DNA of 64,000 nucleotides. Origin: Treponemataceae bacterium (GTDB taxonomy: Bacteria; Spirochaetota; Spirochaetia; Treponematales; Rectinemataceae). The notes under the pieces are model-generated. The model was not told the origin of the DNA. It searched no databases and saw only the letters and a program-made list of their open reading frames with translations. Position 1 is the stretch's first letter. Every line of letters begins with the position of its first letter. The stretch is from assembly GCA_963678065.2 (NCBI GenBank), contig CAXXVZ010000003.1, positions 1,280,001 through 1,344,000 of the forward strand. The letters are read 5' to 3'. This document shows positions 1 through 64,000 of this stretch, piece after piece. A program made the translations under genes and the position numbers.

Positions 1-419
1 TAGAGAGGGACGAGGACCATCTGGGCCGGCACGAAATAGCCGATGAGTATGGCGTAGAACAGACTCTCCGTTACCTTGCTCCTGTACCGGGCAAAAGCGT
101 AGCCCGCGAGACTGGCCGGAGGGATAGTGCAGACGATGGCGCCGAGGCAGACCACGAGGGTGTTGAAAAGACCCTGGTCTATCCTCACCGCCTTCCACGC
201 CTCGGCGAAATTGTTCCAGCGGATCGCTTTGGGCAGAGACCAGGGATGGTAGGCGAACTCGAGCTGGGTTTTGAACACGAAGAGGAAAGGCAGGACGAGG
301 GGAAATATCACGACGAGCGCCACTATGATAAGTATGAGCGTGGCGACGATTTCGGGGAGTCCGTGGCGTACGCGCAGGGCGCTCCGCACACGGGCGATCG
401 CGGTTTTGGCCGGCTTCAT
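1..419 (-). CDS. Carbohydrate ABC transporter permease (MalG-type), runs off the window edge
   Basis: ATG at 419 overlaps the TGA of the upstream permease. It translates MKPAKTAIARV...LIIVALVVIFPLVLPFLFVFKT...IRWNNFAEAW, a typical second permease. Confidence 0.85.
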   Translation of the reverse strand, partial: MKPAKTAIARVRSALRVRHGLPEIVATLILIIVALVVIFPLVLPFLFVFKTQLEFAYHPWSLPKAIRWNNFAEAWKAVRIDQGLFNTLVVCLGAIVCTIPPASLAGYAFARYRSKVTESLFYAILIGYFVPAQMVLVPL

Positions 420-1354
420 ATGGTCCCGCTCTCCTTCTTGCCCAGAGTGAACTGCAGGATGGTGAAGACGAGCGAGAGAACGAAGATCACGACGCCGATG
501 GCAGCCGCCTTGCCGTAGTTCCAGTTCACGAAGCCGTGGCGGTACAGCGTGATGCCGAGGGTCACCGTCGCGTTGCCGGGCCCTCCCGTTGTCATCATGT
601 TGGGCAGATCGAAGAGTTTGAGGCTTCCGACCGTGCAGAGCACGGCGAGTATGCGGAAGGGGTAGTTGAGATCGGGGAGGACCACGCTCCAGGCGTATCG
701 CCATCCAGACGCCCCGTCGAGCTGTGCGGCCTCCCGCACTTCGCGGGGGATCTGCTCGATTCTCGCCATGAGATAGATGATGGGAAAGCCGGTGTAGGCC
801 CAGGTGGCGAGCGCGAAGATGGACCAGAAGGCGAGATTCGGGTTCCCGAGGAAATCTATCGATGCGAGCCACTTCCATCCCAAGGCTTTGGCGGCGCTCG
901 CGATGATGCCGTACTTGGGCGCGAAGATGAACTTGCCGAGCATGGCCGTGATGGCCGAAGGCAGGACGTTGGACAGGTAGAAGATAGTCCTTAAGGGGCC
1001 CGTGAACGTGTTCGCGTAGTAGGTCAGACAGAAGGCTATGGCGAAGGCGAGAGGAAGCTGTATGACGATGCTCCAGAATGCCCAGGCGAAGACGTGAAGG
1101 AGTCCCGCGAGGAATTCCTCATTGGCGAAGAGTTTCGCATAGTTGTCCACGCCGATGAACACCTCGTCGGAGAGCCCCGTCGACTTCATGAGGGATAAGC
1201 GGAAGGTCTCCTCGATGGGGTAATAGAGGAATACGACAAGAAAGGCGATGGCGGGAAGCACGCAGAGGAAGACGAACACGGATCTTCCCGGATCGCGCTT
1301 TCGCCTGCGTCCTCGCCCCGCCAGGGACGCGGGTTTCCCTTGTCTCTTGTTCAC
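416..1354 (-). CDS. Carbohydrate ABC transporter permease (MalF-type)
   Basis: Hydrophobic protein with EAA loop (REAAQLDGAS), FIGVDNY and TTGGPG motifs. Confidence 0.9.
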   Translation of the reverse strand: MNKRQGKPASLAGRGRRRKRDPGRSVFVFLCVLPAIAFLVVFLYYPIEETFRLSLMKSTGLSDEVFIGVDNYAKLFANEEFLAGLLHVFAWAFWSIVIQLPLAFAIAFCLTYYANTFTGPLRTIFYLSNVLPSAITAMLGKFIFAPKYGIIASAAKALGWKWLASIDFLGNPNLAFWSIFALATWAYTGFPIIYLMARIEQIPREVREAAQLDGASGWRYAWSVVLPDLNYPFRILAVLCTVGSLKLFDLPNMMTTGGPGNATVTLGITLYRHGFVNWNYGKAAAIGVVIFVLSLVFTILQFTLGKKESGTI

Positions 1355-1539
1355 GTCGCGCGACCTCCGTCGGGAATACTGTAATGTGGAAGAAAGATTT
1401 GCTCAATCGACACGCTCGCGGCACGTTGCGAGGCATGATCCCGCCCGCGAATCGACACACTTTGCAGCGAGCCGCGGGGCATGGAACCCACTTCCACATC
1501 AAAATGCGATTGCGGCACAAAGCCGCCGGAGGTGGGATG

Positions 1540-1571
1540 CGGCGGGAGGTGGGGAAAGCCCCCTCCCGCCG
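1540..1571 (-). terminator. GC-rich stem-loop after the binding-protein gene (terminator or mRNA stabiliser)
   Basis: CGGCGGGAGG...CCTCCCGCCG inverted repeat; no clear U tract. Confidence 0.45.
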
Positions 1572-1583
1572 ACCGACTTGCGT

Positions 1584-2843
1584 TTACTTTTTGACCGGAC
1601 CCATGCTTTCTACACACAGGGCTTCGAACGACGAGAGAGATTTCTTTGCGTCGGAGTCGGGGAGGAAGAAGGTCTGAATCGTGTCGTTGAGCGGCGACGT
1701 GACGGTGGGCGGAAGGTCCTGATCCCACCAGAAGGTGACAGTCTTGGCCGTGGCGAAGACGGCTGCGGCCTGGGTGGTGAGGGCGGTCTTCGCCTTCACG
1801 CCGGGCACGGAGCAGATGCGGCCGGGTTCGGCCTGGCAAGCCTCGGCGCTCATCGCGTACTTCATGAATTTGACGACGGCGTCCTTCTTGGATGCGGAGG
1901 CCTTGGTGGCTGCGAAGCCGATATCCGTCATTCCCATGATGTCGGCGGCCGTGCCGACTCCGCCTGTCTTCAGGGCAGGGAAGGCGTAGAAGCCGATGGT
2001 CTGGTCGGTGAACTCTTTGTTGGAATACTGGGCGCACATCCATGATCCCGTGACATGCATGGCGGCTGAGCCCGTGGCCATGAGCTGCTGGGCGTCGCCG
2101 TAGCTCTCGCCTAAGGGGGTCGCGCCGAAGTAGCCCTTCTTGATCCAGGTCTGGTAAAGCTGGGCGGCCTTCTCGAAGGCATCGGAGTTGTATGCGAGTT
2201 TCCTGGCCGCTGCCTTGGCCGAAGCGTCTCCGCCGAAGCGGTTCGTCAGGTACATGTACATGGCGAGGGCCGGCCACTTGTCCTTCTCGCCGCAGGCGAA
2301 GGGCTGTATCCCCTTGGCCTTGAGCGCGTCGCAGACCTTCTCGAAGTCCTCGACGGTGGCCGGAACCTTGAGGCTGTTGGCCTTGAAGATGCCTTCGTTG
2401 ACGAATATGCCGGCGACCGCGAAGAAGGGCGCGACACCGTAGATCTTGCCCTTCCACGTCATCGCTTGTTGGGCTGCCGCGCTGCCGGGGACGGTTTTGA
2501 GCTCGGCCGTGAGATCGAGAAGTTGACCTGCGTCCGCGTAGCCGCCCATGACCGAGCCGCCCCAGGACTGGAAGATATCCGGGAGACCGGAGCCCGAGGC
2601 CATCGTGATCTTGGTTTTGTCCGCGAGTCCTGGATCGCCAAGCGCGATGTAGTCGAGCTGGATCTCCGGATACTTGGCCATGAAGCCGCTCACGAGGGCT
2701 TTTACGTAGGCGTGATCGGCCGAGTCGTCGGGGATATCCCGTCCCCAGATCGTCAGTTTGGTGGTCTTCTGCGCGAATAGCGTAGGTGTGAAAAACAGGC
2801 TGAAGACGAAAAGGGTCAATGCGAAGATACTTCGTTTCTTCAT
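1584..2843 (-). CDS. Carbohydrate ABC substrate-binding protein (family 1)
   Basis: Signal peptide, LPDIFQSWGG, GKIYGVAP and P.T.EDF motifs; GGAGGAG RBS; next to two permeases. Confidence 0.9.
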   Translation of the reverse strand: MKKRSIFALTLFVFSLFFTPTLFAQKTTKLTIWGRDIPDDSADHAYVKALVSGFMAKYPEIQLDYIALGDPGLADKTKITMASGSGLPDIFQSWGGSVMGGYADAGQLLDLTAELKTVPGSAAAQQAMTWKGKIYGVAPFFAVAGIFVNEGIFKANSLKVPATVEDFEKVCDALKAKGIQPFACGEKDKWPALAMYMYLTNRFGGDASAKAAARKLAYNSDAFEKAAQLYQTWIKKGYFGATPLGESYGDAQQLMATGSAAMHVTGSWMCAQYSNKEFTDQTIGFYAFPALKTGGVGTAADIMGMTDIGFAATKASASKKDAVVKFMKYAMSAEACQAEPGRICSVPGVKAKTALTTQAAAVFATAKTVTFWWDQDLPPTVTSPLNDTIQTFFLPDSDAKKSLSSFEALCVESMGPVKK

Positions 2844-3028
2844 GAAAGCTCCTCCGTATGCGGGGAATAGATTCGCGGCGTTTGCCGCGTTCTCTGCTAC
2901 CTACCTTACCCCCCATCCGCATATCCCAAAATAGGGTAAACATCGCATTCAGGGATAGGATATTTCACCTATGCGGTCGCGCAGATACACAGTGTACATG
3001 CATCACCCAGCGCACTATCCTCGTGCGT

Positions 3029-3820
3029 ATGAGCACTTCGAGTTGTGTATTCGATTTTCGGGACAGCACTGTCCTCGTCACAGGGGCGTCGGGAGGCCTC
3101 GGGGCGGGCATCTGCCGCGTCTTCGCCGAGGCGGGCGCGCGGCTCGCGATTCATTACCATTCGGGCCGCGAGCGCGCAGAGGCTCTGGCGGCCACCCTCC
3201 CCCACCCCGAACGCCACATTCTCGTATGCGCCGAGGCGGGGGATGAATCCTCGGTCGCGGCATGCATGGAGCGCGTGGCCGAGGCCCTTGAAAGCGATCA
3301 TCTCGACGTTCTCATCAACAACGCGGGGATCTATCCGGTCGCCCCCCTCGAGAAAATCACGGAAGCATCGTGGCGCGAGGTTCTCGACGCCAGCCTCACG
3401 GCGGCCCACCTTTTCACGCGGTCCGCCCTTCGACTCATGGGCAGCGGCTCATCGATCGTCAATGTGGCCTCGATCGAGGCCTACAGGCCCGCGGCGGGTC
3501 ACGCCCACTATGCCGCGGCTAAGGCCGCCCTTATCCAGTACACGAAATCGACGGCCCTCGAGCTCGGCCCCAAGGGCATACGGGCCAATTCCATATCGCC
3601 GGGGCTCGTGTGGCGCGAGGGCCTCGAGGAAGCGTGGCCCGAAGGCTACCGGCGCTACGTCCAGGTCGCTCCTCTCGGGAGGACTGCTTTGCCCGAGGAA
3701 GTCGGCGCGGCCTGCCTCTTCCTCGCTTCAGGCGCCGCCTCCTTCATCACGGGCGCAGACCTCGCGGTGGATGGAGGGACGAGCGTGGTGGCTGCGCAGG
3801 ATCTTTTCAGACCTGTCTGA
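3029..3820 (+). CDS. SDR family oxidoreductase (FabG-like)
   Basis: TGASGGLG, NNAG, YAAAK and IRANSISPG motifs; start chosen at ATG 3029. Confidence 0.9.
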   Translation: MSTSSCVFDFRDSTVLVTGASGGLGAGICRVFAEAGARLAIHYHSGRERAEALAATLPHPERHILVCAEAGDESSVAACMERVAEALESDHLDVLINNAGIYPVAPLEKITEASWREVLDASLTAAHLFTRSALRLMGSGSSIVNVASIEAYRPAAGHAHYAAAKAALIQYTKSTALELGPKGIRANSISPGLVWREGLEEAWPEGYRRYVQVAPLGRTALPEEVGAACLFLASGAASFITGADLAVDGGTSVVAAQDLFRPV

Positions 3821-3865
3821 GCGCCGCCGTGGCGGGCGGGCTCAGGCAGGTCCCGCGCAAGCCTC

Positions 3866-5134
3866 TTATGCCCGCGCAAAGAGGAGGGCCGCGCGGCGGC
3901 GGGCCTCCCCGAGAACTTCCTCCTCTCCCTCGATCCGCCCCTTCCGCATGAGGACGGCGCCTGCGCAGATCGTGGTGTCCACCGACGCGCCCGATCCTGC
4001 GTACACGAGATTGGAGGCCAGGTCGTGGCAGGGCGTCATGGCGGCCCGCCTGAGGTCGATGAGGAGGATGTCGGCCGTCGCTCCTGCCTCGATCCTGCCG
4101 CCGCCTGTCTCAAAGAGCTCGTGACCCCTCGTCGAGGCAGCGTCGAGGATCTCGTTCACGGGCAGACGCCGGGAGTCCCGATAGTGCTGTTTCTGGAGCA
4201 GTCCCGCGATCTTCATGTCCGAAAAGAGATCCAGCGAGTTGTTCGAGGCCGCCCCGTCCGTGCCGAGGAGGACGCGGATGCCTCTCTTCCTCGCCGCCTC
4301 ATAGTCGAAGGCGGGCCCCGAGGCGAGCTTCATGTTGGAGACAGGGTTGTGGGCCACCGTGACTCCCCGCGCGGCGAGGATGTCGAAGTCCCTTTCGTCC
4401 AGCCACAGACAATGCGCGGCGATGGTCCTGGGCCCAAGGGCTCCGAGGGAGTCGAGGTAGGCCGCGGGCGACAGCCCCGTCCTCTTGCGGCACTCCCTGT
4501 CCTCCTCCTCGGTCTCGGCGAGGTGGAGCTGGAGGAAAAGTCCGCGCTCGCGGGAGAGTTCTCCGAGGAACCGGAGGCTCTCGCTCGCGGTCGCGTAGAC
4601 CGAGTGCGCGGCGAGGCAGAAGCGCGACAGAGACCCGCAGTCGGGCCGGGCGTCGAGGAAAGACAGGCAGGCAGCCCGCTGCTCAGCCGCCCTCCCCTCG
4701 TCGAGCCCATCGATGAGCGCGTAGGAGAGGATGAAGCGCATCCCCGAATCGCGGGCCGCGCGCGCCTGGGCCTCAGGGTAGATATACATATCGCAGCAGA
4801 CCGTCGTGCCGCTCTTCGCCATCTCGAGCGCGGCGAGGCGCATACCCCAGTAAACGTCTTCCTCCGTCATCCGGGCCTCGCGGGGCCATACGGCCTCCCG
4901 CAGCCAGGGCAAAAGTTCCATATCCTCGGCCACGCCGCGCAGAAGGGTCATGGCGGAATGGGCGTGGGCGTTCACGAGCGAAGGGATGGCCGCCATTCCC
5001 CGGGCGTCGATGACCTCGAGCCCCCCGGGCAGAGAGTCCTCTATCCGCGGCTCCAGGCGGGTTATGCGGTCGCCTTCTATGAGAATATCGGCCTCTGCGC
5101 CGCCGATGAGCGCGCTCCGTATCAGGATGCCCAT
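3866..5134 (-). CDS. mtaD: MTA/SAH/5'-deoxyadenosine deaminase-like amidohydrolase
   Basis: NAHAH, HLAET, AAHC, HNPVSNMKLASG and GTDGAASNN motifs; directly follows PNP. Confidence 0.75.
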   Translation of the reverse strand: MGILIRSALIGGAEADILIEGDRITRLEPRIEDSLPGGLEVIDARGMAAIPSLVNAHAHSAMTLLRGVAEDMELLPWLREAVWPREARMTEEDVYWGMRLAALEMAKSGTTVCCDMYIYPEAQARAARDSGMRFILSYALIDGLDEGRAAEQRAACLSFLDARPDCGSLSRFCLAAHSVYATASESLRFLGELSRERGLFLQLHLAETEEEDRECRKRTGLSPAAYLDSLGALGPRTIAAHCLWLDERDFDILAARGVTVAHNPVSNMKLASGPAFDYEAARKRGIRVLLGTDGAASNNSLDLFSDMKIAGLLQKQHYRDSRRLPVNEILDAASTRGHELFETGGGRIEAGATADILLIDLRRAAMTPCHDLASNLVYAGSGASVDTTICAGAVLMRKGRIEGEEEVLGEARRRAALLFARA

Positions 5135-5152
5135 GATTTCCCCTTTTTCCGC

Positions 5153-5971
5153 CTACGAGGCGAGTTCGATTATCCGGCGAATGAGGGCAGAGAACTCGGG
5201 ACGGCGACGCGCCGAAATCTCGAGGACTTCCTCGCTCGTGATGGGCTGATCGAGCATTCCGGCGCCCATGTTCGTGATGCACGATATGCCGAGCGTCCTG
5301 AGTCCGCAGTGGACGGCGGCGATGGCTTCGGGCACCGTCGACATGCCGACGGCGTCCGCGCCCAGGATGCGTGCCATCCTGATTTCGGCGGGCGTTTCGA
5401 AGCTGGGGCCGAGGAACCACGCGTAAACGCCCTCCCGCAGGCCGATTCCCAGCTCATCTCCCGCTCGCCGGGCCAGGGCGCGGAGCGCGGGATCGTAAAC
5501 GCGGGACATGTCGGGGAAGCGGGGCCCGAGACTGTCGTCGTTCGGTCCGACGAGGGGATTCCTGCCCGCGAGGTTGACGTGATCGCGTATGATCATGAAA
5601 TCCCCGGGAGCGTAGTCGGAATTCACTCCTCCCGCCGCGTTCGTCAGAACGAGACACTTTACGCCGAGGAGCCGGAAGGTCCGCACGGGGAAGGTCACGC
5701 GATCGAGGGGATGCCCTTCGTAGCAGTGGAATCGTCCCTGCATCAGGAGGATTGGTTTCCCGGCGAGGCGGCCTGCCACGAGGCGGCCGGCATGTCCGGG
5801 CGCAGTCGACGCGGGAAAGCCGGGTATCGACGTGTAGGGTATGACGACGGGAGACTCGACCTCGTCGGCGAGGCCCCCGAGACCGGAGCCGAGAACGAGG
5901 GCCATGTCCGGCACCTCGCGTATTCTGGAGCGGATATAGTCGGCCGCCACCTGAATTTCTTCCTGAGACAT
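5153..5971 (-). CDS. punA: Purine nucleoside phosphorylase (trimeric type, 6-oxopurine signature)
   Basis: VLGSGLG, PGHAG, QGRFHCYEG, TNAAGG, FETPAE, VGMSTVPE and ITN motifs; GGAGGG RBS before ATG 5971. Confidence 0.92.
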   Translation of the reverse strand: MSQEEIQVAADYIRSRIREVPDMALVLGSGLGGLADEVESPVVIPYTSIPGFPASTAPGHAGRLVAGRLAGKPILLMQGRFHCYEGHPLDRVTFPVRTFRLLGVKCLVLTNAAGGVNSDYAPGDFMIIRDHVNLAGRNPLVGPNDDSLGPRFPDMSRVYDPALRALARRAGDELGIGLREGVYAWFLGPSFETPAEIRMARILGADAVGMSTVPEAIAAVHCGLRTLGISCITNMGAGMLDQPITSEEVLEISARRRPEFSALIRRIIELAS

Positions 5972-5985
5972 GTTCCCTCCGCAGT

Positions 5986-6026
5986 AAAAGCCGCCCCAAA
6001 GGCTTTTTTTTAGTCTTTGGGGCGGC
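5986..6026 (-). terminator. Intrinsic terminator-like hairpin between the BMP gene and PNP
   Basis: GCCGCCCCAAAG...CTTTGGGGCGGC followed by TTTT on the minus strand. Confidence 0.6.
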
Positions 6027-6101
6027 GTGATTCGTGTCGCCCTGGGGCGCAGATCCGGGCGATGCCCAGCGCTGATGCCGCCGGACACCACCCGATGTGG
6101 G

Positions 6102-7133
6102 TCACTTCTTGATGCCGAGCTCGGCGAGAGTCGCGGGGACTTTCACTTTGCCGGAGGCGATGTCCGTTTTGGCCTTGGACACCGCGCTCTTCACGTCCGC
6201 CGGGACGATGCTGTCGTGCTGGTGGAAGGGAGCGATGTCGATCGCGCCTTCCGCGATGCCGAAGACGCGGTTCTGCCCGCCCTTGAGCTTCCCGTTGACG
6301 AGATCCTTGATCGCGAGATATGCCGACATGGTCGTACCTTTGAGGGCGGAGGTGAGAACGTAGGCCGGGGCCGCGGCGTTCTGATCGACGTCGGCGCCCA
6401 TCGCGAAGATCTTCCGCTCGCGGGCAGCGTCGATGACGCCCATGCCGGTGAGCCCGGCGATCTGGAGGACGATGTCCGCGCCCTGATCGATGAGGGCGAT
6501 CGTCGCTTCCTTGCCCTTGGCGGGGTCGCCGAAGGTGCCTGTCACGATGTAGCGCACATCGACGGTGGGATTGACCGATTTCGCGCCCGCGATAAAGCCG
6601 GCGAGGTAGCGCTCGACGGGGGGAATGTCCATGCCGAGCACGGCGCCGATCACGTTCTTGTCGTTGAGGAGGGGGGAATTCTTGTAGTATTTCTTCGTCA
6701 TGGAGCCCGCGACGATACCGGCAAGGTAGCCCGCCTCCTGCTCGCGCCAGCTGATACCGATGAGATTCGCGGGAATGTTGTCCCCGTAGGTGTGGTCGAT
6801 GCCGGCGTACATGGTCTGCGGATTGGCCTTGGCCGCTTCCTGGATCTGCTCCACCATGAGGAAACCTACACCGAACACCAGCTTGGCGCCGTCCTCGGCG
6901 AGGCCCGTGAGATTCGGGACATAGTCGGTCATGGCGTGGGCTTCGACGACCTTCACCTTCGCGAGGCCTTCGGCTTCGGCTTTCTTGAGACCGGCCCAGA
7001 CGCCATCGTTGAAGGAACCGTCGCCGAGGCCGTTGGCGTCGGTCGTCATAGCCACGAGTGGCTTGCCCTGGGCGCTTGCGGCTGTCGCGAAGACCGTGGC
7101 GATGATGAGCATCGCGATGAGAACTCTCTTCAT
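6102..7133 (-). CDS. BMP family (PnrA-like) nucleoside ABC substrate-binding protein
   Basis: Signal peptide; GLGDGSFN, EAGYLAG, GTFGDPAKGK, GADVDQ and LTSALK motifs. Confidence 0.9.
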   Translation of the reverse strand: MKRVLIAMLIIATVFATAASAQGKPLVAMTTDANGLGDGSFNDGVWAGLKKAEAEGLAKVKVVEAHAMTDYVPNLTGLAEDGAKLVFGVGFLMVEQIQEAAKANPQTMYAGIDHTYGDNIPANLIGISWREQEAGYLAGIVAGSMTKKYYKNSPLLNDKNVIGAVLGMDIPPVERYLAGFIAGAKSVNPTVDVRYIVTGTFGDPAKGKEATIALIDQGADIVLQIAGLTGMGVIDAARERKIFAMGADVDQNAAAPAYVLTSALKGTTMSAYLAIKDLVNGKLKGGQNRVFGIAEGAIDIAPFHQHDSIVPADVKSAVSKAKTDIASGKVKVPATLAELGIKK

Positions 7134-7209
7134 TCTATGCCTCCTTGAACACTAAAAAATTCCCCCGTGGGGGATCTTGGCCGGTCTCCTACGAGCCGGC
7201 GCTGTCGCC

Positions 7210-8169
7210 TCATTCGCCCTCTCCCTCGACAGTGAAGTCCTTCCCTACGGCGGCTGGCGGCCTGGATTTCCGGACGAGGCCGGCCACCGCGATTATCGTC
7301 ATGACGTAGGGGAAAACCAGGAATATCTCGGAGGGAAGTTTCAGGATTCCGATGCTCTGAGCGCGCAGCTGGAGCGCGTCGACGAAACCGAAGAACAGCG
7401 AAGCGAGGAATGCGCCCACAGGGCGCCAGCCTCCGGCGATGTTGGCGGCGAGAGCTATGAAACCGCGGCCGTCCGTCATGCCTTCGGTGAAGGAATTCGA
7501 GTTTTCTATCGAGAGGAAGGCGCCGGCGATGCCACACAGAAGGCCGGAGAAGGCGAGAGCCACGTAGCGCACGCGCACGACGGAACGGCCGAGTGTTTCG
7601 AGCGCCATGGGATGCTCGCCTGAGGCCTCCATGGAGAGGCCGAGGCGGGTCCTCTTGAATATCCAATACCAGACGAAGACAGAGAGCAGCGCGATGTACA
7701 CGATGGGTGTCTGGTTGAAAAACGCGGGCCCGATGAAAGGTATGTCCGAGAGCAAGGGGATGGCGAATTTAAAATCATGGAGGGTGCGCGCGACCGCGTT
7801 CGAGGTGCCTTGCCGCCCGAAGACTACCATCATGAGGTAGCGCGTGAGGCCGAAGGCGAGAATGTTCATGATGGCGCCGGCGACAACGTGGTTTATGTGA
7901 AGGGAGATGGCGGCCCAGGCGAAGAACAGGGAGAAGAGAAGACCTGCGGCCATGCCGGCCGCGAGACCGATCCAGGGGTTGCCCGTCGCCCAGCCCGCCC
8001 AGGCGGCGAAGAAGGCGCCGACGAGCATGACACCCTCCATGGCGATATTCGTGATCCCGCTTCTCTCGCAGATCACGGCTGCGAGGGCGGCGAGGGTCAC
8101 CGGCGTCGCCAGCCGCACCGTGGCCTCGAGGAGTTGGGGCGTAAAAAGAGCGATCAAGAGTCCTGTCAT
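7210..8169 (-). CDS. Nucleoside ABC transporter permease (NupC-like)
   Basis: ERSGITNIAMEG, GEHP and GRGFIALAA motifs; the real start is ATG 8169, overlapping the upstream stop. Confidence 0.9.
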   Translation of the reverse strand: MTGLLIALFTPQLLEATVRLATPVTLAALAAVICERSGITNIAMEGVMLVGAFFAAWAGWATGNPWIGLAAGMAAGLLFSLFFAWAAISLHINHVVAGAIMNILAFGLTRYLMMVVFGRQGTSNAVARTLHDFKFAIPLLSDIPFIGPAFFNQTPIVYIALLSVFVWYWIFKRTRLGLSMEASGEHPMALETLGRSVVRVRYVALAFSGLLCGIAGAFLSIENSNSFTEGMTDGRGFIALAANIAGGWRPVGAFLASLFFGFVDALQLRAQSIGILKLPSEIFLVFPYVMTIIAVAGLVRKSRPPAAVGKDFTVEGEGE

Positions 8170-9392
8170 GCCTTGGCTCCTTTCCGGCCGCGGAAGAGGC
8201 GTTCGTAGATCGTCTCGGCGAGCATGAGAAAGAGGATGGTGCCTTTGACAATCTCTATGATCGCGTTGGGCGTCTGAACCGTCCTCGCCATGTATTGGCC
8301 GCCCGAATCGAGAACGCCCCAGAGCAGCGCGGTGAAAATGATGGCTATGGGATCGTTCCTCGCGAGCAGCGCGATGGAAATGCCGTTCCAGCCGTAGCCG
8401 GCGTTGAGGTTCTGGAACATGCGGTGATCGAGACCGAGCACCTGTGTCACTCCCGAAAGCGCCGCGAGCGACCCCGATATGAGGAGGCTCGCCGCGGTTA
8501 TCCACGGAACAAAGATGCCCTGGGTGCGCGCGGCTGCGGGGTTGGCGCCCACCGCGCGCACCTTGAAGCCCAGGTCCGTCTTCTCGAGGATGAAGCGTAC
8601 GAGAAAGCAGGTGGCGATGGCGATGAGGATGCCGATGTGGAGGCGGTAGTTGGCGTTGGGGAGAAAATCCTTGAAAAGGGGGAGGAAAAAGGTCTCCCTG
8701 ATGGGGTCCGTCGTGTAGGGATGGGTGGTGAGAGCAGGATCGCCGCCGTTCGCCCTGATGAACATCGACGAGAGGGTGCGTGTGGCGTAGGCGAACATCA
8801 TCGTCGTGATCACTTCGTGCGCGCCCGTCTTGACCTTGAGTATCGCGGGGATGGCGTTGAGGGCCGCGCCGAAAAGGGCGCCCGCGACGAAGACGAGGGG
8901 TATGGCGACAAGGGGCGGCAGGTTGAGGTTGAGACCGAGCCAGGTCGCGACCATGACGCCAATGTAGTATTGCCCCTCGGCGCCGATGTTGAAGAGGCCT
9001 CCCTTGAACGCGAAGGCGATCGCGAGGCCGGTGAAGATGAGCGGCGTCGCGTTGAGGATGGCGATGTGCCAGTTTTTTACGAGGCCGCCGTAGAAGAGAG
9101 CCTTGTAGGACGCGATGGGGTCGAAGCCCGTGAAGGCCATGATGGCGGCGCCGATGATGAGGGCCGAGCATATGCCAGCGACGGGGATCGCCGCGCGGAC
9201 GAGGATGCGGCGCGCCGCGCGCCCGGTCTCGACCGCTCCGAGGGCGGCAAACCTTTCGATGCATACCAGAATCAGAGCAGCCGCGATGAGCCACAGCCCC
9301 CGGAAATACGAGGCCAGGTACAGAATCGCCCCCGCGACACCGAGGAGCGCCGCGAAAACACCCAGCAGCCGTCTGGGAAGTGGCATTTTCAC
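8166..9392 (-). CDS. Nucleoside ABC transporter permease (NupB-like)
   Basis: GLFNIGAEGQ, EVITT and GYGWNGI motifs. Confidence 0.9.
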   Translation of the reverse strand: MKMPLPRRLLGVFAALLGVAGAILYLASYFRGLWLIAAALILVCIERFAALGAVETGRAARRILVRAAIPVAGICSALIIGAAIMAFTGFDPIASYKALFYGGLVKNWHIAILNATPLIFTGLAIAFAFKGGLFNIGAEGQYYIGVMVATWLGLNLNLPPLVAIPLVFVAGALFGAALNAIPAILKVKTGAHEVITTMMFAYATRTLSSMFIRANGGDPALTTHPYTTDPIRETFFLPLFKDFLPNANYRLHIGILIAIATCFLVRFILEKTDLGFKVRAVGANPAAARTQGIFVPWITAASLLISGSLAALSGVTQVLGLDHRMFQNLNAGYGWNGISIALLARNDPIAIIFTALLWGVLDSGGQYMARTVQTPNAIIEIVKGTILFLMLAETIYERLFRGRKGAKA

Positions 9393-10933
9393 GATGCGCT
9401 CCTTTCCGCCTTGCCGCGTATCATGTACTCGCCGACTTCCACTACGCTCGTGCGGGAGATGGCGCTCTCGAAGACGATCTCGCCTCCGTGGAGGACTGCG
9501 ACGCGGTCGGAGAGGGTGAAGATTTCCTCGAGTTCCATAGAGACGAGCAGAATGGCCGCGTTCCGCTCTTTGAGTTCGAGTATGCGTCGGTAGACGTACT
9601 CGATGGCTCCGACGTCGAGGCCCCGCGTCGGCTGAGATATGAGGAGGAAGGCGGGATCGCGCGAGAACTCCCGCGCGAGGATGACTTTCTGCTGATTCCC
9701 GCCCGAAAGCGTCGACGCGTGGGCCTCCGGTCCGGCCGCCCTGATGTCGTAGCCCTCCATGAGCCGCCCGGCCTGGGCCCGCATGGCCACAAAATCGAGA
9801 AAACCGCCGCGGCAGAGCGGCGGACGGTCGCTCCGTCCGAGCGCGAGGTTCTCCTCCACCGAGAAGGACAGGACGAGCCCTGAACCGCGGCGGTCCTGGG
9901 GCACATAACCCATGCCTTCGTCCATACGCCGCCTGACATCCCAGCGGGAAACATCCCTGCCCTTGAAAAGGACGCGCCCCGAATCAGGCGCCCGCAGACC
10001 GACGAGGGCCTCGCAGAGCTCGCTCTGGCCGTTGCCTTCGACGCCAGCGATGCCCAGTATCTCTCCGGGGCCGACGCCGAGGCTCGCCGCCTTGAGTGCG
10101 GAAAGGCCGCGGGAATTCCTCACGGAGAGCCTTTCGACGCGCAGGATCGGCTCCGGCGTCGGCTTGGCCGCGGGCCGCTCGACATCCAGGACGACCTCCC
10201 GGCCCACCATGAGCTTCGCGAGCTCGGCTGAGCTCGCCTCCGCCGTGCGGCGCTCGCCCTTCAGCTCGCCCTTGCGCAGAATGTAGACCCGCCCGGAAAG
10301 GTGCCGGACTTCCTCGAGTTTGTGCGTGATGATTATGATCGAGGTCCCATCCGCGGCGAGGCGCCGGAGGACGGCGAACAGCTCTTCCACCTCGCGCGGC
10401 GTGAGAACCGCCGTCGGCTCGTCGAGTATGAGAACCCGCGCCGAGCGGTAGAGCGCCTTGAGTATCTCGACGCGCTGCTGGAGTCCCACGGAAAGATCCT
10501 CGAGGCGGGCGTCGGGGTCCACGGCGAGGCCGTAGCGGTCGGAGAGCTCGACGACTCTCTGTCTGGCCCTCTTGTAGAGTACATGTCCGAGGCGGACAGG
10601 CTCGTCGCCGAGAATTATGTTCTGGGTGACGCTGAGCGTGGGGACGAGCATGAAATGCTGGTGCACCATGCCCAGCCCCCTGGATATGGCGTCCCGGGGC
10701 GAGGAGAAGCTCACGGGCTTTCCGTCGAGCAGTATCTCGCCGGAAGTCGGCTTGTAGAGGCCGAAGAGTATGTTCATGAGCGTGGTCTTGCCCGCGCCGT
10801 TCTCGCCGAGGAAGGCGATGATCTCTCCAGGGTAGAGTTTCACGGATATGTCGCGGTTCGCGACCACCCTCGAGAATGCTTTCGTGATATTGCGTGTCTC
10901 AAGGACAGGCGATATCCCTGCCTGCGTCCTCAT
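9389..10933 (-). CDS. Nucleoside ABC transporter ATP-binding protein (two NBDs)
   Basis: GENGAGKT, MVHQHFMLV, LDEPT, LSGGNQQK and QPTRGLDVGA motifs. Confidence 0.93.
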   Translation of the reverse strand: MRTQAGISPVLETRNITKAFSRVVANRDISVKLYPGEIIAFLGENGAGKTTLMNILFGLYKPTSGEILLDGKPVSFSSPRDAISRGLGMVHQHFMLVPTLSVTQNIILGDEPVRLGHVLYKRARQRVVELSDRYGLAVDPDARLEDLSVGLQQRVEILKALYRSARVLILDEPTAVLTPREVEELFAVLRRLAADGTSIIIITHKLEEVRHLSGRVYILRKGELKGERRTAEASSAELAKLMVGREVVLDVERPAAKPTPEPILRVERLSVRNSRGLSALKAASLGVGPGEILGIAGVEGNGQSELCEALVGLRAPDSGRVLFKGRDVSRWDVRRRMDEGMGYVPQDRRGSGLVLSFSVEENLALGRSDRPPLCRGGFLDFVAMRAQAGRLMEGYDIRAAGPEAHASTLSGGNQQKVILAREFSRDPAFLLISQPTRGLDVGAIEYVYRRILELKERNAAILLVSMELEEIFTLSDRVAVLHGGEIVFESAISRTSVVEVGEYMIRGKAERSAS

Positions 10934-10936
10934 CCC

Positions 10937-11998
10937 TCAGCTCCCGGCCAGCGTCGAGAGGGCGGGGCCGAAGGGCGGATAGGCTACGCCGCGTTCGGTG
11001 ACGATGGCGGTTATGAGGTCGGCGTCAGTGACGTCGAAGGCGGGGTTGCAGACCTTCACGCCAGCAGGAGCCATGCGCCGCGCATACCATTTTTCGGTGA
11101 CTTCCTCGGCCGGCCTCTGTTCGATGCGGATATTTTCGCCCGAAGCGCAGCCGAAGTCGATCGTCGAAAAGGGCGCGTGGATGTAAAAAGGAATCCCGTA
11201 GTGCCGCGCGAGGATAGCCACCCCCGAGGTGCCTATCTTGTTCGCGGCGTCCCCGTTCGCGGCCACGCGGTCGCAGCCGACGAGAACTGCCTGGACGAGG
11301 CCGCTCTTCATGACGATCGAGGCCATGTTGTCGCAGATGAGCGTCACGTCGATTCCCGCCTGCATGAGCTCCCAGGCAGTCAGGCGCGCGCCTTGGAGGA
11401 GGGGGCGCGTCTCGTCGGCGTAGACCTTGAAGCCGTAACCCCGCTCGGCGCCGAGGTATATCGGGGCGAGGGCCGTACCATAGCGCGCGGTCGCGATCGC
11501 CCCCGCGTTGCAGTGCGTGAGGAGCCCCCATCCTCTTCCAAGGAGGGTGAGCGAGTTTTCGCCTATTCGTCGGCAGGTCTCTTCGTCGTCGTCCCTGATC
11601 GCCTCGGCCTCGAGCATCAAGGCTTTCTTCGCTGCGTCCGGGCTCTCGCCCTCCAGGCAAAGAAGTTTCGCCTCCATCCTGTCGAGAGCCCAGAAGAGGT
11701 TGACCGCCGTCGGCCGCGAAGAGGCGAGGTAGGCCTTGGCCGCGCGGAACTCCGCGAGGAGAGAGGCGAAGTCGCCCGCGGGAAAGTCGCGGACAGCGAG
11801 ATAGACGCCGTATGCCGCGGCTATGCCTATGGCGGGTGCGCCCCTCACTTTCAGTTCGTATATGGCCTCCCATATTTCCCTCTGGGTCTTGAGCCTGAGG
11901 AACGCGACTTCGTTCGGCAGGAGGGTCTGGTCGAGGATCACGAGAGATCCGTCGTCATCGTCGAGCCTCACCGGCTCCGGGCCTTTGATTTCACTCAT
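10937..11998 (-). CDS. mtnA: S-methyl-5-thioribose-1-phosphate isomerase
   Basis: VRGAPAIG, RPTAVNL, THCNAG, ETRPLLQGARLT, GCDRVAANGDAANKIGT and NPAFDVT motifs. Confidence 0.93.
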   Translation of the reverse strand: MSEIKGPEPVRLDDDDGSLVILDQTLLPNEVAFLRLKTQREIWEAIYELKVRGAPAIGIAAAYGVYLAVRDFPAGDFASLLAEFRAAKAYLASSRPTAVNLFWALDRMEAKLLCLEGESPDAAKKALMLEAEAIRDDDEETCRRIGENSLTLLGRGWGLLTHCNAGAIATARYGTALAPIYLGAERGYGFKVYADETRPLLQGARLTAWELMQAGIDVTLICDNMASIVMKSGLVQAVLVGCDRVAANGDAANKIGTSGVAILARHYGIPFYIHAPFSTIDFGCASGENIRIEQRPAEEVTEKWYARRMAPAGVKVCNPAFDVTDADLITAIVTERGVAYPPFGPALSTLAGS

Positions 11999-12978
11999 CG
12001 CGCGTACCTCTCATTCGTGCCGCCAGCCAGCGGCCCTTCTTTTTCATCCGGCACCCCGAGCAGAGCCTCCGCGGTCGGGCGATCGGTGACCAGACCGTTG
12101 ATCACGCCGCCGCGCAGGGCGCCGAGAATGGTGGCCAGCTTCCCCGGCCCGAAGGCCATGGCGATCACGTGCGGCAATCGCCGTATACTCTCCCACTCGA
12201 GGGAGACCGTCCGGTCGGCGAAGGACATGGGCACATACCTTCCCGCAGCGTCGTAATACCGCATGAGGATGTCGCCCACAGCTCCCTTCGCATTGAGCTC
12301 CTCGAGCTGTTCGGCGCCGATGTAGCCCGTCTTCATGATACTCGAATCCCGGGTGACGCCGCCAAGCCCGACGAAGGCCAGATCGACTTTCGCCGCGTTT
12401 TCGAGCGCCCTTCCTATGGCGGGTTCCTTGATCATCATCTCCTTGACCCGCCCGCTCCGCACGAGGACGGGCATGGGGATGCTCTCGATCGGCACGCCCA
12501 GCTTCTCCGCGAGTGGAGATGATAAGCCATACGGGGTGCTGGGCTCCAGGTAGGTCCCCGCCAACTCATTGATGCGGGAGGGAAGCGAGGCCGGGCGTCT
12601 CACAAAGGGAAGCATCGCGCTCACCGTGGTGCTCCAGGCCACTCCGATCCTGCAACCCGGCGTTATGAGACGCCCAAGAAGCTCGGCGCCCCCCATGCCC
12701 ACGGCTTCCCTGCTCTCCTCCAACGTAGCGCCAGTGGAGACGACGATCGCGGTCTTGAGCCCATAGCGCTGCTCAAGCCGGAGGCCGAGCGCGAAGAGTT
12801 CCGGAAGCGGTTTCTTGACCGTTATCTGTACAAGTCCCTCCTCGCGGGCCCTCTTGAGCATCCTCGTCACGGCGACGCGGGAGAGTCCCATCTTCGCGGC
12901 GACCTCCTCCTGGCTTAAGCCCTCGATGTAATACAGATTCGCGATCACCGTGAGAGCCTCATCCGCGTATCCGCCCAT
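11995..12978 (-). CDS. SorC/DeoR/LsrR family sugar-binding transcriptional regulator
   Basis: N-terminal LYYIEGLSQEEVA..MGLSR.AV.RML..ARE.GLV HTH; GAVGDI sugar-binding domain. Confidence 0.9.
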   Translation of the reverse strand: MGGYADEALTVIANLYYIEGLSQEEVAAKMGLSRVAVTRMLKRAREEGLVQITVKKPLPELFALGLRLEQRYGLKTAIVVSTGATLEESREAVGMGGAELLGRLITPGCRIGVAWSTTVSAMLPFVRRPASLPSRINELAGTYLEPSTPYGLSSPLAEKLGVPIESIPMPVLVRSGRVKEMMIKEPAIGRALENAAKVDLAFVGLGGVTRDSSIMKTGYIGAEQLEELNAKGAVGDILMRYYDAAGRYVPMSFADRTVSLEWESIRRLPHVIAMAFGPGKLATILGALRGGVINGLVTDRPTAEALLGVPDEKEGPLAGGTNERYAR

Positions 12979-12989
12979 TCCGCCACCTC

Positions 12990-14135
12990 TCACAAAGATT
13001 CGAGCAAAGCGAGGAAATGCCTGGCGTTTTCCGCGAGGTCCGCGCTCCGGCGATGGAGTCCGCCACCGATAAGGAGGATGAAGTCCTTTCCGTAGACATC
13101 GAGCATCTCCCTGGCGCGGTCTGTCGTCATGCCCCCGCCCGGCGCGGGGAAAATGGGCTTGATATCTCCCATCGCCTCTCGTGAGGCCCGGGCGATGCCG
13201 AGGCACTCCTCGCGGGTGAAGGCGAAACGCCCGCCGAAATTCGGATACACAGTGGCGTCGGCTCCCGCAAGCCGCATGAGGCCGCCGTAGAGCGCGGCGT
13301 GGCTGAAGCCGCTCTCCGGGGAAGTCACGAACGAGCCTCCGAACGAGGGGTGCGCCATGATGGGCAGCCCGACTGAGTCGTCGTCGGCGATGAGGCGCAT
13401 CGCGTCGAAACCGACGAGGGCCGGGCAAATAAGGAGAGCCCCCGCCCCGAGTTCTCTGGCCCGCCGCGCAGAGGGCAGGAGCCTGTCCGCCCTCGCGGTG
13501 ATGTTGGGCATGTAGACGCTTCTCCGTCCGGTCTCGCGGTTCGCCCTCTCCACAGCCTCGACGCAGCGCGCGACCCTCTCCTCGAAGGGACAGAAGACCT
13601 GGTCGGCGATGCCGTGGTCGTCCTTGATGAGGTCGATGCCCCCGAGGGCGAATCGGTATGCCTGGTCGGCCAGCTCCGCGGGGGACAAGCCCATGGGCTT
13701 GAGCGCGGTGCACAGGAGGGGGCGGGAGTCCTGGCCGAGGAGGGCCCGAAGGCCGGACCGGCCGAAGCGGGGTCCGCGGAACCGGCGGAGGATGGATTCG
13801 GGGAGCGTCATACGCTCGACCTTGATGCCCGGCTTTATGCTGATGTTCCCGTAGACAACATTGAGAAGCTGAACGAGGTCCGGCCCGGCGACCTCCGCGG
13901 CGAAGCTGATCCTCGCGCGGTAAAGGCCCGGTCGGGAAGGCTCGAGGAGCTCGACCTTCCCGACTATTCCGTCTCTGATGGGGCCCTCCGGCACGAGATC
14001 CGCCGGAAACTCGACCGTCTGCTCCAGACAGATATCCTCCGCTTTGGCCCGGGCCTCGGCCTCGTCGCCTGCAAGGAGATAGGTGACGGCGAAGCGCTCC
14101 CCCCCGAGAATTCCGGACAGATGATCGCCCGCCAT
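12990..14135 (-). CDS. RuBisCO-like protein (form IV, KDDH type like the R. rubrum MTRu-1-P isomerase)
   Basis: EQTVE, GPRFG..GLR, ALKPMGLS, DLIKDDHG, MAHPS and PAPGGG motifs; start ATG 14135 overlaps the upstream stop. Confidence 0.9.
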   Translation of the reverse strand: MAGDHLSGILGGERFAVTYLLAGDEAEARAKAEDICLEQTVEFPADLVPEGPIRDGIVGKVELLEPSRPGLYRARISFAAEVAGPDLVQLLNVVYGNISIKPGIKVERMTLPESILRRFRGPRFGRSGLRALLGQDSRPLLCTALKPMGLSPAELADQAYRFALGGIDLIKDDHGIADQVFCPFEERVARCVEAVERANRETGRRSVYMPNITARADRLLPSARRARELGAGALLICPALVGFDAMRLIADDDSVGLPIMAHPSFGGSFVTSPESGFSHAALYGGLMRLAGADATVYPNFGGRFAFTREECLGIARASREAMGDIKPIFPAPGGGMTTDRAREMLDVYGKDFILLIGGGLHRRSADLAENARHFLALLESL

Positions 14136-15142
14136 CAGAGGGCCTCGGCTTTGGCCGCGCTGTGGACCGCCTCGATGCGCTGGGCCGCGAGTTCCGAATC
14201 GTCGATGCCGAAGCTCATGCCGGTCAGACTCTCGACCTTCGAGACGAGAGCCGAGGCGTCGAGTCCGTATTCTCTCATCAAATACCCCTTGGAGCCGCCG
14301 TGGGCGAAGCTGTCCTGTAGGCCCATGCGGATAAGGCGCTTTCCGATGCCCTTTTCCGCGATAATCTCGGCCACTTCGGCGCCGAGACCGCCTATGACGC
14401 TGTGATTCTCCATTGTAATGACACCGTAGCGCGGCTTGCACAGAGCCTCCTCGAGGGCCGCGTCGCCGGAGGGCTTGTGCGTCGACACATGGAGGTGCTG
14501 GATCGAGAGGCCCCTTCTGCGCAGCGAGGCGGTGGCGCGCATCGCCTCCTCGGTGGAAATACCCGCCGTGACGATGCTGATGTCGGAGCCGACGGACAGA
14601 ACCCGCGACTTTCCCGCGACGAAGGGCTCTTCCCGGGGGAAGAGCCGGGGGAGCTCGCCGCGCAGCATGCGGATGTAGACCGGCCCTTGCGCATCGAGAA
14701 CGGGATCGAGGACGGTCTCGACCTCGGTGGCGTCTCCCACCTCGAAGACTGTCATGTTCGGAACCGCGCGCATGACGGCGATGTCCTCGATAGCCTGATG
14801 GGTCGCCCCCCCGGGAGTGGTTATCCCTGGAAGAAAGCCGAAAAACTTGACGGGCAGATTGGAATAGGCCACCGAGCTCACGATCTGATTGAGCGCCTGC
14901 CGGTAGATGAAAACCGCGAATGTGTGGATGAGCGGTATGAAGCCCTCGCGGGCGAGCCCCGCCGCGAAACTCACCATGTTCTGCTCGGCGATGCCCATGG
15001 AGAAAAAACGCTCCGGATAGGCTTCCTTGAACTCGGCTATCTCGGTGGAGCCCGTCAAGTCCGCGGAGAGCACGACGACGCGCGGCTTGTCCGCGGCCCA
15101 CGAGACGAGATTCCGCGCGTGCACCTTGCTGAGGATTTCCAC
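14135..15142 (-). CDS. Transketolase-like protein, C-terminal (pyrimidine-binding) subunit
   Basis: ADLTGST, MGIAEQNM, GGATHQAIED, GPVYIRM and ENHSVIGGLG motifs. Confidence 0.9.
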   Translation of the reverse strand: MEILSKVHARNLVSWAADKPRVVVLSADLTGSTEIAEFKEAYPERFFSMGIAEQNMVSFAAGLAREGFIPLIHTFAVFIYRQALNQIVSSVAYSNLPVKFFGFLPGITTPGGATHQAIEDIAVMRAVPNMTVFEVGDATEVETVLDPVLDAQGPVYIRMLRGELPRLFPREEPFVAGKSRVLSVGSDISIVTAGISTEEAMRATASLRRRGLSIQHLHVSTHKPSGDAALEEALCKPRYGVITMENHSVIGGLGAEVAEIIAEKGIGKRLIRMGLQDSFAHGGSKGYLMREYGLDASALVSKVESLTGMSFGIDDSELAAQRIEAVHSAAKAEAL

Positions 15143-15145
15143 GGT

Positions 15146-16093
15146 CTACTCCTTTTCCGCGCGGCGCTTCATCTCCGCCTCGTAAAACTTCGCATACTCC
15201 TTTCGCTCCCCGGACGAGGCGAAACGAAGGTAATGGAACTTGGGCCGGCGCGCGTCGAGGATGCCAAGGCCCCGACATGGGTCCGTGCGGCAGAGGACGA
15301 AGGTGGGCCTGCCATCGGGCTTTCGGCCGCAGGCGGCGTCGATGGCGAAGGGATCGTGCCCGTCCACGACAGAGGCGTGCGCGCCGAAGGATTCGATTCG
15401 CGCATCGAGGGGCTCGATCCCCATGACGTCCTTCATCTCGCCGTCGCACTGCTGACCGTTCACGTCGACGCAGACGATCATGTTGTCGAGTTTATAGAAG
15501 GACATCGTCTGAATGGCCTCCCATGTCTGCCCCTCCTGGAATTCGCCGTCGGAGAGGAAAACGACTACCCTACCCCTCTCGCGCTTCAGTTTTTTGGCGA
15601 GGGCTATCCCCGCAGCCTGGCTCAAGGTCTGCGCGAGAGCCCCGCCCATCATCTCGAAACCGGGAGAATGCTCGGCGCCTATCATCTCGACCGTGCTGCC
15701 GTCTTTATTGAACTGGGCGAGTCCCTCGGGAGCCATCCTGCCCGTCTCAACGAGGGTGGCGTAGAGAACGAGGGCGTAGTGGGCCGGACTCAGGAAGAAG
15801 CGGTCATCGTCCGCCTTTCCGGGGCCATTGTAGCCCGCACCTGAGAGGGACCGGCCGCGTCCCTTGCCTGGCACAGCGCTGAAAGGCGACGGAACCAGGG
15901 GAGCGATGCTTGGCCCCAGGCGCATGACCTTCAGATAGAGAGTGGAAAGGATCTCCGCCGCGGAGCAAGCCTGGCTCATGTAGCCACCGTCGTTGGCGAG
16001 CGTGTGCTCCAGCACTCGCAGCCTGATTCCGCGCGCGGCGCGCGAGACATCGTCGATCCATCCGCTGGAGGGCGCGCCCCCGGGAACTGCCAT
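15146..16093 (-). CDS. Transketolase-like protein, N-terminal ThDP-binding subunit
   Basis: DRFFLSPAH, SDGEFQEGQTWEA...DVNGQQ (ThDP motif) and VDGHD. Confidence 0.88.
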   Translation of the reverse strand: MAVPGGAPSSGWIDDVSRAARGIRLRVLEHTLANDGGYMSQACSAAEILSTLYLKVMRLGPSIAPLVPSPFSAVPGKGRGRSLSGAGYNGPGKADDDRFFLSPAHYALVLYATLVETGRMAPEGLAQFNKDGSTVEMIGAEHSPGFEMMGGALAQTLSQAAGIALAKKLKRERGRVVVFLSDGEFQEGQTWEAIQTMSFYKLDNMIVCVDVNGQQCDGEMKDVMGIEPLDARIESFGAHASVVDGHDPFAIDAACGRKPDGRPTFVLCRTDPCRGLGILDARRPKFHYLRFASSGERKEYAKFYEAEMKRRAEKE

Positions 16094-16173
16094 GAATAGC
16101 CTCCGACCTCGGGGACCGCCTTAAAAATCAAGCGTTTTTCATCGGTCCGCCGGCTGAAGAATATGCTTACTGG

Positions 16174-16202
16174 ACTATATGACGGGATCGAAAATCTGTC
16201 AA
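16174..16202 (-). promoter_or_regulatory. Sigma70-type promoter of the transketolase-RLP-mtnA operon
   Basis: TTGACA-17 nt-TATAGT on the minus strand. Confidence 0.75.
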
Positions 16203-16214
16203 ATTGTTTATCAC

Positions 16215-16228
16215 GGAACTTTTGTTCA
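16215..16228. promoter_or_regulatory. Putative SorC/DeoR operator
   Basis: GGAACTTTTGTTCA, a near match to TGAAC-N4-GTTCA, just upstream of the -35. Confidence 0.55.
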
Positions 16229-16879
16229 GTTCAGTCCGAGCACGATCCCGCAGACCGCCTCCACGGAGCAGCCCCACGCGATTATGCCGCCCCGATGTCC
16301 GGCCATACAGATCGCGCCCTCTTCGGGGCGGCCGTTCTCGACGAATATGCGCCGTATCTCCCCGGCCATGGCAGGCGTCCCGTACGCGACATTTTCGCGC
16401 GTGCGCCTTTGCGCGTCCGGCCAGCCCGACCAGAGAGCTTCGCTGTGCACATGCAGGACAGCGAGGATTTCCGTCGACAACTCATAGAACGCTGCGTGCG
16501 TCAGACTCTCCGAAGAAGCCCGGCAAAGGCCGGCGCAATCCAGTCGGTTCCCCCGGATATCCCAGTCGGAGACATATGAATACGCTTCGGGCCCCGGATC
16601 GATCAAATGCCCTGTCTGGCTCCCCGTGATCAGGAAACCCTCGTGATCCGGCCCATCGGCCTCCCCGCAGCCCGGTATGCACATCCGCTTGCTGAGATTC
16701 CCGTAACCGATGCCGTCCGGCCCGATGCCGATGAGCCCGCGACTCCACATCGCCCTGCGGACGGGGCGCAACTCCGCTATCATCTCTTCGGAGACGCATT
16801 CCTGCCTTCTCCAGACACACTCGAACTTGATGACCCCTTCGTTCGCGTTCCTCGCGGGGTCAGCGTAATCGGGCATCAT
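16226..16879 (-). CDS. Class II aldolase/adducin family protein
   Basis: GYGNLS, FLITGS, ASSESLTH, VLHVHS and GHRGG metal-binding pattern; start uncertain (16879 or 16876). Confidence 0.8.
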   Translation of the reverse strand: MMPDYADPARNANEGVIKFECVWRRQECVSEEMIAELRPVRRAMWSRGLIGIGPDGIGYGNLSKRMCIPGCGEADGPDHEGFLITGSQTGHLIDPGPEAYSYVSDWDIRGNRLDCAGLCRASSESLTHAAFYELSTEILAVLHVHSEALWSGWPDAQRRTRENVAYGTPAMAGEIRRIFVENGRPEEGAICMAGHRGGIIAWGCSVEAVCGIVLGLN

Positions 16880-16887
16880 CCCTCCAC

Positions 16888-16901
16888 TGAACGTATGTTC
16901 A
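16888..16901. promoter_or_regulatory. Putative SorC/DeoR operator upstream of the aldolase gene
   Basis: Palindrome TGAACGTATGTTCA. Confidence 0.6.
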
Positions 16902-17007
16902 TTTGACAACATTAGAACACCATTTCATGATAACGGTCAATCCAGGGAAAAACACGATGGGCGATACTCTCGTCGTCCCACACACTATCCCCGGAAACGG
17001 AGGATTC

Positions 17008-18291
17008 ATGTTCAAGAAACAGCTTCCCATCGCCAAAGCGCTTGCCCTCATCATCTTCATCGGGTTCATCGCGCTGCCGGCCATGCAGGCCCAGGAAATG
17101 CCCCGGGTGGATCAGTCCATCGAGGCGATCCGTTCCGAGGAGTACGGGGCCTTCATCAACGAGGAATTCGGTGTCGCCTTCAAGCCGATCGTCGGAAAGG
17201 AGGACTTCCTCGCCGCCATCGCGATCTCGACCGGCGCCGCGGTCGGTTCGCTCGAGCCCGCCACGACAGCAGACGGGCCCTTCGACTCTCTGGCCGCTGT
17301 CTCCATCGCGCTCAAGGCCGCGAATATGAAGGAGCTCGCCTACAGCTATCCTGCGGAGAAAGTCGGGAAAAACCTCGCCCGCGCAGGGTTCGGCTCCCTG
17401 GGGCTCGACGCCCGCTCTGCGCAGGAGCTCGCCGCCGCCGTCGACACGGGACTGATTCCACCCGCGCTCTACGCCACATTCGATCCCAAGGCCGCACCGG
17501 GCGCGGACCTGGCGAACAGCCTCGTGGGCGGAGTCCTCTCCGCGAGAGGTCTCTACAAGCACTATATCGGCTTTGTGCGCGAGATCGACATCTACGCAAA
17601 GGTAAGCGACGCATTCAGGCGCTCCAGCATCATAAAAGCGCCGGAGCTTCGCGCCATCGTCGATTCGGCCCTCAGGCAGAACCTCGTGACGGGCTACAAC
17701 CTCAAAGATTCCCGCTACGACCCGCATTTCATCGACGCGCTGACCCTCACCTACGGACACTCGGACCTCGCACACGCGATCCAGCTCCTCGGACTCCTCA
17801 AGAGCGAGAGCATCGACGCCAAGGTTCAGCTCGAACCGAAGACCTCCGCCTTCGTCTTCATGAAGGAATGGGGCGATCCGGGTCCGTCGAACGAGGACTA
17901 CGAGGTTGTCCGGATCGAGAACGGCAACTATATCGAATACGCCAGGGAATACGACATATCTTTCGAGTTCAGGATGGTACAGGACAAAGAGCGCTTCCAA
18001 CCCCTCATCTACGCCTACGCGAAGAAGAACCAGAAGAATCAGGCCGGCCTGCTGATTCAATCCTGGTGGCAGCCGCTCTATCATTCCATGACGACCATGG
18101 ACGGCTACCTCGTAATCACGAACCAGCTCATCGCCAAAGGGCCCTACTACGCGCAGTCCTTCTCGCTCAACGAGCAATCGGCCGCGATAATTCAAGGCTT
18201 CAAGTCGATCGACCCGAGTCTGGCCGTCAAAACCTATCAGTTCTGGGTGGACGAGCCGTTCTTCCGCTATCTTCAGGGAATGGCAAAGTAG
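17008..18291 (+). CDS. Exported protein of unknown function
   Basis: GGAGG RBS, signal peptide ending AMQA, gene-like codon usage. Confidence 0.75.
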   Translation: MFKKQLPIAKALALIIFIGFIALPAMQAQEMPRVDQSIEAIRSEEYGAFINEEFGVAFKPIVGKEDFLAAIAISTGAAVGSLEPATTADGPFDSLAAVSIALKAANMKELAYSYPAEKVGKNLARAGFGSLGLDARSAQELAAAVDTGLIPPALYATFDPKAAPGADLANSLVGGVLSARGLYKHYIGFVREIDIYAKVSDAFRRSSIIKAPELRAIVDSALRQNLVTGYNLKDSRYDPHFIDALTLTYGHSDLAHAIQLLGLLKSESIDAKVQLEPKTSAFVFMKEWGDPGPSNEDYEVVRIENGNYIEYAREYDISFEFRMVQDKERFQPLIYAYAKKNQKNQAGLLIQSWWQPLYHSMTTMDGYLVITNQLIAKGPYYAQSFSLNEQSAAIIQGFKSIDPSLAVKTYQFWVDEPFFRYLQGMAK

Positions 18292-18438
18292 GAATGTGCA
18301 GAGCCGGAGGGGCGCAAGATTCAGGAAAATCCGGCAGCACGAACCGATTGGACAGAACAGGGCGCGGCGAAGGAGAGGCTTTGCGGAAGGAGCTTCCGCA
18401 AAATGATCTCCCTTAAGCCGCGCCCGCACAAGAGTTTT

Positions 18439-18945
18439 TTACCTCTCCGGAGCCTTGACCAGCCCGAGACCTTGCCGCACTGCACCGAGGTGCCAGGCCC
18501 CATGGGCTACGAGACCGAGAAGACCCGTCATGAATTCGGCATCGTCCCAGGACTTCTCGGAGGCGATGACTTTCCTGAAGGCCTCGTATTCTGCCCTGAG
18601 TCCCGACAGGAGAGCCTTCCATTCCGATTCGTTCACCGTCCTCGTGTCCCAGCTTCGCGCCCAGTTCGCGTCCGCGTAGGGATTCTCGCCCTTCGCGGCG
18701 CGGTTGGCGAGTTCGAGGGTGAAGCGGACGTGATTCGCGTGCGAAGCGGCGCTGATCGGGTCGCCCGCGCAAAGCGGCGCGCTCGCCCTGGCGGCGTCGA
18801 TGCCCTCGAGTGTTCCGAGAAGACCGCTGCGCGGATCATTGTCGGTGAACCAGGTACTCGTCGTCGCCGGCCCGACATGGGCCTCGTCGAAAAGGGCCAG
18901 AGCCGCATCGGCCACTACACGCTTCTCGATCGTCGTTCCACTCAT
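18439..18945 (-). CDS. DinB/DUF1572-like four-helix protein
   Basis: SAASHANH and AHGAWHLG histidine triad; AAGGAGG RBS. Confidence 0.75.
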   Translation of the reverse strand: MSGTTIEKRVVADAALALFDEAHVGPATTSTWFTDNDPRSGLLGTLEGIDAARASAPLCAGDPISAASHANHVRFTLELANRAAKGENPYADANWARSWDTRTVNESEWKALLSGLRAEYEAFRKVIASEKSWDDAEFMTGLLGLVAHGAWHLGAVRQGLGLVKAPER

Positions 18946-19131
18946 ACCATTCCTCCTTCTTTTCTTTCCACGATTATCTCAAGCGATCTGCTTGATACAT
19001 GAAGGATACGACCCGATCGCGACAGACTATGTCATACTTTTCCGCAGATGCGCGTCTTTTGCGCTTTCCAGGCAAGGCGGTCGCGGATGCAGCGAAGGCA
19101 TATATTGCATCTCCACGAATTGCAGGTAAGC

Positions 19132-20043
19132 CTAGCGTGTTATAAGTTTCCCCGGAATTTTGTACATCTGCTGTGCCGGCTTGTCGCCCCTGAAACCAGC
19201 TTCGATGAGATCGGCGAGCTTCGCAGCCATGGCATCGAAATCCTGGGCGACCGTCGCGATGAAGGGACCCTGCTTAGCGATCTCGGCGCGGGCGAAGGCT
19301 GTACCGTCGATACCCACGACCTTGATCTCCTGCCTGCCGGCAGCATTGATCGCCTGCACCGCGCCCATCGCGGGCTCGTCCCATCCTGCCCAGATGCCTG
19401 CCATCGAGCCTTTGGCGGGATTTGCGGTCAGGATGTCCTGAGTAAGCTTGCGGGCGAAATCGAGAGGACCGGGCACTTCAATGTGTTTTTTGTCGACAAC
19501 CTTTATGCCGGGGATCGTGGCGAAATATGCAGCAGCAGCGGCAGCCCGCTCTCTGACTCCCGGATGGGGATCGTGCGTGAACATGTAGACCCTGCCCTTG
19601 TTCCCGATCGCGTCTGCGAGCGCCTTGGCGCTCGCCTTGCCGAGATCCGAGTTGTCGGAGGTCACGTTCAGGAGAACACCCTTCACGATGCCGGCGTCGA
19701 GGCCATAGACGGGGATGTTCACCTTCGCGGCGGCGTCGAGGCCGGCCGTCATCTGGGTGGGATCGCCCATGCCGAGCACGATGGCATCGACTTTCTGGAC
19801 GACGGCATCCTGGATCCGGCCGACGAGGAGGCCAAAATCGCCAGCCGTATCGGTGACGGTCACCTTCCAACCTCTCTTCTCGCCAATCTCCTTGAATTGA
19901 TCGATAACGTACTTGGTGGTCTCGTTAGCCATATAGGGCGTGACCACAGCCACCGTCTTCGCCTTTGGCGCGCAGAAACCGGCTGCGAGAACGACGAACG
20001 CAAAGGCCATCGTCAAGGCAGTCATCTTTCCAAACCTGCTCAT
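19132..20043 (-). CDS. Monosaccharide ABC substrate-binding protein (RbsB-like)
   Basis: Signal peptide; VTSDN, WDEPAMGA, VVGIDG and ATVAQDF motifs. Confidence 0.9.
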   Translation of the reverse strand: MSRFGKMTALTMAFAFVVLAAGFCAPKAKTVAVVTPYMANETTKYVIDQFKEIGEKRGWKVTVTDTAGDFGLLVGRIQDAVVQKVDAIVLGMGDPTQMTAGLDAAAKVNIPVYGLDAGIVKGVLLNVTSDNSDLGKASAKALADAIGNKGRVYMFTHDPHPGVRERAAAAAAYFATIPGIKVVDKKHIEVPGPLDFARKLTQDILTANPAKGSMAGIWAGWDEPAMGAVQAINAAGRQEIKVVGIDGTAFARAEIAKQGPFIATVAQDFDAMAAKLADLIEAGFRGDKPAQQMYKIPGKLITR

Positions 20044-20110
20044 ACAACCCTCCTTCCATAATCGCCACCTCTACAGGCGGCGCAATAGCCTATTGGTGTC
20101 GTCCGGGGAC

Positions 20111-21619
20111 TCATGAAGATTCACTCGCCTTTGCGAGAGCCTCCCAAGTCGGCGCCAGAATCCGGTGAAGATCCTCGAAGGCGCCGGAAAGACCCCGATA
20201 CGTCCGGGACCACTCCAATTCGGGCGAATACCGCTTCGAAATACGGATGAAACCTGGTCCCGGGTCCCAGGAGGAGAACCAGCCGAGGGCTCTTCCTGCA
20301 AGAATGGCGGCGCCCCGCAGCCCGGCATCTTCGGGCTTCTCGGGCACGGCGACGGGACATTCGAATACCGACGCGATAATCCTGCACCACAATTCGGACC
20401 CTGCCCCGCCACCCACAAGGGTTACCTCATGTGCGTGAGCTCCTGATCCGCCCAAAGCCCTGAATGCATGGAGAAGCGAAAAGGCGACGCCCTCGAGGAC
20501 GGCCCGCGCGAGCTCAGCCCTCCCCGTTTCCCTTCCGATTCCTATGAAGCCGCCGCGTGCGCGCGGGGCGCGGAAGGGCATGCGTTCACCCGCAAGATAA
20601 GGAAGAAAGAGGAGCCCGGATGAGCCCGCAGCCGCAGACTCTGCCTCGCGGTTGAGGACGGAAAAGGCTTCGTCGCGCGAGGTTTCGGCGAGAAGGGCAT
20701 TCCGGAACCAGTCGTAGTTGCCCGCCGCTGTCGTGACCGCACCTATCATGATGAGATCGATTCCGTTCGGATGGCGCAGATTGAATGCGCCCAGAGCCGG
20801 ATCGACGGGAGGGCCATCGCTTGTCATCGCCACCCAGCCCGAAGTTCCAAGGTTTATGGAGAGGCGTCCCGGCACGCCGGCGCCTGAACCCAAGGTCGCG
20901 GTTGCGGCGTCGCCCGCCCCATGAATGACGGGAAGACCTTCGGGAAGTCCTGTGATGTGCGCCGCCTCGTGGGACAAAACACCAGCCACTTTATCCGCGC
21001 GCACAATCTCCGGAAAGAGATCGGTCCTGATGCCGAGACTCGCCATCAGGTCATCGTTCCATCGATTCTTGTCGAAAAGGAGGAGGCCCGTCGTCGAAGC
21101 AGTCGTGAGGTCGGTCGCGGACGCGCCGCAGAGGCGCCAGGCCAGATAATCATGAGCGCCGAGGAAGATCCACCGAGCTGAATCGAGCGTCATTTTCGCG
21201 TTGCGCGACATCCAAAGAAGCTTCGGAGCGAGCCCGCCCGCGTCCTGGGCATTCCGCGCCTCGGCTGCATGACGATCCGCGCCGTAGGTCAGCGCAATCT
21301 CCTGAGCCTCCGCCGCCGCGCGGGTATCCGAGTAGAGGATCGCCCTCGGCTGGGGCCCTGAGCCGACAATTATGAGATCCTGCATCTGGCCACTCAGGAC
21401 AAGAGCTTCGGGAACCAGATCGGAGGCACAGGCAATTTCCGAGAATGCGGAAACGCAGGCCGACCACCACTCCTCAGGGTCCTGCTCCATCTCGGCACCG
21501 TGGGCCCAGGTCCTGTATCCCCGCGAAGCCGAGGCGAACACATGCCCATCCCGGCCGATGAGGGCGACTTTTACGCCGGTAGTTCCGATGTCGGCAGCGA
21601 TCACGCATTCTACGCTCAT
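20111..21619 (-). CDS. FGGY family carbohydrate kinase (xylulokinase-like)
   Basis: DIGTTGVK, EQDPEEWW, SGQMQ, GAGD, LGTSG, PYLAGERMP, VLEGVAF and GGGA motifs. Confidence 0.92.
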   Translation of the reverse strand: MSVECVIAADIGTTGVKVALIGRDGHVFASASRGYRTWAHGAEMEQDPEEWWSACVSAFSEIACASDLVPEALVLSGQMQDLIIVGSGPQPRAILYSDTRAAAEAQEIALTYGADRHAAEARNAQDAGGLAPKLLWMSRNAKMTLDSARWIFLGAHDYLAWRLCGASATDLTTASTTGLLLFDKNRWNDDLMASLGIRTDLFPEIVRADKVAGVLSHEAAHITGLPEGLPVIHGAGDAATATLGSGAGVPGRLSINLGTSGWVAMTSDGPPVDPALGAFNLRHPNGIDLIMIGAVTTAAGNYDWFRNALLAETSRDEAFSVLNREAESAAAGSSGLLFLPYLAGERMPFRAPRARGGFIGIGRETGRAELARAVLEGVAFSLLHAFRALGGSGAHAHEVTLVGGGAGSELWCRIIASVFECPVAVPEKPEDAGLRGAAILAGRALGWFSSWDPGPGFIRISKRYSPELEWSRTYRGLSGAFEDLHRILAPTWEALAKASESS

Positions 21620-22401
21620 GTTTTCCTCCCCGAGGCCGCAGCCCGGAGCGAAGCCACGTACCGCTTCATCCGCTCGCTGTCTTTGGCCGCTTCGACAAGA
21701 GCCGTTCCGACGATGGCGCCATCGGCGCCGAAGCGCCTTAAGTCATCGATATCTTTGGGCGTGTTGACTCCGAACCCCACGGCGACAGGCAGGCCCTCGA
21801 CGGCTTCTTTCACCGTGGCGATCCGGGAGCCAAGTTCAGATCCAAAGGATCGTCTATCGCCTGTCTTGCCCCCGTGGCTCGGGAGGTAGATGAACCCGGC
21901 CGCATCGCCTGCGAGGAATGCAAGGGTCTCTCTGGACATGTCAGCTGCGAAACCGATCGGCTCAAGGCCCGCCTCCCGCGACGCGCGCGCAATCGCCAAT
22001 CGGTTTTTTTCCTGAATGCCGACGACAAGGATGCCCGCGAACCCCGCGGCAGCCAGGGCTCGCGCAGCGCTCTGCCCGCCAAGTTCGTCCCAGGTTTTCG
22101 CGTACATCATCGCAATAAGCGGCCGGCCCTTTGCCACGGCCGGCGCGGCGAGATGCAAGGCCATGCTCGAGTCGAGTCCGGCGCGGCGAAGGTAACCCAT
22201 GGCGTCGCGAATCACCTTTCCATCCAGGAATGGATCGTCGATGGGGAATCCTATTTCGAGAATATCGAGGCCAGCCTCGAAAGCGAGGTCTGCGACGGTC
22301 GGGAATTCCTCAGGCGAAGGATACCCCGCAGGAAGGTAACCGATGAGTGCGATCCGCCCTTCCTGGCGGGTCTTCGCGAAAACATCCCCGATCGCGCCCA
22401 T
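21616..22401 (-). CDS. trpA: Tryptophan synthase alpha-subunit-like protein (orphan, in a sugar operon)
   Basis: YLPAGYP, LEIGFP..DP..DG, GKTG, VGFGV and ADGAIVGTA motifs; no trpB in the window. Confidence 0.75.
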   Translation of the reverse strand: MGAIGDVFAKTRQEGRIALIGYLPAGYPSPEEFPTVADLAFEAGLDILEIGFPIDDPFLDGKVIRDAMGYLRRAGLDSSMALHLAAPAVAKGRPLIAMMYAKTWDELGGQSAARALAAAGFAGILVVGIQEKNRLAIARASREAGLEPIGFAADMSRETLAFLAGDAAGFIYLPSHGGKTGDRRSFGSELGSRIATVKEAVEGLPVAVGFGVNTPKDIDDLRRFGADGAIVGTALVEAAKDSERMKRYVASLRAAASGRKT

Positions 22402-22403
22402 GA

Positions 22404-23378
22404 TCAGCCCCGTTTCCTTCCGCTGAGCCCCGAAAGGAGCACGGCGCCGACGATGATGACCCCGGTGAGAATCTGCTGAATATAAGAATTGACGCCGAGG
22501 ATGTTCATGCCGTTTCCGAGCACGCCCATGATCAGAACCCCGAGAAGAGTGCCGCCAACGTGCGGTTCACCCTCGCGGAATGCCGTTGCGCCGAGGAAGA
22601 CAGCCGCAGCCGCATTGAGCATGAAGGGATTGCCTGCCTGGGGATGGGCCGAGAACAGTCGACTTGTAAGCACGATACCAGCGATCGCGGCGCCGAGTCC
22701 CGAGATCATGAAGCCGCCGAGCCTGACGAGTCTGACATTGATGCCGGCGAGACGGGTTGCCTCAGGGTTGCCTCCGATGGCATAGAGTTTCCGGCCCAAA
22801 AGAGTCCTCTCCATGATCGTCCACACGATGGCCACGATTATCAACATGATAATGACTGCTATCGGAACAGGGCCGACGCTCCCCTGACCAATGAACCTGA
22901 ATGACTCGGGGATGCCATTGAAGAGTGTCGACCCGCCGGTAGACAGGAGAGCAAGCCCGCCGATGCTTGTCATCGTTGCCAGGGTCGCCACAAATGCGGA
23001 GAGGTTTCCATAGGCCACGAGCGCGCCATTCAGCATACCGACAAGAATTCCGACCCCGGACCCTGCCGCGAGGCCGAGTATGACGCTGCCGCTTGCAGTC
23101 ATGGTCGAGACGCACGCGACCCCCGCCAGACTCGCAATCGCTCCTATCGAGAGGTCGAAATCGCCCGTTGCCATGACCAGAGTAACTGCCGCCGCCGCGA
23201 TCGCGAGGGTCGCCGCCTGTTCCACGACATTCTTGAGATTTCCTATAGTGGGAAAGACGTCGGGCTTGAGCGCGGCGAAGACCGCGCAGAGGACGACAAA
23301 TCCGCCGAGTGTTCCCCATTTCCTGAGCAGATCCGCGAAACGCACGCGGCCATCTGATCCTGCGATGGAATTCGCCAT
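22404..23378 (-). CDS. Monosaccharide ABC permease (RbsC-like)
   Basis: DFDLSIG, FVATLA, GGNPEATRLAG and AAVFLG motifs; GGAG RBS before ATG 23378. Confidence 0.9.
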   Translation of the reverse strand: MANSIAGSDGRVRFADLLRKWGTLGGFVVLCAVFAALKPDVFPTIGNLKNVVEQAATLAIAAAAVTLVMATGDFDLSIGAIASLAGVACVSTMTASGSVILGLAAGSGVGILVGMLNGALVAYGNLSAFVATLATMTSIGGLALLSTGGSTLFNGIPESFRFIGQGSVGPVPIAVIIMLIIVAIVWTIMERTLLGRKLYAIGGNPEATRLAGINVRLVRLGGFMISGLGAAIAGIVLTSRLFSAHPQAGNPFMLNAAAAVFLGATAFREGEPHVGGTLLGVLIMGVLGNGMNILGVNSYIQQILTGVIIVGAVLLSGLSGRKRG

Positions 23379-23379
23379 G

Positions 23380-24891
23380 TCATTCACTCCCTTTTCCGTA
23401 GCATTGCGCAAGGACAGTCTCCTGATCGAGGCCACGCGCATCGAGAATCGCCTCGACGCCGCCCTCCCTCATTACCATCACTCTGTCCGCGAGACCCAGA
23501 ACCTCGCCGAGATCCGAGGATGCGAGGATGATCCCCGCGCCCCGGGCCGCCATGTCCCTTACGATCTTGTAGATCTCGTAACGCGCGCCCACATCGACAC
23601 CCCGGGTCGGTTCATCGAGGAGGAGCACTTTTGCGTCGCGGGGGATCCACTTCGCGAAGACCACCTTCTGCTGATTCCCTCCCGATAATTCTCCGACTGC
23701 CTGTCGCATCGATGACGCCTTGAGCCTGACAGACTCCGCCGAAGCCTTTGCCGTTTCCAATTCCTTGCGACGATCGACGAAGACGGCCCAGCGCGACAGA
23801 CTCCGCAAGTTAGGCAGGGCGATGTTCTCCGCTATTCCTCTGCGAAGGACCAGGCCATGCTGCCTTCTCTCTTCGGGAACGAGGAGGACACCGGCATGTA
23901 TGGCAGCCAGGGGAGAAGAAGGCGAATAACGTTTCCCCAAGAGGCTTATCTCGCCACCACGCGGCCGGATCGCGCCTCCCAGAGCTTTGAGCAAGGAGGA
24001 GCGACCCGAGCCGACGAGTCCCGCCACTCCCAGTATCTCGCCTGCCCGAAGCGTGAAAGAAACGGGGCGGCCTTTCCCGCGGTCGAGGCCCTCGACACAG
24101 AGGATGTCCTCTGCCGGCGATGATTTCGACTCCGGGAAGTTGTCCACGAGGCTCCTTCCGATCATAAGCTTTATGAGCGAGCGCGGATCGGTATCGGCGA
24201 TGTCAGTGACTGCGACCGTTTCCCCGTCCTTCATGACGGTCACTCGATCGCAGAGTTCGAATATCTCGTCGAGCCGGTGGGAGACATAGAGGATGGTCTT
24301 GCCTCGGGCCCTGAGCTTTTCGATAACTGCGAACAGGTTACGGATCTCATGATCGGTCAGAGAGGCCGTCGGTTCGTCCATCACGTAGAGACGGGCTTCG
24401 TCTGCGAAGGCGCGGGCTATAGCGATCATGGACTGTTGCCCGCGCGACAACCTCGACACCGGTTGACGAAGTGGAAGTTCTACGTCGAGTTGGGCAAGGC
24501 AGGCCGCGGAGCGCCGTTCGAGCTCCCGTCGGTCGATGAGACCAAGGGCGTTCGTCGGATAGCGTCTGCCGAGGAAGATGTTTTCGCTGGCATTGAAATA
24601 CGGGACCAGGTTGAGCTCTTGATGAATGAAGCTGAAACCCAGGCGAAGGGCATCTGAGCCTGACGCAATCTCCACCTTCCTCCCGTCGAGGACGATTTTG
24701 CCTTCGTCGGGCCTCTGTATTCCCGCGATGATCTTGATCAAGGTCGATTTGCCCGCGCCGTTTTCGCCGACGAGGGCGTGGACTTCGCCCGGCTGAAGTG
24801 AAAGCGATCCTCCCTTGAGCGCATGAACTCCTCCGAAGCTTTTTCGGATACCGGAGATCTCGAGCATGGGGGGGACGGTGTCTTTTGCCAT
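23380..24891 (-). CDS. Monosaccharide ABC ATP-binding protein (RbsA-like)
   Basis: GENGAGKS, HQELNL, DEPT, LSGGNQQK and DEPTRGVDVGA motifs. Confidence 0.93.
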   Translation of the reverse strand: MAKDTVPPMLEISGIRKSFGGVHALKGGSLSLQPGEVHALVGENGAGKSTLIKIIAGIQRPDEGKIVLDGRKVEIASGSDALRLGFSFIHQELNLVPYFNASENIFLGRRYPTNALGLIDRRELERRSAACLAQLDVELPLRQPVSRLSRGQQSMIAIARAFADEARLYVMDEPTASLTDHEIRNLFAVIEKLRARGKTILYVSHRLDEIFELCDRVTVMKDGETVAVTDIADTDPRSLIKLMIGRSLVDNFPESKSSPAEDILCVEGLDRGKGRPVSFTLRAGEILGVAGLVGSGRSSLLKALGGAIRPRGGEISLLGKRYSPSSPLAAIHAGVLLVPEERRQHGLVLRRGIAENIALPNLRSLSRWAVFVDRRKELETAKASAESVRLKASSMRQAVGELSGGNQQKVVFAKWIPRDAKVLLLDEPTRGVDVGARYEIYKIVRDMAARGAGIILASSDLGEVLGLADRVMVMREGGVEAILDARGLDQETVLAQCYGKGSE

Positions 24892-24892
24892 C

Positions 24893-25693
24893 TCATTCCT
24901 CCTCAAGGAGTGTCCCGACGAGCGGCTCGGCCCCGCCCTTCCTGAAATTGAAATCGTAACTGTGTCGTTTGCCAATTCGCTCTGTCGTCATGAAGAAAGA
25001 ATCCCCTGCGATGATGGCTTCGTCGTACATGAGCGCCTCGCCCTCGCCCGAACGGCTCAACCTGACAGAGAGCATCGCGGGATTGCCGGCCGCACGTCCG
25101 AGAACTGCGGCGTCAGCCTCATCGAGCAGAATCGGGACGAGGAGCTCGCGGGTCATCGCGATCGCTACGCCGCAGGTCGCCGAGATCTGGTCATAGAGCG
25201 ACAGCGCCGGGTCGTATGATTCGAGAAACGAGGCAAGCCGCGTCGCCAAGAAGGAAGACTGGAGGACGATAGGAACGCCGGCGAGTTTTCTGAGGCGCTT
25301 GATCCTGGGCAGGAGCGTCCCTGCGGGATACCCGAGAGCCTGTGCGGCCTGACTCGAAGCGACGAGGGAAGGTACTTCAAGGACGACAGTCTCGACTCGC
25401 TGATTCCGCGCCCCCATCTCTCGATCAAAACCGTATAGCCGCTCCCTTTCGAATTCGCCGACGCAGGGGGCCGTAACGAACATGCCGATACCATGGTCGG
25501 TCCTGATCAGTTCTTCCTCTTCAAGAAACTCGAGGGCACGCCGCACGGTCATAACCGTCGTCGAGAATTCCGCGGCCAGCTCCCGCTGGGTTGGGATTTT
25601 GACCCCGTCCGCCCATTGGCCGCTCGTTATCCTTGACCTGATTTCCGTGGCGATAGCGATATAGAGCGGCAATCCTTTGTTTCCCGAGATCAT
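24893..25693 (-). CDS. GntR family regulator (HutC/UTRA type)
   Basis: PLY..I...I..G......IPTQRELA.EF....MTVRRAL wHTH followed by a UTRA-like C-terminus. Confidence 0.9.
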   Translation of the reverse strand: MISGNKGLPLYIAIATEIRSRITSGQWADGVKIPTQRELAAEFSTTVMTVRRALEFLEEEELIRTDHGIGMFVTAPCVGEFERERLYGFDREMGARNQRVETVVLEVPSLVASSQAAQALGYPAGTLLPRIKRLRKLAGVPIVLQSSFLATRLASFLESYDPALSLYDQISATCGVAIAMTRELLVPILLDEADAAVLGRAAGNPAMLSVRLSRSGEGEALMYDEAIIAGDSFFMTTERIGKRHSYDFNFRKGGAEPLVGTLLEEE

Positions 25694-25701
25694 CAGCTAC
25701 C

Positions 25702-25766
25702 CTCTAAGTGTTATAGTGTTCTATAACACTTAGAGCAAGTCTAAATGCGAAATCGAAATCTGTCAA
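25702..25766 (-). promoter_or_regulatory. Promoter and GntR operator
   Basis: TTGACA-17-TAGACT (25766-25738) and a perfect 15-bp inverted repeat CTCTAAGTGTTATAG-tgtt-CTATAACACTTAGAG (25702-25735). Confidence 0.75.
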
Positions 25767-25859
25767 TCAAAAATCCGCTTTAGTGGAGATCAGCGCTCCC
25801 TGGCCAGCAGGTCAAAAACCCGGATTGAGTCAAAGGATTCTGCGTACGCAGTTGTTTCC

Positions 25860-27110
25860 TTATTGGGATGCTTTCTCAAATGCCAGAACCGCATTATGAC
25901 CGCCGAAACCGAAGCCGTTCGACAGGACTCGACACAGATCGACATTTCGGGCTTTCAAGGGAACATAGTCGAGATCGCAATCCGGATCGGCCTCAATGAG
26001 GTTCAATGTCGGAGGAACCTGCCCGTACCGGATCGCCTGTACGGAAAGAATCGCCTCGATTCCTCCGGCCGCGCCGAAAAGGTGCCCTGTCGCGCCTTTG
26101 GTGGAGCTGATCAGTGGAATCCGATTCCCTTTGCCCGCAAAAAGTTTAATGGCCTTTGTTTCTGCTATATCTCCTACAGGTGTTCCGGTACCGTGGGCGT
26201 TGATGTAGTCGACGCTACCCAACTTCCAGTCCGCCATTCTCGCGGCCTGGCTCATGGCTGCCGCGGCCCCTCTTCCTTCGGGATCGGGAGAGGTCAGATG
26301 AAATGCATCGGCCGTCGAGCCATATCCCACAACTTCCGCCAAGATCACTGCTCCGCGCGCTCTGGCTGTTTCCCACTCCTCCAATATCAGAACGCCAGCC
26401 CCTTCTCCCATGACAAATCCGTCTCTGCCTAATGCGAAAGGCGCACATGCCGCCGCTGGATCCTCATTTCGCGTGGACATCGCGCGCATGCTATTGAACC
26501 CCGAGAAGGCGACAGGCAAAACGGGCGCCTCAGCCCCACCAGCGACAGCCATGTCGACCCGACTGTCCCTGATCGCCAGGAAAGCCTCGCCTATAGCGTT
26601 GTTGCCCGTTGCGCAGGCGCTGACAGGCGCCAGGCAAGGGCCGCGAGCCCCTATGGCCATCGAAACGAGGCCCGCGCCCATGTTCGCTATCATCATGGGA
26701 ATCGTGAAGGGACTGGTCCGCCATCCCTCCCCTCTGCCAAGCGAATCCTGAGCCCGCAACAGCGTCTCGGCACCTCCGATTCCCGTACCCAGCCAGACGC
26801 CGATCCTTTCGCCGTCGATCCCGGCTTGACCTGCCTTCGCATGCTCCCAGGCCTGCAGCGAGGCCCACACCGCAAAGCGGGCGAAGCGGTCCCAATTCTT
26901 TGATTCTTTCCGATCCAGATACCGGTCTTCGGGAAAATCGACGACGGTAGAGGCTATTCGGGTAGGGAAGCGTGAAAAATCGGCCCGGTCGATTGTCGTA
27001 ATCCCTGACCTACCGGATACGACTGAATCCCAAAAGCTATCGGCGTCCTTTCCCAGAGCATGGATAACGCCCATTCCAGTTATGGCGACACGGCGATGGG
27101 ATGTGTTCAT
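25860..27110 (-). CDS. fabF: Beta-ketoacyl-ACP synthase II
   Basis: Catalytic triad in SACATG, NAHGTGT and GHLFGAAG; GFVMGEGAG and GFGFGGHN motifs. Confidence 0.9.
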   Translation of the reverse strand: MNTSHRRVAITGMGVIHALGKDADSFWDSVVSGRSGITTIDRADFSRFPTRIASTVVDFPEDRYLDRKESKNWDRFARFAVWASLQAWEHAKAGQAGIDGERIGVWLGTGIGGAETLLRAQDSLGRGEGWRTSPFTIPMMIANMGAGLVSMAIGARGPCLAPVSACATGNNAIGEAFLAIRDSRVDMAVAGGAEAPVLPVAFSGFNSMRAMSTRNEDPAAACAPFALGRDGFVMGEGAGVLILEEWETARARGAVILAEVVGYGSTADAFHLTSPDPEGRGAAAAMSQAARMADWKLGSVDYINAHGTGTPVGDIAETKAIKLFAGKGNRIPLISSTKGATGHLFGAAGGIEAILSVQAIRYGQVPPTLNLIEADPDCDLDYVPLKARNVDLCRVLSNGFGFGGHNAVLAFEKASQ

Positions 27111-27121
27111 CGGTTACTCCT

Positions 27122-27724
27122 TTATTGCGTCGAGCTGATCAGCAATCCGTCGATAACACTATTCAACACACGTACTACTGCCTGTAATGGATCAGAGGTT
27201 CCGTGAAGCTTCGCGAGCATGATTCCCCCTTCCAGAGAAGCCAGGAAAAAGAAGGACAAGGTCTCGGCATCCTCATCTCTCTTGAGCCGCCCCGACTTCT
27301 GCGCTTGACCTATTTGCGTCCTGATCAGAGCGCGAAGCCTCTTTGCAGCTTCGGCAGCCTCCTCGCGCATGAAAGGAATCGCATCGTCGGATTCAATGGC
27401 GGCGTTCAGTATAGGGCAGCCACCGGCGACTACACTTCCGGCAGCGATAGACAGACTGGCATTGAGTAGCAGGCGGAGTCGTTCTACGGGATCATCCTTT
27501 CCCTCTATCGCCTTTGTAAAGAAGGAGGATATTGAAGAGACGTTGAAACGAAAGGCCTCGATCGCCAACTCTTCCTTTGACCCGAAGTGATTGTACAGTC
27601 CGCCTTTTTGCATCCCCGTCGCCTGCATGATCGCCGATACAGGCGTGGAGCCGTATCCGAACTGGTTAAATACCTCACCGGCTTGCCGAACTATGCGCTG
27701 GTGCGTCTTTTCTCCTTTGTTCAT
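27122..27724 (-). CDS. TetR/AcrR family regulator (LmrA/YxaF-like)
   Basis: GM.KGGLYNHFGSKEEL HTH and GGCPI motif. Confidence 0.9.
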   Translation of the reverse strand: MNKGEKTHQRIVRQAGEVFNQFGYGSTPVSAIMQATGMQKGGLYNHFGSKEELAIEAFRFNVSSISSFFTKAIEGKDDPVERLRLLLNASLSIAAGSVVAGGCPILNAAIESDDAIPFMREEAAEAAKRLRALIRTQIGQAQKSGRLKRDEDAETLSFFFLASLEGGIMLAKLHGTSDPLQAVVRVLNSVIDGLLISSTQ

Positions 27725-27734
27725 ATCAGCATTT

Positions 27735-27750
27735 AAGACCGATCGGTCTT
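27735..27750. promoter_or_regulatory. TetR operator
   Basis: Perfect palindrome AAGACCGATCGGTCTT between a minus-strand TTGACA (27760-27755) and the tetR start. Confidence 0.7.
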
Positions 27751-27785
27751 TTTTTGTCAAGCTCAGTGCGATGAGGTTTTCCAGC

Positions 27786-27815
27786 TTGACAGGTCCGAGG
27801 GACGGGCGATACTGT
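27786..27815 (+). promoter_or_regulatory. Promoter for the leader peptide-RNHCP-rsgA unit
   Basis: TTGACA-18-TACTGT. Confidence 0.5.
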
Positions 27816-27846
27816 AACGCATCAACTCATGAGAAGGAGGTCGTTC

Positions 27847-27882
27847 ATGTCCGCTCTTGCCATCCAGGATGCCCTGTATTAG
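27847..27882 (+). CDS. Putative 11-aa leader peptide MSALAIQDALY
   Basis: Strong AAGGAGG RBS 6 nt before the ATG, directly after the promoter. Confidence 0.45.
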   Translation: MSALAIQDALY

Positions 27883-28107
27883 GGATACGGCAGGATACGC
27901 GCCCAAAAGAGTAAACTGGCTGACGATCTATTATCGATCGTAGGCATATCATGACTCTGGAGCCATAGGCTCGCTTCGTCGCACCTTCCGTTCCACACTC
28001 ACCCGATACAGGACATCAACAGGACTTGCTCGTCTCACGGCTGGCGGTATCGTACGCGTTGCGGTAGCCGTCTGAAGCGCGCACACACCATAATCGAGAG
28101 TCAAACG

Positions 28108-28503
28108 ATGTCGAGACCAGACAAGAGCGTATCGGAACCAAACTTTTTCACATGCGGGCACTGCGGACGCGCGGTGCCGCCACCAGACTCGGGCTCACGC
28201 CAGAGGAATCATTGCCCGGCCTGCCTCAGAAGCTCCCACAGGGACATCCGGGTCGGCGACCGCCAGAGCGGTTGTCGCGGGATAATGGACCCGATAGGGA
28301 TATGGGTCAAGGAAGATGGCGAATGGGCCATCATCCATCGCTGCAGGAAATGCGGTTTTGTACGGACAAACCGGGTGGCGGCGGACGACAATGAAGTACT
28401 GCTTCTGACCATGGCGGCGCTGCCGCTGAGCCGCCTGCCCTTCCCCGGGGGCAAGACCCTGGAACTGCTGCAGGATCGCGAAGTCGCCGGAGGCAGGGCA
28501 TGA
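28108..28503 (+). CDS. RNHCP domain protein
   Basis: FTCGHCG, RNHCPACL, GDR...C.G.M.P and HRC..CG motifs. Confidence 0.88.
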   Translation: MSRPDKSVSEPNFFTCGHCGRAVPPPDSGSRQRNHCPACLRSSHRDIRVGDRQSGCRGIMDPIGIWVKEDGEWAIIHRCRKCGFVRTNRVAADDNEVLLLTMAALPLSRLPFPGGKTLELLQDREVAGGRA

Positions 28504-29594
28504 GCATCGCGGATTGGGGATGGGACCAGGCCTTCGAGTCCAGTGCCCAGGCGACAATGTGCGAAGGCTATGGGATCCGGCGCGTGATTGGCCAGGGCCG
28601 GGGCCTGTATGTCCTGACCGACGGAGACTCCACGCGGCAGGCAGTTCTGTCCGGAGCCTTCAGCTATAGGGCGGCGCTGCCGTCGGATTATCCGGTCACC
28701 GGCGATTTCGTCGCCTGCCGCGAAGAGGGAGAAGCCTGGGTCATCGAGGCCCTGCTCCCGCGCCGGAGCCTCCTTTCCCGCAAGGCCGCCGGGGAAAAGG
28801 AAGAGAGACAGGCCCTCGCGGCCAATGTCGACACGGTGTTTCTGGCCTTCGCTCTCGATGGCGGTCGAGGCTTCCTGCCCCGCCTCCTGGAACGCCTGCT
28901 GACCTTGGTGAACGACAGCGGGGCCGCGCCTGCGATCCTGCTGAACAAGGCGGATCTGGCCGAGAACCCTGGCCAGTACATCGAAGAGGCCGAGGCTGCG
29001 GCTCCGGGGGTACCGATATTCCTCGTATCGGCGCGGACCGGACAGGGGCTGGAGCAGCTCCGGAGCCACCTCGAGCCGGGCAAGACCTATTCTTTCCTCG
29101 GGAAATCCGGGGTAGGCAAGTCCTCGCTGATCAACGCCCTCTTCGGCAAGGACATCATGAAGACCTCCGAGATCCGGGATCAGGACAAGCGCGGTCGCCA
29201 TACGACCTCCAGCCGCGACCTCTTTCTCCTGCCGGGCGGCGCCCTCCTCATGGACAACCCCGGCCTGCGGGAGGCGGCCCTCTGGGTCGACGAGAGGAGC
29301 GTGGACGAGAGCTTCCCGGAGATATCTGCCCTGGCCGCCGAATGCCGGTTCAGGGACTGCGGCCATTCGGGCGAGCCGGGCTGCGCCGTGCAGGAAGCGC
29401 TGGTGGATGGCCGCCTGGACTATCGCCGCTATGAAAGCTACCTGGAGTACCGGCGGGAAGCGCGCTATCACCAGCTGATGAGCAACGGGAACGCGCAACG
29501 CGTCGAACGTATCCGCTGGAAGGCCATATCGAAGAGTGTAAGGAACATGGCCAAGGGGAGGGATGATCCGGTGCCTCGGGATAGTGCCGAATGA
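28500..29594 (+). CDS. rsgA: Ribosome small subunit-dependent GTPase A
   Basis: PVTGD.V, AANVD, NKAD, GKSGVGKS, GRHTT, DNPG and CRFRDCGH..EPGCAV motifs. Confidence 0.92.
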   Translation: MSIADWGWDQAFESSAQATMCEGYGIRRVIGQGRGLYVLTDGDSTRQAVLSGAFSYRAALPSDYPVTGDFVACREEGEAWVIEALLPRRSLLSRKAAGEKEERQALAANVDTVFLAFALDGGRGFLPRLLERLLTLVNDSGAAPAILLNKADLAENPGQYIEEAEAAAPGVPIFLVSARTGQGLEQLRSHLEPGKTYSFLGKSGVGKSSLINALFGKDIMKTSEIRDQDKRGRHTTSSRDLFLLPGGALLMDNPGLREAALWVDERSVDESFPEISALAAECRFRDCGHSGEPGCAVQEALVDGRLDYRRYESYLEYRREARYHQLMSNGNAQRVERIRWKAISKSVRNMAKGRDDPVPRDSAE

Positions 29595-29822
29595 CTCCTG
29601 CAAAGTGCTCGCAAGGCACGGGGATGGAGTCAGGACGGAGCGGGCAAGCTGGTAGGACTCCTCCCCAAGACGATCTCGGCCCTCGAGAATCATCCGGCCT
29701 CCGCGACCATCGACAGCCTCATGAAACTCCTCTCGGCACTCGAGCTGGAGCTCGTGCTCATGCCCAAAGAGCGTGGCGAATCCCCGAACCAGAAGGCCTA
29801 CCCTTCCAATGAGGAGTGGTGA
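29595..29822 (+). pseudogene. hipB: HipB-like XRE HTH antitoxin lacking a canonical start codon
   Basis: Same frame as rsgA after its TGA: LLQSARKARGWSQDGAGKLVGLLPKTISALENHPASATIDSLMKLLSALELELV...EEW*, with the terminal W typical of HipB; overlaps the hipA start. Confidence 0.75.
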
Positions 29823-31153
29823 CCGTGGCCAGACCCTCACAGCGACGCGCCCTCGGCGTTTGGCTTAACCGTATTCGCATCGGAACCTGGTCCATAGACG
29901 CGCGCAAAGGTCATGAGTTCCGCTATGAGGATTCCTGGCTCGTCCATCCCCAGGCCAGGCCGGTCTCGCTCTCCCTCCCTCTCGCGGAGGCTGGATACGC
30001 GTACCGCGGCGGCGTGGTGGCAGCCTTCTTCGACAACCTACTCCCGGATTCGAGCGAGATCCGCCAGAGGATCAGGAGTCGGTACAAAGCGATCTCCCTC
30101 TCTGCTTTCGACCTCCTAGCAGAAATTGGCAGGGATTGCGTCGGCGCGATCCAGCTCCTTCCTGAGGACGAAGCGCCCTCCCCTATCGATCGCATCGAAG
30201 GCAGGCCGATCGACGAACATGAAATAGCGGCGATACTGAAGGGACTGACAGCCATGGGGACGGACGGGCGCGTGACCGATGAGGAGTTCCGCATCTCCCT
30301 GGCCGGGGCGCAGGAAAAGACCGCCTTGCTGCGGCATGAGGGACGATGGCTCGTTCCTCACGGCTCGACGCCCTCGACTCACATCGTGAAGCTGCCCCTT
30401 GGAAGGATAGGCGGGCTCGGGCTCGATATGGCCGGCTCCGTGGAAAATGAATGGCTTTGCGCACAGATCGCGGCCGCCTTGGGGCTGGAAGTGGCGCAAT
30501 GCGAGATAGCCCGCTTCGAGGACGTGACGGCCCTGGTCGTGGAACGCTTCGATAGGCGGAGGGCCGAAGACGGTAAGCGAATCCTCCGGCTCCCGCAGGA
30601 GGACTTCTGCCAGCTCACGGGTACGCCGCCTGGCGGCAAATACGAATCCGATGGAGGACCGGGGATCGAGACCATCATGCGGGTCCTTCTTGGCTCCCAG
30701 GAGGCCTCCAAGGATCGCGAGGCCTTCTTCACCGCCCAAGTCCTGTTCTGGCTCCTGGCCGCTCCCGACGGACACGCGAAGAACTTCTCTGTCTTCGTCG
30801 AACGCGGAGGTAGGTTCAGGTTGACGCCCTTGTACGACATCATGTCGGCCTACCCCGTGTTGGGGCATGGAAGCGGAACGATCCCGCCTGAGAAGTTGAA
30901 GCTGGCCATGGTCTTCGGGGGCAAGAGCCGGCATTACGAGTGGGACAAGATCGGCCCTCGCCACATCAGGGAGACTGCACGCCTCTGTGGCTTCGAGGGC
31001 TTCATCGATACGGTGATGGAGCGCCTGGAGAAGGAGGTTCCGAAGGCCACCCAGGAAGTAGCCAGGCATTTGCCCGGCGATTTCCCGAGCGCGATCTCCG
31101 ACTCGATCCTTCGAGGGGTCGAGGCACGCGCAAGGCTGCTGAACAATGCCTAG
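29816..31153 (+). CDS. hipA: HipA family serine/threonine kinase toxin
   Basis: SLSLPL, FFDNLLPD, IGRDCVGA, SLAGAQEK, HIVKLP, VERFDR, QEDFCQ, DGHAKNFS and LTPLYDI motifs. Confidence 0.93.
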   Translation: MVTVARPSQRRALGVWLNRIRIGTWSIDARKGHEFRYEDSWLVHPQARPVSLSLPLAEAGYAYRGGVVAAFFDNLLPDSSEIRQRIRSRYKAISLSAFDLLAEIGRDCVGAIQLLPEDEAPSPIDRIEGRPIDEHEIAAILKGLTAMGTDGRVTDEEFRISLAGAQEKTALLRHEGRWLVPHGSTPSTHIVKLPLGRIGGLGLDMAGSVENEWLCAQIAAALGLEVAQCEIARFEDVTALVVERFDRRRAEDGKRILRLPQEDFCQLTGTPPGGKYESDGGPGIETIMRVLLGSQEASKDREAFFTAQVLFWLLAAPDGHAKNFSVFVERGGRFRLTPLYDIMSAYPVLGHGSGTIPPEKLKLAMVFGGKSRHYEWDKIGPRHIRETARLCGFEGFIDTVMERLEKEVPKATQEVARHLPGDFPSAISDSILRGVEARARLLNNA

Positions 31154-31224
31154 GGCCTTAGCCTACTGCGCTCCAGAGATCTCTGGTATAATTCTCCTTG
31201 GATGAAAGTCCGACAGGCTGCTAG

Positions 31225-31851
31225 CCCGGATTTCTCGCAAAAACAACGGGAGTTCCGAATTTCGGTGTATAATCTGTTGTACCACCAACAAATGAACATA
31301 GAAAACGGAGACCCCGTATGCAGACAGACGGTATCCTGTTTGGACTCCCCATGCAAGCAGGAAAAGCCCGAAAATCCCGCAGATTCGAGGTCACCAGCGA
31401 TGGGAACCTGAGTTCGAGCGACGGCGGATTGTTGTTGCTCGCAGAGATCGAACGGCGACGAGGATCTCAATGATCATGACCGGTGGCGTAGCGATCCGCT
31501 TCTGTGTGCGATCTGTTGACACGAAGCCGCGGATGACGCACTCGCGGGGAAGAGCACCCTGAACCGGCTCGAGCTGGGCAGGGAAAAATGAGCGAGAGCG
31601 ACCGCTACAAACGGATCGAGTGGGATGAGGGAAAACTGCGCACTGTGTTTGTCGATGCATTTCTGGACTCGTACGAACGCGAGCCCGACGAGATCGTGAT
31701 CGATTTCGACACGACGGACGATCCCATTCACGGCGAACAGGAAGGCCGCTTCTTCCAGGGATACTACGACGAGTACTGTTTTCTGCCGCTCTATGCATTC
31801 TGTGGCGACCATATTCCCGCGGCGACCTTGCGGCCTGCCGATCAGGACGCC
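31225..31851 (+). mobile_element. IS1380 family transposase remnant (internal deletion, truncated by IS256)
   Basis: From ATG 31318: SSDGGLLLLAE, EDLNDHD..R.DP, LAGKSTLNRLE and DFDTTDDPIHGEQEGRFFQGYYDEYCFLPLY across shifted frames. Confidence 0.85.
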
Positions 31852-33250
31852 GAGATATTGTCAATCTTTGTGGATAGGGGAAAGGACGAAGGTCCTCATC
31901 AGGCAGCAGTCTCATCGACCAATTCTCCATTCCTGAATATCTTTCCCGCCACTATGAGCGGGATGAACGTGAACCCTTGTAGTTTTCTCCAGCCCTTCTC
32001 AGCTTCCTTGCAGAGCTTATACACCATAGCCAGTGTTGCTTTTCTCGTTCCGTTTCCCTTGGTTTTTCGATGACGCAGCCGAACCGTGGCACATGTCGAC
32101 TCAATAGGATTCGTCGTCCGAATATGTACCCAATGGGCAGCAGGAAAATCGTAGAAGGCGAACAGGTCGTCCTTGTCCTTTGTCAAGCATTCCACCGCTT
32201 TCGGATATTTGGCTCCGAATGTTTCAATGAACAGGCTGAAAGCCTTGAGCGCGTCCTCTTTCGTCGGCGCGAGATACTGGTCGTGGAGCATGTCCTTGGC
32301 CTTTGCCTGGATAGAACTGGGCAGCGTATCCACGACATTGCCGGACTTATGGAACCAGCAGCGTTGGATTCTTGTTTCCGGCCATACTTCCGCAGCCGCC
32401 GCCTGGAATCCCATGGCACCGTCACAGACAGCCAGGGAAGGTACGTGGGCAAGTCCCCTAGAACGAAGGCCGAGAAGAAGCTCTCTCCAGGACTGCGCGC
32501 TTTCCCTGAAACCGTCGGAAACAGCAAGCAATTCCTTTTTACCGAATGAATCAGCGCCCATGATAACCAGAAAGCAGGATCGTTCATCTTCGAGCCGTGC
32601 AGAGCAGTACACCCCATCGGCCCAGATGGACACATATCGCTTCCCGCTCACATCCCGCTTATTCCATTCTTCGTATTCATCGGTCCACACTTCTTTCAGC
32701 CGTACTACCGTGGTTGCTGAAAGCCCCTTTGCCTGGGACCCAGGATTGCCTCCAAAGCTGTCGGAAAATCATCGGTGGAAATCCCTTTCAGGTACAGCGC
32801 AGGTACGAGGGAATCGATGCTCGCCGCTCGTCTCATGAACTTCGGCAATATCGTACTCGTGAAACGCTCGTCGCCTGTTTTTGCCAATATCCTGCCGTCT
32901 ACCCGTGGCCGCTTGACCGGAATGGGTCCTGCTCCCGTGAGGACTGTCCGTTCCGGCTGGTATCCGTTTCTCACCACACACTGTCTCTCGTTTGTGTCTT
33001 TCAGATCACGATACCGGGCAAGATGCGCTTCGATTTCATCTTCCAATGCTGCATGGAGCAGTTTTCGGGCTCCCTCTCGTATGAGGGCTTCCAGCACCAG
33101 CATGGTTTCGGGCATTGCATCATTTTGAGGCTTGATTGTAGTCTGTCGCACGGACGTTCTCTCTTTCGGTGGTTTCGTTTGGCGACAAAACCCTACCGGA
33201 AATAAACGTCCGTTTCCTATTCCCCTGTTCACAACAATTGATCATATCTT
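31852..33250 (-). mobile_element. IS256 family element with frameshifted transposase
   Basis: VVRNGY, LYLKGIST, IWADGVY, DGFRES, QRCWFHK and IRTTNPIES motifs; 1-nt frameshift near 32735-32742; imperfect terminal IRs GAGATATTGTCAATCTTTGTGGATAGGG / AAGATATGATCAATTGTTGTGAACAGGG. Confidence 0.88.
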
Positions 33251-33341
33251 TGCTTCCCTCGCCCTGAACCATCTCGCTGCTGCAATAATCGCCTTCCGCA
33301 AAGTACCACTGACGGTAAACATTATTTACGGATAAGTACTA
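33251..33341 (+). mobile_element. Probable IS5-family transposase C-terminal remnant
   Basis: ASLALNHLAAAIIAFRKVPLTVNIIYG* resembles IS5-family C-termini (from memory, not verified). Confidence 0.4.
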
Positions 33342-33479
33342 AATTCGTTGCTGGTATCTCCACGTTCGTTATACAAGAAGGTTTGAACGCAGACACTCGT
33401 CGACCCCCGTGCACGCCGACATGCTCATCGCTGCGACAGGGCGAACCACATTGTCGGAGCGCGGATACTCTACACGTGT

Positions 33480-36400
33480 TTAGAAGTAGCCATGATGCGG
33501 AACTCCTGCTCGGCAGAGTTTCTCGATGAGCTTCTGTGTGGCGAATGGGAGATTCAGTCGGACGACTAGTTCATCCTCAAGGTAAACGGTCAGTGATGTC
33601 TCGTATTTCTTGATGCTCTTGAGGGCAGCATCCGTCGGCTCATCAGGAGTCAATGGGCCGGACAACCCGATTGCGAACTGAGTTCCCCGAGAGTTGGTCG
33701 CGAGTATAGGCACGACAACATCGCCGAGACCAGCGATTGTGATCTTCTTGTCGCGCTCAAGAGAGAGTCCCTCGATACCCTGGCGATCGAGGTCTTCATA
33801 CAGGAGGTCCGTCGAGCGGCTGACACGATCCGAGCCCAGCTTCGGTGGGTCGTTGTAGAGCACGAAGCGGAGCAGGCTCGCACCGAGGTGGCGGTCGAGT
33901 AGGTCGTGCTCAAACTTATTCTTGTAGCTACGGAGGCAGCGGTAGCAGGAACGGTCACAGTTGTCCGGGCACTCCTCAAGTAGCCTGAGCGCATCTTCCA
34001 ATACCGGGAGCCCTATTTCGCCAACGCGCTTCGCGAAACCAGCGCCGCCAGGAAGCGTATCGTAGATATAGATCTCAGCCTCGCGTCCAACAGGTCCTAG
34101 GGGGGTAAGCGCCGGTCGATATTCGGCCTGGAGTTCGTTCGCCTCCAACTCAAGTCGTGTACACGCGGCCTTCGTTAAGGCCTCGCAGATAGTGCGCAGC
34201 GCGACGTCAGTCGCCAGCACGCCAGGGACCAGTATGAGCGGCGCGTCTATACGAATTCTGATCAAGAGGATATCAGTGATAAAGTCTGTTCCCAATACCA
34301 ACCCTGTCGTCGTACCTCCGCCCGGGCACTCCGGTTCCTTTAGGTCGGGATACGGCTTTTTGTGCGTCGAGCCAACTACTCCTTTCGGACTAGCTGTTGG
34401 CTCGATGAGCCCGCACTTCGTGCAATACGTATAGCCCTTATTATTAGGGCCACGGTTGGTGACGAGGAGGTGCTCACGAGTATGATATACGTTGATTCGC
34501 TCATTCAGTTTCATCCACTGCGCCGCCTGTAATGAAGCCGTGAGTTTCGCGCGTGTGGCGTAGCTCTTTGCTGGTGCATCATCCGGAGATGTGACCTCTT
34601 CCTTGCTCACAGGGTGCGCAAATCCAGGTGGACGAAGCCAGAGCGTTGCCGGCCCGAAGGTGCCCTTGCCACCGCAGGCTTCGCAGTCTTTAGTCTCCCC
34701 GCGGGCGCCATCCTCAATCGTTGTGGTCAGTGCATAATGGCAGACACTGCACTCGTAATAGAGGCGTCTACCTTGCCACGAGCGGTAGAGATCAGCACGC
34801 ACTGGCGAGTAGATCGCCCCTGAGGTCCAGAGCTTGTTGTTGATCCATACCTCCTTACCAGGAGCGTATTGTGAAAGCGCGATAGGGAGTCCTTGTGACG
34901 GTGAGAACCTAAAGACAGGCTGGTACTTCGTCGAGTTGACAGGATCGAACACGTGAAATGTGGCGACATCGGTCGGGAACGCATAGCGAGGGAGGACGCC
35001 TTTATAGAGAAGCCGGTCGAGGAGGTTATCAGAGGCAGAGTTGCGTTTTGGTTTCTCCTCGTCCCCTTCATCCGGCGCTTCGAGCGCAGTATCCACGCTC
35101 TCTTCGCTTTTAGGAGCTGTGGGGGATGCTGCTGGCGTAGGTACTACGCTAGTAGGAACTTCAAAATCGATTGCCGCGTCAATCGGATTCAGTGTCTGCA
35201 GGACGAGTTCGTCGAGGAGGCGCCTTCGTTCAACTGAAGCAAGTTGTTGAGGAAGCCAAGCATCGACTTCTGCTCGAAGTGTCACCCCATTCGTACGGAG
35301 CCAGTGTTCGAAATCAATTCTGTTAAGTATCTTTGTCGGCCCTTTGAAGTCGTCCACAGTCCCGAGGACTGCGAAGAGCTGCGGCTGATCTTCGGGCTTA
35401 ATCATAGGTAGTCGGTCTTGATGATAGCGCTGCAGCAGATAGGCAGTGACGTGTCGCCGGATGATCTCGCTATTGTCGAGGGTCAGCCGTGGATCGATGA
35501 TATCACCGCGGATCATCTCATTCGGGTTTGAGAAGTAGTGTTCGTCATGGCTATCCGCGCTACCGAAGGCCGTAACTGTCGCGACTGCGTTCCCGCGACG
35601 CCCCGCCCGCCCCGAGCGCTGCTGATAGTTTGCGCGCGCAGGCGGCATGTTTCGTAGCGATACACCCGAGAGGGATCCAATATCGATGCCAACCTCCATT
35701 GTCGTCGTGCAGGATAGCACGTCGATCGCGGGTCGGTCGTGGCTCGTGCCATCGTCGCCAAGGTCCACGTCCTGGAAGAGCAACTCATGCTCCTCTGCCT
35801 TCGAGAAGACCTCGTCGGTCTGGGCTGTGTTGAGCTGCGCGGTGTGTTCTGCAGCGATGAGTACCATAGGCGGCGTCGGCGGCGACTTCAGCGCGTCGAC
35901 TGTGCTCGCACGATAGTAGCCCTTACGAGCGACGAAGACCTTGTCTGTGTCTGGATCGATCAGTGCCGCGGTAGGCTGACCGCAGTTAACGCAGGTAGTG
36001 CGGCCGGGGAACGGACGCTGTACCGTCTTGCAGGACCGGCAGTACGCCCACGTGCCGCCAATAAGGAGCGATAACTCGCTACCCTTCAGGTAGAACTTGT
36101 TTTGATCAACCTTTTCGCAGAAGCGCTGGAGCAGTTTTGGTAACCATTTATTAATGAAAAAAGTCCATGCGGACTTTTCTGCAATGAGACGCTCCATCTC
36201 GTCGAACTTACCCGAACGGGCCTGGAATTGACGCTCCGAATTGCGCCAAGCTGGAGGCATTTGGCCCAGCCATAGTCCTGCGCGTCCCCAGCAGCTAATC
36301 CAGGCGCGCACGGTCGCCAGCTTCTGCTCCGGCGTGGTCGCGAAATTCGGGATGTCTGGGAGCGCTTCGATCCAGGCGGATTGATCCGCGCGTTCGCTAA

Positions 36401-39041
36401 GCGACGCCAACGCGAGCGCCTCAAGACCATAGTATCGGTCTCCAAGTGACTTCACGATAGCACGCAGTAACGACTCTGGCGGCCTCGACGTGCGGGGCAT
36501 CCGTACGGCAGGGTTTGTAAGCGCTCCGGCCTCGATCGCAGCGTCCACATCGAGTTCGTCCTGGAAGCTCTCCCCCGCCTTGAGCTCGGGGCGGAGTCTG
36601 ACCCCCAGCTCTTTCGCTGCGATGAGCACGCCGAGATACAGGTCATCGAGAGACAGCGGCTGAGCGACCGAAGCAACGGCGGACAGTCGTTTATAGCCGG
36701 CGACGATGAGCGGTCGGATGGCGTCTTGAGTTGAGTATGCCTGGAGGTTTGGCGCGAGGCGCGCCGCCGTCTGACGCGAGTCCGAGAAGATGAGGACCTT
36801 ACGCCCGCGCAGCGGCGCGAGCCTGGTCGCGGGCGAGGGGCTCGGCGGCTGTACTTGTATCTGTTTCGCGATCAGAGCCTGGAACGGCTGGTCGCCCTTC
36901 GTCTGGTGATCCTGGACCGACGTGCGCCCGAATGCTGCGCGCTCTCCGCATACGGCACAGGGACAGAATTCTCCCGGGTTCGCACCCAGCGGTGCATCAT
37001 CGGTGATAGGCTTTGACCGTTCCGCCCGGATGTAGACTTTTCGGGTGTGCACCCCAAGCTTTTGAGGGTTCAAGCGGCCGGTGATCAGATCATACTCAGC
37101 GGGTTCGGTGTATTCCTTGAAGATGGGTTCTTCGAGGAGGAGGTCGAGCGGTGAGAACTCATCAATGAAACTGGCACGTGTACGAAATGAGCTGCCGGGC
37201 TCCGCCCAGAGGAAGTCCGGTTCTTCGATGTTGTCCGTATACGCACGAGCGTAAGCTGTACCACAGCTTCGACACGTGAACAGCTCCAGCACGCGCGCAC
37301 CGCACTCACACCTGTCACGCGGCTGGCTATAGAGCTTGCCTGCGGGGCCCCCGCGTAGGGAGGCAGGAAGTCTCGTACAGTTGGGGTCCATGCAAACCCA
37401 TAGGCCTGGGAGGCCTCGGTAAAATGAGTGGACCCGGCACGGTAGCAATCCTGGCTCCGTTGGTTCCCTACGCGCCACGCTGCCGAGCGCGACGAGATTC
37501 GTGACGGCTCGCGCGGCAATGTCGGGCGCGACGCTCGTGTCGAATAATTTAGTGCTCAATTCCTCAACAGGTTGCGCCTCCTGCATCGTCGAGTTGACGA
37601 GGATCGACATCGGGCCGAATGACTCGAGCGCTCTGTGGAGCGAGGGCTGTAGAGCTAATGGCTCCACGACCTTTCGGTATTTGAGGAAGCTCTCGACGAC
37701 CTTGAGGCGTTCTTCATCTGTGGCCGCATCGTAGAAGTTAGTAAGATCAAACGTATCGAGCGCAGCGGCGTCAGCGGCAGTACCTTGTACGGCACCTGGG
37801 CGCTTCAGTAACTCGCCTTGAACCTTCTGAAAGTCGGCCAGCTCCTTGCCCGTGAGCTGCGCACCGAACTCTATGGCATAGTCCGGATCTTGGAAGCTGG
37901 CGCTTGTGCAGATGACCTGCAGACGCTCGGGGAGGATACCGAGCCGCATTCGTAAACGCCGGATGAGCAAGGCTACCTCTGCCCCCTGTGCACCGCGATA
38001 GAGATGCGCTTCATCGATAACAAGGAGGAAGCGTTCGTCCTGATTCTTCGCCAACCACTCGCGAGTGCGATCAAAGATGGGCCGCTCGAGTGGACGCATC
38101 AGCATATATTCGAGCATCGAGTAGTTCGTGACGAGCACATCGGGCGGCGCTGCCTGGACTTCGTGCCGGGTAAGAAGCTCTGGATCTCCTGGGAGTGTAA
38201 TGCAACGTTTGAAGTTGCCATCTCTGTCAGTCCATTGCTCTCGCGCTCTGCCATACCAAGCCGCGAGGTCAGGTTTTGCCGGCCATTTTCCTCTCTGTTT
38301 CAACTCCTTTACAAGATGTGAGGCTGCTTCTTGCTCGGGCGATGGTTCCCCTGAGGCGGCCTCGAGGTTTTTGACATAGAACTTCCCGATCGGCTTCAAG
38401 CGGTTTTGATCCTTGTCCTTATCCCGTACGCCCGGATACAGTGTTCGGCTAGTGTAGCGTGCAAAGCGCGGGGGGCGCCCCGACCAATCGATGAAGCGCT
38501 GGACGATGCGTGGATCACCAAAGAGTAGGCGAAGGCGACCAAGCTGATCATTAACGAGCGCATTCATCGGATAGAGAACCAGAGCTCGGACGGCGCTCGT
38601 CTCACCGAAGTCTCTGCCCTTCGCCTTGGCTTCTGTGGCGAGTTTTCCGAGGATAGGGAGAAGAAAACACTCGGTTTTCCCCGAGCCGGTGCCCGTCATG
38701 ACAACGAGGCTGCGCCCCTCGACAAGCGAGAGTCGAATCGAGAGCGCTTGATGCTGATACGGCGGATCGTGGATCAGGAGTCCGAGGTCTCCCTTCGGCG
38801 CGGAGACCTCCGTAAAGACCTCGAGTACAGCAGGGTCGAGGCCGAGGTCGGCAAACTTCTCCCCGGTCTGGTAGCGCGGCGTACTTTCGAGGTAGGGGCG
38901 CTGATGAATGACGCCCACTTGATCGAGGAGTGCTCGACGCTGGTCGACGAGCGTCGGATGGCTCACATGGTAGGCGGCTTCGATGTAGTCGCGCAAAGCG
39001 CGATGGAGCTGCTGAGTCGTCTCGCCAATGGTCAGCGTCAT
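33480..39041 (-). CDS. Large SF2 DEAH helicase with C-terminal DUF1998/Zn domain (DruE-like)
   Basis: TGTGSGKTE, YPMNALVNDQ, TNYSMLEY, DEAH, TSAS, TTTMEVGIDIG, QQRSGRAGRR, YDTLPGGAG and C...C..SCY.CL motifs; GGAGG RBS before ATG 39041. Confidence 0.88.
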   Translation of the reverse strand: MTLTIGETTQQLHRALRDYIEAAYHVSHPTLVDQRRALLDQVGVIHQRPYLESTPRYQTGEKFADLGLDPAVLEVFTEVSAPKGDLGLLIHDPPYQHQALSIRLSLVEGRSLVVMTGTGSGKTECFLLPILGKLATEAKAKGRDFGETSAVRALVLYPMNALVNDQLGRLRLLFGDPRIVQRFIDWSGRPPRFARYTSRTLYPGVRDKDKDQNRLKPIGKFYVKNLEAASGEPSPEQEAASHLVKELKQRGKWPAKPDLAAWYGRAREQWTDRDGNFKRCITLPGDPELLTRHEVQAAPPDVLVTNYSMLEYMLMRPLERPIFDRTREWLAKNQDERFLLVIDEAHLYRGAQGAEVALLIRRLRMRLGILPERLQVICTSASFQDPDYAIEFGAQLTGKELADFQKVQGELLKRPGAVQGTAADAAALDTFDLTNFYDAATDEERLKVVESFLKYRKVVEPLALQPSLHRALESFGPMSILVNSTMQEAQPVEELSTKLFDTSVAPDIAARAVTNLVALGSVARREPTEPGLLPCRVHSFYRGLPGLWVCMDPNCTRLPASLRGGPAGKLYSQPRDRCECGARVLELFTCRSCGTAYARAYTDNIEEPDFLWAEPGSSFRTRASFIDEFSPLDLLLEEPIFKEYTEPAEYDLITGRLNPQKLGVHTRKVYIRAERSKPITDDAPLGANPGEFCPCAVCGERAAFGRTSVQDHQTKGDQPFQALIAKQIQVQPPSPSPATRLAPLRGRKVLIFSDSRQTAARLAPNLQAYSTQDAIRPLIVAGYKRLSAVASVAQPLSLDDLYLGVLIAAKELGVRLRPELKAGESFQDELDVDAAIEAGALTNPAVRMPRTSRPPESLLRAIVKSLGDRYYGLEALALASLSERADQSAWIEALPDIPNFATTPEQKLATVRAWISCWGRAGLWLGQMPPAWRNSERQFQARSGKFDEMERLIAEKSAWTFFINKWLPKLLQRFCEKVDQNKFYLKGSELSLLIGGTWAYCRSCKTVQRPFPGRTTCVNCGQPTAALIDPDTDKVFVARKGYYRASTVDALKSPPTPPMVLIAAEHTAQLNTAQTDEVFSKAEEHELLFQDVDLGDDGTSHDRPAIDVLSCTTTMEVGIDIGSLSGVSLRNMPPARANYQQRSGRAGRRGNAVATVTAFGSADSHDEHYFSNPNEMIRGDIIDPRLTLDNSEIIRRHVTAYLLQRYHQDRLPMIKPEDQPQLFAVLGTVDDFKGPTKILNRIDFEHWLRTNGVTLRAEVDAWLPQQLASVERRRLLDELVLQTLNPIDAAIDFEVPTSVVPTPAASPTAPKSEESVDTALEAPDEGDEEKPKRNSASDNLLDRLLYKGVLPRYAFPTDVATFHVFDPVNSTKYQPVFRFSPSQGLPIALSQYAPGKEVWINNKLWTSGAIYSPVRADLYRSWQGRRLYYECSVCHYALTTTIEDGARGETKDCEACGGKGTFGPATLWLRPPGFAHPVSKEEVTSPDDAPAKSYATRAKLTASLQAAQWMKLNERINVYHTREHLLVTNRGPNNKGYTYCTKCGLIEPTASPKGVVGSTHKKPYPDLKEPECPGGGTTTGLVLGTDFITDILLIRIRIDAPLILVPGVLATDVALRTICEALTKAACTRLELEANELQAEYRPALTPLGPVGREAEIYIYDTLPGGAGFAKRVGEIGLPVLEDALRLLEECPDNCDRSCYRCLRSYKNKFEHDLLDRHLGASLLRFVLYNDPPKLGSDRVSRSTDLLYEDLDRQGIEGLSLERDKKITIAGLGDVVVPILATNSRGTQFAIGLSGPLTPDEPTDAALKSIKKYETSLTVYLEDELVVRLNLPFATQKLIEKLCRAGVPHHGYF

Positions 39042-39085
39042 ATACTTCCTCCGGAGCAATATTCACGTAGTCGGCAAGTTCATTA

Positions 39086-39832
39086 TCATCGCCGTGCATC
39101 ACTGCGCCGCATGAACTCGTCGTTCAGTGCCTGCCAGTACGGTTCGTACAATTTGAGTAGCTCGGTCGGGCGCATAACTGCCAACCCCAAGGCATCGAGT
39201 TCTACACGGTACTTCCAAAATGTCGCACGGTCTGTCGTCAACACGACCGGGACGTTAGCTATCAAGGCCTCAGTGGCGACCATCCTGTCGCCCTCATCTG
39301 GAAGGAATGACAACGGGCCTTTTGTTGCATGGATCTCATCCACAGAAGTCACGCCCAACCCACGGAGCAAAGCCGGCGATACGCGAATGCGTCGATAGTC
39401 AAACAATAGTCCCTTCGCGATACCGGGATAGGCTTCGCCGGACCAGTCATCCTGGTGACCACGGAAGAAGTCGAGCACCGATAAAAGCCTCACGCCTTTG
39501 ACCCCATCGGCTAGACTCGCTTCCCTTTGAGCAGCCCGGGAAACAAGCCACGGGTAGCCAGAGCGGTTCTCGAATTCTTTGTATAGAATGCCGAGGTCTA
39601 TGAGGTCATTAGCCAATTCAGCGCCGTACCTCTCCGTGAGGTTGGCGATTGCTGCGTCATCCCACGAAATGGAACCATATGACTCAATTTGGCGGTCGAC
39701 CCAGTCGATATTTTGGAGAACGCATGTGTCAAGCAATTGAGGCTCAGGCGGGCAGAGTTCCAACTCGATGATATCGATACGGCGCGCGGCATCGCCCTCT
39801 TGGGCCAACCACGCTTTGGGTAGTCTCGTCAT
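39086..39832 (-). CDS. PIN-like domain protein (putative nuclease)
   Basis: Acidic pattern LLDTCVL ... DEGDRMVA ... VVLTTD; translationally coupled within the operon. Confidence 0.6.
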   Translation of the reverse strand: MTRLPKAWLAQEGDAARRIDIIELELCPPEPQLLDTCVLQNIDWVDRQIESYGSISWDDAAIANLTERYGAELANDLIDLGILYKEFENRSGYPWLVSRAAQREASLADGVKGVRLLSVLDFFRGHQDDWSGEAYPGIAKGLLFDYRRIRVSPALLRGLGVTSVDEIHATKGPLSFLPDEGDRMVATEALIANVPVVLTTDRATFWKYRVELDALGLAVMRPTELLKLYEPYWQALNDEFMRRSDARR

Positions 39833-40929
39833 CTATCAGCACCTCGCCGCCCTAACTCTGTCGTCATCTCTTCAAGCCAGAGCACTTCACGCATGAACTG
39901 GCGTTCTTCATCGATTTCGGTCTTGGGGATGCGGTATGCGAAAAGGCAGCCTGTTCGCGGAACTGGCTCGCCGATCGCGTCCCAGCGTCGCCGTGCCCAG
40001 GCGGGCACAGGCGAGAAAAGCTCGAGGAGCACAGCATCACCGACACTGGGGCTGACACGGAAGCGCTGGGGTGAACTTCGCTGGGCGTCTATCGCCATTT
40101 GAAGGTACCAGGCCTCGTCGCAGCCGCGCCACAGGCTCCCCCGCTGCGGTAGGTCGATCATCCGTTCTGACTGACCATTGGCCACTTGGACGTAACACCA
40201 GAGGTCGGCGCCGTATACTTGTTGGCGTCGTGCGACAAAGCGACCCGTCTGAGACATCGGTTCAGCCCAGCGCCCTCGGTAGTAGCGGACCGGCTTCGTT
40301 GGATCAAGGAGCAACAACCCAGGGATATCCCTCGACGGCACAACACGATCAAGAATGCGATCACTCGCCGCGACTAACTGCGCTGCGCTACCGGGCTTTG
40401 GACTTTTGAGCCACGCCTCGTGCGTGAGTTCAAACAAGCCGAGTTGTTGCAGCTCGCTGCGTAAGTCTTCTCCTGTCAAAGGGATTATCCTACGGACGTG
40501 CCCGAGGTACTGGATACGCTGCTCCAACTCCGATGGCAGCGGAGAGAGTTGATCCGCCGTAACCCCAAGGAGGACCACGATCCCGCTCTGCCGTACCAAA
40601 AAGCTCACTGGGGCGGCGTAGAGCAGCACACGCGCAGACTGAACGTCTCCCTGTATCTCTGGCTGCTCGAGCACGTCGCCGTGTGCGATCATCGCCTCCA
40701 GCGTATCCTCGACCAGCTCCTTCGTCTTGTCGAGGTCGGGCACCAGTCCTCGAAGTGGCCGCACAACGGCCCGAACAAGTGTCGCCGCCGAACACGGGCA
40801 CAGGTAGCTAGCGGCTCGCCGCAGTGCCCCTGCGAGCCCCTCCGGCGTCTCTAGGTCGAGCGCAGTCGGGTCTAGTCCCAACTCGCGAATTTTCTGCTCG
40901 TGGACCTCATTGGCGGTCAGGCGCTTCAT
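39829..40929 (-). CDS. Hypothetical defence-locus protein (366 aa)
   Basis: ATGA overlaps with both neighbours; no motif recognised. Confidence 0.7.
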   Translation of the reverse strand: MKRLTANEVHEQKIRELGLDPTALDLETPEGLAGALRRAASYLCPCSAATLVRAVVRPLRGLVPDLDKTKELVEDTLEAMIAHGDVLEQPEIQGDVQSARVLLYAAPVSFLVRQSGIVVLLGVTADQLSPLPSELEQRIQYLGHVRRIIPLTGEDLRSELQQLGLFELTHEAWLKSPKPGSAAQLVAASDRILDRVVPSRDIPGLLLLDPTKPVRYYRGRWAEPMSQTGRFVARRQQVYGADLWCYVQVANGQSERMIDLPQRGSLWRGCDEAWYLQMAIDAQRSSPQRFRVSPSVGDAVLLELFSPVPAWARRRWDAIGEPVPRTGCLFAYRIPKTEIDEERQFMREVLWLEEMTTELGRRGADR

Positions 40930-43862
40930 TGCCAGCTCCATCCGGCGTACACTTCTCCCATCGCTGCTGGCTTCTTCTGCTGATCCACCGCAAGCACAAG
41001 GAAGCGCGCGGCGCGCGCCAGTGTGGGCACGCCGAGGAGCTTCTTGATGCCCGCGTCGACGTGCTGCCCGGCCCAAGCGTCGAGCGTCACAGGATCACTC
41101 GCCATGCGGAGCGCAAACTCCGCGAGCCAGATCGAGTGTTCAGGGCCGGTGACCTGAGTGCGGCGTAGCAAGGTTACCCCAGGCAATCGTGATTTCCCAA
41201 TAATCTCTAATTGGTCTTTACTTGACTGTACGAGCCGAAAGTCTTCGGCCATCGAGGCGAGCATTGCAGCCCGCTTCGAGGACGGATCATCAGCGAGTGG
41301 CCTGTACTCAAGTTGAAGCTTTTCACCGAACCCAAGCTCATACCCCTTGTCGGAGATGCACCGCTTCAACTCTACGAGTCCACATTCGTCCTTGAGTTTG
41401 GACTCCGCAATCGCCCATGCACGCCCTCCGATGAGCGACAAGATGTTAGCGGTGAATGCACGAATCACAATTCTGCGGCGTTGACGAGCGATAGGATCTC
41501 CTGGAAGTCGCGCCGTTCCCCAGAGCCGTGCGGCCGATATCAACTTTGCAACGGACTCCGACGTACGCTCTGCTGTGTCGATCTGCGGCTCACACTGCAG
41601 GTCCGTCATATCCTTTACGATCGGCGGGACGATGATCGCCGCTTTGAGGTCACCAAGTGTTGCGACGTAGAGGCCGCCAGCAGATGTCGTATACTCCGCG
41701 TTCTGCGGCTGCCTCTCTCCGATGGTTGGCCGCTCGAAAGTGTAGCGCTCAATGATAGGGACGCCGCTGCCGGCATCGTCGTGCAGGCGAACGATAAAGC
41801 TAGAGGAGTGCTTCCGTAGAGACCACCGTAGTGGTGTGAACGCACGCTCACAGCGGAACGTAAAGACACCGAGTTCTTCAGCGTAGAATTCGAGTTCGCA
41901 GACGTGAGCATCGTCAAAGGCGTGTTGTGCGTTCTTGTCCTCCTTGATGTGTGCTTCGAAGTATTGCGTCCACTCCTCATTAGTGAGGGGTAGCTTCACA
42001 GAGGATAGCCGTCGCTCGAACGACGGAACTTCTCTCTCGCGTGTGAACATTTTAACGCGGCACTGGACCTGACGCCCTGCGGGCCCACGAATCACTACAG
42101 TGACCTTCCCCTCCCAGAGCTGCTCAAGTGATGGCGTAGCTGGATCAAACTCGATGTCGATGGGGCCATTCGTGGTCACCCCCTGCGACCACGGTCGCGT
42201 CTCTCTCACACGCATGACGACGTCGAGATCGCCGATCACTTCGGCCCTAGCGCCGCTCCCGCTACGCGCCGCGACGCTGAACTTGTGGAGCCCAACCTGG
42301 AGCCGCGGCAACTCGATGAAGATCGGTTCACCGGGTGACGTATCAGTCAGCGTCAACGAGAGCGCCGGGTCGTCTCTTATCGCGATGGTCAGCTCGTCGA
42401 TCGTGTAATCCGAGCGAATCGCGAGGATCGGTGTCTCAGATGCCAGCCACTCGCCGTGGCCCTCGCCGTCCCACGCGACCGCCGCCAGACCAGCGGGCCA
42501 TACCTCGATCGATTTCGCCTGAGTGACTTGGAACTGCTGTAGCGCCTGCTCCCACTCGAGCGTGAGCGCGGGCGGTACGTCGAGGAGCAAGGAATACGCG
42601 CCTTGGCACATGAGCTCGACAGGGCGTACGAGGATCGAGTGGGCGAACGGATTGGTGCTCATAAGGAGGTACTTCGAGCCCGCTCGGACGCGCATGCTCC
42701 GAGATTCGTATGCGAGACCGTCGCTCGCGATCTTGAAGAGCCATGACGAGCCCGGGCGGAGCATGCACTCCGTGCGTAGCAAGAACTCGAGCTGTGGCTC
42801 CATCCGCTCGAACTTGAGCAACACCTCGCCAAGATGAGGCCAAGTGTTGAGCAAAACCCGCCGTGAGCCGTGCAAGAAACACTCCCGTGCCAGCGGACGT
42901 CCGGCCGTGCCCGCAATAGTGCATCGCGACTCTGTTAAGACATCACGGGCCTGTGGAAATCGGCCGAGTAGATGCGAGAGGTCTGGGATTTCCAGCAAGA
43001 CCTCCCATCGCGAACCTCCGATCGGCCGGAGAACGAAGCGCGGTTCTATGCCGAGCCGCTCGATCTCTGCGTGCGCCTCGTCGCGGTGCTGGAATGTCAT
43101 CGCCGTCGGTCTATCGATGGCCAACCCTCGAATCTTCGCTCGCTCCTCGGCCGTATGGCGAGCGCCAAGTAGCCATTCGCGGCCACGACGCTCGAGAGCT
43201 AGGTCGTCACCTATGCGCTGGAGCGTCATCGGGTGGAGCAGCGGCCTGAAGCCTTCCTTCCCCTGGAGGAGGAGCGCGGCGGCGATCTGGCCTACGAGTG
43301 CCGGAGCCTGTACGAAGTTCCGGAAGCGTGCGGAGGTTCGCCAACTCCGGGCTGCGATGAGGTCCCCTAGGCGTTGCGGTTCTTCGAAAAGTTCGGCCGA
43401 GAACCAGTACCGAGAATCGTAGAGAACTTGGGCGAGGTGCCGCTGCAGATCGCGTGGGAGGATCGCGTGCGTGATAGGCCAGGCGATGATCGAGAACTGC
43501 TCTGCCCACGGCCCTGTTGGCTTGGCCCCCGCAAACTTCTTCTGGAAAGCGATGAAGGCGTCCCGAAGCCAGTCACGCCAGATGATCGTCCAGCCAGGCG
43601 TCTGCTTCTCGAAGGTCTGCCAATACTCATCACCCGCGTAGTCATACCCAATCTCGGTGGCGTAGACGATCCACGCGAGCATGTGATCATGCAGAGGTCG
43701 TAACTGGCGAATGTGCGCACGGACCCCCTCCGACAACTCCTGGACCTCGGTGGGCGTGAGGCCATGCTCAAGCGCGAAGACAGGGATGTCCTTTCGGATC
43801 CTCGCGAGTTCGCTGAAGTGCGATTCTAGCTTCTGGTTCCACGCCCTCAAGTCCATCGGCAT
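40926..43862 (-). CDS. Large hypothetical defence-locus protein (978 aa)
   Basis: Long ORF co-oriented with the helicase; no motif recognised. Confidence 0.75.
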   Translation of the reverse strand: MPMDLRAWNQKLESHFSELARIRKDIPVFALEHGLTPTEVQELSEGVRAHIRQLRPLHDHMLAWIVYATEIGYDYAGDEYWQTFEKQTPGWTIIWRDWLRDAFIAFQKKFAGAKPTGPWAEQFSIIAWPITHAILPRDLQRHLAQVLYDSRYWFSAELFEEPQRLGDLIAARSWRTSARFRNFVQAPALVGQIAAALLLQGKEGFRPLLHPMTLQRIGDDLALERRGREWLLGARHTAEERAKIRGLAIDRPTAMTFQHRDEAHAEIERLGIEPRFVLRPIGGSRWEVLLEIPDLSHLLGRFPQARDVLTESRCTIAGTAGRPLARECFLHGSRRVLLNTWPHLGEVLLKFERMEPQLEFLLRTECMLRPGSSWLFKIASDGLAYESRSMRVRAGSKYLLMSTNPFAHSILVRPVELMCQGAYSLLLDVPPALTLEWEQALQQFQVTQAKSIEVWPAGLAAVAWDGEGHGEWLASETPILAIRSDYTIDELTIAIRDDPALSLTLTDTSPGEPIFIELPRLQVGLHKFSVAARSGSGARAEVIGDLDVVMRVRETRPWSQGVTTNGPIDIEFDPATPSLEQLWEGKVTVVIRGPAGRQVQCRVKMFTREREVPSFERRLSSVKLPLTNEEWTQYFEAHIKEDKNAQHAFDDAHVCELEFYAEELGVFTFRCERAFTPLRWSLRKHSSSFIVRLHDDAGSGVPIIERYTFERPTIGERQPQNAEYTTSAGGLYVATLGDLKAAIIVPPIVKDMTDLQCEPQIDTAERTSESVAKLISAARLWGTARLPGDPIARQRRRIVIRAFTANILSLIGGRAWAIAESKLKDECGLVELKRCISDKGYELGFGEKLQLEYRPLADDPSSKRAAMLASMAEDFRLVQSSKDQLEIIGKSRLPGVTLLRRTQVTGPEHSIWLAEFALRMASDPVTLDAWAGQHVDAGIKKLLGVPTLARAARFLVLAVDQQKKPAAMGEVYAGWSWQ

Positions 43863-44143
43863 CGATTCACTTCCCGAGTTTCGTGATATGTACTACTCGT
43901 CGCTCGAGATCGAATGGGACATACGACTACGCTATCCTCGAGAGATAGCCGTATAGATGTCCAAAAGCTCATTCATCATATCAGCCCTAACAGATCTGGA
44001 CAGCTCAATGCTAATATACAGTGGCATTATACCCCAAGCTGTCACGACGGCGGAAGTGCCAATCGAGGTACCATTGCACCATCGCCCATGTCGCTGTGAC
44101 TTGGGGTGCGCGAGGCCGCAGCCGCGAGTGCTCCTAGGGGGCC

Positions 44144-46183
44144 TCACATTTGTTCGTCAGACAGGGGCTGTTGAGTCGGCGTGTATGGACGCGGAACGCG
44201 TGCTCCATGGGTAATGGGTCGAACGCATGTGTGGCGCGAGACCTCTGCGAGCACCTCGTCTTTAGTAATCCGTTGCCTTAGCCATCGCTCTTGCCACCAT
44301 GCGACAATCGCCTCCGTAGCAGCAGGTCCATTTTTGACTGGGATGATGTAGTCTGGTCGCTTGGCGAGGCCGATGAGGTAATCGTCGAGGTTTCTGATCA
44401 AACTCACTGCGTAAATCACGCGTGGCCGGTAGTGCCGCAGGAGAATCTTGGAGGGCAAATTCAGCAGATCGAGCGCTTGCCTCACCTTGCGGAGCTTCGG
44501 GCTCACGCCCTCCCCAAAGATGCTGTTCACTCGATGCGCGTCAGACTGCTGCACGAGATCGACGAGGGCATCGACGGTCTCCTCCGAGTACTGTGAGGTA
44601 CCGAAGGCCTCGGAGTGCCCCAACTCCTTGTAACGGATGACCTCTCCGACGGCGCCACTGAGGGGTTCAGCGGGAATATTTATGCGGTTGTATTGACTCG
44701 ACCCGACGCCATAGAGTGATGTGGTCCCGAGAAGCACTAGCTTCGCCGCTCGAATGATAGGCCTCCCTGCGATGGAGGAGGCGATCTCGCTCTCAGCCCG
44801 TGCGTAGCGGCGATAATAGTGATGTACCACTTCGGGGCTCGTTGCTAACATCGCGGTGAGTTTCCCACCTAGAAGTGCATTATAGGGCTGCACCGCACCA
44901 CATACGGTGATGTCCGCGACTACGATGCCGATCCGATCGGCTTTCGCCTTCTTTAGTACACTTCGGATCATGTCTCTCCCGTAGCCGGTCGCAGCCAATT
45001 CGGCAAGCTTCTCTGCCGTCGGCTTGCCGTCAAACGCTTTATTGAGGACCGCACGCGCGTGCAGATATGTCTCGAGAGAGAATGCGCGCTTACTGCGGAA
45101 CAGGTGGGTTCGGGCCTGCGCGACCCAGTACTCGCCTCCTGTAGGTTCGGCACGCTTGCGTTTAAAGTCCCGCGAACGCTCGTAACGATAGTGCATTCTT
45201 CGCTGTTCCGCCCCCTCAAACCTGAGTCGTTCGAGCGCCTCAGATGATGGAGTTGTGAGGTCTCGGGTCGAGATGATCTTGTCCTCTAGTAGGTCATCGA
45301 CATATACTTCAGCAATCGCAGTGTCGAGTGTATCGAGAAGCCATTTAGCGAGTTCCCGCGTCGGTTCGCGCTGCACACGCTCTATGAAGGTGTCGGGATG
45401 CCACCCGATCCACGAATCCCGTTCACGGAGCTGCATGATTGGACTACCCAGCGCCCCGATCCCCATCACCGGGTGGTTGGCGGCGGCGCGGTCGCGGACG
45501 AGGAACATCATCATCCGGCCCGGCACACTCGTGTACTGATTCGTCCATGTGTGACGGAAATATCGCCATATATTCATTAAGCGTAGGCCGGTGAATCTGC
45601 AGACGGCATCCTCCGACGTGACGAACTGAAGGTATGGGTCGATCACCTTGGCAAGCGCATCTTCACACCCGTTGTTGAGGTTTATGCGCGCCTCCCGCAA
45701 GCCGTCAGCGAGTTCGCGCCCATCCCGCATGAGCGAGTAGATTGAGACGTACCGTCCTTCGAAGAGTCGCTGCCGCTCCATCGAATCCAAGAAACGCTGC
45801 ACCGACGGTTGACTGAGCTGTGCATTCCGCTTGACCAGTTCTTGCCGGCGGACTCGCGCCTTCTCGGCAGTTCGGTCGGCCACGGGTTCTGGCGGCCTTA
45901 TCTCGACACGCTCCCCACGAACTCGGATGATCCACTGTTGTGCCGCAAGGTCGTTCACGACAAGCCCAACGGCCAGCAGTGCCTGTCGATCAGCACGTCT
46001 TGAGGTCTTTACCTCCGCGATGAACTCTGCACGGAGCTTCTCAATGGCCTCATCGGCGTGCTCGTCTAGGCGCACCGTTTCAAGCGCGCGTGCGTGCTTC
46101 ACGAAGGCGTCTCGCGAAGTCTTGCTCAGGAGCGGTGGCTTCAACGTGGTCCACAGAGTATCGATCGAAGTATTATTTGTCAT
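44144..46183 (-). CDS. DUF4338 / Druantia DruA-like protein
   Basis: PGR...FLVRD, GIGALGSP, QPYNALLGGKL and TTSLYG..SSQYNR motifs typical of DruA. Confidence 0.75.
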   Translation of the reverse strand: MTNNTSIDTLWTTLKPPLLSKTSRDAFVKHARALETVRLDEHADEAIEKLRAEFIAEVKTSRRADRQALLAVGLVVNDLAAQQWIIRVRGERVEIRPPEPVADRTAEKARVRRQELVKRNAQLSQPSVQRFLDSMERQRLFEGRYVSIYSLMRDGRELADGLREARINLNNGCEDALAKVIDPYLQFVTSEDAVCRFTGLRLMNIWRYFRHTWTNQYTSVPGRMMMFLVRDRAAANHPVMGIGALGSPIMQLRERDSWIGWHPDTFIERVQREPTRELAKWLLDTLDTAIAEVYVDDLLEDKIISTRDLTTPSSEALERLRFEGAEQRRMHYRYERSRDFKRKRAEPTGGEYWVAQARTHLFRSKRAFSLETYLHARAVLNKAFDGKPTAEKLAELAATGYGRDMIRSVLKKAKADRIGIVVADITVCGAVQPYNALLGGKLTAMLATSPEVVHHYYRRYARAESEIASSIAGRPIIRAAKLVLLGTTSLYGVGSSQYNRINIPAEPLSGAVGEVIRYKELGHSEAFGTSQYSEETVDALVDLVQQSDAHRVNSIFGEGVSPKLRKVRQALDLLNLPSKILLRHYRPRVIYAVSLIRNLDDYLIGLAKRPDYIIPVKNGPAATEAIVAWWQERWLRQRITKDEVLAEVSRHTCVRPITHGARVPRPYTPTQQPLSDEQM

Positions 46184-47795
46184 TTAGGAATGCAGCCAAG
46201 ACGTTACTCCACTCAAGCCGATGCTTCGCGAGCGTGGGGACATCCCCGCGCGAGACAGCCTCGCTTCGTGCCGCTGCTAGAAGGAGCAATTCAAGCTTCG
46301 CGCGGAGTTGTGGATCACGAGGGGACCCGTTTTCAGAGAGGGGCTTGTATATTTCGCGATAGAAGGGATGGTCGGGGTTGAGCACGAGGACGAGACGGTC
46401 TCCATCTTGCGCGAGGGTGAAAAAGGATGTGTCCTTCACCGCGTGCTCAACGATACTGTACCGATCCTTTTCGTCGACGCGCTCTCGAAGCGCTGGGTGA
46501 CTTTCCTTCAACTCGTGCATCAAGGCCTTGGCTGTTGGATCGACGCTTTGCGGTAGTGGGCGGAGGAGGTGATCACGCTCGTTGGCTATGCGCTCCGCTT
46601 CGGAAAAGCGCTCGCTCGCCTTCACAGCCATGTGCGCCTTGCGTGCGCGGCTATTGAGGACCCGCGCCGTTGTCTCCAAGTCCGGCGTAAGCGCCTCCAA
46701 GAGGTGCGCTTGCGGACGCGCCTGCTGCTTGGTATGAGTGATGCCAAACGCTTCGTCGAGGATCGGATCGAACTGTACCTCACACCGCCACCAATCGTCG
46801 TAGTTCTCTCGGTGCTTGGTGCCCATGAAGAACCAACCATAGTCGACCTCGCGGCCGCCGCGCACGATGGAGATGCCAGCGCCTTTGGAAAGGCCGATGC
46901 GGCGCTTTTCGTCGTTGGAGAGTTTGTACCAAGCGTGGACCGGCAACTCCGAAAAGCGTACATGCACACAACCAGTCGTCCGCGAGTCGACAGGGTCGGC
47001 ACGCACCTCGAAGAGCATCTCCTCGCCGAAGAGTTGCGCGCCCGAGATCTCGGCTTTTGGGCTGAGGTAGAGCGGATCAAATGCCTCGATATTGTCCTCA
47101 TTGATCGTGATGCGCAGGCCTTTCCAGATAAAGTGCCGGAACCGCCGACCGAGTTCGACCTCAAGCTTGTGTACGATCGTGGAGATACGGCGATTATCGA
47201 GCCTGTCACACTGCGACCAGCACACGAGCGTCCCGGCGCTCCCGATGCAACCGCGCGGCGGCGCGCTCACGATCTGCGGTTCGGGGACTTCTGTCATCTC
47301 ACAGCGCATGATCTCATCGACGTCGAGGTAGGAGGAATACACGCATGGACACGACTCGTATCCACGCTGCACCCTACTCTTCGATGCCTGCCAGGTGAAG
47401 ACAGTGACCCTCCGCGCCTGGCTCAGCGAAGCGTTTGGGAGCCCCATCCCGTAGCGTCCGAGCCCTCGACGATCGCCGAAGCGAGTGCTGCCACCGAAAC
47501 GGAGCGCTTGACGCAACGTGGCCGAAGCCATCCCGCAGCCATTGTCGAGCACCGAGACCTCGATCTCCTTCTCCTCGTCGTCGTTAGCCTTGGCCATGAC
47601 GGAGATAGCGATACGTGTCGCACCCGCTTGGATGGAGTTATCGACGAGTTCGGAGATCGCGCTGGCGGTGCCTTTGTACCCAGAGTCGCGTGTCGCCTGG
47701 ATGAACTTATCGAGTGCGATGATCGAATATTGTTCCCGTAGCACCTCGTGTACAGTCTCCCTCGGCACGACTCGTTGCTGTAAGTTACGTGGCAT
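46173..47795 (-). CDS. GHKL (MORC-like) ATPase
   Basis: AISELVDNS, VLDNGCGM, GRYGMGL and GTLV Bergerat motifs plus an S5-like region; overlaps the DruA-like gene. Confidence 0.85.
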   Translation of the reverse strand: MPRNLQQRVVPRETVHEVLREQYSIIALDKFIQATRDSGYKGTASAISELVDNSIQAGATRIAISVMAKANDDEEKEIEVSVLDNGCGMASATLRQALRFGGSTRFGDRRGLGRYGMGLPNASLSQARRVTVFTWQASKSRVQRGYESCPCVYSSYLDVDEIMRCEMTEVPEPQIVSAPPRGCIGSAGTLVCWSQCDRLDNRRISTIVHKLEVELGRRFRHFIWKGLRITINEDNIEAFDPLYLSPKAEISGAQLFGEEMLFEVRADPVDSRTTGCVHVRFSELPVHAWYKLSNDEKRRIGLSKGAGISIVRGGREVDYGWFFMGTKHRENYDDWWRCEVQFDPILDEAFGITHTKQQARPQAHLLEALTPDLETTARVLNSRARKAHMAVKASERFSEAERIANERDHLLRPLPQSVDPTAKALMHELKESHPALRERVDEKDRYSIVEHAVKDTSFFTLAQDGDRLVLVLNPDHPFYREIYKPLSENGSPRDPQLRAKLELLLLAAARSEAVSRGDVPTLAKHRLEWSNVLAAFLNDK

Positions 47796-48117
47796 CTCGT
47801 ATCCCCCTTCAGCGCCGCTGCCGAGTCAATGTCTTTTCGACGAAATTGGAGCGAACCCGTTGGCTCAAGGCTGTTCGGGTACTCGCGGATGGCCTCCACC
47901 TCCGCGCGCGTGAACAGGGCCTTCCAGACGCGCTAGCGTTTTCCCTGCAGGATCTTTCGGGTCACGTACCACCGCCATAACATCTGCCGTACCACGCTGG
48001 GCTCATGTTGAACACCCGCTACGGTGAAATACCAACGCCCTCGATCGTCCTCGACGATTGCACATTATCGCCTACCGTTGCTCAAGGTCAACGGCGTCGC
48101 TTCTTCCTGACAACGAC

Positions 48118-48882
48118 TCAATGTTTCTTTTTTGTATTCGATAGGTTCCTGGCTTGTATCGAAGTCTTCTTTGTGAGGGTGAAGCTTCGGCTATACACCT
48201 CGTTTGGTGTAGCATACTCAAGGGATTGATGAAATCGTTCCTGGTTGAAAAAATTGAAGTAGTTGTCGACGGCGATCTTCAGATCCACGAGGGATTCGTA
48301 CGAGTTCAGGTAAATTTCTTCGTACTTCAGTGACCGCCAGGTCCGCTCGATATAGATGTTGTCCAAAGCCCGGTTGACGCCATCCATGCTGATCTGGATT
48401 CCTTTGGCTTCAAGGACGGATATGAAAGCCTCGGACGTGAACTGGCTCCCTTGGTCGGTGTTGAAGATCCCGGGAGTCCCGTGTACGGTAAGGGCTTCTT
48501 CCAGAGCATCGATGCAGAATCCTACATCCATCGTATTCGAGATTCGCCACGACAGAACCTTCCGTGAAAACAGGTCGATAATCGCCACGAGATAGACATG
48601 AGACCCATTCACCTTCAGGTAGGTCACATTCGTTGCCCATACATGGTTCGCTATCCATATTTTCTTGTCTCGCAATACATACGGGTACTTCTTGTGGTGT
48701 TTCGACGGTTTCGATAGATTCTTGCCGGGAAAGAGAGCCTTGAGTCCTGCCCGCTTCATGATCCGCCTGACCTGCTTGCGCGTGACCATCAGATCCTTAA
48801 GGGCACAGGCTATCCGCCGGTATCCATAGAACGGATGCTTGTTCAATTCTTCGAGAATTGACGTGAGTACGGCCATCCCCAC
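48118..48882 (-). mobile_element. IS3 family transposase OrfB remnant
   Basis: FYGYRRI, IDLFSR, FNTDQGSQFTS, DNIYIER.WRSLKYE and R.HQSL motifs; first catalytic D appears as N (WATNVTY); no OrfA. Confidence 0.85.
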
Positions 48883-48885
48883 TCG

Positions 48886-49218
48886 TCATCCGACTTTACC
48901 GATCTGTAGCAATACGCTGACGCCCATGCTTGCGGCTTGGAGTCCGCGTCTCAGGTCGAGAAGATCACCACACTTGATCATAGCTATGGCACGTTTGGAG
49001 AAAACTGAGTCCTTGAGAATGTGTTTATCAAGGGGGGAGCCGCACTGACTCAGGTGGTTATGCCCGATGTCCTTCCCTTCCTGTCGGTAGCGGATGAAAT
49101 GCGGGCAGGTTTCGGGCTTGAAATATGGCGCAGCATACACGGCAAAGGATTGGGTAGTCTCCTCGGAGCTTTGTTGATCGATGAAGGTGCCCCACATCTG
49201 CGTCCTGACCGCGGCCAA
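48886..49218 (-). pseudogene. Probable N-terminal fragment of a phage-type integrase
   Basis: SFAVYAAPYF...CP...R..EGK...LDKHIL resembles an integrase core-binding region; lies next to the tRNA and is cut by IS3. Confidence 0.45.
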
Positions 49219-49232
49219 CAGGCCAGAATACG

Positions 49233-49262
49233 AAAGAGCCCCGGATTTCTCCGGGGCTCTTT
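49233..49262 (-). terminator. Terminator downstream of tRNA-Asn
   Basis: AAAGAGCCCCGG-N6-CCGGGGCTCTTT hairpin. Confidence 0.75.
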
Positions 49263-49289
49263 CTTTTTACCAGAAAATCACTTAATTAG

Positions 49290-49362
49290 CTCCCCCGCGC
49301 GGGTTCGAACCACGGACCCAGTGGTTAACAGCCACTTGCTCTGCCAGCTGAGCTACAGGGGA
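49290..49362 (-). tRNA. tRNA-Asn (GTT), CCA not encoded
   Basis: TCCCCTGTAGCTCAGCTGGCAGAGCAAGTGGCTGTTAACCACTGGGTCCGTGGTTCGAACCCGCGCGGGGGAG folds into a cloverleaf. Confidence 0.97.
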
Positions 49363-49485
49363 ACGCTTTCTTTCAAAAGCAAGGTGAATCTAGCAAAGCG
49401 CCGAAAAAAAGTCAAGACATTTCATCGATCCGGGATCGGGCCAGACAAAGGGGACGCGATCGTGCGGCGCCCGAAATCGGCGGTC

Positions 49486-51924
49486 TCATTTTTTCTCGCT
49501 CCCGGCTTTTTTCTTCGCCATCCGCGCGAGAAGGCCCTCGCCTGAACCGGGGGCGCCGGGCTCGGGTTCAGGACCGGGTTCCGGCGCGGAGCCCTTTGCC
49601 GGCGCTCCACGCGCGATGGAATCCTCGCGAGAAGGCTTTTTCGTGGAGCCGCCGGATGGCGCGACGCCCTTTTTGGTCGCCGGCTTCGCCTTCGTCGCGG
49701 TTTTTCCTGGGGTCTTCGTCTTTCCACCTTTGTGGAGCCTGCGTCCGAGCGGGACTTTGGCGGCTTCGGGGCTCTCGTCGGTCGGAGTCGCGGACAGAGT
49801 TTCGTCCGCCGTGTCGCCGATATCTCCCGGTTTGGCATCCTGGTCGAAGGAGTCGAGGAGTTCGGGCTGGAAGGGGGAAACGGAGGCGGAGCCGCCCGCC
49901 CCGGAGCCTCTGCCACTCCCGGATGAAGTCGCGGCGCCCACTCCGGAGCCGCTCGTCGCGCCACCCGCGGCGCCATTGGCGGCGCTGTTCGCGGCGATTA
50001 TCGCGCTCACGCCGCAGGGTGGATCGCAGTCCACCGCCGACACTTCGCGGTTGGCGAGCCTGACGCCGGAAGCCTTGAGGCCCTTCTCGTCGTAGCGCGA
50101 GGCGATGAAGCGCGCTTTGTCGACTTTCATTCTGGGCTTGGGCTTGTAGCTCAGGGTGAACTCGAATGCAGGATCGACGGAGAAGGCGAGCACCTGCGCG
50201 TTCTCGGGCACGAGGGAGTAGTCCTTGTTCATGATCCAGCCCTCGACGCGGCAGCGCTTGATGTAGGGGAAGCCGTTCTCGCCGTCGCGGTAGACGACAG
50301 TCATGAGGGCCGCGGCTATCCGCTCCTTGTCGGCTATGGCACAGTGCAGCATGCCCTGATCCACGAAGAGCCTCTCGGGCAAAGGGACGAAGGTGAAGAT
50401 GCCGTTGCGCCTGAGAACCATGAGCCTGTCGAAGGTCGAGACGTCGAAGAGCTTGTCGCCCGAGGAGACAGCCGTGCCGAGGTAGCCGGTCTGGGAGTCG
50501 TAGCGGAGCGCGATGTCGCGCCTCGCGACCTCTTTCGCGTCGATCTTGTGGAAATTGGCGATGGTGGTCTTGCGGGTCCAGTCCTTCTCGAGCTTCTTCT
50601 TTATTCCGGAGAGCAGGGCGACGGCGTAGGCCGTGAGGTGGGCGAGGTGGTGACGCACTTCCGCGAGCCTGTCGGCGAGCCGCTTCATCTCGTCGCGGGC
50701 CTTGTTGATGTCGTAGAGGGATATGCGCCGGATCGGGATCTTGAGAAGGCGCTCGACATCCTCAGGCATGACATCCCGCGCGATCTCGGCGGCGAAGGGT
50801 TTCAGTCCATCCAGGATGGCGCGGACGACGGTTTCCTGGGTTTTTTTGTTCTCGATGGCCTTGTACACGCGCTCCTCGATAAAGATGCGCTCGAGGGTCC
50901 TCGCGTGGATCTCGTCGAGGAGTTCGCTCTCCTCGATGCGGAGCTCGGCCTCGAGGATACCGATGAGCGTCGCGGCGTGGCGCTCGACGATCTTCGTCAC
51001 GGTGGTGACGACCGGTTTATCGTCCTGTATGAGGAGGCAGTTGCAGGAGATCGACTGCTCGCACTCGGTGAAGGCGTACAGAGCGTCGACGACCTCGTCG
51101 GTGTAGACGCCGCGCTGGAGCTTGATCTCGATCTCGACTTTTTCGGTCGTGAAGTCCGATATCGAGGCGATCTTGATGCGCCCGCCCTTGGCCGCGGCCT
51201 CGACGCTCTCGATGAGGCTCTCGGTCGTGGAGCCGAAGGGTATCTCGGTGATGAGGATGCGCTTGGGGTCGGAGGTGTCGAGCTTGGCGCGGACCTTGAC
51301 CTTGCCGTTGCCGTCGGCGTAGTCGCCCACGTCGACGAGGCCCGCGGTCGGAAAGTCGGGCAGGAGGGAGAAGGGCTTGCCCTGGAGGCAGGCGATCTCG
51401 GCCGCGATCACCTCGACGGGGTTGTGCGGGAGTATCCTCGTGCTCATCCCGACGGCGATGCCCTCGGTTCCCGTGAGGAGGATGACGGGGAGCTTGGCGG
51501 GGAAGTACTCCGGCTCCTTGTTGCGCCCGTCGTAGGAATCCGCGTAGCGGGTGATCTTGGGATTGTAGAAGATTTCCTTCGCGAGCGGCGTGGCCCGGCA
51601 CTCGATGTATCTGGCCGCCGAGGCCTCGTCGCCCGTGAAGATGTTGCCGAAGTTCCCCTGCTTGTCGATGAAGAGGTCCTTGTTCGCGAGGACGACGAGG
51701 GCGCCGTAGATGGACTGGTCGCCATGGGGATGGTACTTCATGCAGTGGCCGACGACGTTCGCGACCTTGTGGAACTTGCCGTCGTCCATCTCGAAGAGCG
51801 AGTGCATGATGCGCCTCTGGACAGGCTTGAGTCCGTCCTCGGCGTCGGGGATGGCGCGGTCCTTGATGACGTAGGAGGCGTAGAACAGGAAATTTTCGTT
51901 GAACAGTTTCTTGACGTAGGCCAT
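49486..51924 (-). CDS. parC: DNA topoisomerase IV subunit A
   Basis: RAIPD..DGLKPVQRRI, YHPHGD and AARYIE motifs; start MAYVKK at 51924; low-complexity C-terminal tail. Confidence 0.9.
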   Translation of the reverse strand: MAYVKKLFNENFLFYASYVIKDRAIPDAEDGLKPVQRRIMHSLFEMDDGKFHKVANVVGHCMKYHPHGDQSIYGALVVLANKDLFIDKQGNFGNIFTGDEASAARYIECRATPLAKEIFYNPKITRYADSYDGRNKEPEYFPAKLPVILLTGTEGIAVGMSTRILPHNPVEVIAAEIACLQGKPFSLLPDFPTAGLVDVGDYADGNGKVKVRAKLDTSDPKRILITEIPFGSTTESLIESVEAAAKGGRIKIASISDFTTEKVEIEIKLQRGVYTDEVVDALYAFTECEQSISCNCLLIQDDKPVVTTVTKIVERHAATLIGILEAELRIEESELLDEIHARTLERIFIEERVYKAIENKKTQETVVRAILDGLKPFAAEIARDVMPEDVERLLKIPIRRISLYDINKARDEMKRLADRLAEVRHHLAHLTAYAVALLSGIKKKLEKDWTRKTTIANFHKIDAKEVARRDIALRYDSQTGYLGTAVSSGDKLFDVSTFDRLMVLRRNGIFTFVPLPERLFVDQGMLHCAIADKERIAAALMTVVYRDGENGFPYIKRCRVEGWIMNKDYSLVPENAQVLAFSVDPAFEFTLSYKPKPRMKVDKARFIASRYDEKGLKASGVRLANREVSAVDCDPPCGVSAIIAANSAANGAAGGATSGSGVGAATSSGSGRGSGAGGSASVSPFQPELLDSFDQDAKPGDIGDTADETLSATPTDESPEAAKVPLGRRLHKGGKTKTPGKTATKAKPATKKGVAPSGGSTKKPSREDSIARGAPAKGSAPEPGPEPEPGAPGSGEGLLARMAKKKAGSEKK

Positions 51925-51937
51925 CGCTTGCTTCCTG

Positions 51938-53758
51938 TTACAGGTCGCCCACGAGATTGTCCATGATGAACTCGCGGCGCTCGGGCGTGTTCTTGCCCAT
52001 GTAGAACTCGAGGACCTCGGGGACGGCCTTGATGGTCTGCACATCGACGCGCACGAGGCGGATATCCTCGCCGATGAACTGGCCGAACTCCTTCGGGCTG
52101 ATCTCGCCCAAGCCCTTGAACCGCGTCACCTCGCAGGACTTGCCCAGGGCGGAGACGGCGAGGTCGCGCTCGCGGGCGGAGTAGCAGTACCTCGTCTCCT
52201 TCTTGTCGCGCACGCGGAAGAGTGGCGTCTCGAGTATATGGACCCTGCCTTGCGTGACGAGCTCCTCGAAGAAGGCGAGGAAGAAGGTCAGAAGGAGGTT
52301 GCGTATGTGGAAGCCGTCGTAGTCGGCGTCGGTGGCGATGACGATGCGGCCGTAGCGGAGGTTCGTTATTTCGTTCTCGATGCCGAGGGCCATCATCATG
52401 TTGTAGAGCTCTTCGTTCTTGTAGATGGCCGTGCGCTTCTTGCCGTACATGTTCTCGGGCTTGCCCCTGAGGCTGAAGACCGCCTGGTTGTAGACGTCGC
52501 GGGAGCTGACCATGGAGCCGGCGGCCGACTGGCCCTCGGTGAGGAAGATCATGGAGCCGGCGCCCTTCTCCCCGTCACTGAGGTGGTGCTTGCAGTCCTT
52601 GAGGTTCGGGATCTTGAGCTCGATCTTGCGGGCGGCTTCCTTGGCTTCCTTTTTGACGATGTTGAGCTCGGTGCGGAGCTTCTCGTTGGAGGCGATCTTC
52701 TCCTGGAGCTTCTTGGCGGCCTCGGGGTTGCGCCTGAGGAATTCGTCGACCCCGCGCTTCACTTCCTGCATGATCCAGGGTTTGATCTCGGTGTTGCCCA
52801 GCTTGTTCTTGGTCTGGCTCTCGAACATGGGGTTCTTGAGCTTGATGGCGACGGCCGCGGCCACGCCTTCGCGCACGTCCTCGCCGCGCCAGGAGGAGCG
52901 GAAGAACTCGTTGACGGCCTTGAGGAAGCCTTCGCGGAAGGCGGAGAGGTGGGTCCCGCCGTCCGATGTGTACTGGCCGTTGACGAAGCTGAAGTGCTCC
53001 TCGCCGTAGCCGTTCGTGTGGGTGAAGGAGAACTCGATGCGCTCGCCCTTCCAGTAGCCGATCTCGTAGAGTGCCGATTCGCCGATCTCCGCGTTCAAGA
53101 GGTCGTACAATCCGTTCTGCGAGGCGAAATCGCGCCCGTTCAGGTTGAGGGTGAGGCCTGCGTTGAGGCAGGCGTAGTTCCACATGCGCTTCTCGAGGAA
53201 CTCCATGTTGAAACTGTATTCCCCGAAGATCTCGCGGTCCGGCTCGAACTCGACGAGAAGGCCGTCCTTTTCGCGGGGCGCGATGTCTTCCCGCTGCGAG
53301 ACGATGACGCCGCGCTCGAAGATGGCTTCGAAAAATCGGCCTTCCCGGTAGGAGACGACGCGGAAGCGCGAGGACAGCGCGTTGACCGCCTTGGTTCCGA
53401 CGCCGTTGAGGCCGACGGAGAACTGGAAGACATCGTCGTTGTACTTGGCGCCGGTGTTGATGAGGGAGACGCAGTCCACAACCTTGCCGAGGGGGATGCC
53501 GCGGCCATAGTCGCGGATCTTCACGGTTTCGCCTTCGATCTTGACAACGACCTTCGAGCCTGCGCCCATGATGAACTCGTCGACCGCGTTGTCGACGACT
53601 TCCTTGACGAGTATGTAGATACCGTCGTCCGGATTGGACCCGTCGCCGAGGCGCCCGATGTACATCCCTGTGCGGAGGCGGATGTGCTCGAGGCTCGAGA
53701 GGGTCTTTATCTTGGATTCGTCGTAAACGGCGGAGTTCTTTTTTCCGGATGCTGCCAC
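51938..53758 (-). CDS. parE: DNA topoisomerase IV subunit B
   Basis: EHIRLRTGMYIG, EVVDNAVDE, DYGRGIP, GLNGVG, TEGQSA, DADYDG and RFKGLGE motifs; GTG start at 53758. Confidence 0.9.
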   Translation of the reverse strand: MAASGKKNSAVYDESKIKTLSSLEHIRLRTGMYIGRLGDGSNPDDGIYILVKEVVDNAVDEFIMGAGSKVVVKIEGETVKIRDYGRGIPLGKVVDCVSLINTGAKYNDDVFQFSVGLNGVGTKAVNALSSRFRVVSYREGRFFEAIFERGVIVSQREDIAPREKDGLLVEFEPDREIFGEYSFNMEFLEKRMWNYACLNAGLTLNLNGRDFASQNGLYDLLNAEIGESALYEIGYWKGERIEFSFTHTNGYGEEHFSFVNGQYTSDGGTHLSAFREGFLKAVNEFFRSSWRGEDVREGVAAAVAIKLKNPMFESQTKNKLGNTEIKPWIMQEVKRGVDEFLRRNPEAAKKLQEKIASNEKLRTELNIVKKEAKEAARKIELKIPNLKDCKHHLSDGEKGAGSMIFLTEGQSAAGSMVSSRDVYNQAVFSLRGKPENMYGKKRTAIYKNEELYNMMMALGIENEITNLRYGRIVIATDADYDGFHIRNLLLTFFLAFFEELVTQGRVHILETPLFRVRDKKETRYCYSARERDLAVSALGKSCEVTRFKGLGEISPKEFGQFIGEDIRLVRVDVQTIKAVPEVLEFYMGKNTPERREFIMDNLVGDL

Positions 53759-53811
53759 GGCCGCGATACTAGCACAGGAAGCGGGCGATGAAAAGCGAGC
53801 ACGGCGCCGGC

Positions 53812-55695
53812 CTACATGAAGTCCCTGAGCGACTCGTCGATGCCCTTCCGGACCTCGAACCACCACGAGAGAGCCGCCTCCTTCGAATCGGAGCCGAAGG
53901 CTTCGACCCAGCGGGGCAGGTCGGGATGCTGATCCCGGTCGACTTCAAGCTTGCGCCTGAGGAATGTGGCCATGAACTCGATGTTTTTGGCGCTCTCCCA
54001 GTAGACGGAGGCGTTGCGGCTGTTGATGCGGCTCGCGAGGACGCCGACGGAGGCCAAGAACTCGTCCTTCTTGCCGTACAGGGAACCGAAGATCTCGGGC
54101 ACCATGTCCTCGGCCCAGGCGCGGTGGAAACGGCAGACGCCAGCCTCGTCGAGAACGAGTTCGGCCCTGAGCCGCGCAGCGCAGGCCCGCCCGAGTTCGC
54201 GGGGCGGCATGAACTCGGCGCCGTAATGCATGTAGTACTTGCCCATGATGGCCATGGGAGCGAGGGCGCCGGGAGTCCAGTACTGGTTCGGAACCATCCA
54301 ACCCCTGCGGCCGTTGGCGCAGTAGACGAAGCTGTCCAGGATGCGCAGACCTTTTTCCCGGCGGACCCTGCGCGCCCACTTGCGCGGTCCCTCGGAGAGG
54401 TCGATCGCGCTTCCTGGCTTCAATATCGAGGAAATCAGCTCGAGGCCGAGTTCGGCGTTGTGCATGGAGTCGGCGACGAGGTCGAAGCTCTCCGTCTTCC
54501 AGACGGGCGTCCGCGTGACGCCGAGGTCGGAGGGCGCGAGAAGCTTCTGGTCGAGGCAGTCCATGAGCCAGGCGAGGATGCCGCCCAAGGCGATGCCGTC
54601 GAAGCCGCCGGAGTCGGCCGCGGCGTTGAGCCTTTCGGCGGCTCTCTGATCGAATATTCCGCAGAGCGGCCCCAGAGTCTGGTAGGGCTCGTAGTCCTTC
54701 TTGTACTCGCCCCGCATCTTCTTGCAGACGGCCGCGCAGGGCTCGCCGCAGGTAGCCTGCTGTCTCGGCACTATGGTCTCTTCGTTGAACTGTTTCAGGT
54801 AATGGTCGACGATGAAGCGTCTGTGCAGGTCGAGCCGCTCTTCCTCCGTCCAGGAGTTCGTGCGGTAGTTGAAGGCGATGATGCGCCCTTTCAGCGTCGC
54901 GTAGTTGACGCCGAGGGTGCCGCCGGTCTCGGCCTTGGGGTCGAAGCGGTACTTCGTCGTTCCCTCGAAGTCCTTCACCGCGAGCTTCTGACGGTACTTG
55001 GCCTCGAACCACTCGTCGGCGACCTTGCGGTCCCGGAAGTCCTCGTCCACGACGGTGCCGCCGTAGATGATGGCCGCGATGCCGTGCTCCTGGAGCATCT
55101 TGGAGCCCAGGCCTCCGCGCCCGGCCCAGGTGTCCACCGGGCTCGCGACGCCGTTCTTGACGGGGGCGCTCATGACTGCGCCGAAATCCGTCGCCCGTGC
55201 GGCAGGTCCTGTCACGAGAACGCGGGGGTCGGTCTCGTAGCGGCCCGCGTAGCGCGCGAGGACCCATTCCGTGAGGCCGTAGACCCCTCCCCTTCCGGCG
55301 GCCCAGGCTTCTTTCAGATCGACGGGCGCGACTTCTACCTCGATCTCCTCGCCGTGGCTGCGGTTGAGGTAGAGGACGGAGGGGACCGGCGCCTTTCCGA
55401 CGAGGCTGACCATGTTGAGTCCGAGGTTGTCGAAGACGAGACCTGCGCCCCCCATGCTCGAGATATAGAAACCGCGCCACGATGGAGAGAAGCCCGAGAA
55501 CATGAGGCGATTCGATCCGGGCAGGATTGAGCCGGCGAAGAGACCCGTGCCGATGTTGAGGCTGCGCTCGCGCCCCGCTATGTGGATTCCGAGCCCGACA
55601 GGGCCGAAATACGAGCCGACAGGGTAGCGCCGCATCCTGTAATAGCCGGTGGACGGATCGACGAAAAGCACTTTCTGGGTAGTGTTCACGGACAT
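53812..55695 (-). CDS. W/Mo-pterin aldehyde:ferredoxin oxidoreductase family protein, GAPOR/GOR-like
   Basis: SSMGGAG, WAGRGGLG, KYRFDP...TGGT.G.NY, CGEPCAAVCKK, DYEPY and CRFHR motifs. Confidence 0.8.
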   Translation of the reverse strand: MSVNTTQKVLFVDPSTGYYRMRRYPVGSYFGPVGLGIHIAGRERSLNIGTGLFAGSILPGSNRLMFSGFSPSWRGFYISSMGGAGLVFDNLGLNMVSLVGKAPVPSVLYLNRSHGEEIEVEVAPVDLKEAWAAGRGGVYGLTEWVLARYAGRYETDPRVLVTGPAARATDFGAVMSAPVKNGVASPVDTWAGRGGLGSKMLQEHGIAAIIYGGTVVDEDFRDRKVADEWFEAKYRQKLAVKDFEGTTKYRFDPKAETGGTLGVNYATLKGRIIAFNYRTNSWTEEERLDLHRRFIVDHYLKQFNEETIVPRQQATCGEPCAAVCKKMRGEYKKDYEPYQTLGPLCGIFDQRAAERLNAAADSGGFDGIALGGILAWLMDCLDQKLLAPSDLGVTRTPVWKTESFDLVADSMHNAELGLELISSILKPGSAIDLSEGPRKWARRVRREKGLRILDSFVYCANGRRGWMVPNQYWTPGALAPMAIMGKYYMHYGAEFMPPRELGRACAARLRAELVLDEAGVCRFHRAWAEDMVPEIFGSLYGKKDEFLASVGVLASRINSRNASVYWESAKNIEFMATFLRRKLEVDRDQHPDLPRWVEAFGSDSKEAALSWWFEVRKGIDESLRDFM

Positions 55696-55916
55696 GGACC
55701 TCCCTCGCGAAACGCTCATGACCATCATAGCGCGGCCGCGAGGGCTCTGTCAGGAAGGTGAGCGGATCGACTGAGGGAAAGGCGCGGATCGCCCCTTTTG
55801 GGGCTGGGCGAAGTCCGTATTGCCCCGCCGGAAAACTGAACGGAAGAAGTCTTCCGCCGCCGGCGGGCACAGGCTACACTTGCCGCGAGAGAAACCGTGA
55901 ACGACAGGAGGCCCCC

Positions 55917-56435
55917 ATGATACTGACCCACGACGAAATTCTGAAGGAAATAGCTGCCGACCGCATCGGCATCGATCCTTACGATCCTGGCGCCGTGGGG
56001 CCGGCCTCCATCGATCTCAGGCTCGGCACCGAAATCCGCATCTTCTCGCCCATGCCGACCGTCATGCCCATCACGGCGGGTTCGGATTACCGCGATATCA
56101 CCTACAAGCTGGAACTCGCCGAATCCGGCTACATCATAAAGCCGAACGAGCTCGTCCTCGGCATCACGCTCGAGCGCATAACCCTGCCCGCCGACATCGC
56201 GGGCTGGCTCAGCTCGCGTTCGCGCTTCGCCAGGCTCGGGCTCATGGTCCACATCTCGGCGCCCTTCATGCAGCCGGGCATCTCGAACCAGCAGGTCCTC
56301 GAGATACTCAACACGGGGCCGAACTACCTCAAGCTCATCCCGAACGAGCGCATATGCCAGTTCGTGTTCGAGCGCTGCGAGGGAGAGGCTGTCTACGAGG
56401 GACAGTATTCGACCCAGCACCAGGGCAGGTGGTGA
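55917..56435 (+). CDS. dcd: dCTP deaminase
   Basis: PASIDLRLG, TLERI.LP, RSRFARLG, LEI.N, RICQ and YEGQY..Q motifs; AGGAGG RBS. Confidence 0.88.
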   Translation: MILTHDEILKEIAADRIGIDPYDPGAVGPASIDLRLGTEIRIFSPMPTVMPITAGSDYRDITYKLELAESGYIIKPNELVLGITLERITLPADIAGWLSSRSRFARLGLMVHISAPFMQPGISNQQVLEILNTGPNYLKLIPNERICQFVFERCEGEAVYEGQYSTQHQGRW

Positions 56436-56450
56436 TTCTCAAGACGGGTT

Positions 56451-57059
56451 TCAGGCCTTCCGCATTCCCGAGGCGGCTCGCATGTTCGCGAGGTAATCCG
56501 AAGAGAGAATCGCCGCCGATGGGGCGAAATCGTCCCGCCCGAAATCCTCCGGCAGCGATTCGGGAACGAAGGCCGATAACAGGATCGAGGCAAGGAATGC
56601 CGCCGTCCGCGCGATGGCATCGAAGTCGCAGGGGAGCCCGAGGGAAAAGCAGACGCGGCCCGCTGTCTCTTTCACGAAGTTCCTGTACGAGACCAGGACC
56701 ACCTCAGGCGCGGGTCTTGTTCCCGATCCGAAAAAGTGGGCCTTCGTGACATTGGGAAAGCGGTGGCCGCCCTGGAGCAGGTAGAGAGCGAGGGCTTCGA
56801 TCCCCTGATCGATCTTTCCGGGCTCGACATCGAGGAAGGCTCTCATGTCCCCCACGGCATGTTCCCAGGTGGCGACGATGGCCGCCTCCATGAGGAACTC
56901 TTTTGTCCGGTAATGATAGTTGATCGCGGCGATGTTCACGCCGGCTTCCATCGCTATTGCCCGGACCGTCGCCTTGTCCACGCCGTCCCGTTCGATGATC
57001 TCGATGGCGGCGCGCAGGATTTTTTCCGGCGTTCCCTCGGCTTCTGCGTCATCGGGCAT
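56451..57059 (-). CDS. TetR family regulator
   Basis: ATVRAIA.EAGVNIAAINYHY.TKE HTH. Confidence 0.9.
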   Translation of the reverse strand: MPDDAEAEGTPEKILRAAIEIIERDGVDKATVRAIAMEAGVNIAAINYHYRTKEFLMEAAIVATWEHAVGDMRAFLDVEPGKIDQGIEALALYLLQGGHRFPNVTKAHFFGSGTRPAPEVVLVSYRNFVKETAGRVCFSLGLPCDFDAIARTAAFLASILLSAFVPESLPEDFGRDDFAPSAAILSSDYLANMRAASGMRKA

Positions 57060-58014
57060 GCGCGCCCTCCTTTTGTCCGAGCGCTCGCGCGACCATGGCC
57101 TCGCTCAGGGACCAGAGGCGGTCGGCGTCCGCGTGGTTTTGCGCGCGCAGCGATGGCGTCAGCTCAGCTCTGTCGCGCCAGTACAGACCGGTCTTCCCCT
57201 TGAGTGAGGCCTCGCCGGCGAGCCATGCCAGCGCCCCGGCGGGCTGTTCGGGGCTCGTCCCTCCCCTCCTGCGCAGGTTCCAGAACAGACTGCCGAGGGA
57301 GAAACCCTGCTTCGCGCCCATGTCGGTGTTGACGAGCCCAGGGTCGGCGGTGAACACAGTCAGATTCGAACCGGCGCCATGCAGCCGCGCGAGTCTGTCG
57401 GAGAACAGGACATTCGCCAGCTTTGACTGTTCGTAGGCGCGGATTCCGATATAGATGCCGCGCGCAGGCTCTCCGCGCAGGCTCCGCTCCAGCTCCGGCC
57501 AGCGAATCCTTCCATAATAGTGCGAACCCGAACTCACCGTGATCACCCGCGCGTCGGGGGAGAGCTCCAGAAGCGGCAGAAGTCCGAGCGTCAGGCAGAA
57601 GTGGGCGAGGTGGTTGACGGCGAACTGCGATTCGTAGCCCTCCTCGGTGCATGTTCTCCGGTCGGAATAGAGACCTGCGCAGTTGACAAGGATGTCGAGG
57701 CCCCGTGCAGTGGATCGGCCCGATCCACCGCCACCCGAGGCGACAAAGTTGTCCGCCCAGGATGCGACGGCGCTCAGGCTGGAAAGATCGAGAATCTCGT
57801 AGCGCGGTTCGGGCGCCCCCGAGTTGCGCGCCGCGGCGCTCACGCGTTCGAGGGCCCGGGCGGCCCGTGTCTTGTCCCGCCCCAGTCCCGTGACAGCCGC
57901 GCCTCGCGCCGCGAGGGCGCAGGCCGCGGCGAGGCCGATGCCCGAGGTGGCGCCGGTCACAAGACAGCATTTCCCCGCCAGGGATACGTCCTGACTGTTT
58001 TCAATCGCTTTCAT
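57049..58014 (-). CDS. SDR oxidoreductase (retinol dehydrogenase-like)
   Basis: TGATSGIG, FAVNHLAHF, YEQSKLAN and DPGLVNT motifs. Confidence 0.88.
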   Translation of the reverse strand: MKAIENSQDVSLAGKCCLVTGATSGIGLAAACALAARGAAVTGLGRDKTRAARALERVSAAARNSGAPEPRYEILDLSSLSAVASWADNFVASGGGGSGRSTARGLDILVNCAGLYSDRRTCTEEGYESQFAVNHLAHFCLTLGLLPLLELSPDARVITVSSGSHYYGRIRWPELERSLRGEPARGIYIGIRAYEQSKLANVLFSDRLARLHGAGSNLTVFTADPGLVNTDMGAKQGFSLGSLFWNLRRRGGTSPEQPAGALAWLAGEASLKGKTGLYWRDRAELTPSLRAQNHADADRLWSLSEAMVARALGQKEGAHAR

Positions 58015-58021
58015 CGTATCG

Positions 58022-58138
58022 ACGATACCGCGCCCATGTGATTTCGTCAACATCTGTTTCAAACATTATTTTAAAACATTTGATTGAACTCGATGTTATC
58101 GAGCGCTATGTTAAAACACATGTTTGAATCATACGTTT
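58022..58138. promoter_or_regulatory. Divergent promoter region with tandem putative TetR boxes
   Basis: Minus-strand TTGACG-17-TATCGT; five AAACA-N2-TGTTT-like boxes at 58048, 58061, 58074, 58114 and 58127. Confidence 0.6.
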
Positions 58139-58154
58139 TACCAAGGAGCACATC

Positions 58155-59045
58155 ATGCAAAACAGAAAGGCCTTCGCGGTCATAACGGGAGCGAGCCAGG
58201 GACTCGGAAGGGCCTTTGCGCGAGAGTGCGCTGCGCAGGGGAAGAACCTCATGCTCGCATCTCTCCCGGGCACCGGACTGCCGGAACTCGCGGCGGAGCT
58301 CCGCGCACAGGGGAGCGAGGTGCTGTACCGAGAGTGCGACCTCTCCCTCATAGAGGGACAGGAAAGCCTCATCGGCATGGTGACGGGGGCGGAAAAAACC
58401 GTCGACCTTCTCGTGAACAATGTCGGAGCGGGCCAGAACGGACTCTTCGATCTCTTGCCCTGGGAAGGCCAGCGCAGGTCCGTCGAACTCAACATCCAGT
58501 CCACCATGGCAGTGACATACGGACTCATACCGCAGCTGAAAAAGGCGGGCGCGGCCCGCATAATCACGGTGGCGAGCCTCGCGGCCTTCTACCCGATGCC
58601 TCTGTTCGCCGTCTACGCATCGACAAAATCCTTCCTTCTGCACTGGAGCCTCGCCCTCAGGCACGAACTCGCGGCCCTGGGCATCGGGGTCACAGTCCTC
58701 ACGCCAGGAGGCATGTACACGAGCGAAGAGATACGGCGAAAAGTCCACTCCCAGGGCTTCGCGGGGCGGCTGTCCACCATGGAACCCGAAACCGTCGCCT
58801 GGCTGGCCCTGAAGGGCGCGCGCAGGAACAAGGCTGTGGTCATCCCGGGGATGTTCAACAAGGTTCTGTGGTTCGCAGGCAGTCACGCGCCCAAGAGTCT
58901 CGTCGCCGGTTTCATCCGCCTGCGCTGGGAAAAGGCTCTCGCGCGCTTTGCCGAGGATGGCCAGGCCGGGGAGGAAGGCGCCGCATTGTGGAGGAATGCC
59001 ACCCCGACAGGATCATCTTCAGGCCGTCGGGTGGCATCATCGTGA
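58155..59045 (+). CDS. SDR oxidoreductase (DltE-like)
   Basis: TGASQGLG, NNVG and YASTK motifs; AAGGAG RBS. Confidence 0.88.
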   Translation: MQNRKAFAVITGASQGLGRAFARECAAQGKNLMLASLPGTGLPELAAELRAQGSEVLYRECDLSLIEGQESLIGMVTGAEKTVDLLVNNVGAGQNGLFDLLPWEGQRRSVELNIQSTMAVTYGLIPQLKKAGAARIITVASLAAFYPMPLFAVYASTKSFLLHWSLALRHELAALGIGVTVLTPGGMYTSEEIRRKVHSQGFAGRLSTMEPETVAWLALKGARRNKAVVIPGMFNKVLWFAGSHAPKSLVAGFIRLRWEKALARFAEDGQAGEEGAALWRNATPTGSSSGRRVASS

Positions 59046-59081
59046 GGAAAGGGCGCGATGACGGGGGTCTTCGATAAGCCC

Positions 59082-59885
59082 TTACAGAGCGCGGGAAGTT
59101 CTCGACTCGGCTTCGCAGCGCGCCGCGATGATGGCGATGCCGTCGAGCACGAGCGTGGGCACGAAGCGGACATGGCCGCAGGCTGCGAGGACGCTCCGGC
59201 CGAGCTCATCGCCGGTGCCGACGACCTCTAAAGTCCCGCTACCGGGCTCGAGCTCTGCCCTCATCCGTTCAAGGATTCGTCCGACCATTCCCTCGTAGCC
59301 GATCAGGATTCCGGACTGGATGGACTGCACCGTCGTGCGCCCTATGACTCTCGCGGGGCATTCCACGTTGACGAGGGGCAGCTGGGCCGTCGACTTCCGG
59401 AGGGCGTAGACCGAGGCTTCGATGCCGGGAGCGATGACCACACCCTCGAACTCGCCGCGGGAATTGATCGCGGAAAACGTGAGGGCGACGCCCGAATCGA
59501 TGACGATGCAGGCGCCCGCGCAGAGTTCCCTGGCGGCGACGGCCGCGCAGACAAGGTCGGCACCGACTTCGGAGGGCAGGTCGGTGCGGATCTTGAGCCC
59601 TGTCCTGACTCCCGGACCTATTATGCGGGAATCGAATCCGAAGGCCGTCTTGACAGCCTCGGCGATGACGGGTGTGAGGCTGGGCACGACACTCGAAATC
59701 CACGCGCATCCGAGATCGATTCCGTCGAACTGCATGAGTTCATCTGCCGCCGCGGACATGAACATGGCGTACTCGTCCGCCGTTCTCGTCGCCGATGCCC
59801 CGAATCTCTTCACGAGAATCCATGTACCGCCTTCTCTCAAGCCCATAGTCACAAGATTGTTGCGGACATCGACGGCGAGGATCAT
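59082..59885 (-). CDS. coaX: Type III pantothenate kinase
   Basis: LAVDV.N, ISSVVP, EVGAD, I.PG, T..SIQSG and GTG motifs. Confidence 0.88.
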   Translation of the reverse strand: MILAVDVRNNLVTMGLREGGTWILVKRFGASATRTADEYAMFMSAAADELMQFDGIDLGCAWISSVVPSLTPVIAEAVKTAFGFDSRIIGPGVRTGLKIRTDLPSEVGADLVCAAVAARELCAGACIVIDSGVALTFSAINSRGEFEGVVIAPGIEASVYALRKSTAQLPLVNVECPARVIGRTTVQSIQSGILIGYEGMVGRILERMRAELEPGSGTLEVVGTGDELGRSVLAACGHVRFVPTLVLDGIAIIAARCEAESRTSRAL

Positions 59886-59887
59886 GA

Positions 59888-60556
59888 TTATTTCCCCTCC
59901 TCGTCCGCGAGACGGGCCTTGCGCGATCCGCTTTCGATGCCCATCCAGGCCGCGACGACGGCGGAAGTGAGTATGGCGGCGAGCACAGCCTCGACGAGGC
60001 TGTTGGCCACGAAAACCGAACCCGCGACCGCTATCGGCACTGCCTTGTAGAGGACGAGCGACCCGAGCACCAGGATGGAGTTGGTCAGCGAGCCGGCCAG
60101 CCCCGCCGCGGCCGCGCCGGCGAGCTTGAACTTACCCCGGAACAGGCTGAAGACGGCCCAGGCGGCGAGGCCGACGAGTATCCTCGGCAGCACGGAGACG
60201 AGGGGGTTCACGAAGAACACGTCGATGGGTCCCTGGGGTGAGGTGGCCGCGCGGACGAGACTCGTGAGGCCGAAAATCGCTCCGACGATGGCTCCGACGA
60301 ATGGCCCCTCGAGCACGCCGCCGATGATGGCAGGGACGTGCATGACCGTGAGGGATGCCCCGGCGAGCCAGGGAATGTAGCCTGCCGGCGTGAACATGAG
60401 GGCGACCGATACCGCCCCGAGCGCTCCCGCTATGATGGTTTTGCGCAAGCCGGAAGAGCTCTGGCCCGAGGATGCGCGCGGCTTCGCGGAGGGATCGGAT
60501 GCCGATCCCGTCCCTGATTTTCCCGCCCCGCGGGACTCCGAAGAAAAATCTGACAT
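59888..60556 (-). CDS. ECF S component, PanT-like
   Basis: TP.GYIP, TVMHVP.IIG, EGP..G and NP.VSVLPRI motifs; next to coaX. Confidence 0.82.
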   Translation of the reverse strand: MSDFSSESRGAGKSGTGSASDPSAKPRASSGQSSSGLRKTIIAGALGAVSVALMFTPAGYIPWLAGASLTVMHVPAIIGGVLEGPFVGAIVGAIFGLTSLVRAATSPQGPIDVFFVNPLVSVLPRILVGLAAWAVFSLFRGKFKLAGAAAAGLAGSLTNSILVLGSLVLYKAVPIAVAGSVFVANSLVEAVLAAILTSAVVAAWMGIESGSRKARLADEEGK

Positions 60557-60600
60557 AAAAACCTCCCGTCCGGTATCGGCCTTGCGGTCCAATCCGGACT

Positions 60601-61434
60601 TCAGAAGACGTATATATCGAGCGCGAGGGCCAGGACCACGGTGGCGACGAGGCCCGCGCGCGCGACATTCTCTCCGGGAACCATGCGGTATCCCTTGTAT
60701 CTCGATCTCCCGGTTTCAGTGTAGCAGCGGGCTTCCATGGCCTGCGCGAGGCTCTGGGCCCTTTCCAGCGCGCGGACCGTCACCGGCACGAAAAGCGGCA
60801 GGTATGCCCTGGCCTTCGCGATTATGCCCCCCCGCCCCGCCCCGAAATCGGCGCCGCGGGAAGACTGCGCCTTCACGATGTCCTCGATCTCGCCCGCGAT
60901 GATCGGGATGAAGCGGAAAGCCGTCGTGGCCGCGAGGGCAATCCGCTGTGGATGCAGCCCGATACATGAGAAAGGCGCGAGCGAGTCCTCGATCCCGTGG
61001 GCGATTTCCGATTCGGGCGTGACCGATGTGAAGAGCCCTATCACCAGTATGAGGGCGCTTGAACGGACGATGACGAGGGCGGCGGTCCACAGCTCGCGCG
61101 CAGTGACGTCCACGATCCAGAGTCGGAGAAGGACGGCGGAATTGTCTCCCGGCCACGCGAAGACGAGCTGGAGGAGGGCCGCCACGCCGAAGAGAGGCAT
61201 GGCAGGCAGGATTCCCCGCAGAAGGAAGAGGGGGGGAATGCGCGCCGCGACGCCGATCCCGAGAACAAGGAGGAAAAGGAAAACGAGACCGGGCATGCCG
61301 GGAGCCGCGAGGGCGAGAGCGAAAAGGAGAAAGAGTCCCAGATATTTTGTCGCGGGCGTGAAGGCGTGCACAGGAGAGTGTGTGTCGATGAATTGTCCTA
61401 TCGACATGTTTCTGAAAAACTCAAGGCCAGGCAT
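60601..61434 (-). CDS. ECF transmembrane component T
   Basis: IGQF...S.VH, RFIP, AQSSRG and LA.AMEARCY motifs. Confidence 0.88.
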   Translation of the reverse strand: MPGLEFFRNMSIGQFIDTHSPVHAFTPATKYLGLFLLFALALAAPGMPGLVFLFLLVLGIGVAARIPPLFLLRGILPAMPLFGVAALLQLVFAWPGDNSAVLLRLWIVDVTARELWTAALVIVRSSALILVIGLFTSVTPESEIAHGIEDSLAPFSCIGLHPQRIALAATTAFRFIPIIAGEIEDIVKAQSSRGADFGAGRGGIIAKARAYLPLFVPVTVRALERAQSLAQAMEARCYTETGRSRYKGYRMVPGENVARAGLVATVVLALALDIYVF

Positions 61435-63295
61435 CGGAGCCTCCCCGGGCATCGTTCCGCCCGTCCCGGCCGGCGAGTTCGGCCGCAAGGCCATCGATAT
61501 CGAGGGGCAGGCTGCCGTCCGCCCGCGCGAGGCCAAGCCCCTGCGCGACCTCGGCGGCGAATGGCCTCGCGATCCCCCAGTCCGGATCGTAGAGCTCACC
61601 GAAAATCCGCTCAGGCCTGTCGAAAGCGACGAGGTGGCCGTCTGCGAACACTCCCACGAGAGTGGCCATCGCGGCCTCTTCCATCGAATGCGTTATCATG
61701 ACGAGGCTCCGCGTGCCATGAGTCCCGGCGCCGGGACTCTGCCCGTCGGGCTTCTGCCCCCCTCCGGCCGAAGTCGCGATGAGGCCCATGACGGAGCGCC
61801 GCGTGACAGGATCGAGCGCCGAGCCGGGCTCGTCGAGCAGGATCGCCTCGCTCTCCATCGCGAAGACTCCGGCGAGCGCGAGCCTCCGCTTCTCTCCTCC
61901 CGAAAGCGATCGGGTCGGCCTGTCGCGGAATGCCTCGAAGGGAAGGCCAAAGGTATCCATCCATGAGGAAACCCGGGTCACGAGTTCTTTCCCGGTGAGG
62001 CCGAGATTCCGCGGCCCGAACGCGACATCGTCGCCGGAATGGAACTCGAAGAGGGCAGTCTCCGGTCTCTGGATGGCCATGGGAGCCCGCAGCCGGAGCG
62101 CGCGGATCGGATTGTCACCGGAGGCCCTGTTCCGTCGCCTGAAAATGCCCAAAACCCGCCCGCCCTCGCCGCTTCCCGGCGCCGCGATTCCCGTCCGGGT
62201 GTCGAGCCCGAAGGCGCTCACCTTGCCCGAATCGGGCCTGCTGAGGGCGTTCATGAGCGAAAGGACACTCGATTTGCCCGATCCCGTCCTCCCCACGAAG
62301 GCGACGAGGCCACCCCGGGGAATCGAGAAGCTCACTGTGTCGACGGCGAGCTTTTCGTTGAGGGTCCCCTTGAGCCACGAGAAGGAGACCGAATCGAAGC
62401 TGAACGCGGGTTCACCGGAAGGGCCCGGGGTGGCGGTTCCGGAGGCCGAGCTCTTCCTCTCCCCTTCGCGGGGGAAAAGCGGCACGAGCCCAGCCTTCAG
62501 TATGCGCCGGACGAGACTGGCTGCGGATTCGCCCGCGACGGGCGCGAGTCCGAGGGTCGAGGCAAGCCGGACCTCAGGCGGGAACTCGAGCCCGAAGGCG
62601 TCCGGGTCCTTCGTCGCGAAAAAGTCGGAAGGCGCACCGTCGTAGACGAGCTCTCCGGACTTGAGGACGACGAGGCGCTGGGCACGCGCGGCCTCGCCCA
62701 TATCGTGGGTCACGTGGATTATGGATATTCCCTCCGAGACGAGTCTGTCCATTATCGCGAGAACTTCGGCTCTCGCTCCGGGGTCGAGCATGGCCGTGGC
62801 CTCGTCGAAGGCGATGCACGAAGGCCGCATGGCCAGGGCTCCCGCGATGGCGAGTCTCTGCTGCTGGCCCGCGGAGAGGAAGCGCGTAGGCTTGAGCCGC
62901 TCCTTGGCGAGTCCCACCGCGGCGAGGCTCGACTCGATCCGGGGCTCCATCTCTTCCGGCGAAAGCCCGAGGTTTTCGCAGCCGAAAGCCACGTCGTCCT
63001 CCACGACCGAGGACACGATCTGGTCCGCGGGAGACTGGAACACGAGGGCGATCCGGGATCGCACGGAGAGATCGGATGCCTGGCCCGCGATGCTTTCCCC
63101 GTCGACGAGTACGCTTCCCGAGTCAGGCCTGAGGAGGCCCGCCATGAGTCTGAGCAAGGTGCTCTTGCCAGAGCCGTTGGAGCCCGCGATTGCGAGGTAT
63201 TCTCCTCTCGCGACGGAGAGGTTGATGTTTCTGAGCGCATTCCCGGTTCCGGTTCCGTAGGCGAAGCCGACCGAATTCAACTCGAGAAATGTCAT
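61421..63295 (-). CDS. ECF transporter ATPase (fused A-A')
   Basis: Two NBDs: GSNGSGKS / LSAGQQQR / DEAT and GRTGSGKS / LSGGEKRR / DEP. Confidence 0.9.
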   Translation of the reverse strand: MTFLELNSVGFAYGTGTGNALRNINLSVARGEYLAIAGSNGSGKSTLLRLMAGLLRPDSGSVLVDGESIAGQASDLSVRSRIALVFQSPADQIVSSVVEDDVAFGCENLGLSPEEMEPRIESSLAAVGLAKERLKPTRFLSAGQQQRLAIAGALAMRPSCIAFDEATAMLDPGARAEVLAIMDRLVSEGISIIHVTHDMGEAARAQRLVVLKSGELVYDGAPSDFFATKDPDAFGLEFPPEVRLASTLGLAPVAGESAASLVRRILKAGLVPLFPREGERKSSASGTATPGPSGEPAFSFDSVSFSWLKGTLNEKLAVDTVSFSIPRGGLVAFVGRTGSGKSSVLSLMNALSRPDSGKVSAFGLDTRTGIAAPGSGEGGRVLGIFRRRNRASGDNPIRALRLRAPMAIQRPETALFEFHSGDDVAFGPRNLGLTGKELVTRVSSWMDTFGLPFEAFRDRPTRSLSGGEKRRLALAGVFAMESEAILLDEPGSALDPVTRRSVMGLIATSAGGGQKPDGQSPGAGTHGTRSLVMITHSMEEAAMATLVGVFADGHLVAFDRPERIFGELYDPDWGIARPFAAEVAQGLGLARADGSLPLDIDGLAAELAGRDGRNDARGGSDAWP

Positions 63296-63509
63296 GAGTG
63301 CCCGTCTTGTCGAGACGGGTCGACGATTCCGTTCATATTTTTACTCCGCGTCCCGGCGACGATGCGTCCAGGCGCACTCATAATCTAGACAATTTCCGCG
63401 GATCTGTAAAGTGCGACGATGCCATGGCAATGTCGTGGCGATGCGAAGCGATGTCGGGTGCGCGCGGATTGACCGGTCCTCGGTTCCACGGCTACTTTTA
63501 GTGTAGATT

Positions 63510-64000
63510 ATGGAAACGACCGCCTGGATCGATGGAAATTTTCTCACACTGGATCCCTTCAAACCCCGCGCGAAGGCCCTCCTCGTGCGGGACGGAGTGA
63601 TCGCCTTCGCGGGAAGTTCCGCGGATACCCTCGCCCTCGCCGGCCGCGATGCGCGGATTCGAAAGCTCGGCGGAAAAACCGTCGTCCCGGGATTCAACGA
63701 CAATCACGTCCACGCCGTTTTCATGGGGGACCACGCCCTCGCCCTCGATCTCGGAGGCTTGGATGCGCGCGCCATCGTCGAGCTGCTCAAAGAGCATTTT
63801 CCTTCACCCGAACCGGGAATCGTCCTTCGAGCCTTCAACTGGGATTACCCGGCCTGCCCGGAGCCGCGCAAGGAAGTCCTCGACAGAGCTTTCCCGCGCA
63901 ACCCCGTCGTCCTGGGTCAATTCTCCGGCCACGCCCAGTGGCTCAACTCCGCGGCCCTGCGGGTCCTCGGAATAGCGAAGGGCAGTCCCGATCCCGCGCA
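63510..64000 (+). CDS. Amidohydrolase 3 (YtcJ-like), runs off the window edge
   Basis: METTAWIDGNFLTLD...LGGKTVVPGFNDNHVH...GHAQWLNS.AL. Confidence 0.85.
   Translation, partial: METTAWIDGNFLTLDPFKPRAKALLVRDGVIAFAGSSADTLALAGRDARIRKLGGKTVVPGFNDNHVHAVFMGDHALALDLGGLDARAIVELLKEHFPSPEPGIVLRAFNWDYPACPEPRKEVLDRAFPRNPVVLGQFSGHAQWLNSAALRVLGIAKGSPDPA

Follow-up and report, generated by a model that had tools for sequence, protein, structure and literature searches.

Why would a bacterium encode a RuBisCO-like protein (RLP) next to a transketolase in two pieces, within a cluster of nucleoside uptake and salvage genes? The sequence-only reading of this locus in a Treponemataceae bacterium proposed that imported by-products of SAM are catabolized through the RLP, with subsequent cleavage by a thiamine diphosphate (ThDP) enzyme. 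Our analysis supports this interpretation in part: the clade of the RLP and its synteny with the transketolase genes stand, but the wider synteny is not conserved, and the gene of an aldolase-family protein was missed. The scheme that we favor, with a probability of roughly 60%, is that the cluster imports and degrades 5'-modified adenosines via a deaminase, a purine nucleoside phosphorylase (PNP) and MtnA, followed by two exits, one through the aldolase and the other through the RLP and ThDP-dependent cleavage. In Rhodospirillum rubrum and Rhodopseudomonas palustris, the RLP reaction is followed by that of a cupin methylsulfurylase, whereas here, a transketolase-like pair takes its place; the altered two-piece transketolase is predicted to replace the cupin.

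Organization of the gene cluster

In the window (the whole stretch of 64,000 nucleotides that was analyzed), the cluster at 3866-16879 comprises 12 genes, every one on the minus strand, with no opposing gene in between (Table 1). All genes named previously, from TktN to the deaminase, were recovered by Pfam and NCBIfam models within 3866-16093, co-oriented on the minus strand and in the stated order, so that the gene set and the order hold, whereas the identity of the head gene and the uniformly tight coupling do not. The segment 16226-16879, with which the range began, is not a transketolase subunit; it is a divergent gene of the class II aldolase family, absent from the earlier list. From TktN to permease 2, the genes are tightly coupled, at spacings of -4 to +11 nt, but three wider gaps precede TktN (132 nt), the BMP gene (76 nt) and PNP (130 nt).

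Table 1. Features of the cluster (window coordinates)
Feature	Positions	Strand	Evidence or remark
MtaD/DadD-like TRZ/ATZ-type amidohydrolase	3866..5134	-	PF01979
PNP, trimeric 6-oxopurine type	5153..5971	-	TIGR01700 341 bits, cut-off 293
12-bp GC-rich stem-loop, then TTTT	5984..6026	-	between BMP and PNP genes
BMP/PnrA-like substrate-binding lipoprotein	6102..7133	-	PF02608 197 bits
Short GC hairpin and T-run	7161..7174	-	between permease 2 and BMP gene; terminator-like, coding strand
ABC permease 2	7210..8169	-	PF02653
ABC permease 1	8166..9392	-	PF02653
ABC transporter ATPase, two ABC domains	9389..10933	-	PF00005, two stretches
MtnA, 5-methylthioribose-1-P isomerase	10937..11998	-	TIGR00512 419 bits, cut-off 279
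SorC/DeoR-type sugar-phosphate-binding regulator	11995..12978	-	PF04198 194 bits
RLP, R. rubrum/R. palustris RLP1 type	12990..14135	-	PF00016
TktC, C-terminal (Pyr + C domain) subunit	14135..15142	-	PF02779, PF02780
TktN, N-terminal (PP-domain) subunit, transketolase-like ThDP enzyme	15146..16093	-	PF00456 72 bits
Promoter-like site TTGACA-17-TATAGT	16174..16202	-	132-nt gap upstream of TktN; 11/12 matches
Divergent class II aldolase-family gene	16226..16879	-	Pfam Aldolase_II 31 bits

The promoter-like site in the first of these gaps is weak by itself because two such sites were found against 1.8 expected in shuffled sequence; an imperfect palindrome (16180-16201) that overlaps it is a candidate operator. 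The stem-loop between the BMP and PNP genes is read here on the coding strand, the scan itself having listed part of it on the plus strand. The 76-nt and 130-nt gaps, with their hairpins, break up the operon-like arrangement and count against a single-pathway reading.

Given these three gaps with their promoter-like site and hairpins, and given that PNP and the deaminase almost never occur near the TktN-TktC-RLP trio elsewhere, the cluster might be a chance juxtaposition of two or three unrelated units without a shared pathway, namely, the aldolase gene, the run from the transketolase genes through the RLP, SorC and MtnA to the ABC genes, and the PNP-deaminase pair. We consider this very improbable. 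The uniform strand of 12/12 genes argues against it, as do the position of MtnA inside the tightly coupled core, the lack of any other enzyme in the genome to feed the sole MtnA (no MTAP above the cut-off and no MtnK), and the recurrence of the association with PNP and deaminase in another locus.

The RuBisCO-like protein and its conserved partner

The RLP is the only RuBisCO-family gene of the genome. Among solved structures, it is closest to the R. palustris RLP (3qfw; E 8e-83, 281.8 bits), ahead of the MtnW enolases (188 bits) and the Photo-type RLPs (~151 bits), so that placement in an unrelated clade does not come into question. The motifs KPM, KDDH and HP are present as claimed in the alignment to 3qfw, and vary little or not at all among 20 relatives. 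Members of this clade are described, in the available text of PMC5893883 and PMC6302742, as forming 1-methylthio-xylulose-5-P or, when given the deoxy sugar, DXP. The RLP is accordingly predicted to be a 1,3-isomerase of 5-methylthioribulose-1-P (and 5-deoxyribulose-1-P), which would open one of the two exits with the same two products.

Conservation of the neighborhood was assessed in 80 RLP loci, which represent at least 12 phyla. In 54 of these, TktC stands directly upstream of the RLP and on the same strand, accompanied by TktN in 49, whereas a cupin of the methylsulfurylase type directly precedes the RLP in only three; the one RLP-linked cupin that was compared matches Rru_A2000 (3jzv, E 1e-16), and the RLPs adjoining such cupins nest among the transketolase-linked ones. 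Neither partner flanks the RLP in 15 of the 72 loci with enough flanking sequence. Among 400 genomes of the host phylum, a sample not seeded by the RLP, 11 encode an RLP orthologue, 12 an RLP-type TktN and 11 both, with no RLP lacking TktN, and the trio is contiguous in all nine spirochaete loci fetched. The pairing of the RLP with an altered split transketolase is thus conserved over many phyla, and no description of it was found in the literature searched.

The longer conserved order expected earlier, RLP-tkt-mtnA-PNP-mtaD, holds for its first two members (54/80 loci; 11/11 in co-occurrence) but not beyond. MtnA is found within 10 kb of the RLP in 15/80 loci, and PNP together with the deaminase in 1/80 (locus L022) and in 0/9 spirochaete loci; the nucleoside genes being so rarely with the trio, their link to it rests on one operon-like arrangement, that of the present cluster. 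MtnK occurs near the trio in 12/80 loci (a representative scores 426 bits with TIGR01767, cut-off 275), Cys/Met PLP enzymes near the RLP in 4/80, and homologues of the SorC regulator adjoin the RLP in seven other loci. Judging by gene neighborhoods, MtnA, MtnK and the Cys/Met PLP enzymes tie the trio to the sugars of SAM by-products.

An altered split transketolase

The best solved relative of TktC is a split transketolase (6yaj, E 1e-62). TktN reaches only 70 bits against PF00456, compared to 140-193 bits for the 11 other split paralogues of the genome, which also encodes one full-length transketolase. The enzyme retains the Asp and Asn of the ThDP motif, Glu418, His263, His481 and Arg528 (yeast transketolase numbering), as well as the serine of an ADLxxS motif, aligned to yeast Ser386. 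In TktN, His30 is replaced by Tyr (45/45), His103 by Ile (47/47) and GDG by SDG, and His69 is kept in 38/47 and is Gln in eight; in TktC, His469 is replaced by Leu and Asp477 by Gly (55/55). The changed residues are those that bind donor and acceptor, and the changes are family-wide, whereas the three histidines of the N subunit are intact in all 12 canonical paralogues that this genome encodes. Because His469 and Asp477 vary also among the canonical split paralogues, the diagnostic changes are solely those at His30 and His103. Replacement of His102 by Leu aids the binding of a hydrophobic, non-hydroxylated donor by transketolase, according to the available part of PMC11997939, and the changes in the present enzyme fit a donor without a C1 hydroxyl. 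It would then add ThDP to C2 of the RLP product and cleave the C2-C3 bond to yield glyceraldehyde-3-P and a ThDP-bound C2 unit, which could become an acetyl unit by loss of methanethiol, leave the enzyme as an aldehyde, or undergo transfer.

Transfer is the essence of one alternative, in which an aldose receives the methylthio- or deoxy-C2 unit from the enzyme to become an unusual 1-modified ketose, a bioactive or signaling sugar, in the manner of the Synechococcus transketolase that produces 7-deoxysedoheptulose from 5-deoxyribose. The transferase machinery (His263, His481, Glu418) is indeed retained, and a transketolase that takes part in salvage of 5'-deoxyadenosine has a precedent in the accessible text of PMC8102628. 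Nevertheless, such carboligation appears highly unlikely because the acceptor-binding Asp477 is lost (55/55), the neighbors (importers, kinases, isomerases and repressors) are of a catabolic type, and no tailoring or export genes recur around the RLP loci.

A less remote alternative, albeit still an unlikely one, is that the trio serves the deoxy branch only, that is, carbon catabolism of 5'-deoxyadenosine or 5-deoxyribose, with the methylthio sugar at most a side substrate. The RLP would convert 5-deoxyribulose-1-P to DXP, and the ThDP enzyme would run a DXP-synthase-like reaction in reverse, giving glyceraldehyde-3-P and hydroxyethyl-ThDP, which is freed as acetaldehyde or handed on. The His103 to Ile change mimics an engineered one that admits a methyl-ketone donor to transketolase (PMC11997939, same part), for 5-deoxyribose, too, MtnA and kinases of the MtnK family are used (PMC6079011, as far as its available text goes), and Pfam detects no sulfur gene in the cluster. 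TktC scores about equally with the NCBIfam dxs model and the transketolase models, but the dxs scores of the other canonical split TktC paralogues are the same, so that no special likeness to DXS follows. Furthermore, dxs is present in the genome, hence presumably the MEP route, so that DXP would be usable without an added enzyme; the four loci mentioned above have Cys/Met PLP genes beside the trio; and the ThDP enzyme occupies the exact place of the cupin, which acts on a methylthio compound (PMC5893883, available text).

Predicted uptake and entry of the nucleosides

The solved relatives of the BMP/PnrA-like lipoprotein, 7x0r and Treponema pallidum TmpC (2fqw), suggest a nucleoside receptor, and its ABC system would import 5'-methylthioadenosine (MTA) as well as 5'-deoxyadenosine. 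The amidohydrolase reaches no NCBIfam equivalog cut-off; among solved structures, it is closest to 4dyk/4gbd, 4f0r (named an MTA/SAH deaminase) and Tm0936 (1p1m), and it is predicted to be an MTA/5'-deoxyadenosine deaminase. The resulting inosine analogues would be split by PNP into hypoxanthine and a sugar-1-phosphate, from which MtnA would form 5-methylthio- or 5-deoxy-ribulose-1-P. The SorC regulator, whose nearest NCBIfam models, Bacillus DeoR and LsrR, both score below cut-off, might sense one of these sugar phosphates.

The claim that cupin, mtnK and mtnD are missing extends from the window to the whole genome (completeness 99.94%), which also lacks a second MtnA and, by model search, any MtnP/MTAP or MtnN above cut-off; the best match to the MTAP model is PNP itself, at 75.6 bits, below the cut-off. 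Two O-acetylhomoserine sulfhydrylases are present. Given the absences, MTA and 5'-deoxyadenosine probably enter by way of the deaminase, the 6-oxopurine PNP and the sole MtnA, although a divergent nucleosidase-family ORF elsewhere may provide MTA with another one.

MtaD-like deaminases also take adenosine, and PNP is the sole match to its own sequence in the genome (one tblastn match), so that the module could serve ordinary purine nucleosides. Adenosine, inosine or guanosine would be imported and PNP would yield ribose-1-P, which MtnA and the RLP would convert via ribulose-1-P to xylulose-5-P, the classical transketolase donor, for the pentose phosphate pathway, with the aldolase-family protein splitting ribulose-1-P in the way known from haloarchaea. 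Genes for BMP/PnrA proteins and for phosphorylases of the PNPH type serve purine nucleosides in general, and homologues of the aldolase-family protein weakly match the NCBIfam ribulose-1-phosphate aldolase model (class II aldolase family). Still, we regard pentose catabolism of this kind as very unlikely: the two canonical histidines at the donor C1 end are replaced family-wide, one full-length and 11 canonical split transketolases are already encoded in the genome, the trio is elsewhere accompanied by MtnK (12 loci) and not by nucleoside genes, and a second BMP/deaminase pair exists elsewhere in the genome.

A possible second exit through an aldolase-family protein

The first gene of the cluster encodes 217 amino acids from an ATG at 16879 that is preceded by GGAGGG (228 from an upstream ATG at 16912). 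No NCBIfam model comes near its cut-off, no curated subfamily is matched, and sequence search finds no PDB match. The structure model (pLDDT 88.3) nonetheless confirms, at the level of a prediction, a class II aldolase fold: Foldseek matches FucA, AraD, RhuA and Bacillus thuringiensis 6btd with TM scores of 0.5-0.63. SSE, HxH and GH are unchanged across 14 homologues, which directly adjoin MtnA in 6/14 loci, two of them with a PNP/MTAP-family gene as well. The protein is predicted to be an aldolase acting on the product of MtnA, although it could instead be a dehydratase, epimerase or decarboxylase. As an aldolase, it would split the ribulose-1-P analogue into DHAP and 2-(methylthio)acetaldehyde or acetaldehyde, resembling the Ald2/DrdA step of the DHAP shunt, and thus offer a second exit of a known type, overlooked in the sequence-only reading, from MTRu-1-P and 5-deoxyribulose-1-P. 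The gene has a transcription context of its own, the promoter-like site lying 3' of it.

An RLP and a split transketolase-like enzyme in a predicted nucleoside catabolism cluster

The RuBisCO-like protein (RLP) of the window lies in a cluster of 12 co-oriented minus-strand genes that, according to ORF calls and Pfam and NCBIfam matches, extends from position 16879 (or 16912) down to 3866 and includes the two subunits, TktN and TktC, of a split transketolase-like ThDP enzyme. From TktN through the second permease, the junctions measure -4 to +11 nt, and the three wider ones precede the genes for TktN (132 nt), the BMP protein (76 nt) and PNP (130 nt). The first of these gaps contains a promoter-like site, TTGACA-17-TATAGT, with an overlapping imperfect palindrome, the second a terminator-like hairpin on the coding strand, and the third a stem-loop, likewise read on the coding strand. 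The sequence-only reading had joined the RLP to a split transketolase in a nucleoside catabolism cluster at 3866-16879; the genes that it listed are present, but the first gene in that range encodes a class II aldolase-family protein rather than a transketolase subunit.

Genes of the cluster and of a second, separate set in the window
Feature	Position	Strand	Family match or remark
Class II aldolase-family gene	16226-16879	-	Pfam Aldolase_II, 31 bits
TktN, transketolase N subunit	15146-16093	-	PF00456
TktC, transketolase C subunit	14135-15142	-	PF02779, PF02780
RLP	12990-14135	-	PF00016
SorC-type regulator	11995-12978	-	PF04198
MtnA	10937-11998	-	TIGR00512, 419 bits (curated equivalog cut-off 279)
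ABC ATPase	9389-10933	-	PF00005
Permease 1	8166-9392	-	PF02653
Permease 2	7210-8169	-	PF02653
BMP/PnrA-like binding protein	6102-7133	-	PF02608
PNP, inosine/guanosine type	5153-5971	-	TIGR01700, 341 bits (cut-off 293)
TRZ/ATZ amidohydrolase (deaminase)	3866-5134	-	PF01979
FGGY kinase	20111-21619	-	clusters with genes near RLPs at a few other loci
ABC permease	22404-23441	-	clusters with genes near RLPs at a few other loci
ABC ATPase	23380-24975	-	clusters with genes near RLPs at a few other loci

The same reading had found no cupin, mtnK or mtnD in the window, an absence that homologue searches extend to the whole genome (5.27 Mb in 5 contigs, 99.94% complete). We detected no MtnK, no MtnD/ARD homologue and no cupin methylsulfurylase, nor, in a tblastn search at E 1e-5, any match to the cupin of L018, an RLP locus of another genome. 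The genome encodes a single MtnA, the one in the cluster, along with dxs and two O-acetylhomoserine sulfhydrylases, so that methanethiol, if released, would be usable. Searches for GshA (PF04262) and GshB (PF02955) in the genome gave no match, a single data point that is consistent with a cupin-free solution but does not prove it.

The RLP resembles those of the MTA-isoprenoid shunt

The RLP, the only RuBisCO-family gene in the genome, matches the RuBisCO large-subunit catalytic domain (PF00016) with 98 bits against a cut-off of 30. Its top solved relative is the Rhodopseudomonas palustris RLP 3qfw (E 8e-83, 281.8 bits), which we equate with RLP1 from its length and from the name RLP2 given to 2qyg, ahead of MtnW (about 188 bits), the Photo-type proteins of C. 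tepidum and R. palustris RLP2 (about 145-152 bits) and the OiaX model (84 bits). By these scores, the YkrW, Photo and apiose-type RLPs appear more distant from the window RLP than does the RLP1 type of R. palustris and R. rubrum, which agrees with the clade assumed in the sequence-only reading. The replacements of carboxylase residues recorded there are likewise borne out by alignment: KPK is changed to KPM, KDDE to KDDH and HR to HP, and across 20 relatives these three changes show little or no variation. RLPs of the R. palustris/R. rubrum type are described as converting 5-methylthioribulose-1-P (MTRu-1-P) to 1-methylthio-xylulose-5-P (MTXu-5-P), upon which a cupin methylsulfurylase then acts (PMC5893883, PMC6302742), and the window RLP is accordingly a predicted 5-methylthioribulose-1-P 1,3-isomerase.

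In the MTA-isoprenoid shunt of R. rubrum and R. palustris, as outlined in these two sources, the sequence of enzymes is MtnP, MtnA, an RLP of the DeepYkr clade and the cupin MTXu-5-P methylsulfurylase. The window cluster resembles this shunt in that it combines MtnA with an RLP closest to 3qfw, and cupin-linked RLPs fall in the same sequence group. It differs from the shunt, as so described, in three respects: a deaminase and a 6-oxopurine PNP stand for MtnP, the transketolase-like ThDP enzyme occupies the position of the cupin, and the cupin reaction uses glutathione, whereas no GshA or GshB was detected in the window genome.

The RLP and the ThDP enzyme form a conserved and apparently mobile module

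A scan of one genome per species yielded 80 loci with RLP relatives (48-70% identity), whose neighbours were identified by tblastn with the window proteins. The loci were classified from the tblastn coordinates, except that L014, L022 and L045, where the TktC match overlaps the RLP start, were placed in the transketolase group by hand. So classified, 54 of the 80 loci have a same-strand TktC upstream of the RLP, accompanied at 49 by TktN (three of the other five are truncated by a contig end), and three have a same-strand cupin in this position. Neither is found at 15 loci with at least 2.1 kb of upstream sequence available, where the contexts are heterogeneous, with no recurring partner; at the remaining eight, the upstream sequence is too short for classification. 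Judging from record titles and origin labels, the 54 TktC loci come from Spirochaetota, Chloroflexota, Bacillota, Pseudomonadota, Myxococcota, Planctomycetota, Calditrichota, Verrucomicrobiota, Deinococcota, Elusimicrobiota, Methylomirabilota and the candidate division FCPU426. Carriers of the trio in culture include Alkalispirochaeta alkalica DSM 8900, Lamprocystis purpurea DSM 4197 and Alicyclobacillus sp. ALC3.

The L018 cupin matches Rru_A2000 of R. rubrum (3jzv; E 1e-16), and in a quick maximum-likelihood search with IQ-TREE, used only to place the window RLP and the three cupin-linked RLPs, the latter nest among transketolase-linked ones. Thus, RLPs of one and the same kind are accompanied in some cases by a cupin and in others by the ThDP enzyme. 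In this tree, the window RLP is sister to that of L030, from a Treponemataceae MAG (support 96), where the gene order is also TktN-TktC-RLP-SorC-MtnA.

Other neighbours recur less often across the 80 loci: MtnA at 15, MtnK at 12 (a representative scores 426 bits on TIGR01767, cut-off 275), a ribose-type binding protein of a sugar ABC importer (Peripla_BP_4) at 11, SorC at 7, LsrF thiolase at 6, Cys/Met PLP enzymes at 4 and a canonical class II aldolase at 3. Two further neighbour "families", 17 and 43, were discarded as alternative-frame ORFs lying over TktC and TktN and lacking any Pfam hit.

The association also appears in a sample that was not seeded by the RLP. Among 400 other genomes from the phylum of the window, 11 encode an RLP orthologue (45-61% identity) and 12 an RLP-type TktN (50-60% identity); both are present in 11 genomes, TktN alone in one, on a short contig, and the RLP alone in none. 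No RLP-type TktN was detected in the 12 genomes of the phylum that have only distant RuBisCO-family matches, and the 56 sampled genomes of the same order contain neither gene. TktN-TktC-RLP, hereafter the trio, is contiguous in all nine loci fetched from the phylum, with no MtnA, PNP, deaminase, BMP or MtnK gene within the 8-10 kb fetched on either side. Of the synteny envisaged in the sequence-only reading, from the RLP and transketolase through mtnA, PNP and mtaD, the transketolase-RLP core is therefore conserved, but the remainder does not accompany the trio at these nine loci. The patchy distribution of the trio, which is absent from all 56 genomes of its own order, scattered over families of the phylum and present in at least 12 phyla, suggests a mobile three-gene module spread by horizontal transfer. 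Only rarely does this module sit within the remainder of a pathway, as it does in the window, whose own additions are the predicted entry at the nucleoside level and the gene of the aldolase family.

The ThDP enzyme departs from transketolases around the substrate

Besides the RLP-linked pair, the genome encodes one full-length and 11 canonical split transketolases that score 140-440 bits on the Pfam model, compared to 70 bits for the RLP-linked TktN; a set of 11 split pairs and one full-length enzyme is unusually large for a single genome. These 12 paralogues were aligned with the RLP-linked sequences, 47 of TktN and 55 of TktC, and the numbering was anchored on 6yak/6yaj and human transketolase. 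The catalytic apparatus is retained: the Asp and Asn of the ThDP motif are present in 47/47 TktN and the catalytic Glu (Glu418) in 54/54 ungapped TktC.

The surroundings of the substrate are different. According to the account of the yeast enzyme in PMC3352088, His30, His69, His103, His263 and His481 make up the active-site histidine cluster, and the yeast residues aligned here are those that recognize substrate and phosphate. The RLP-linked family keeps His263, His481, Arg528 and the ADLxxS serine aligned to Ser386, as well as, in 38/47 TktN, His69 (Gln in 8). However, His30 is replaced by Tyr (45/45), His103 by Ile (47/47), with a new invariant His four residues on, and GDG by SDG (46/47), whereas His30, His69 and His103 are kept in all 12 canonical paralogues. 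In TktC, Leu takes the place of His469 and Gly that of Asp477 (55/55 each), the latter with a one-residue deletion, and Ser or Thr that of Arg359, with Arg or Lys in the next position; because His469 and Asp477 also vary from pair to pair among the canonical split paralogues, the changes there are weaker markers. Cys43 and Cys216 of TktN are nearly invariant within the RLP-linked family, and residues 62-91 (window about 15821-15910) form an insertion of about 28 residues relative to solved split and human transketolases. Assessed as a transketolase (EC 2.2.1.1), the pair thus has the ThDP motif and catalytic Glu but lacks the complete histidine cluster and the complete set of acceptor and phosphate contacts. 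It also falls far short of the cut-offs of all curated transketolase models: on the best of them, NF004559 (cut-off 488), TktN reaches 154 bits and TktC 218 bits. A special relationship between TktC and DXP synthase was considered and rejected, since the dxs model gives similar scores to the canonical split paralogues.

In its division into PP and Pyr/C subunits and in the ThDP and catalytic residues, the RLP-linked enzyme resembles the split transketolase of Carboxydothermus hydrogenoformans (6yak/6yaj), and it is set apart from canonical and split transketolases by the changes at His30, His103, GDG, His469 and Asp477, the new invariant His and Cys residues and the TktN insertion. A further parallel is the engineered Geobacillus transketolase H102L/L118I/H474S of PMC11997939, which accepts pyruvate: with Leu in place of His102, a hydrophobic alkyl donor is bound better, pyruvate being used instead of hydroxypyruvate. 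Both have an aliphatic residue for the His103 equivalent, which favours a donor with a hydrophobic, non-hydroxylated end; the RLP-linked family differs in being natural and in keeping His481, the equivalent of His474. Given this precedent and the family-wide residue changes, the RLP-linked enzyme looks built for a ketose donor that has no C1 hydroxyl, as in MTXu-5-P and deoxyxylulose-5-P (DXP).

A predicted entry at the nucleoside level and a putative second exit

5'-Methylthioadenosine (MTA), like 5'-deoxyadenosine, is a product of all cells that use SAM, and both inhibit the enzymes that produce them. Deaminase-first routes for MTA are exemplified by Pseudomonas aeruginosa, with an MTA deaminase and a methylthioinosine phosphorylase, and by DadD of Methanocaldococcus. 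The window cluster, too, pairs a putative MtaD/DadD-family deaminase with a 6-oxopurine-specific phosphorylase, but this is a PNPH-family enzyme (TIGR01700) and not an MTAP-derived methylthioinosine phosphorylase (NF006599, 63 bits). The closest solved relatives of the deaminase, 4dyk/4gbd, 4f0r and Tm0936 (1p1m), are MTA/SAH deaminases, and it scores under every NCBIfam equivalog cut-off (264 versus 522 for the 5'-deoxyadenosine deaminase model). The PNP exceeds the cut-offs of two inosine/guanosine-type equivalogs, TIGR01700 and NF006054 (387 bits, cut-off 218). This PNP is also the sole match in the genome to the MTA phosphorylase (MtnP) model TIGR01694, at 75.6 bits against a cut-off of 274.85, and no MtnN scores above its cut-off, one divergent nucleosidase-family ORF being found. 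With no MTAP or MtnN above cut-off and no MtnK in the genome, the deaminase and PNP of the cluster are the only evident feed for MtnA. A further BMP-family gene (34% identity) lies near a second MtaD-like deaminase (34% identity) at another site of this contig, G000:C3:2056039-2062170, and the two may be the general nucleoside uptake set.

The aldolase-family protein has no solved relative by sequence and no curated subfamily match (best 20 bits), but metal-ligand motifs are present, and its SSE, HxH and GH motifs are kept in 14 homologues. Its predicted structure (pLDDT 88.3) has the class II aldolase fold, with FucA, AraD, RhuA and the 5-deoxyribulose-1-P aldolase DrdA (entry 6btd) as structural matches at TM 0.5-0.63. 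Homologues occur in 14 of the 400 genomes of the phylum; in six of these, the gene is directly beside MtnA, with a PNP/MTAP-family gene adjoining in two, and in the other eight the neighbours are unrelated. As presented in PMC5893883, PMC6079011 and PMC10986504, the DHAP shunt for MTA and 5'-deoxyadenosine consists of MtnP or MtnN/MtnK, MtnA and the class II aldolase Ald2, with a 5-deoxyribose version formed by DrdK, DrdI and DrdA, and R. rubrum and R. palustris run both this and the MTA-isoprenoid shunt (PMC5893883). Like the DHAP shunt of these accounts, the window cluster joins MtnA to a protein of class II aldolase fold, and homologues elsewhere in the phylum adjoin MtnA and a PNP/MTAP-family gene; unlike the aldolases of that shunt, the protein is far from every curated subfamily and is a candidate aldolase by fold. 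We read it as a likely DHAP-shunt-type aldolase, through which the ribulose-1-phosphate would have another way out, one of a type already known.

A putative carbon-sulfur lyase in SAM by-product salvage

From this gene set, we infer that the BMP system would import MTA and 5'-deoxyadenosine, which would be deaminated and converted by phosphorolysis to the sugar-1-phosphate, and that MtnA would isomerize the latter to the ribulose-1-phosphate. Two exits could lead from there, namely, aldol cleavage or isomerization by the RLP, after which the ThDP enzyme would break the C2-C3 bond to form glyceraldehyde-3-P and a C2 unit. In our view, the ThDP enzyme acts mainly on the methylthio sugar, because the cupin with which it alternates has this very compound as its substrate and because DXP is useful without any further enzyme.

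Phosphoketolase, also a ThDP enzyme, cleaves xylulose-5-P to glyceraldehyde-3-P, and the enamine loses its C1 substituent to yield acetyl-ThDP. The same chemistry, with methanethiolate rather than hydroxide as the leaving group, could be at work here, phosphoketolase being a mechanistic analogue with no membership by sequence claimed. Specifically, we propose, with a probability of only about 0.3, that the transketolase-like enzyme is a phosphoketolase-type carbon-sulfur lyase, which would cleave MTXu-5-P to glyceraldehyde-3-P and an enamine that expels methanethiol to form acetyl-ThDP, released as acetate, acetyl-phosphate or acetyl-CoA. Such an enzyme would replace the cupin methylsulfurylase across many, mostly anaerobic, phyla, and in the window would be fed directly by imported nucleosides.

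Alternatively, elimination of methanethiol from the MTXu-5-P enediol may yield phospho-DPD, the LsrG/LsrF substrate, which may link the Lsr route to the trio. Genes of one family lie near the trio at six of the loci from other genomes (L011, L013, L026, L027, L034 and L041), and the one member scanned, at L041 (12297-13166), scores 377 bits (cut-off 297) as an equivalog of LsrF, the 3-hydroxy-5-phosphonooxypentane-2,4-dione thiolase; furthermore, the regulator of the window cluster is LsrR-like.

The recovery of sulfur and carbon in anaerobes that lack oxygen-dependent methionine salvage is only partly known. The carbon-sulfur lyase, if real, would allow recovery of MTA sulfur and all five sugar carbons independently of oxygen and glutathione, with the sulfur passing from methanethiol to methionine via O-acetylhomoserine sulfhydrylase. 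More generally, a ThDP enzyme partnering the RLP in at least 12 phyla would extend the transketolase superfamily by a new activity and SAM by-product salvage by a new branch, and would assign a function to a large set of RLPs now annotated "RuBisCO large subunit". In our literature search, no paper connected RLPs and transketolases in the metabolism of MTA or 5'-deoxyadenosine, a mention being possible in the genome-context figures or supplements of Erb 2012 or Tabita 2007, and neither "ketolase" nor "thiamine" occurs in a 2018 review of methionine salvage (PMC6302742). The cluster represents a genuine and conserved variant of RLP-dependent SAM by-product salvage, one apparently not yet described, with a predicted biochemistry. 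The window makes a useful test case, with the trio tied to MtnA, a regulator and a set of nucleoside importer, deaminase and phosphorylase. As no rival MtnP, MtnK, MtnD or cupin is encoded in the genome, reconstitution of the pathway from one operon should be feasible.

Flanking genes and candidate transcription signals

Several features adjoin the cluster. An SDR gene at 2858-3820 was rejected as a pathway member, given its generic SDR similarity (33% to one locus) and convergent orientation. A 462-aa ORF on the plus strand (16903-18291), without a Pfam family at E 0.001, diverges from the cluster, and a promoter-like site lies at 16903-16931. A second, separate sugar-utilization set, not contiguous with the 12 genes, occupies 20111-24975 on the minus strand. 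Finally, GC-rich stem-loops with T-runs at 5984-6026 and 7161-7174 flank the BMP gene within an otherwise compact transporter operon, where they may cause the binding protein to be expressed at a different level or reduce transcription running on into the genes for PNP and the deaminase.

Follow-up and report, generated by a model that had tools for sequence, protein, structure and literature searches.

The question raised by this locus is why a TrpA-like lyase gene lies inside an operon for a sugar ABC importer and an FGGY kinase. In a preliminary description of the window (the whole stretch of 64,000 nucleotides that was analysed) the genes had been read in the order gntR, ATPase, permease, trpA-like, FGGY kinase and binding protein, the trpA-like gene starting 2 nt after the permease stop and overlapping the kinase start, and no other trp gene had been seen. 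ORF positions and profile matches gave the same order, with all six genes on the minus strand; the 2-nt gap from the permease stop to the trpA-like ATG was found again, the overlap with the kinase being ATGA, and genome searches for trpA, trpB, trpC and trpD matched nothing else in the window. The features are given below, the ATPase start at 24891 having been deduced from the spacing to the gntR stop.

25738..25766, minus strand: sigma70-type promoter match, TTGACA-17-TAGACT, 10 of 12 consensus positions
25702..25735, no strand: palindromic operator, likely GntR site, with perfect 15-bp arms and a 4-nt spacer; core TGTTATAG-N4-CTATAACA, 25709-25728
24893..25693, minus strand: HutC-type regulator of the GntR family, carrying a UTRA domain (PF00392 and PF07702), conserved operon gene 1
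23380..24891 (ORF to 24975; likely start 24891), minus strand: CUT2 sugar ABC ATPase; AraG, RbsA and XylG are the best matches, all below their cut-offs
22404..23378 (ORF to 23441; likely start 23378), minus strand: CUT2 ABC permease (PF02653), RbsC-like, below cut-off
21616..22401, minus strand: TrpA paralog (PF00290, TIGR00262), predicted standalone indole-3-glycerol phosphate (IGP) lyase
20111..21619, minus strand: FGGY kinase of a distinct clade, predicted indole-3-glycerol kinase; XylB model 302.8 bits, cut-off 380.25
19132..20043, minus strand: periplasmic binding protein of the importer (PF13407)

Our answer, to which we give a probability of about 60%, is that the operon imports indole-3-glycerol, phosphorylates it to IGP and cleaves IGP without TrpB to glyceraldehyde 3-phosphate (GAP) plus indole. 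It is built on gene order, gene fusion, clades, residue conservation, genome content and operator conservation. The ABC importer would take up indole-3-glycerol and the FGGY kinase would convert it to IGP, which the TrpA paralog, acting without TrpB, would split into GAP and free indole. The GAP would enter glycolysis. TrpB2 or a solitary TrpB would make tryptophan from the indole, or the cell would release it. In cells that lack the paralog, IGP would go straight to the canonical TrpBA. The preliminary description had proposed a catabolic module that takes up an aryl- or heteroaryl-glycerol, phosphorylates it and cleaves it to GAP in the manner of TrpA. These three steps are well supported by context (conserved order, kinase fusions, catalytic residues, canonical trpBA elsewhere); the candidate substrates narrow down to indole compounds, indole-3-glycerol itself being the most probable, and "catabolic" stays a tentative label, to which the follow-up has added an anabolic role, tryptophan salvage. 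Indole-3-glycerol is excreted by trpA mutants. Our literature search found no paper for free indole-3-glycerol in the environment.

The TrpA-like protein scored 122.9 bits against TIGR00262 (cut-off 102.35), and its structure model (pLDDT 95.1) gave Foldseek TM values of 0.85-0.92 to TrpA and BX1; its identity to the canonical TrpA of the same genome is 25%. The motifs LEIG, DG, GKTG, GFG, GT, VGIQ and AAD are present as previously reported. Residue conservation was compared between 62 sequences of the paralog clade and 68 canonical TrpAs: E49 is found in 100% and 100%, D60 in 94% and 96%, Y100 in 94% and 99%, Y172 in 100% and 100% and T180 in 97% and 100%, respectively, and G181, G209, G211 and G232 are conserved at 99-100%. 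The catalytic pair Glu49/Asp60, the loop-6 Thr-Gly and the phosphate site are kept in 94-100% of the 62 clade sequences; the residues kept for catalysis and IGP binding also include Y175 and T183. No Lys, His or Cys reaches 70% in the clade (n=62), and nothing therefore points to an aldolase of the Schiff-base or metal type. In the TrpA tree the clade is a branch of its own, separate from the trpB-linked TrpAs, the 68 trpB-adjacent sequences lying across a branch with SH-aLRT 91; this tree and that of the kinase are quick IQ-TREE searches with SH-aLRT as the sole support measure. All seven longer homologues found (7 sequence clusters, one of them with 26 members) are fusions of the TrpA-like protein with an FGGY kinase, and one such fusion was located within its operon (L276).

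The neighbourhood is conserved, and the objection that it might be unique fails. Of 22 genomes of the same class that have the binding protein, 20 carry the trpA-like gene next to the kinase or the permease (4 of them split over two contigs), and the adjacency is also seen in L006, L007, L086, L227 and L229, with Anaerolineae among the carriers; an arrangement that recurs in some two dozen other genomes is not due to chance. The genome and metagenome alignment scans were swamped by canonical TrpA (160 loci, of which 4 were inspected and 3 had the operon). A sample of 400 other genomes of the phylum held no clade member (next best 178.6 bits versus 341.6), nor did any of 13 genomes of family f23; the Actinomycetota sample gave one carrier in 401, without the paralog, and the viral contig scan gave no relative. 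A plasmid search with the TrpA-like paralog found no clade member among the matches listed (40 of 52 records). Nine plasmids matched the binding protein and 6 were examined; the Rhizobium and Shinella plasmid loci were set aside as not orthologous, their kinases lying outside the clade and in other contexts, and the Vibrio, Burkholderia and Deinococcus matches were unrelated. A connection of the module with the neighbouring methylthioribose-type cluster was likewise rejected, as in other loci it does not adjoin the module, except for mtnD/mtnC-like genes in L242.

Transporter and kinase without the TrpA-like gene were found in 7 Anaerolineae-class genomes, in Nitratireductor, in G1435 and in G1154. 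Use of IGP by canonical TrpBA would account for transporter and kinase alone being a common form of the module; canonical trpA is present in the genomes of all 7 Anaerolineae-class modules that lack the paralog. As a point against our answer, some paralog-less modules have other enzymes, namely an SDR in L221 and an SDR, a creatininase and a dehydrogenase-like gene in L228.

The genome under study has canonical trpD, trpC, trpB and trpA on contig C2 (a trpDC..BA cluster) and TrpB2 elsewhere, and the objection that the paralog might be its only trpA fails. On 3 of 3 Nitratireductor plasmids and, in three arrangements (G1456/G1574, G1597 and G1435), in genus g28, an orthologous module adjoins canonical trpBA; we count these cases as two independent events and not seven. 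TrpB2 was found in G000, G424 and G1476. Searches for trpE, trpD, trpF and trpC gave no match in G1456, G1574, G1476 and G424, which are 94-97% complete, and the trp complement of G1476 and G424 is limited to TrpA-like genes and TrpB2. Carriers without trpC rule out salvage of CdR, the trpC substrate; trpC is present in 27 of 34 carriers, which counts against our answer, and many carriers have a second, solitary trpB. In g28 the clade kinase was not found in 4 of the 7 genomes with full canonical trpA (MAGs 83-90% complete), and trpC is also missing in 3 of those 4; plain indole rescue can thus be enough to keep trpBA where trpC is missing, which again counts against our answer.

Shuffled sequences gave promoter-type matches no less often (mean 2.0, against 2 found), but in most homologous loci TTGACA occupies a comparable position upstream of gntR. 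The coordinate 25735, at which the preliminary description ended the locus, is the edge of the palindrome, behind the promoter match. Of 18 loci, 16 have a 20-mer related to the operator core upstream of gntR. The operator scan of the genome gave one strong site, of 29.4 bits (next 19.8), with no regulon beyond the operon and no site at the trp genes. The operon may be induced through the UTRA domain of the regulator.

A local repressor with no site at the trp genes counts against our answer and would suit another explanation, in which the chemistry is the same and the substrate is one that canonical TrpA cannot cleave (a stereoisomer, a ring-substituted or longer-chain indolyl-polyol, or another NH-heteroaryl C-polyol), the operon being mainly catabolic and yielding a sugar phosphate. 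The clade-specific pocket positions L59 (77%), L125 (98%) and F151 (97%), which are unlike canonical TrpA, speak in its favour, as does the prototroph-like majority of carriers. In g28 the paralog is kept beside canonical TrpA (G1456, G1574 and G1597), and with plain IGP as the product the two together would be redundant. We nevertheless regard this explanation as unlikely: the lyase-less modules could not use such a product, while IGP needs no added enzyme, and the adjacency of canonical trpBA points to unsubstituted IGP.

The importer and the kinase bear on a second alternative, an ordinary pentose or polyol operon with a kinase product such as xylulose 5-phosphate and a TrpA barrel repurposed as sugar-phosphate aldolase or epimerase. 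The CUT2 importer set is complete (binding protein PF13407, ATPase PF00005 twice, permease PF02653), and none of the ABC families with a named substrate matched it above its cut-off. Homologues of the binding protein are 61-99% identical among the matches listed (n=120), and even its closest sequence matches in the PDB are remote (best E 2.8e-24). The module kinases, 26 of 26, fall in a single clade with SH-aLRT 99; this genome encodes 14 further FGGY paralogs, all of which lie outside that clade. They share fold and ATP motifs with XylB, GlpK and 3HZ6; unlike XylB, GntK and GlpK, the module kinase stays below all three cut-offs (302.8 versus 380.25 for XylB, TIGR01312), and M79-Q80, Y96 and W262 are invariant in 26/26. 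In the part of PMC3245297 available, the XylB-I and GntK signature starts with Met-His, against the Met-Gln of the clade, and the module kinase does not figure among the FGGY functions tabulated there. The closest PDB kinase, 3HZ6, is labelled xylulokinase and has the clade signature (M-Q, Y96, W262), and a model built on 3HZ6 with co-crystallised ligands holds xylulose (PMC8028047). This label, the fact that XylB and sugar ABC models are the best family matches, and the SDRs adjoining some modules speak for a pentose or polyol operon. It is improbable all the same, considering that another gene passes the XylB cut-off failed by the module kinase in 5 of the 5 genomes checked, that the E49-D60-Y-T network is intact and the clade conserves none of the Lys, His or Cys residues that Schiff-base or metal catalysis would need, and that the repeated trpBA adjacency would be left unexplained.

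Regarding the association with TrpB, S55 and N102 are lost in the clade and D128 is kept in 34% (window numbering), positions which we take to be α-β interface residues of TrpA. P62 (window numbering) is also lost. The loop-6 glycine that contacts TrpB (canonical G181, window G178) is kept in 85% and P57 in 74%. The loop-2 residue D56 is found in 35% of the clade versus 96% of canonical TrpAs, and its changes matter solely within the TrpAB complex (PMC6608616). Tyr or Phe at position 58 occurs in 37 of 62 clade and 0 of 68 canonical sequences, and the standalone BX1 has Tyr58 (PMC11574760); the BX1-type loop-6 Arg, three residues after Thr, does not discriminate (12/62 versus 41/68). That the paralog is an alternative α subunit, assembling with a canonical or solitary TrpB encoded elsewhere and channelling indole, would agree with the TIGR00262 score, the kept G181 and P57 and the second trpB of many carriers, and is made very improbable by the losses at S55, D56, P62, N102 and D128, by TrpB2 being the sole TrpB of G1476 and G424, by one T. 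kodakarensis TrpB paralog reported, in the available part of PMC11085991, as not binding TrpA, and by the C-terminal kinase fusion, which argues for another partner.

By comparison with known systems, the paralog shares with TrpA the fold, the E49/D60 push-pull pair, the loop-6 Thr and the phosphate site; unlike TrpA, its main clade is not beside trpB, branches separately, is co-encoded with kinase and importer or fused to the kinase, and has lost loop-2 residues and the positions equivalent to D130 and N104. In pseudouridine salvage by PsuK and PsuG, a dephosphorylated C-linked metabolite is taken up, phosphorylated and broken at a C-C bond into sugar phosphate and base; the logic of import, kinase and cleavage would be the same here, with unrelated protein families and substrate. 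The plant IGP lyase BX1 (PDB 1RD5/1TJR; PMC11574760) is also a TrpA paralog with the identical catalytic pair, standalone as is predicted for ours, which has the aromatic residue 58 in 37/62; unlike BX1, which uses biosynthetic IGP, our paralog is bacterial, about 25% identical, and would act on a substrate imported and re-phosphorylated. In the available parts of PMC11535334 and PMC11085991, tryptophan is likewise made from a scavenged indole unit when TrpB2 or a retained trpBA rescues indole; that rescue starts from free indole, whereas the dedicated ABC importer, kinase and lyase would here come in a step before it and also yield GAP.

Extended to the family, the proposal of indole-3-glycerol scavenging stands at even odds: bacteria in at least three phyla would use a specific ABC importer, a new FGGY kinase activity (3HZ6 being possibly misnamed) and a natural TrpB-independent IGP lyase, for which TrpA would have been recruited as many as three times. 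If true, these would be natural bacterial standalone TrpAs. TrpA was already activated by TrpB in the last bacterial common ancestor, so that standalone determinants are hard to find by alignment (PMC11574760), and the clade would give an alignment for them. The labels "tryptophan synthase alpha" and "xylulokinase", misleading for auxotrophy prediction, would be corrected. Besides a new kinase activity and a new transporter ligand there would be a new currency of tryptophan cross-feeding, in which a dephosphorylated tryptophan intermediate would be the cross-fed metabolite sustaining genomes without trpE, trpD, trpF and trpC.

The operon was found with the six genes and the order that the preliminary description had given (sequence and profile searches), and the 2-nt gap between the permease and trpA-like genes and the ATGA overlap of the latter with the kinase are both present. 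No substrate-specific cut-off was passed by the kinase or the ABC components in the family profile search. The features considered here are:

20111-21619, minus strand, FGGY kinase
21616-22401, minus strand, TrpA-like protein
24893-25693, minus strand, GntR/UTRA regulator
25702-25735, perfect palindrome upstream of the operon
upstream of the operon, promoter match TTGACA-17-TAGACT (sequence match)

A 20-mer related to the palindrome precedes gntR in 16/18 loci and the scan of the source genome gave a single strong operator-type site, the one at the operon, so that a dedicated local repressor is likely. Two neighbouring ORFs, of 462 aa (16903-18291, plus strand) and 168 aa (18439-18945, minus strand), had no Pfam or NCBIfam match. 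The minus-strand cluster at 3866-16912 resembles a methylthio-nucleoside salvage pathway: it encodes a class II aldolase, a split transketolase, a RuBisCO-like protein, a SorC-type regulator, an IF-2B/MtnA-like isomerase, a BMP-type ABC system, a phosphorylase, and an amidohydrolase. Its adjacency to the module is not kept at other loci.

The TrpA-like gene is a paralog of canonical trpA. Its product passed the TIGR00262 cut-off and was modelled as a TrpA barrel (predicted structure, pLDDT 95.1; TM 0.85-0.92 in structure comparison). The preliminary description had treated it as an orphan; the source genome carries separate canonical trpD, trpC, trpB, and trpA, all on contig C2, the canonical TrpA being 25% identical to the paralog; a TrpB2 above cut-off lies elsewhere. 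In homologue searches the paralog group came ahead of canonical TrpA and comprised some 35 clusters (90% identity) in one search and some 30 representatives (50% identity) in another. The separation also held in a 135-row tree (quick search, SH-aLRT support without bootstrap), where a branch with SH-aLRT 91 had all 68 trpB-adjacent TrpAs on the same side; 62 paralogs formed a main group (SH-aLRT 88). Loci L227 and L278/L280 had long branches and uncertain placement, and may be separate recruitments. Among 7999 scored candidates the longer homologues were all TrpA-like-FGGY fusions (7/7), which may have a common origin; one fusion cluster has 26 members, at least two of those listed being named Sphaerochaeta, and at L276 the fusion sits within the operon. 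At L314:8112-9633 (G1574:C1), two highly divergent trpA-like genes stand in tandem within a BMP-type ABC cluster that includes a GntR gene; in one of them Gln replaces Glu49. The pair has its own branch and is possibly a second family of repurposed TrpAs.

The 62 paralogs were compared with 68 canonical sequences, using residue numbers that we take to be equivalent to those of Salmonella TrpA; interface roles beyond those cited below are likewise presumed. The paralogs keep E49 (100%), D60 (94%), Y100 (94%), Y172 (100%), T180 (97%), as well as the loop-6 and phosphate-site glycines, and have lost S55, D56, P62, N102, and D128. Position 58 is Tyr or Phe in 37/62 paralogs versus 0/68 canonical sequences, three pocket positions (L59, L125, F151) are unlike canonical TrpA, and no Lys, His, or Cys is conserved across the 62. 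According to passages of PMC11574760, Glu49/Asp60 are the push-pull pair of indole-3-glycerol phosphate (IGP) cleavage and Tyr58 is named in BX1, a standalone plant lyase; a passage of PMC6608616 describes Asp60 as bound by Thr183 and changes at Asp56 and Pro57 as having effect only in the complex. From the residue pattern we infer that the paralog would catalyse an indole-type retro-aldol cleavage independently of TrpB. The TrpB-contacting Gly of loop 6 is retained in 85% of the paralogs.

All 26 module kinases formed one clade (46-row tree, SH-aLRT 99) with invariant M79, Q80, Y96, and W262, and the 14 other FGGY paralogs of the source genome fell outside it; another gene passed the XylB cut-off in 5/5 genomes checked. 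The kinases of three Nitratireductor plasmids and of genus g28 belong to this clade. On the plasmids, canonical trpB-trpA and an AraC gene diverge, and FGGY-SBP-ATPase-permease-GntR/UTRA comes after the AraC gene; in two of the three records this link spans the record ends. In g28, trpBA precedes the module in G1456, G1574, and G1597 and directly follows the kinase in G1435, where it is split over two contigs. These two trpBA adjacencies are independent events.

The neighbourhood is not unique to this genome, a possibility raised earlier; the module is conserved, though rare, across the genomes sampled. The binding protein was present in 2/61 relatives, 22/401 same-class genomes, 9/401 genomes of an Anaerolineae class sample, and 1/401 Actinomycetota. 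In 20 of the 22 the trpA-like gene adjoins the kinase or permease (16 with the binding protein on the same contig, 4 split over two); of the others, one has canonical trpB at that position and one is a fragment. The order recurs unchanged in MAGs named as Treponemataceae and Anaerolineae and in one metagenome contig. One MAG with 7% contamination (G424; L229, L324) has permease-trpA-like-kinase in two copies, possibly from mixed strains. A paralog-less module (L242:14305-17941, G1154) diverges from another FGGY kinase and from genes that by eye resemble mtnD and mtnC. Other paralog-less modules (L228:3998-6761, L221:4070-4882) are preceded by genes of SDR, creatininase-family, and dehydrogenase-like type, which may handle a variant substrate.

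Every one of the 34 genomes with the module has trpA-type and trpB-type genes, trpC being present in 27 and trpD in 29. No match to trpE, trpD, trpF, or trpC was obtained in G1456, G1574, G1476, and G424 (94-97% complete), and in the last two the TrpA-like genes and TrpB2 are the sole trpA-/trpB-type genes; TrpB2 converts indole to tryptophan with Km <1 uM, as stated in part of PMC11535334. The paralog-less modules of the Anaerolineae class lie in genomes with canonical trpA (7/7). In g28, trpC occurs in 1/61 genomes and full trpA in 7/61; 3 of these 7 have the module beside trpBA, the clade kinase was not found in the other 4, and the module was found in 0/5 trpA-less controls. Thus in this genus the module travels with trpBA, but trpBA can do without the module. 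G1603 (76% complete) has the module, and trpBA was not found in it. Ten carriers (L315-L323, L198) have a second, solitary trpB1-type gene remote from any trpA, 46-50% identical to the TrpB of the source genome and possibly an indole scavenger. In G1610 (L356:7427-10504) trpD-/trpE-like sequences apparently lie, by eye, in short broken ORFs next to intact trpC and trpF, which suggests pathway decay in g28.

IGP, taken as the sole product, explains all forms of the module. The transporter and kinase would suffice where canonical TrpBA can take IGP; a standalone lyase would in addition feed glycolysis with glyceraldehyde 3-phosphate and supply TrpB2 or a solitary TrpB with free indole. We consider it probable (about 0.6) that the module imports and re-phosphorylates indole-3-glycerol. 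The main points against this are that 3HZ6, the closest kinase structure, is labelled xylulokinase and has the same signature as the module kinases (PMC8028047, in part), that keeping two TrpAs, as some g28 genomes do, would be redundant, and that no environmental source of free indole-3-glycerol was found in literature listings. A related indolyl-polyol is an unlikely, though not negligible, substrate. A plain sugar, which the label of 3HZ6 favours, is more doubtful still. It is very improbable that the paralog is an alternative alpha subunit.

No description of such an operon was found in the literature searched, which mostly excludes subscription journals, so an earlier one is possible, and the wording "indole glycerol kinase" did not occur in the papers retrieved for it. 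In the part of PMC3245297 consulted, the FGGY functions tabulated are sugar and polyol only and "trp" is absent; parts of PMC10041152 and PMC11085991 hold nothing against novelty. The module shares its logic with known salvage operons. If the import and re-phosphorylation of indole-3-glycerol is correct, the substrate, the kinase activity, and a standalone bacterial TrpA would all be new.
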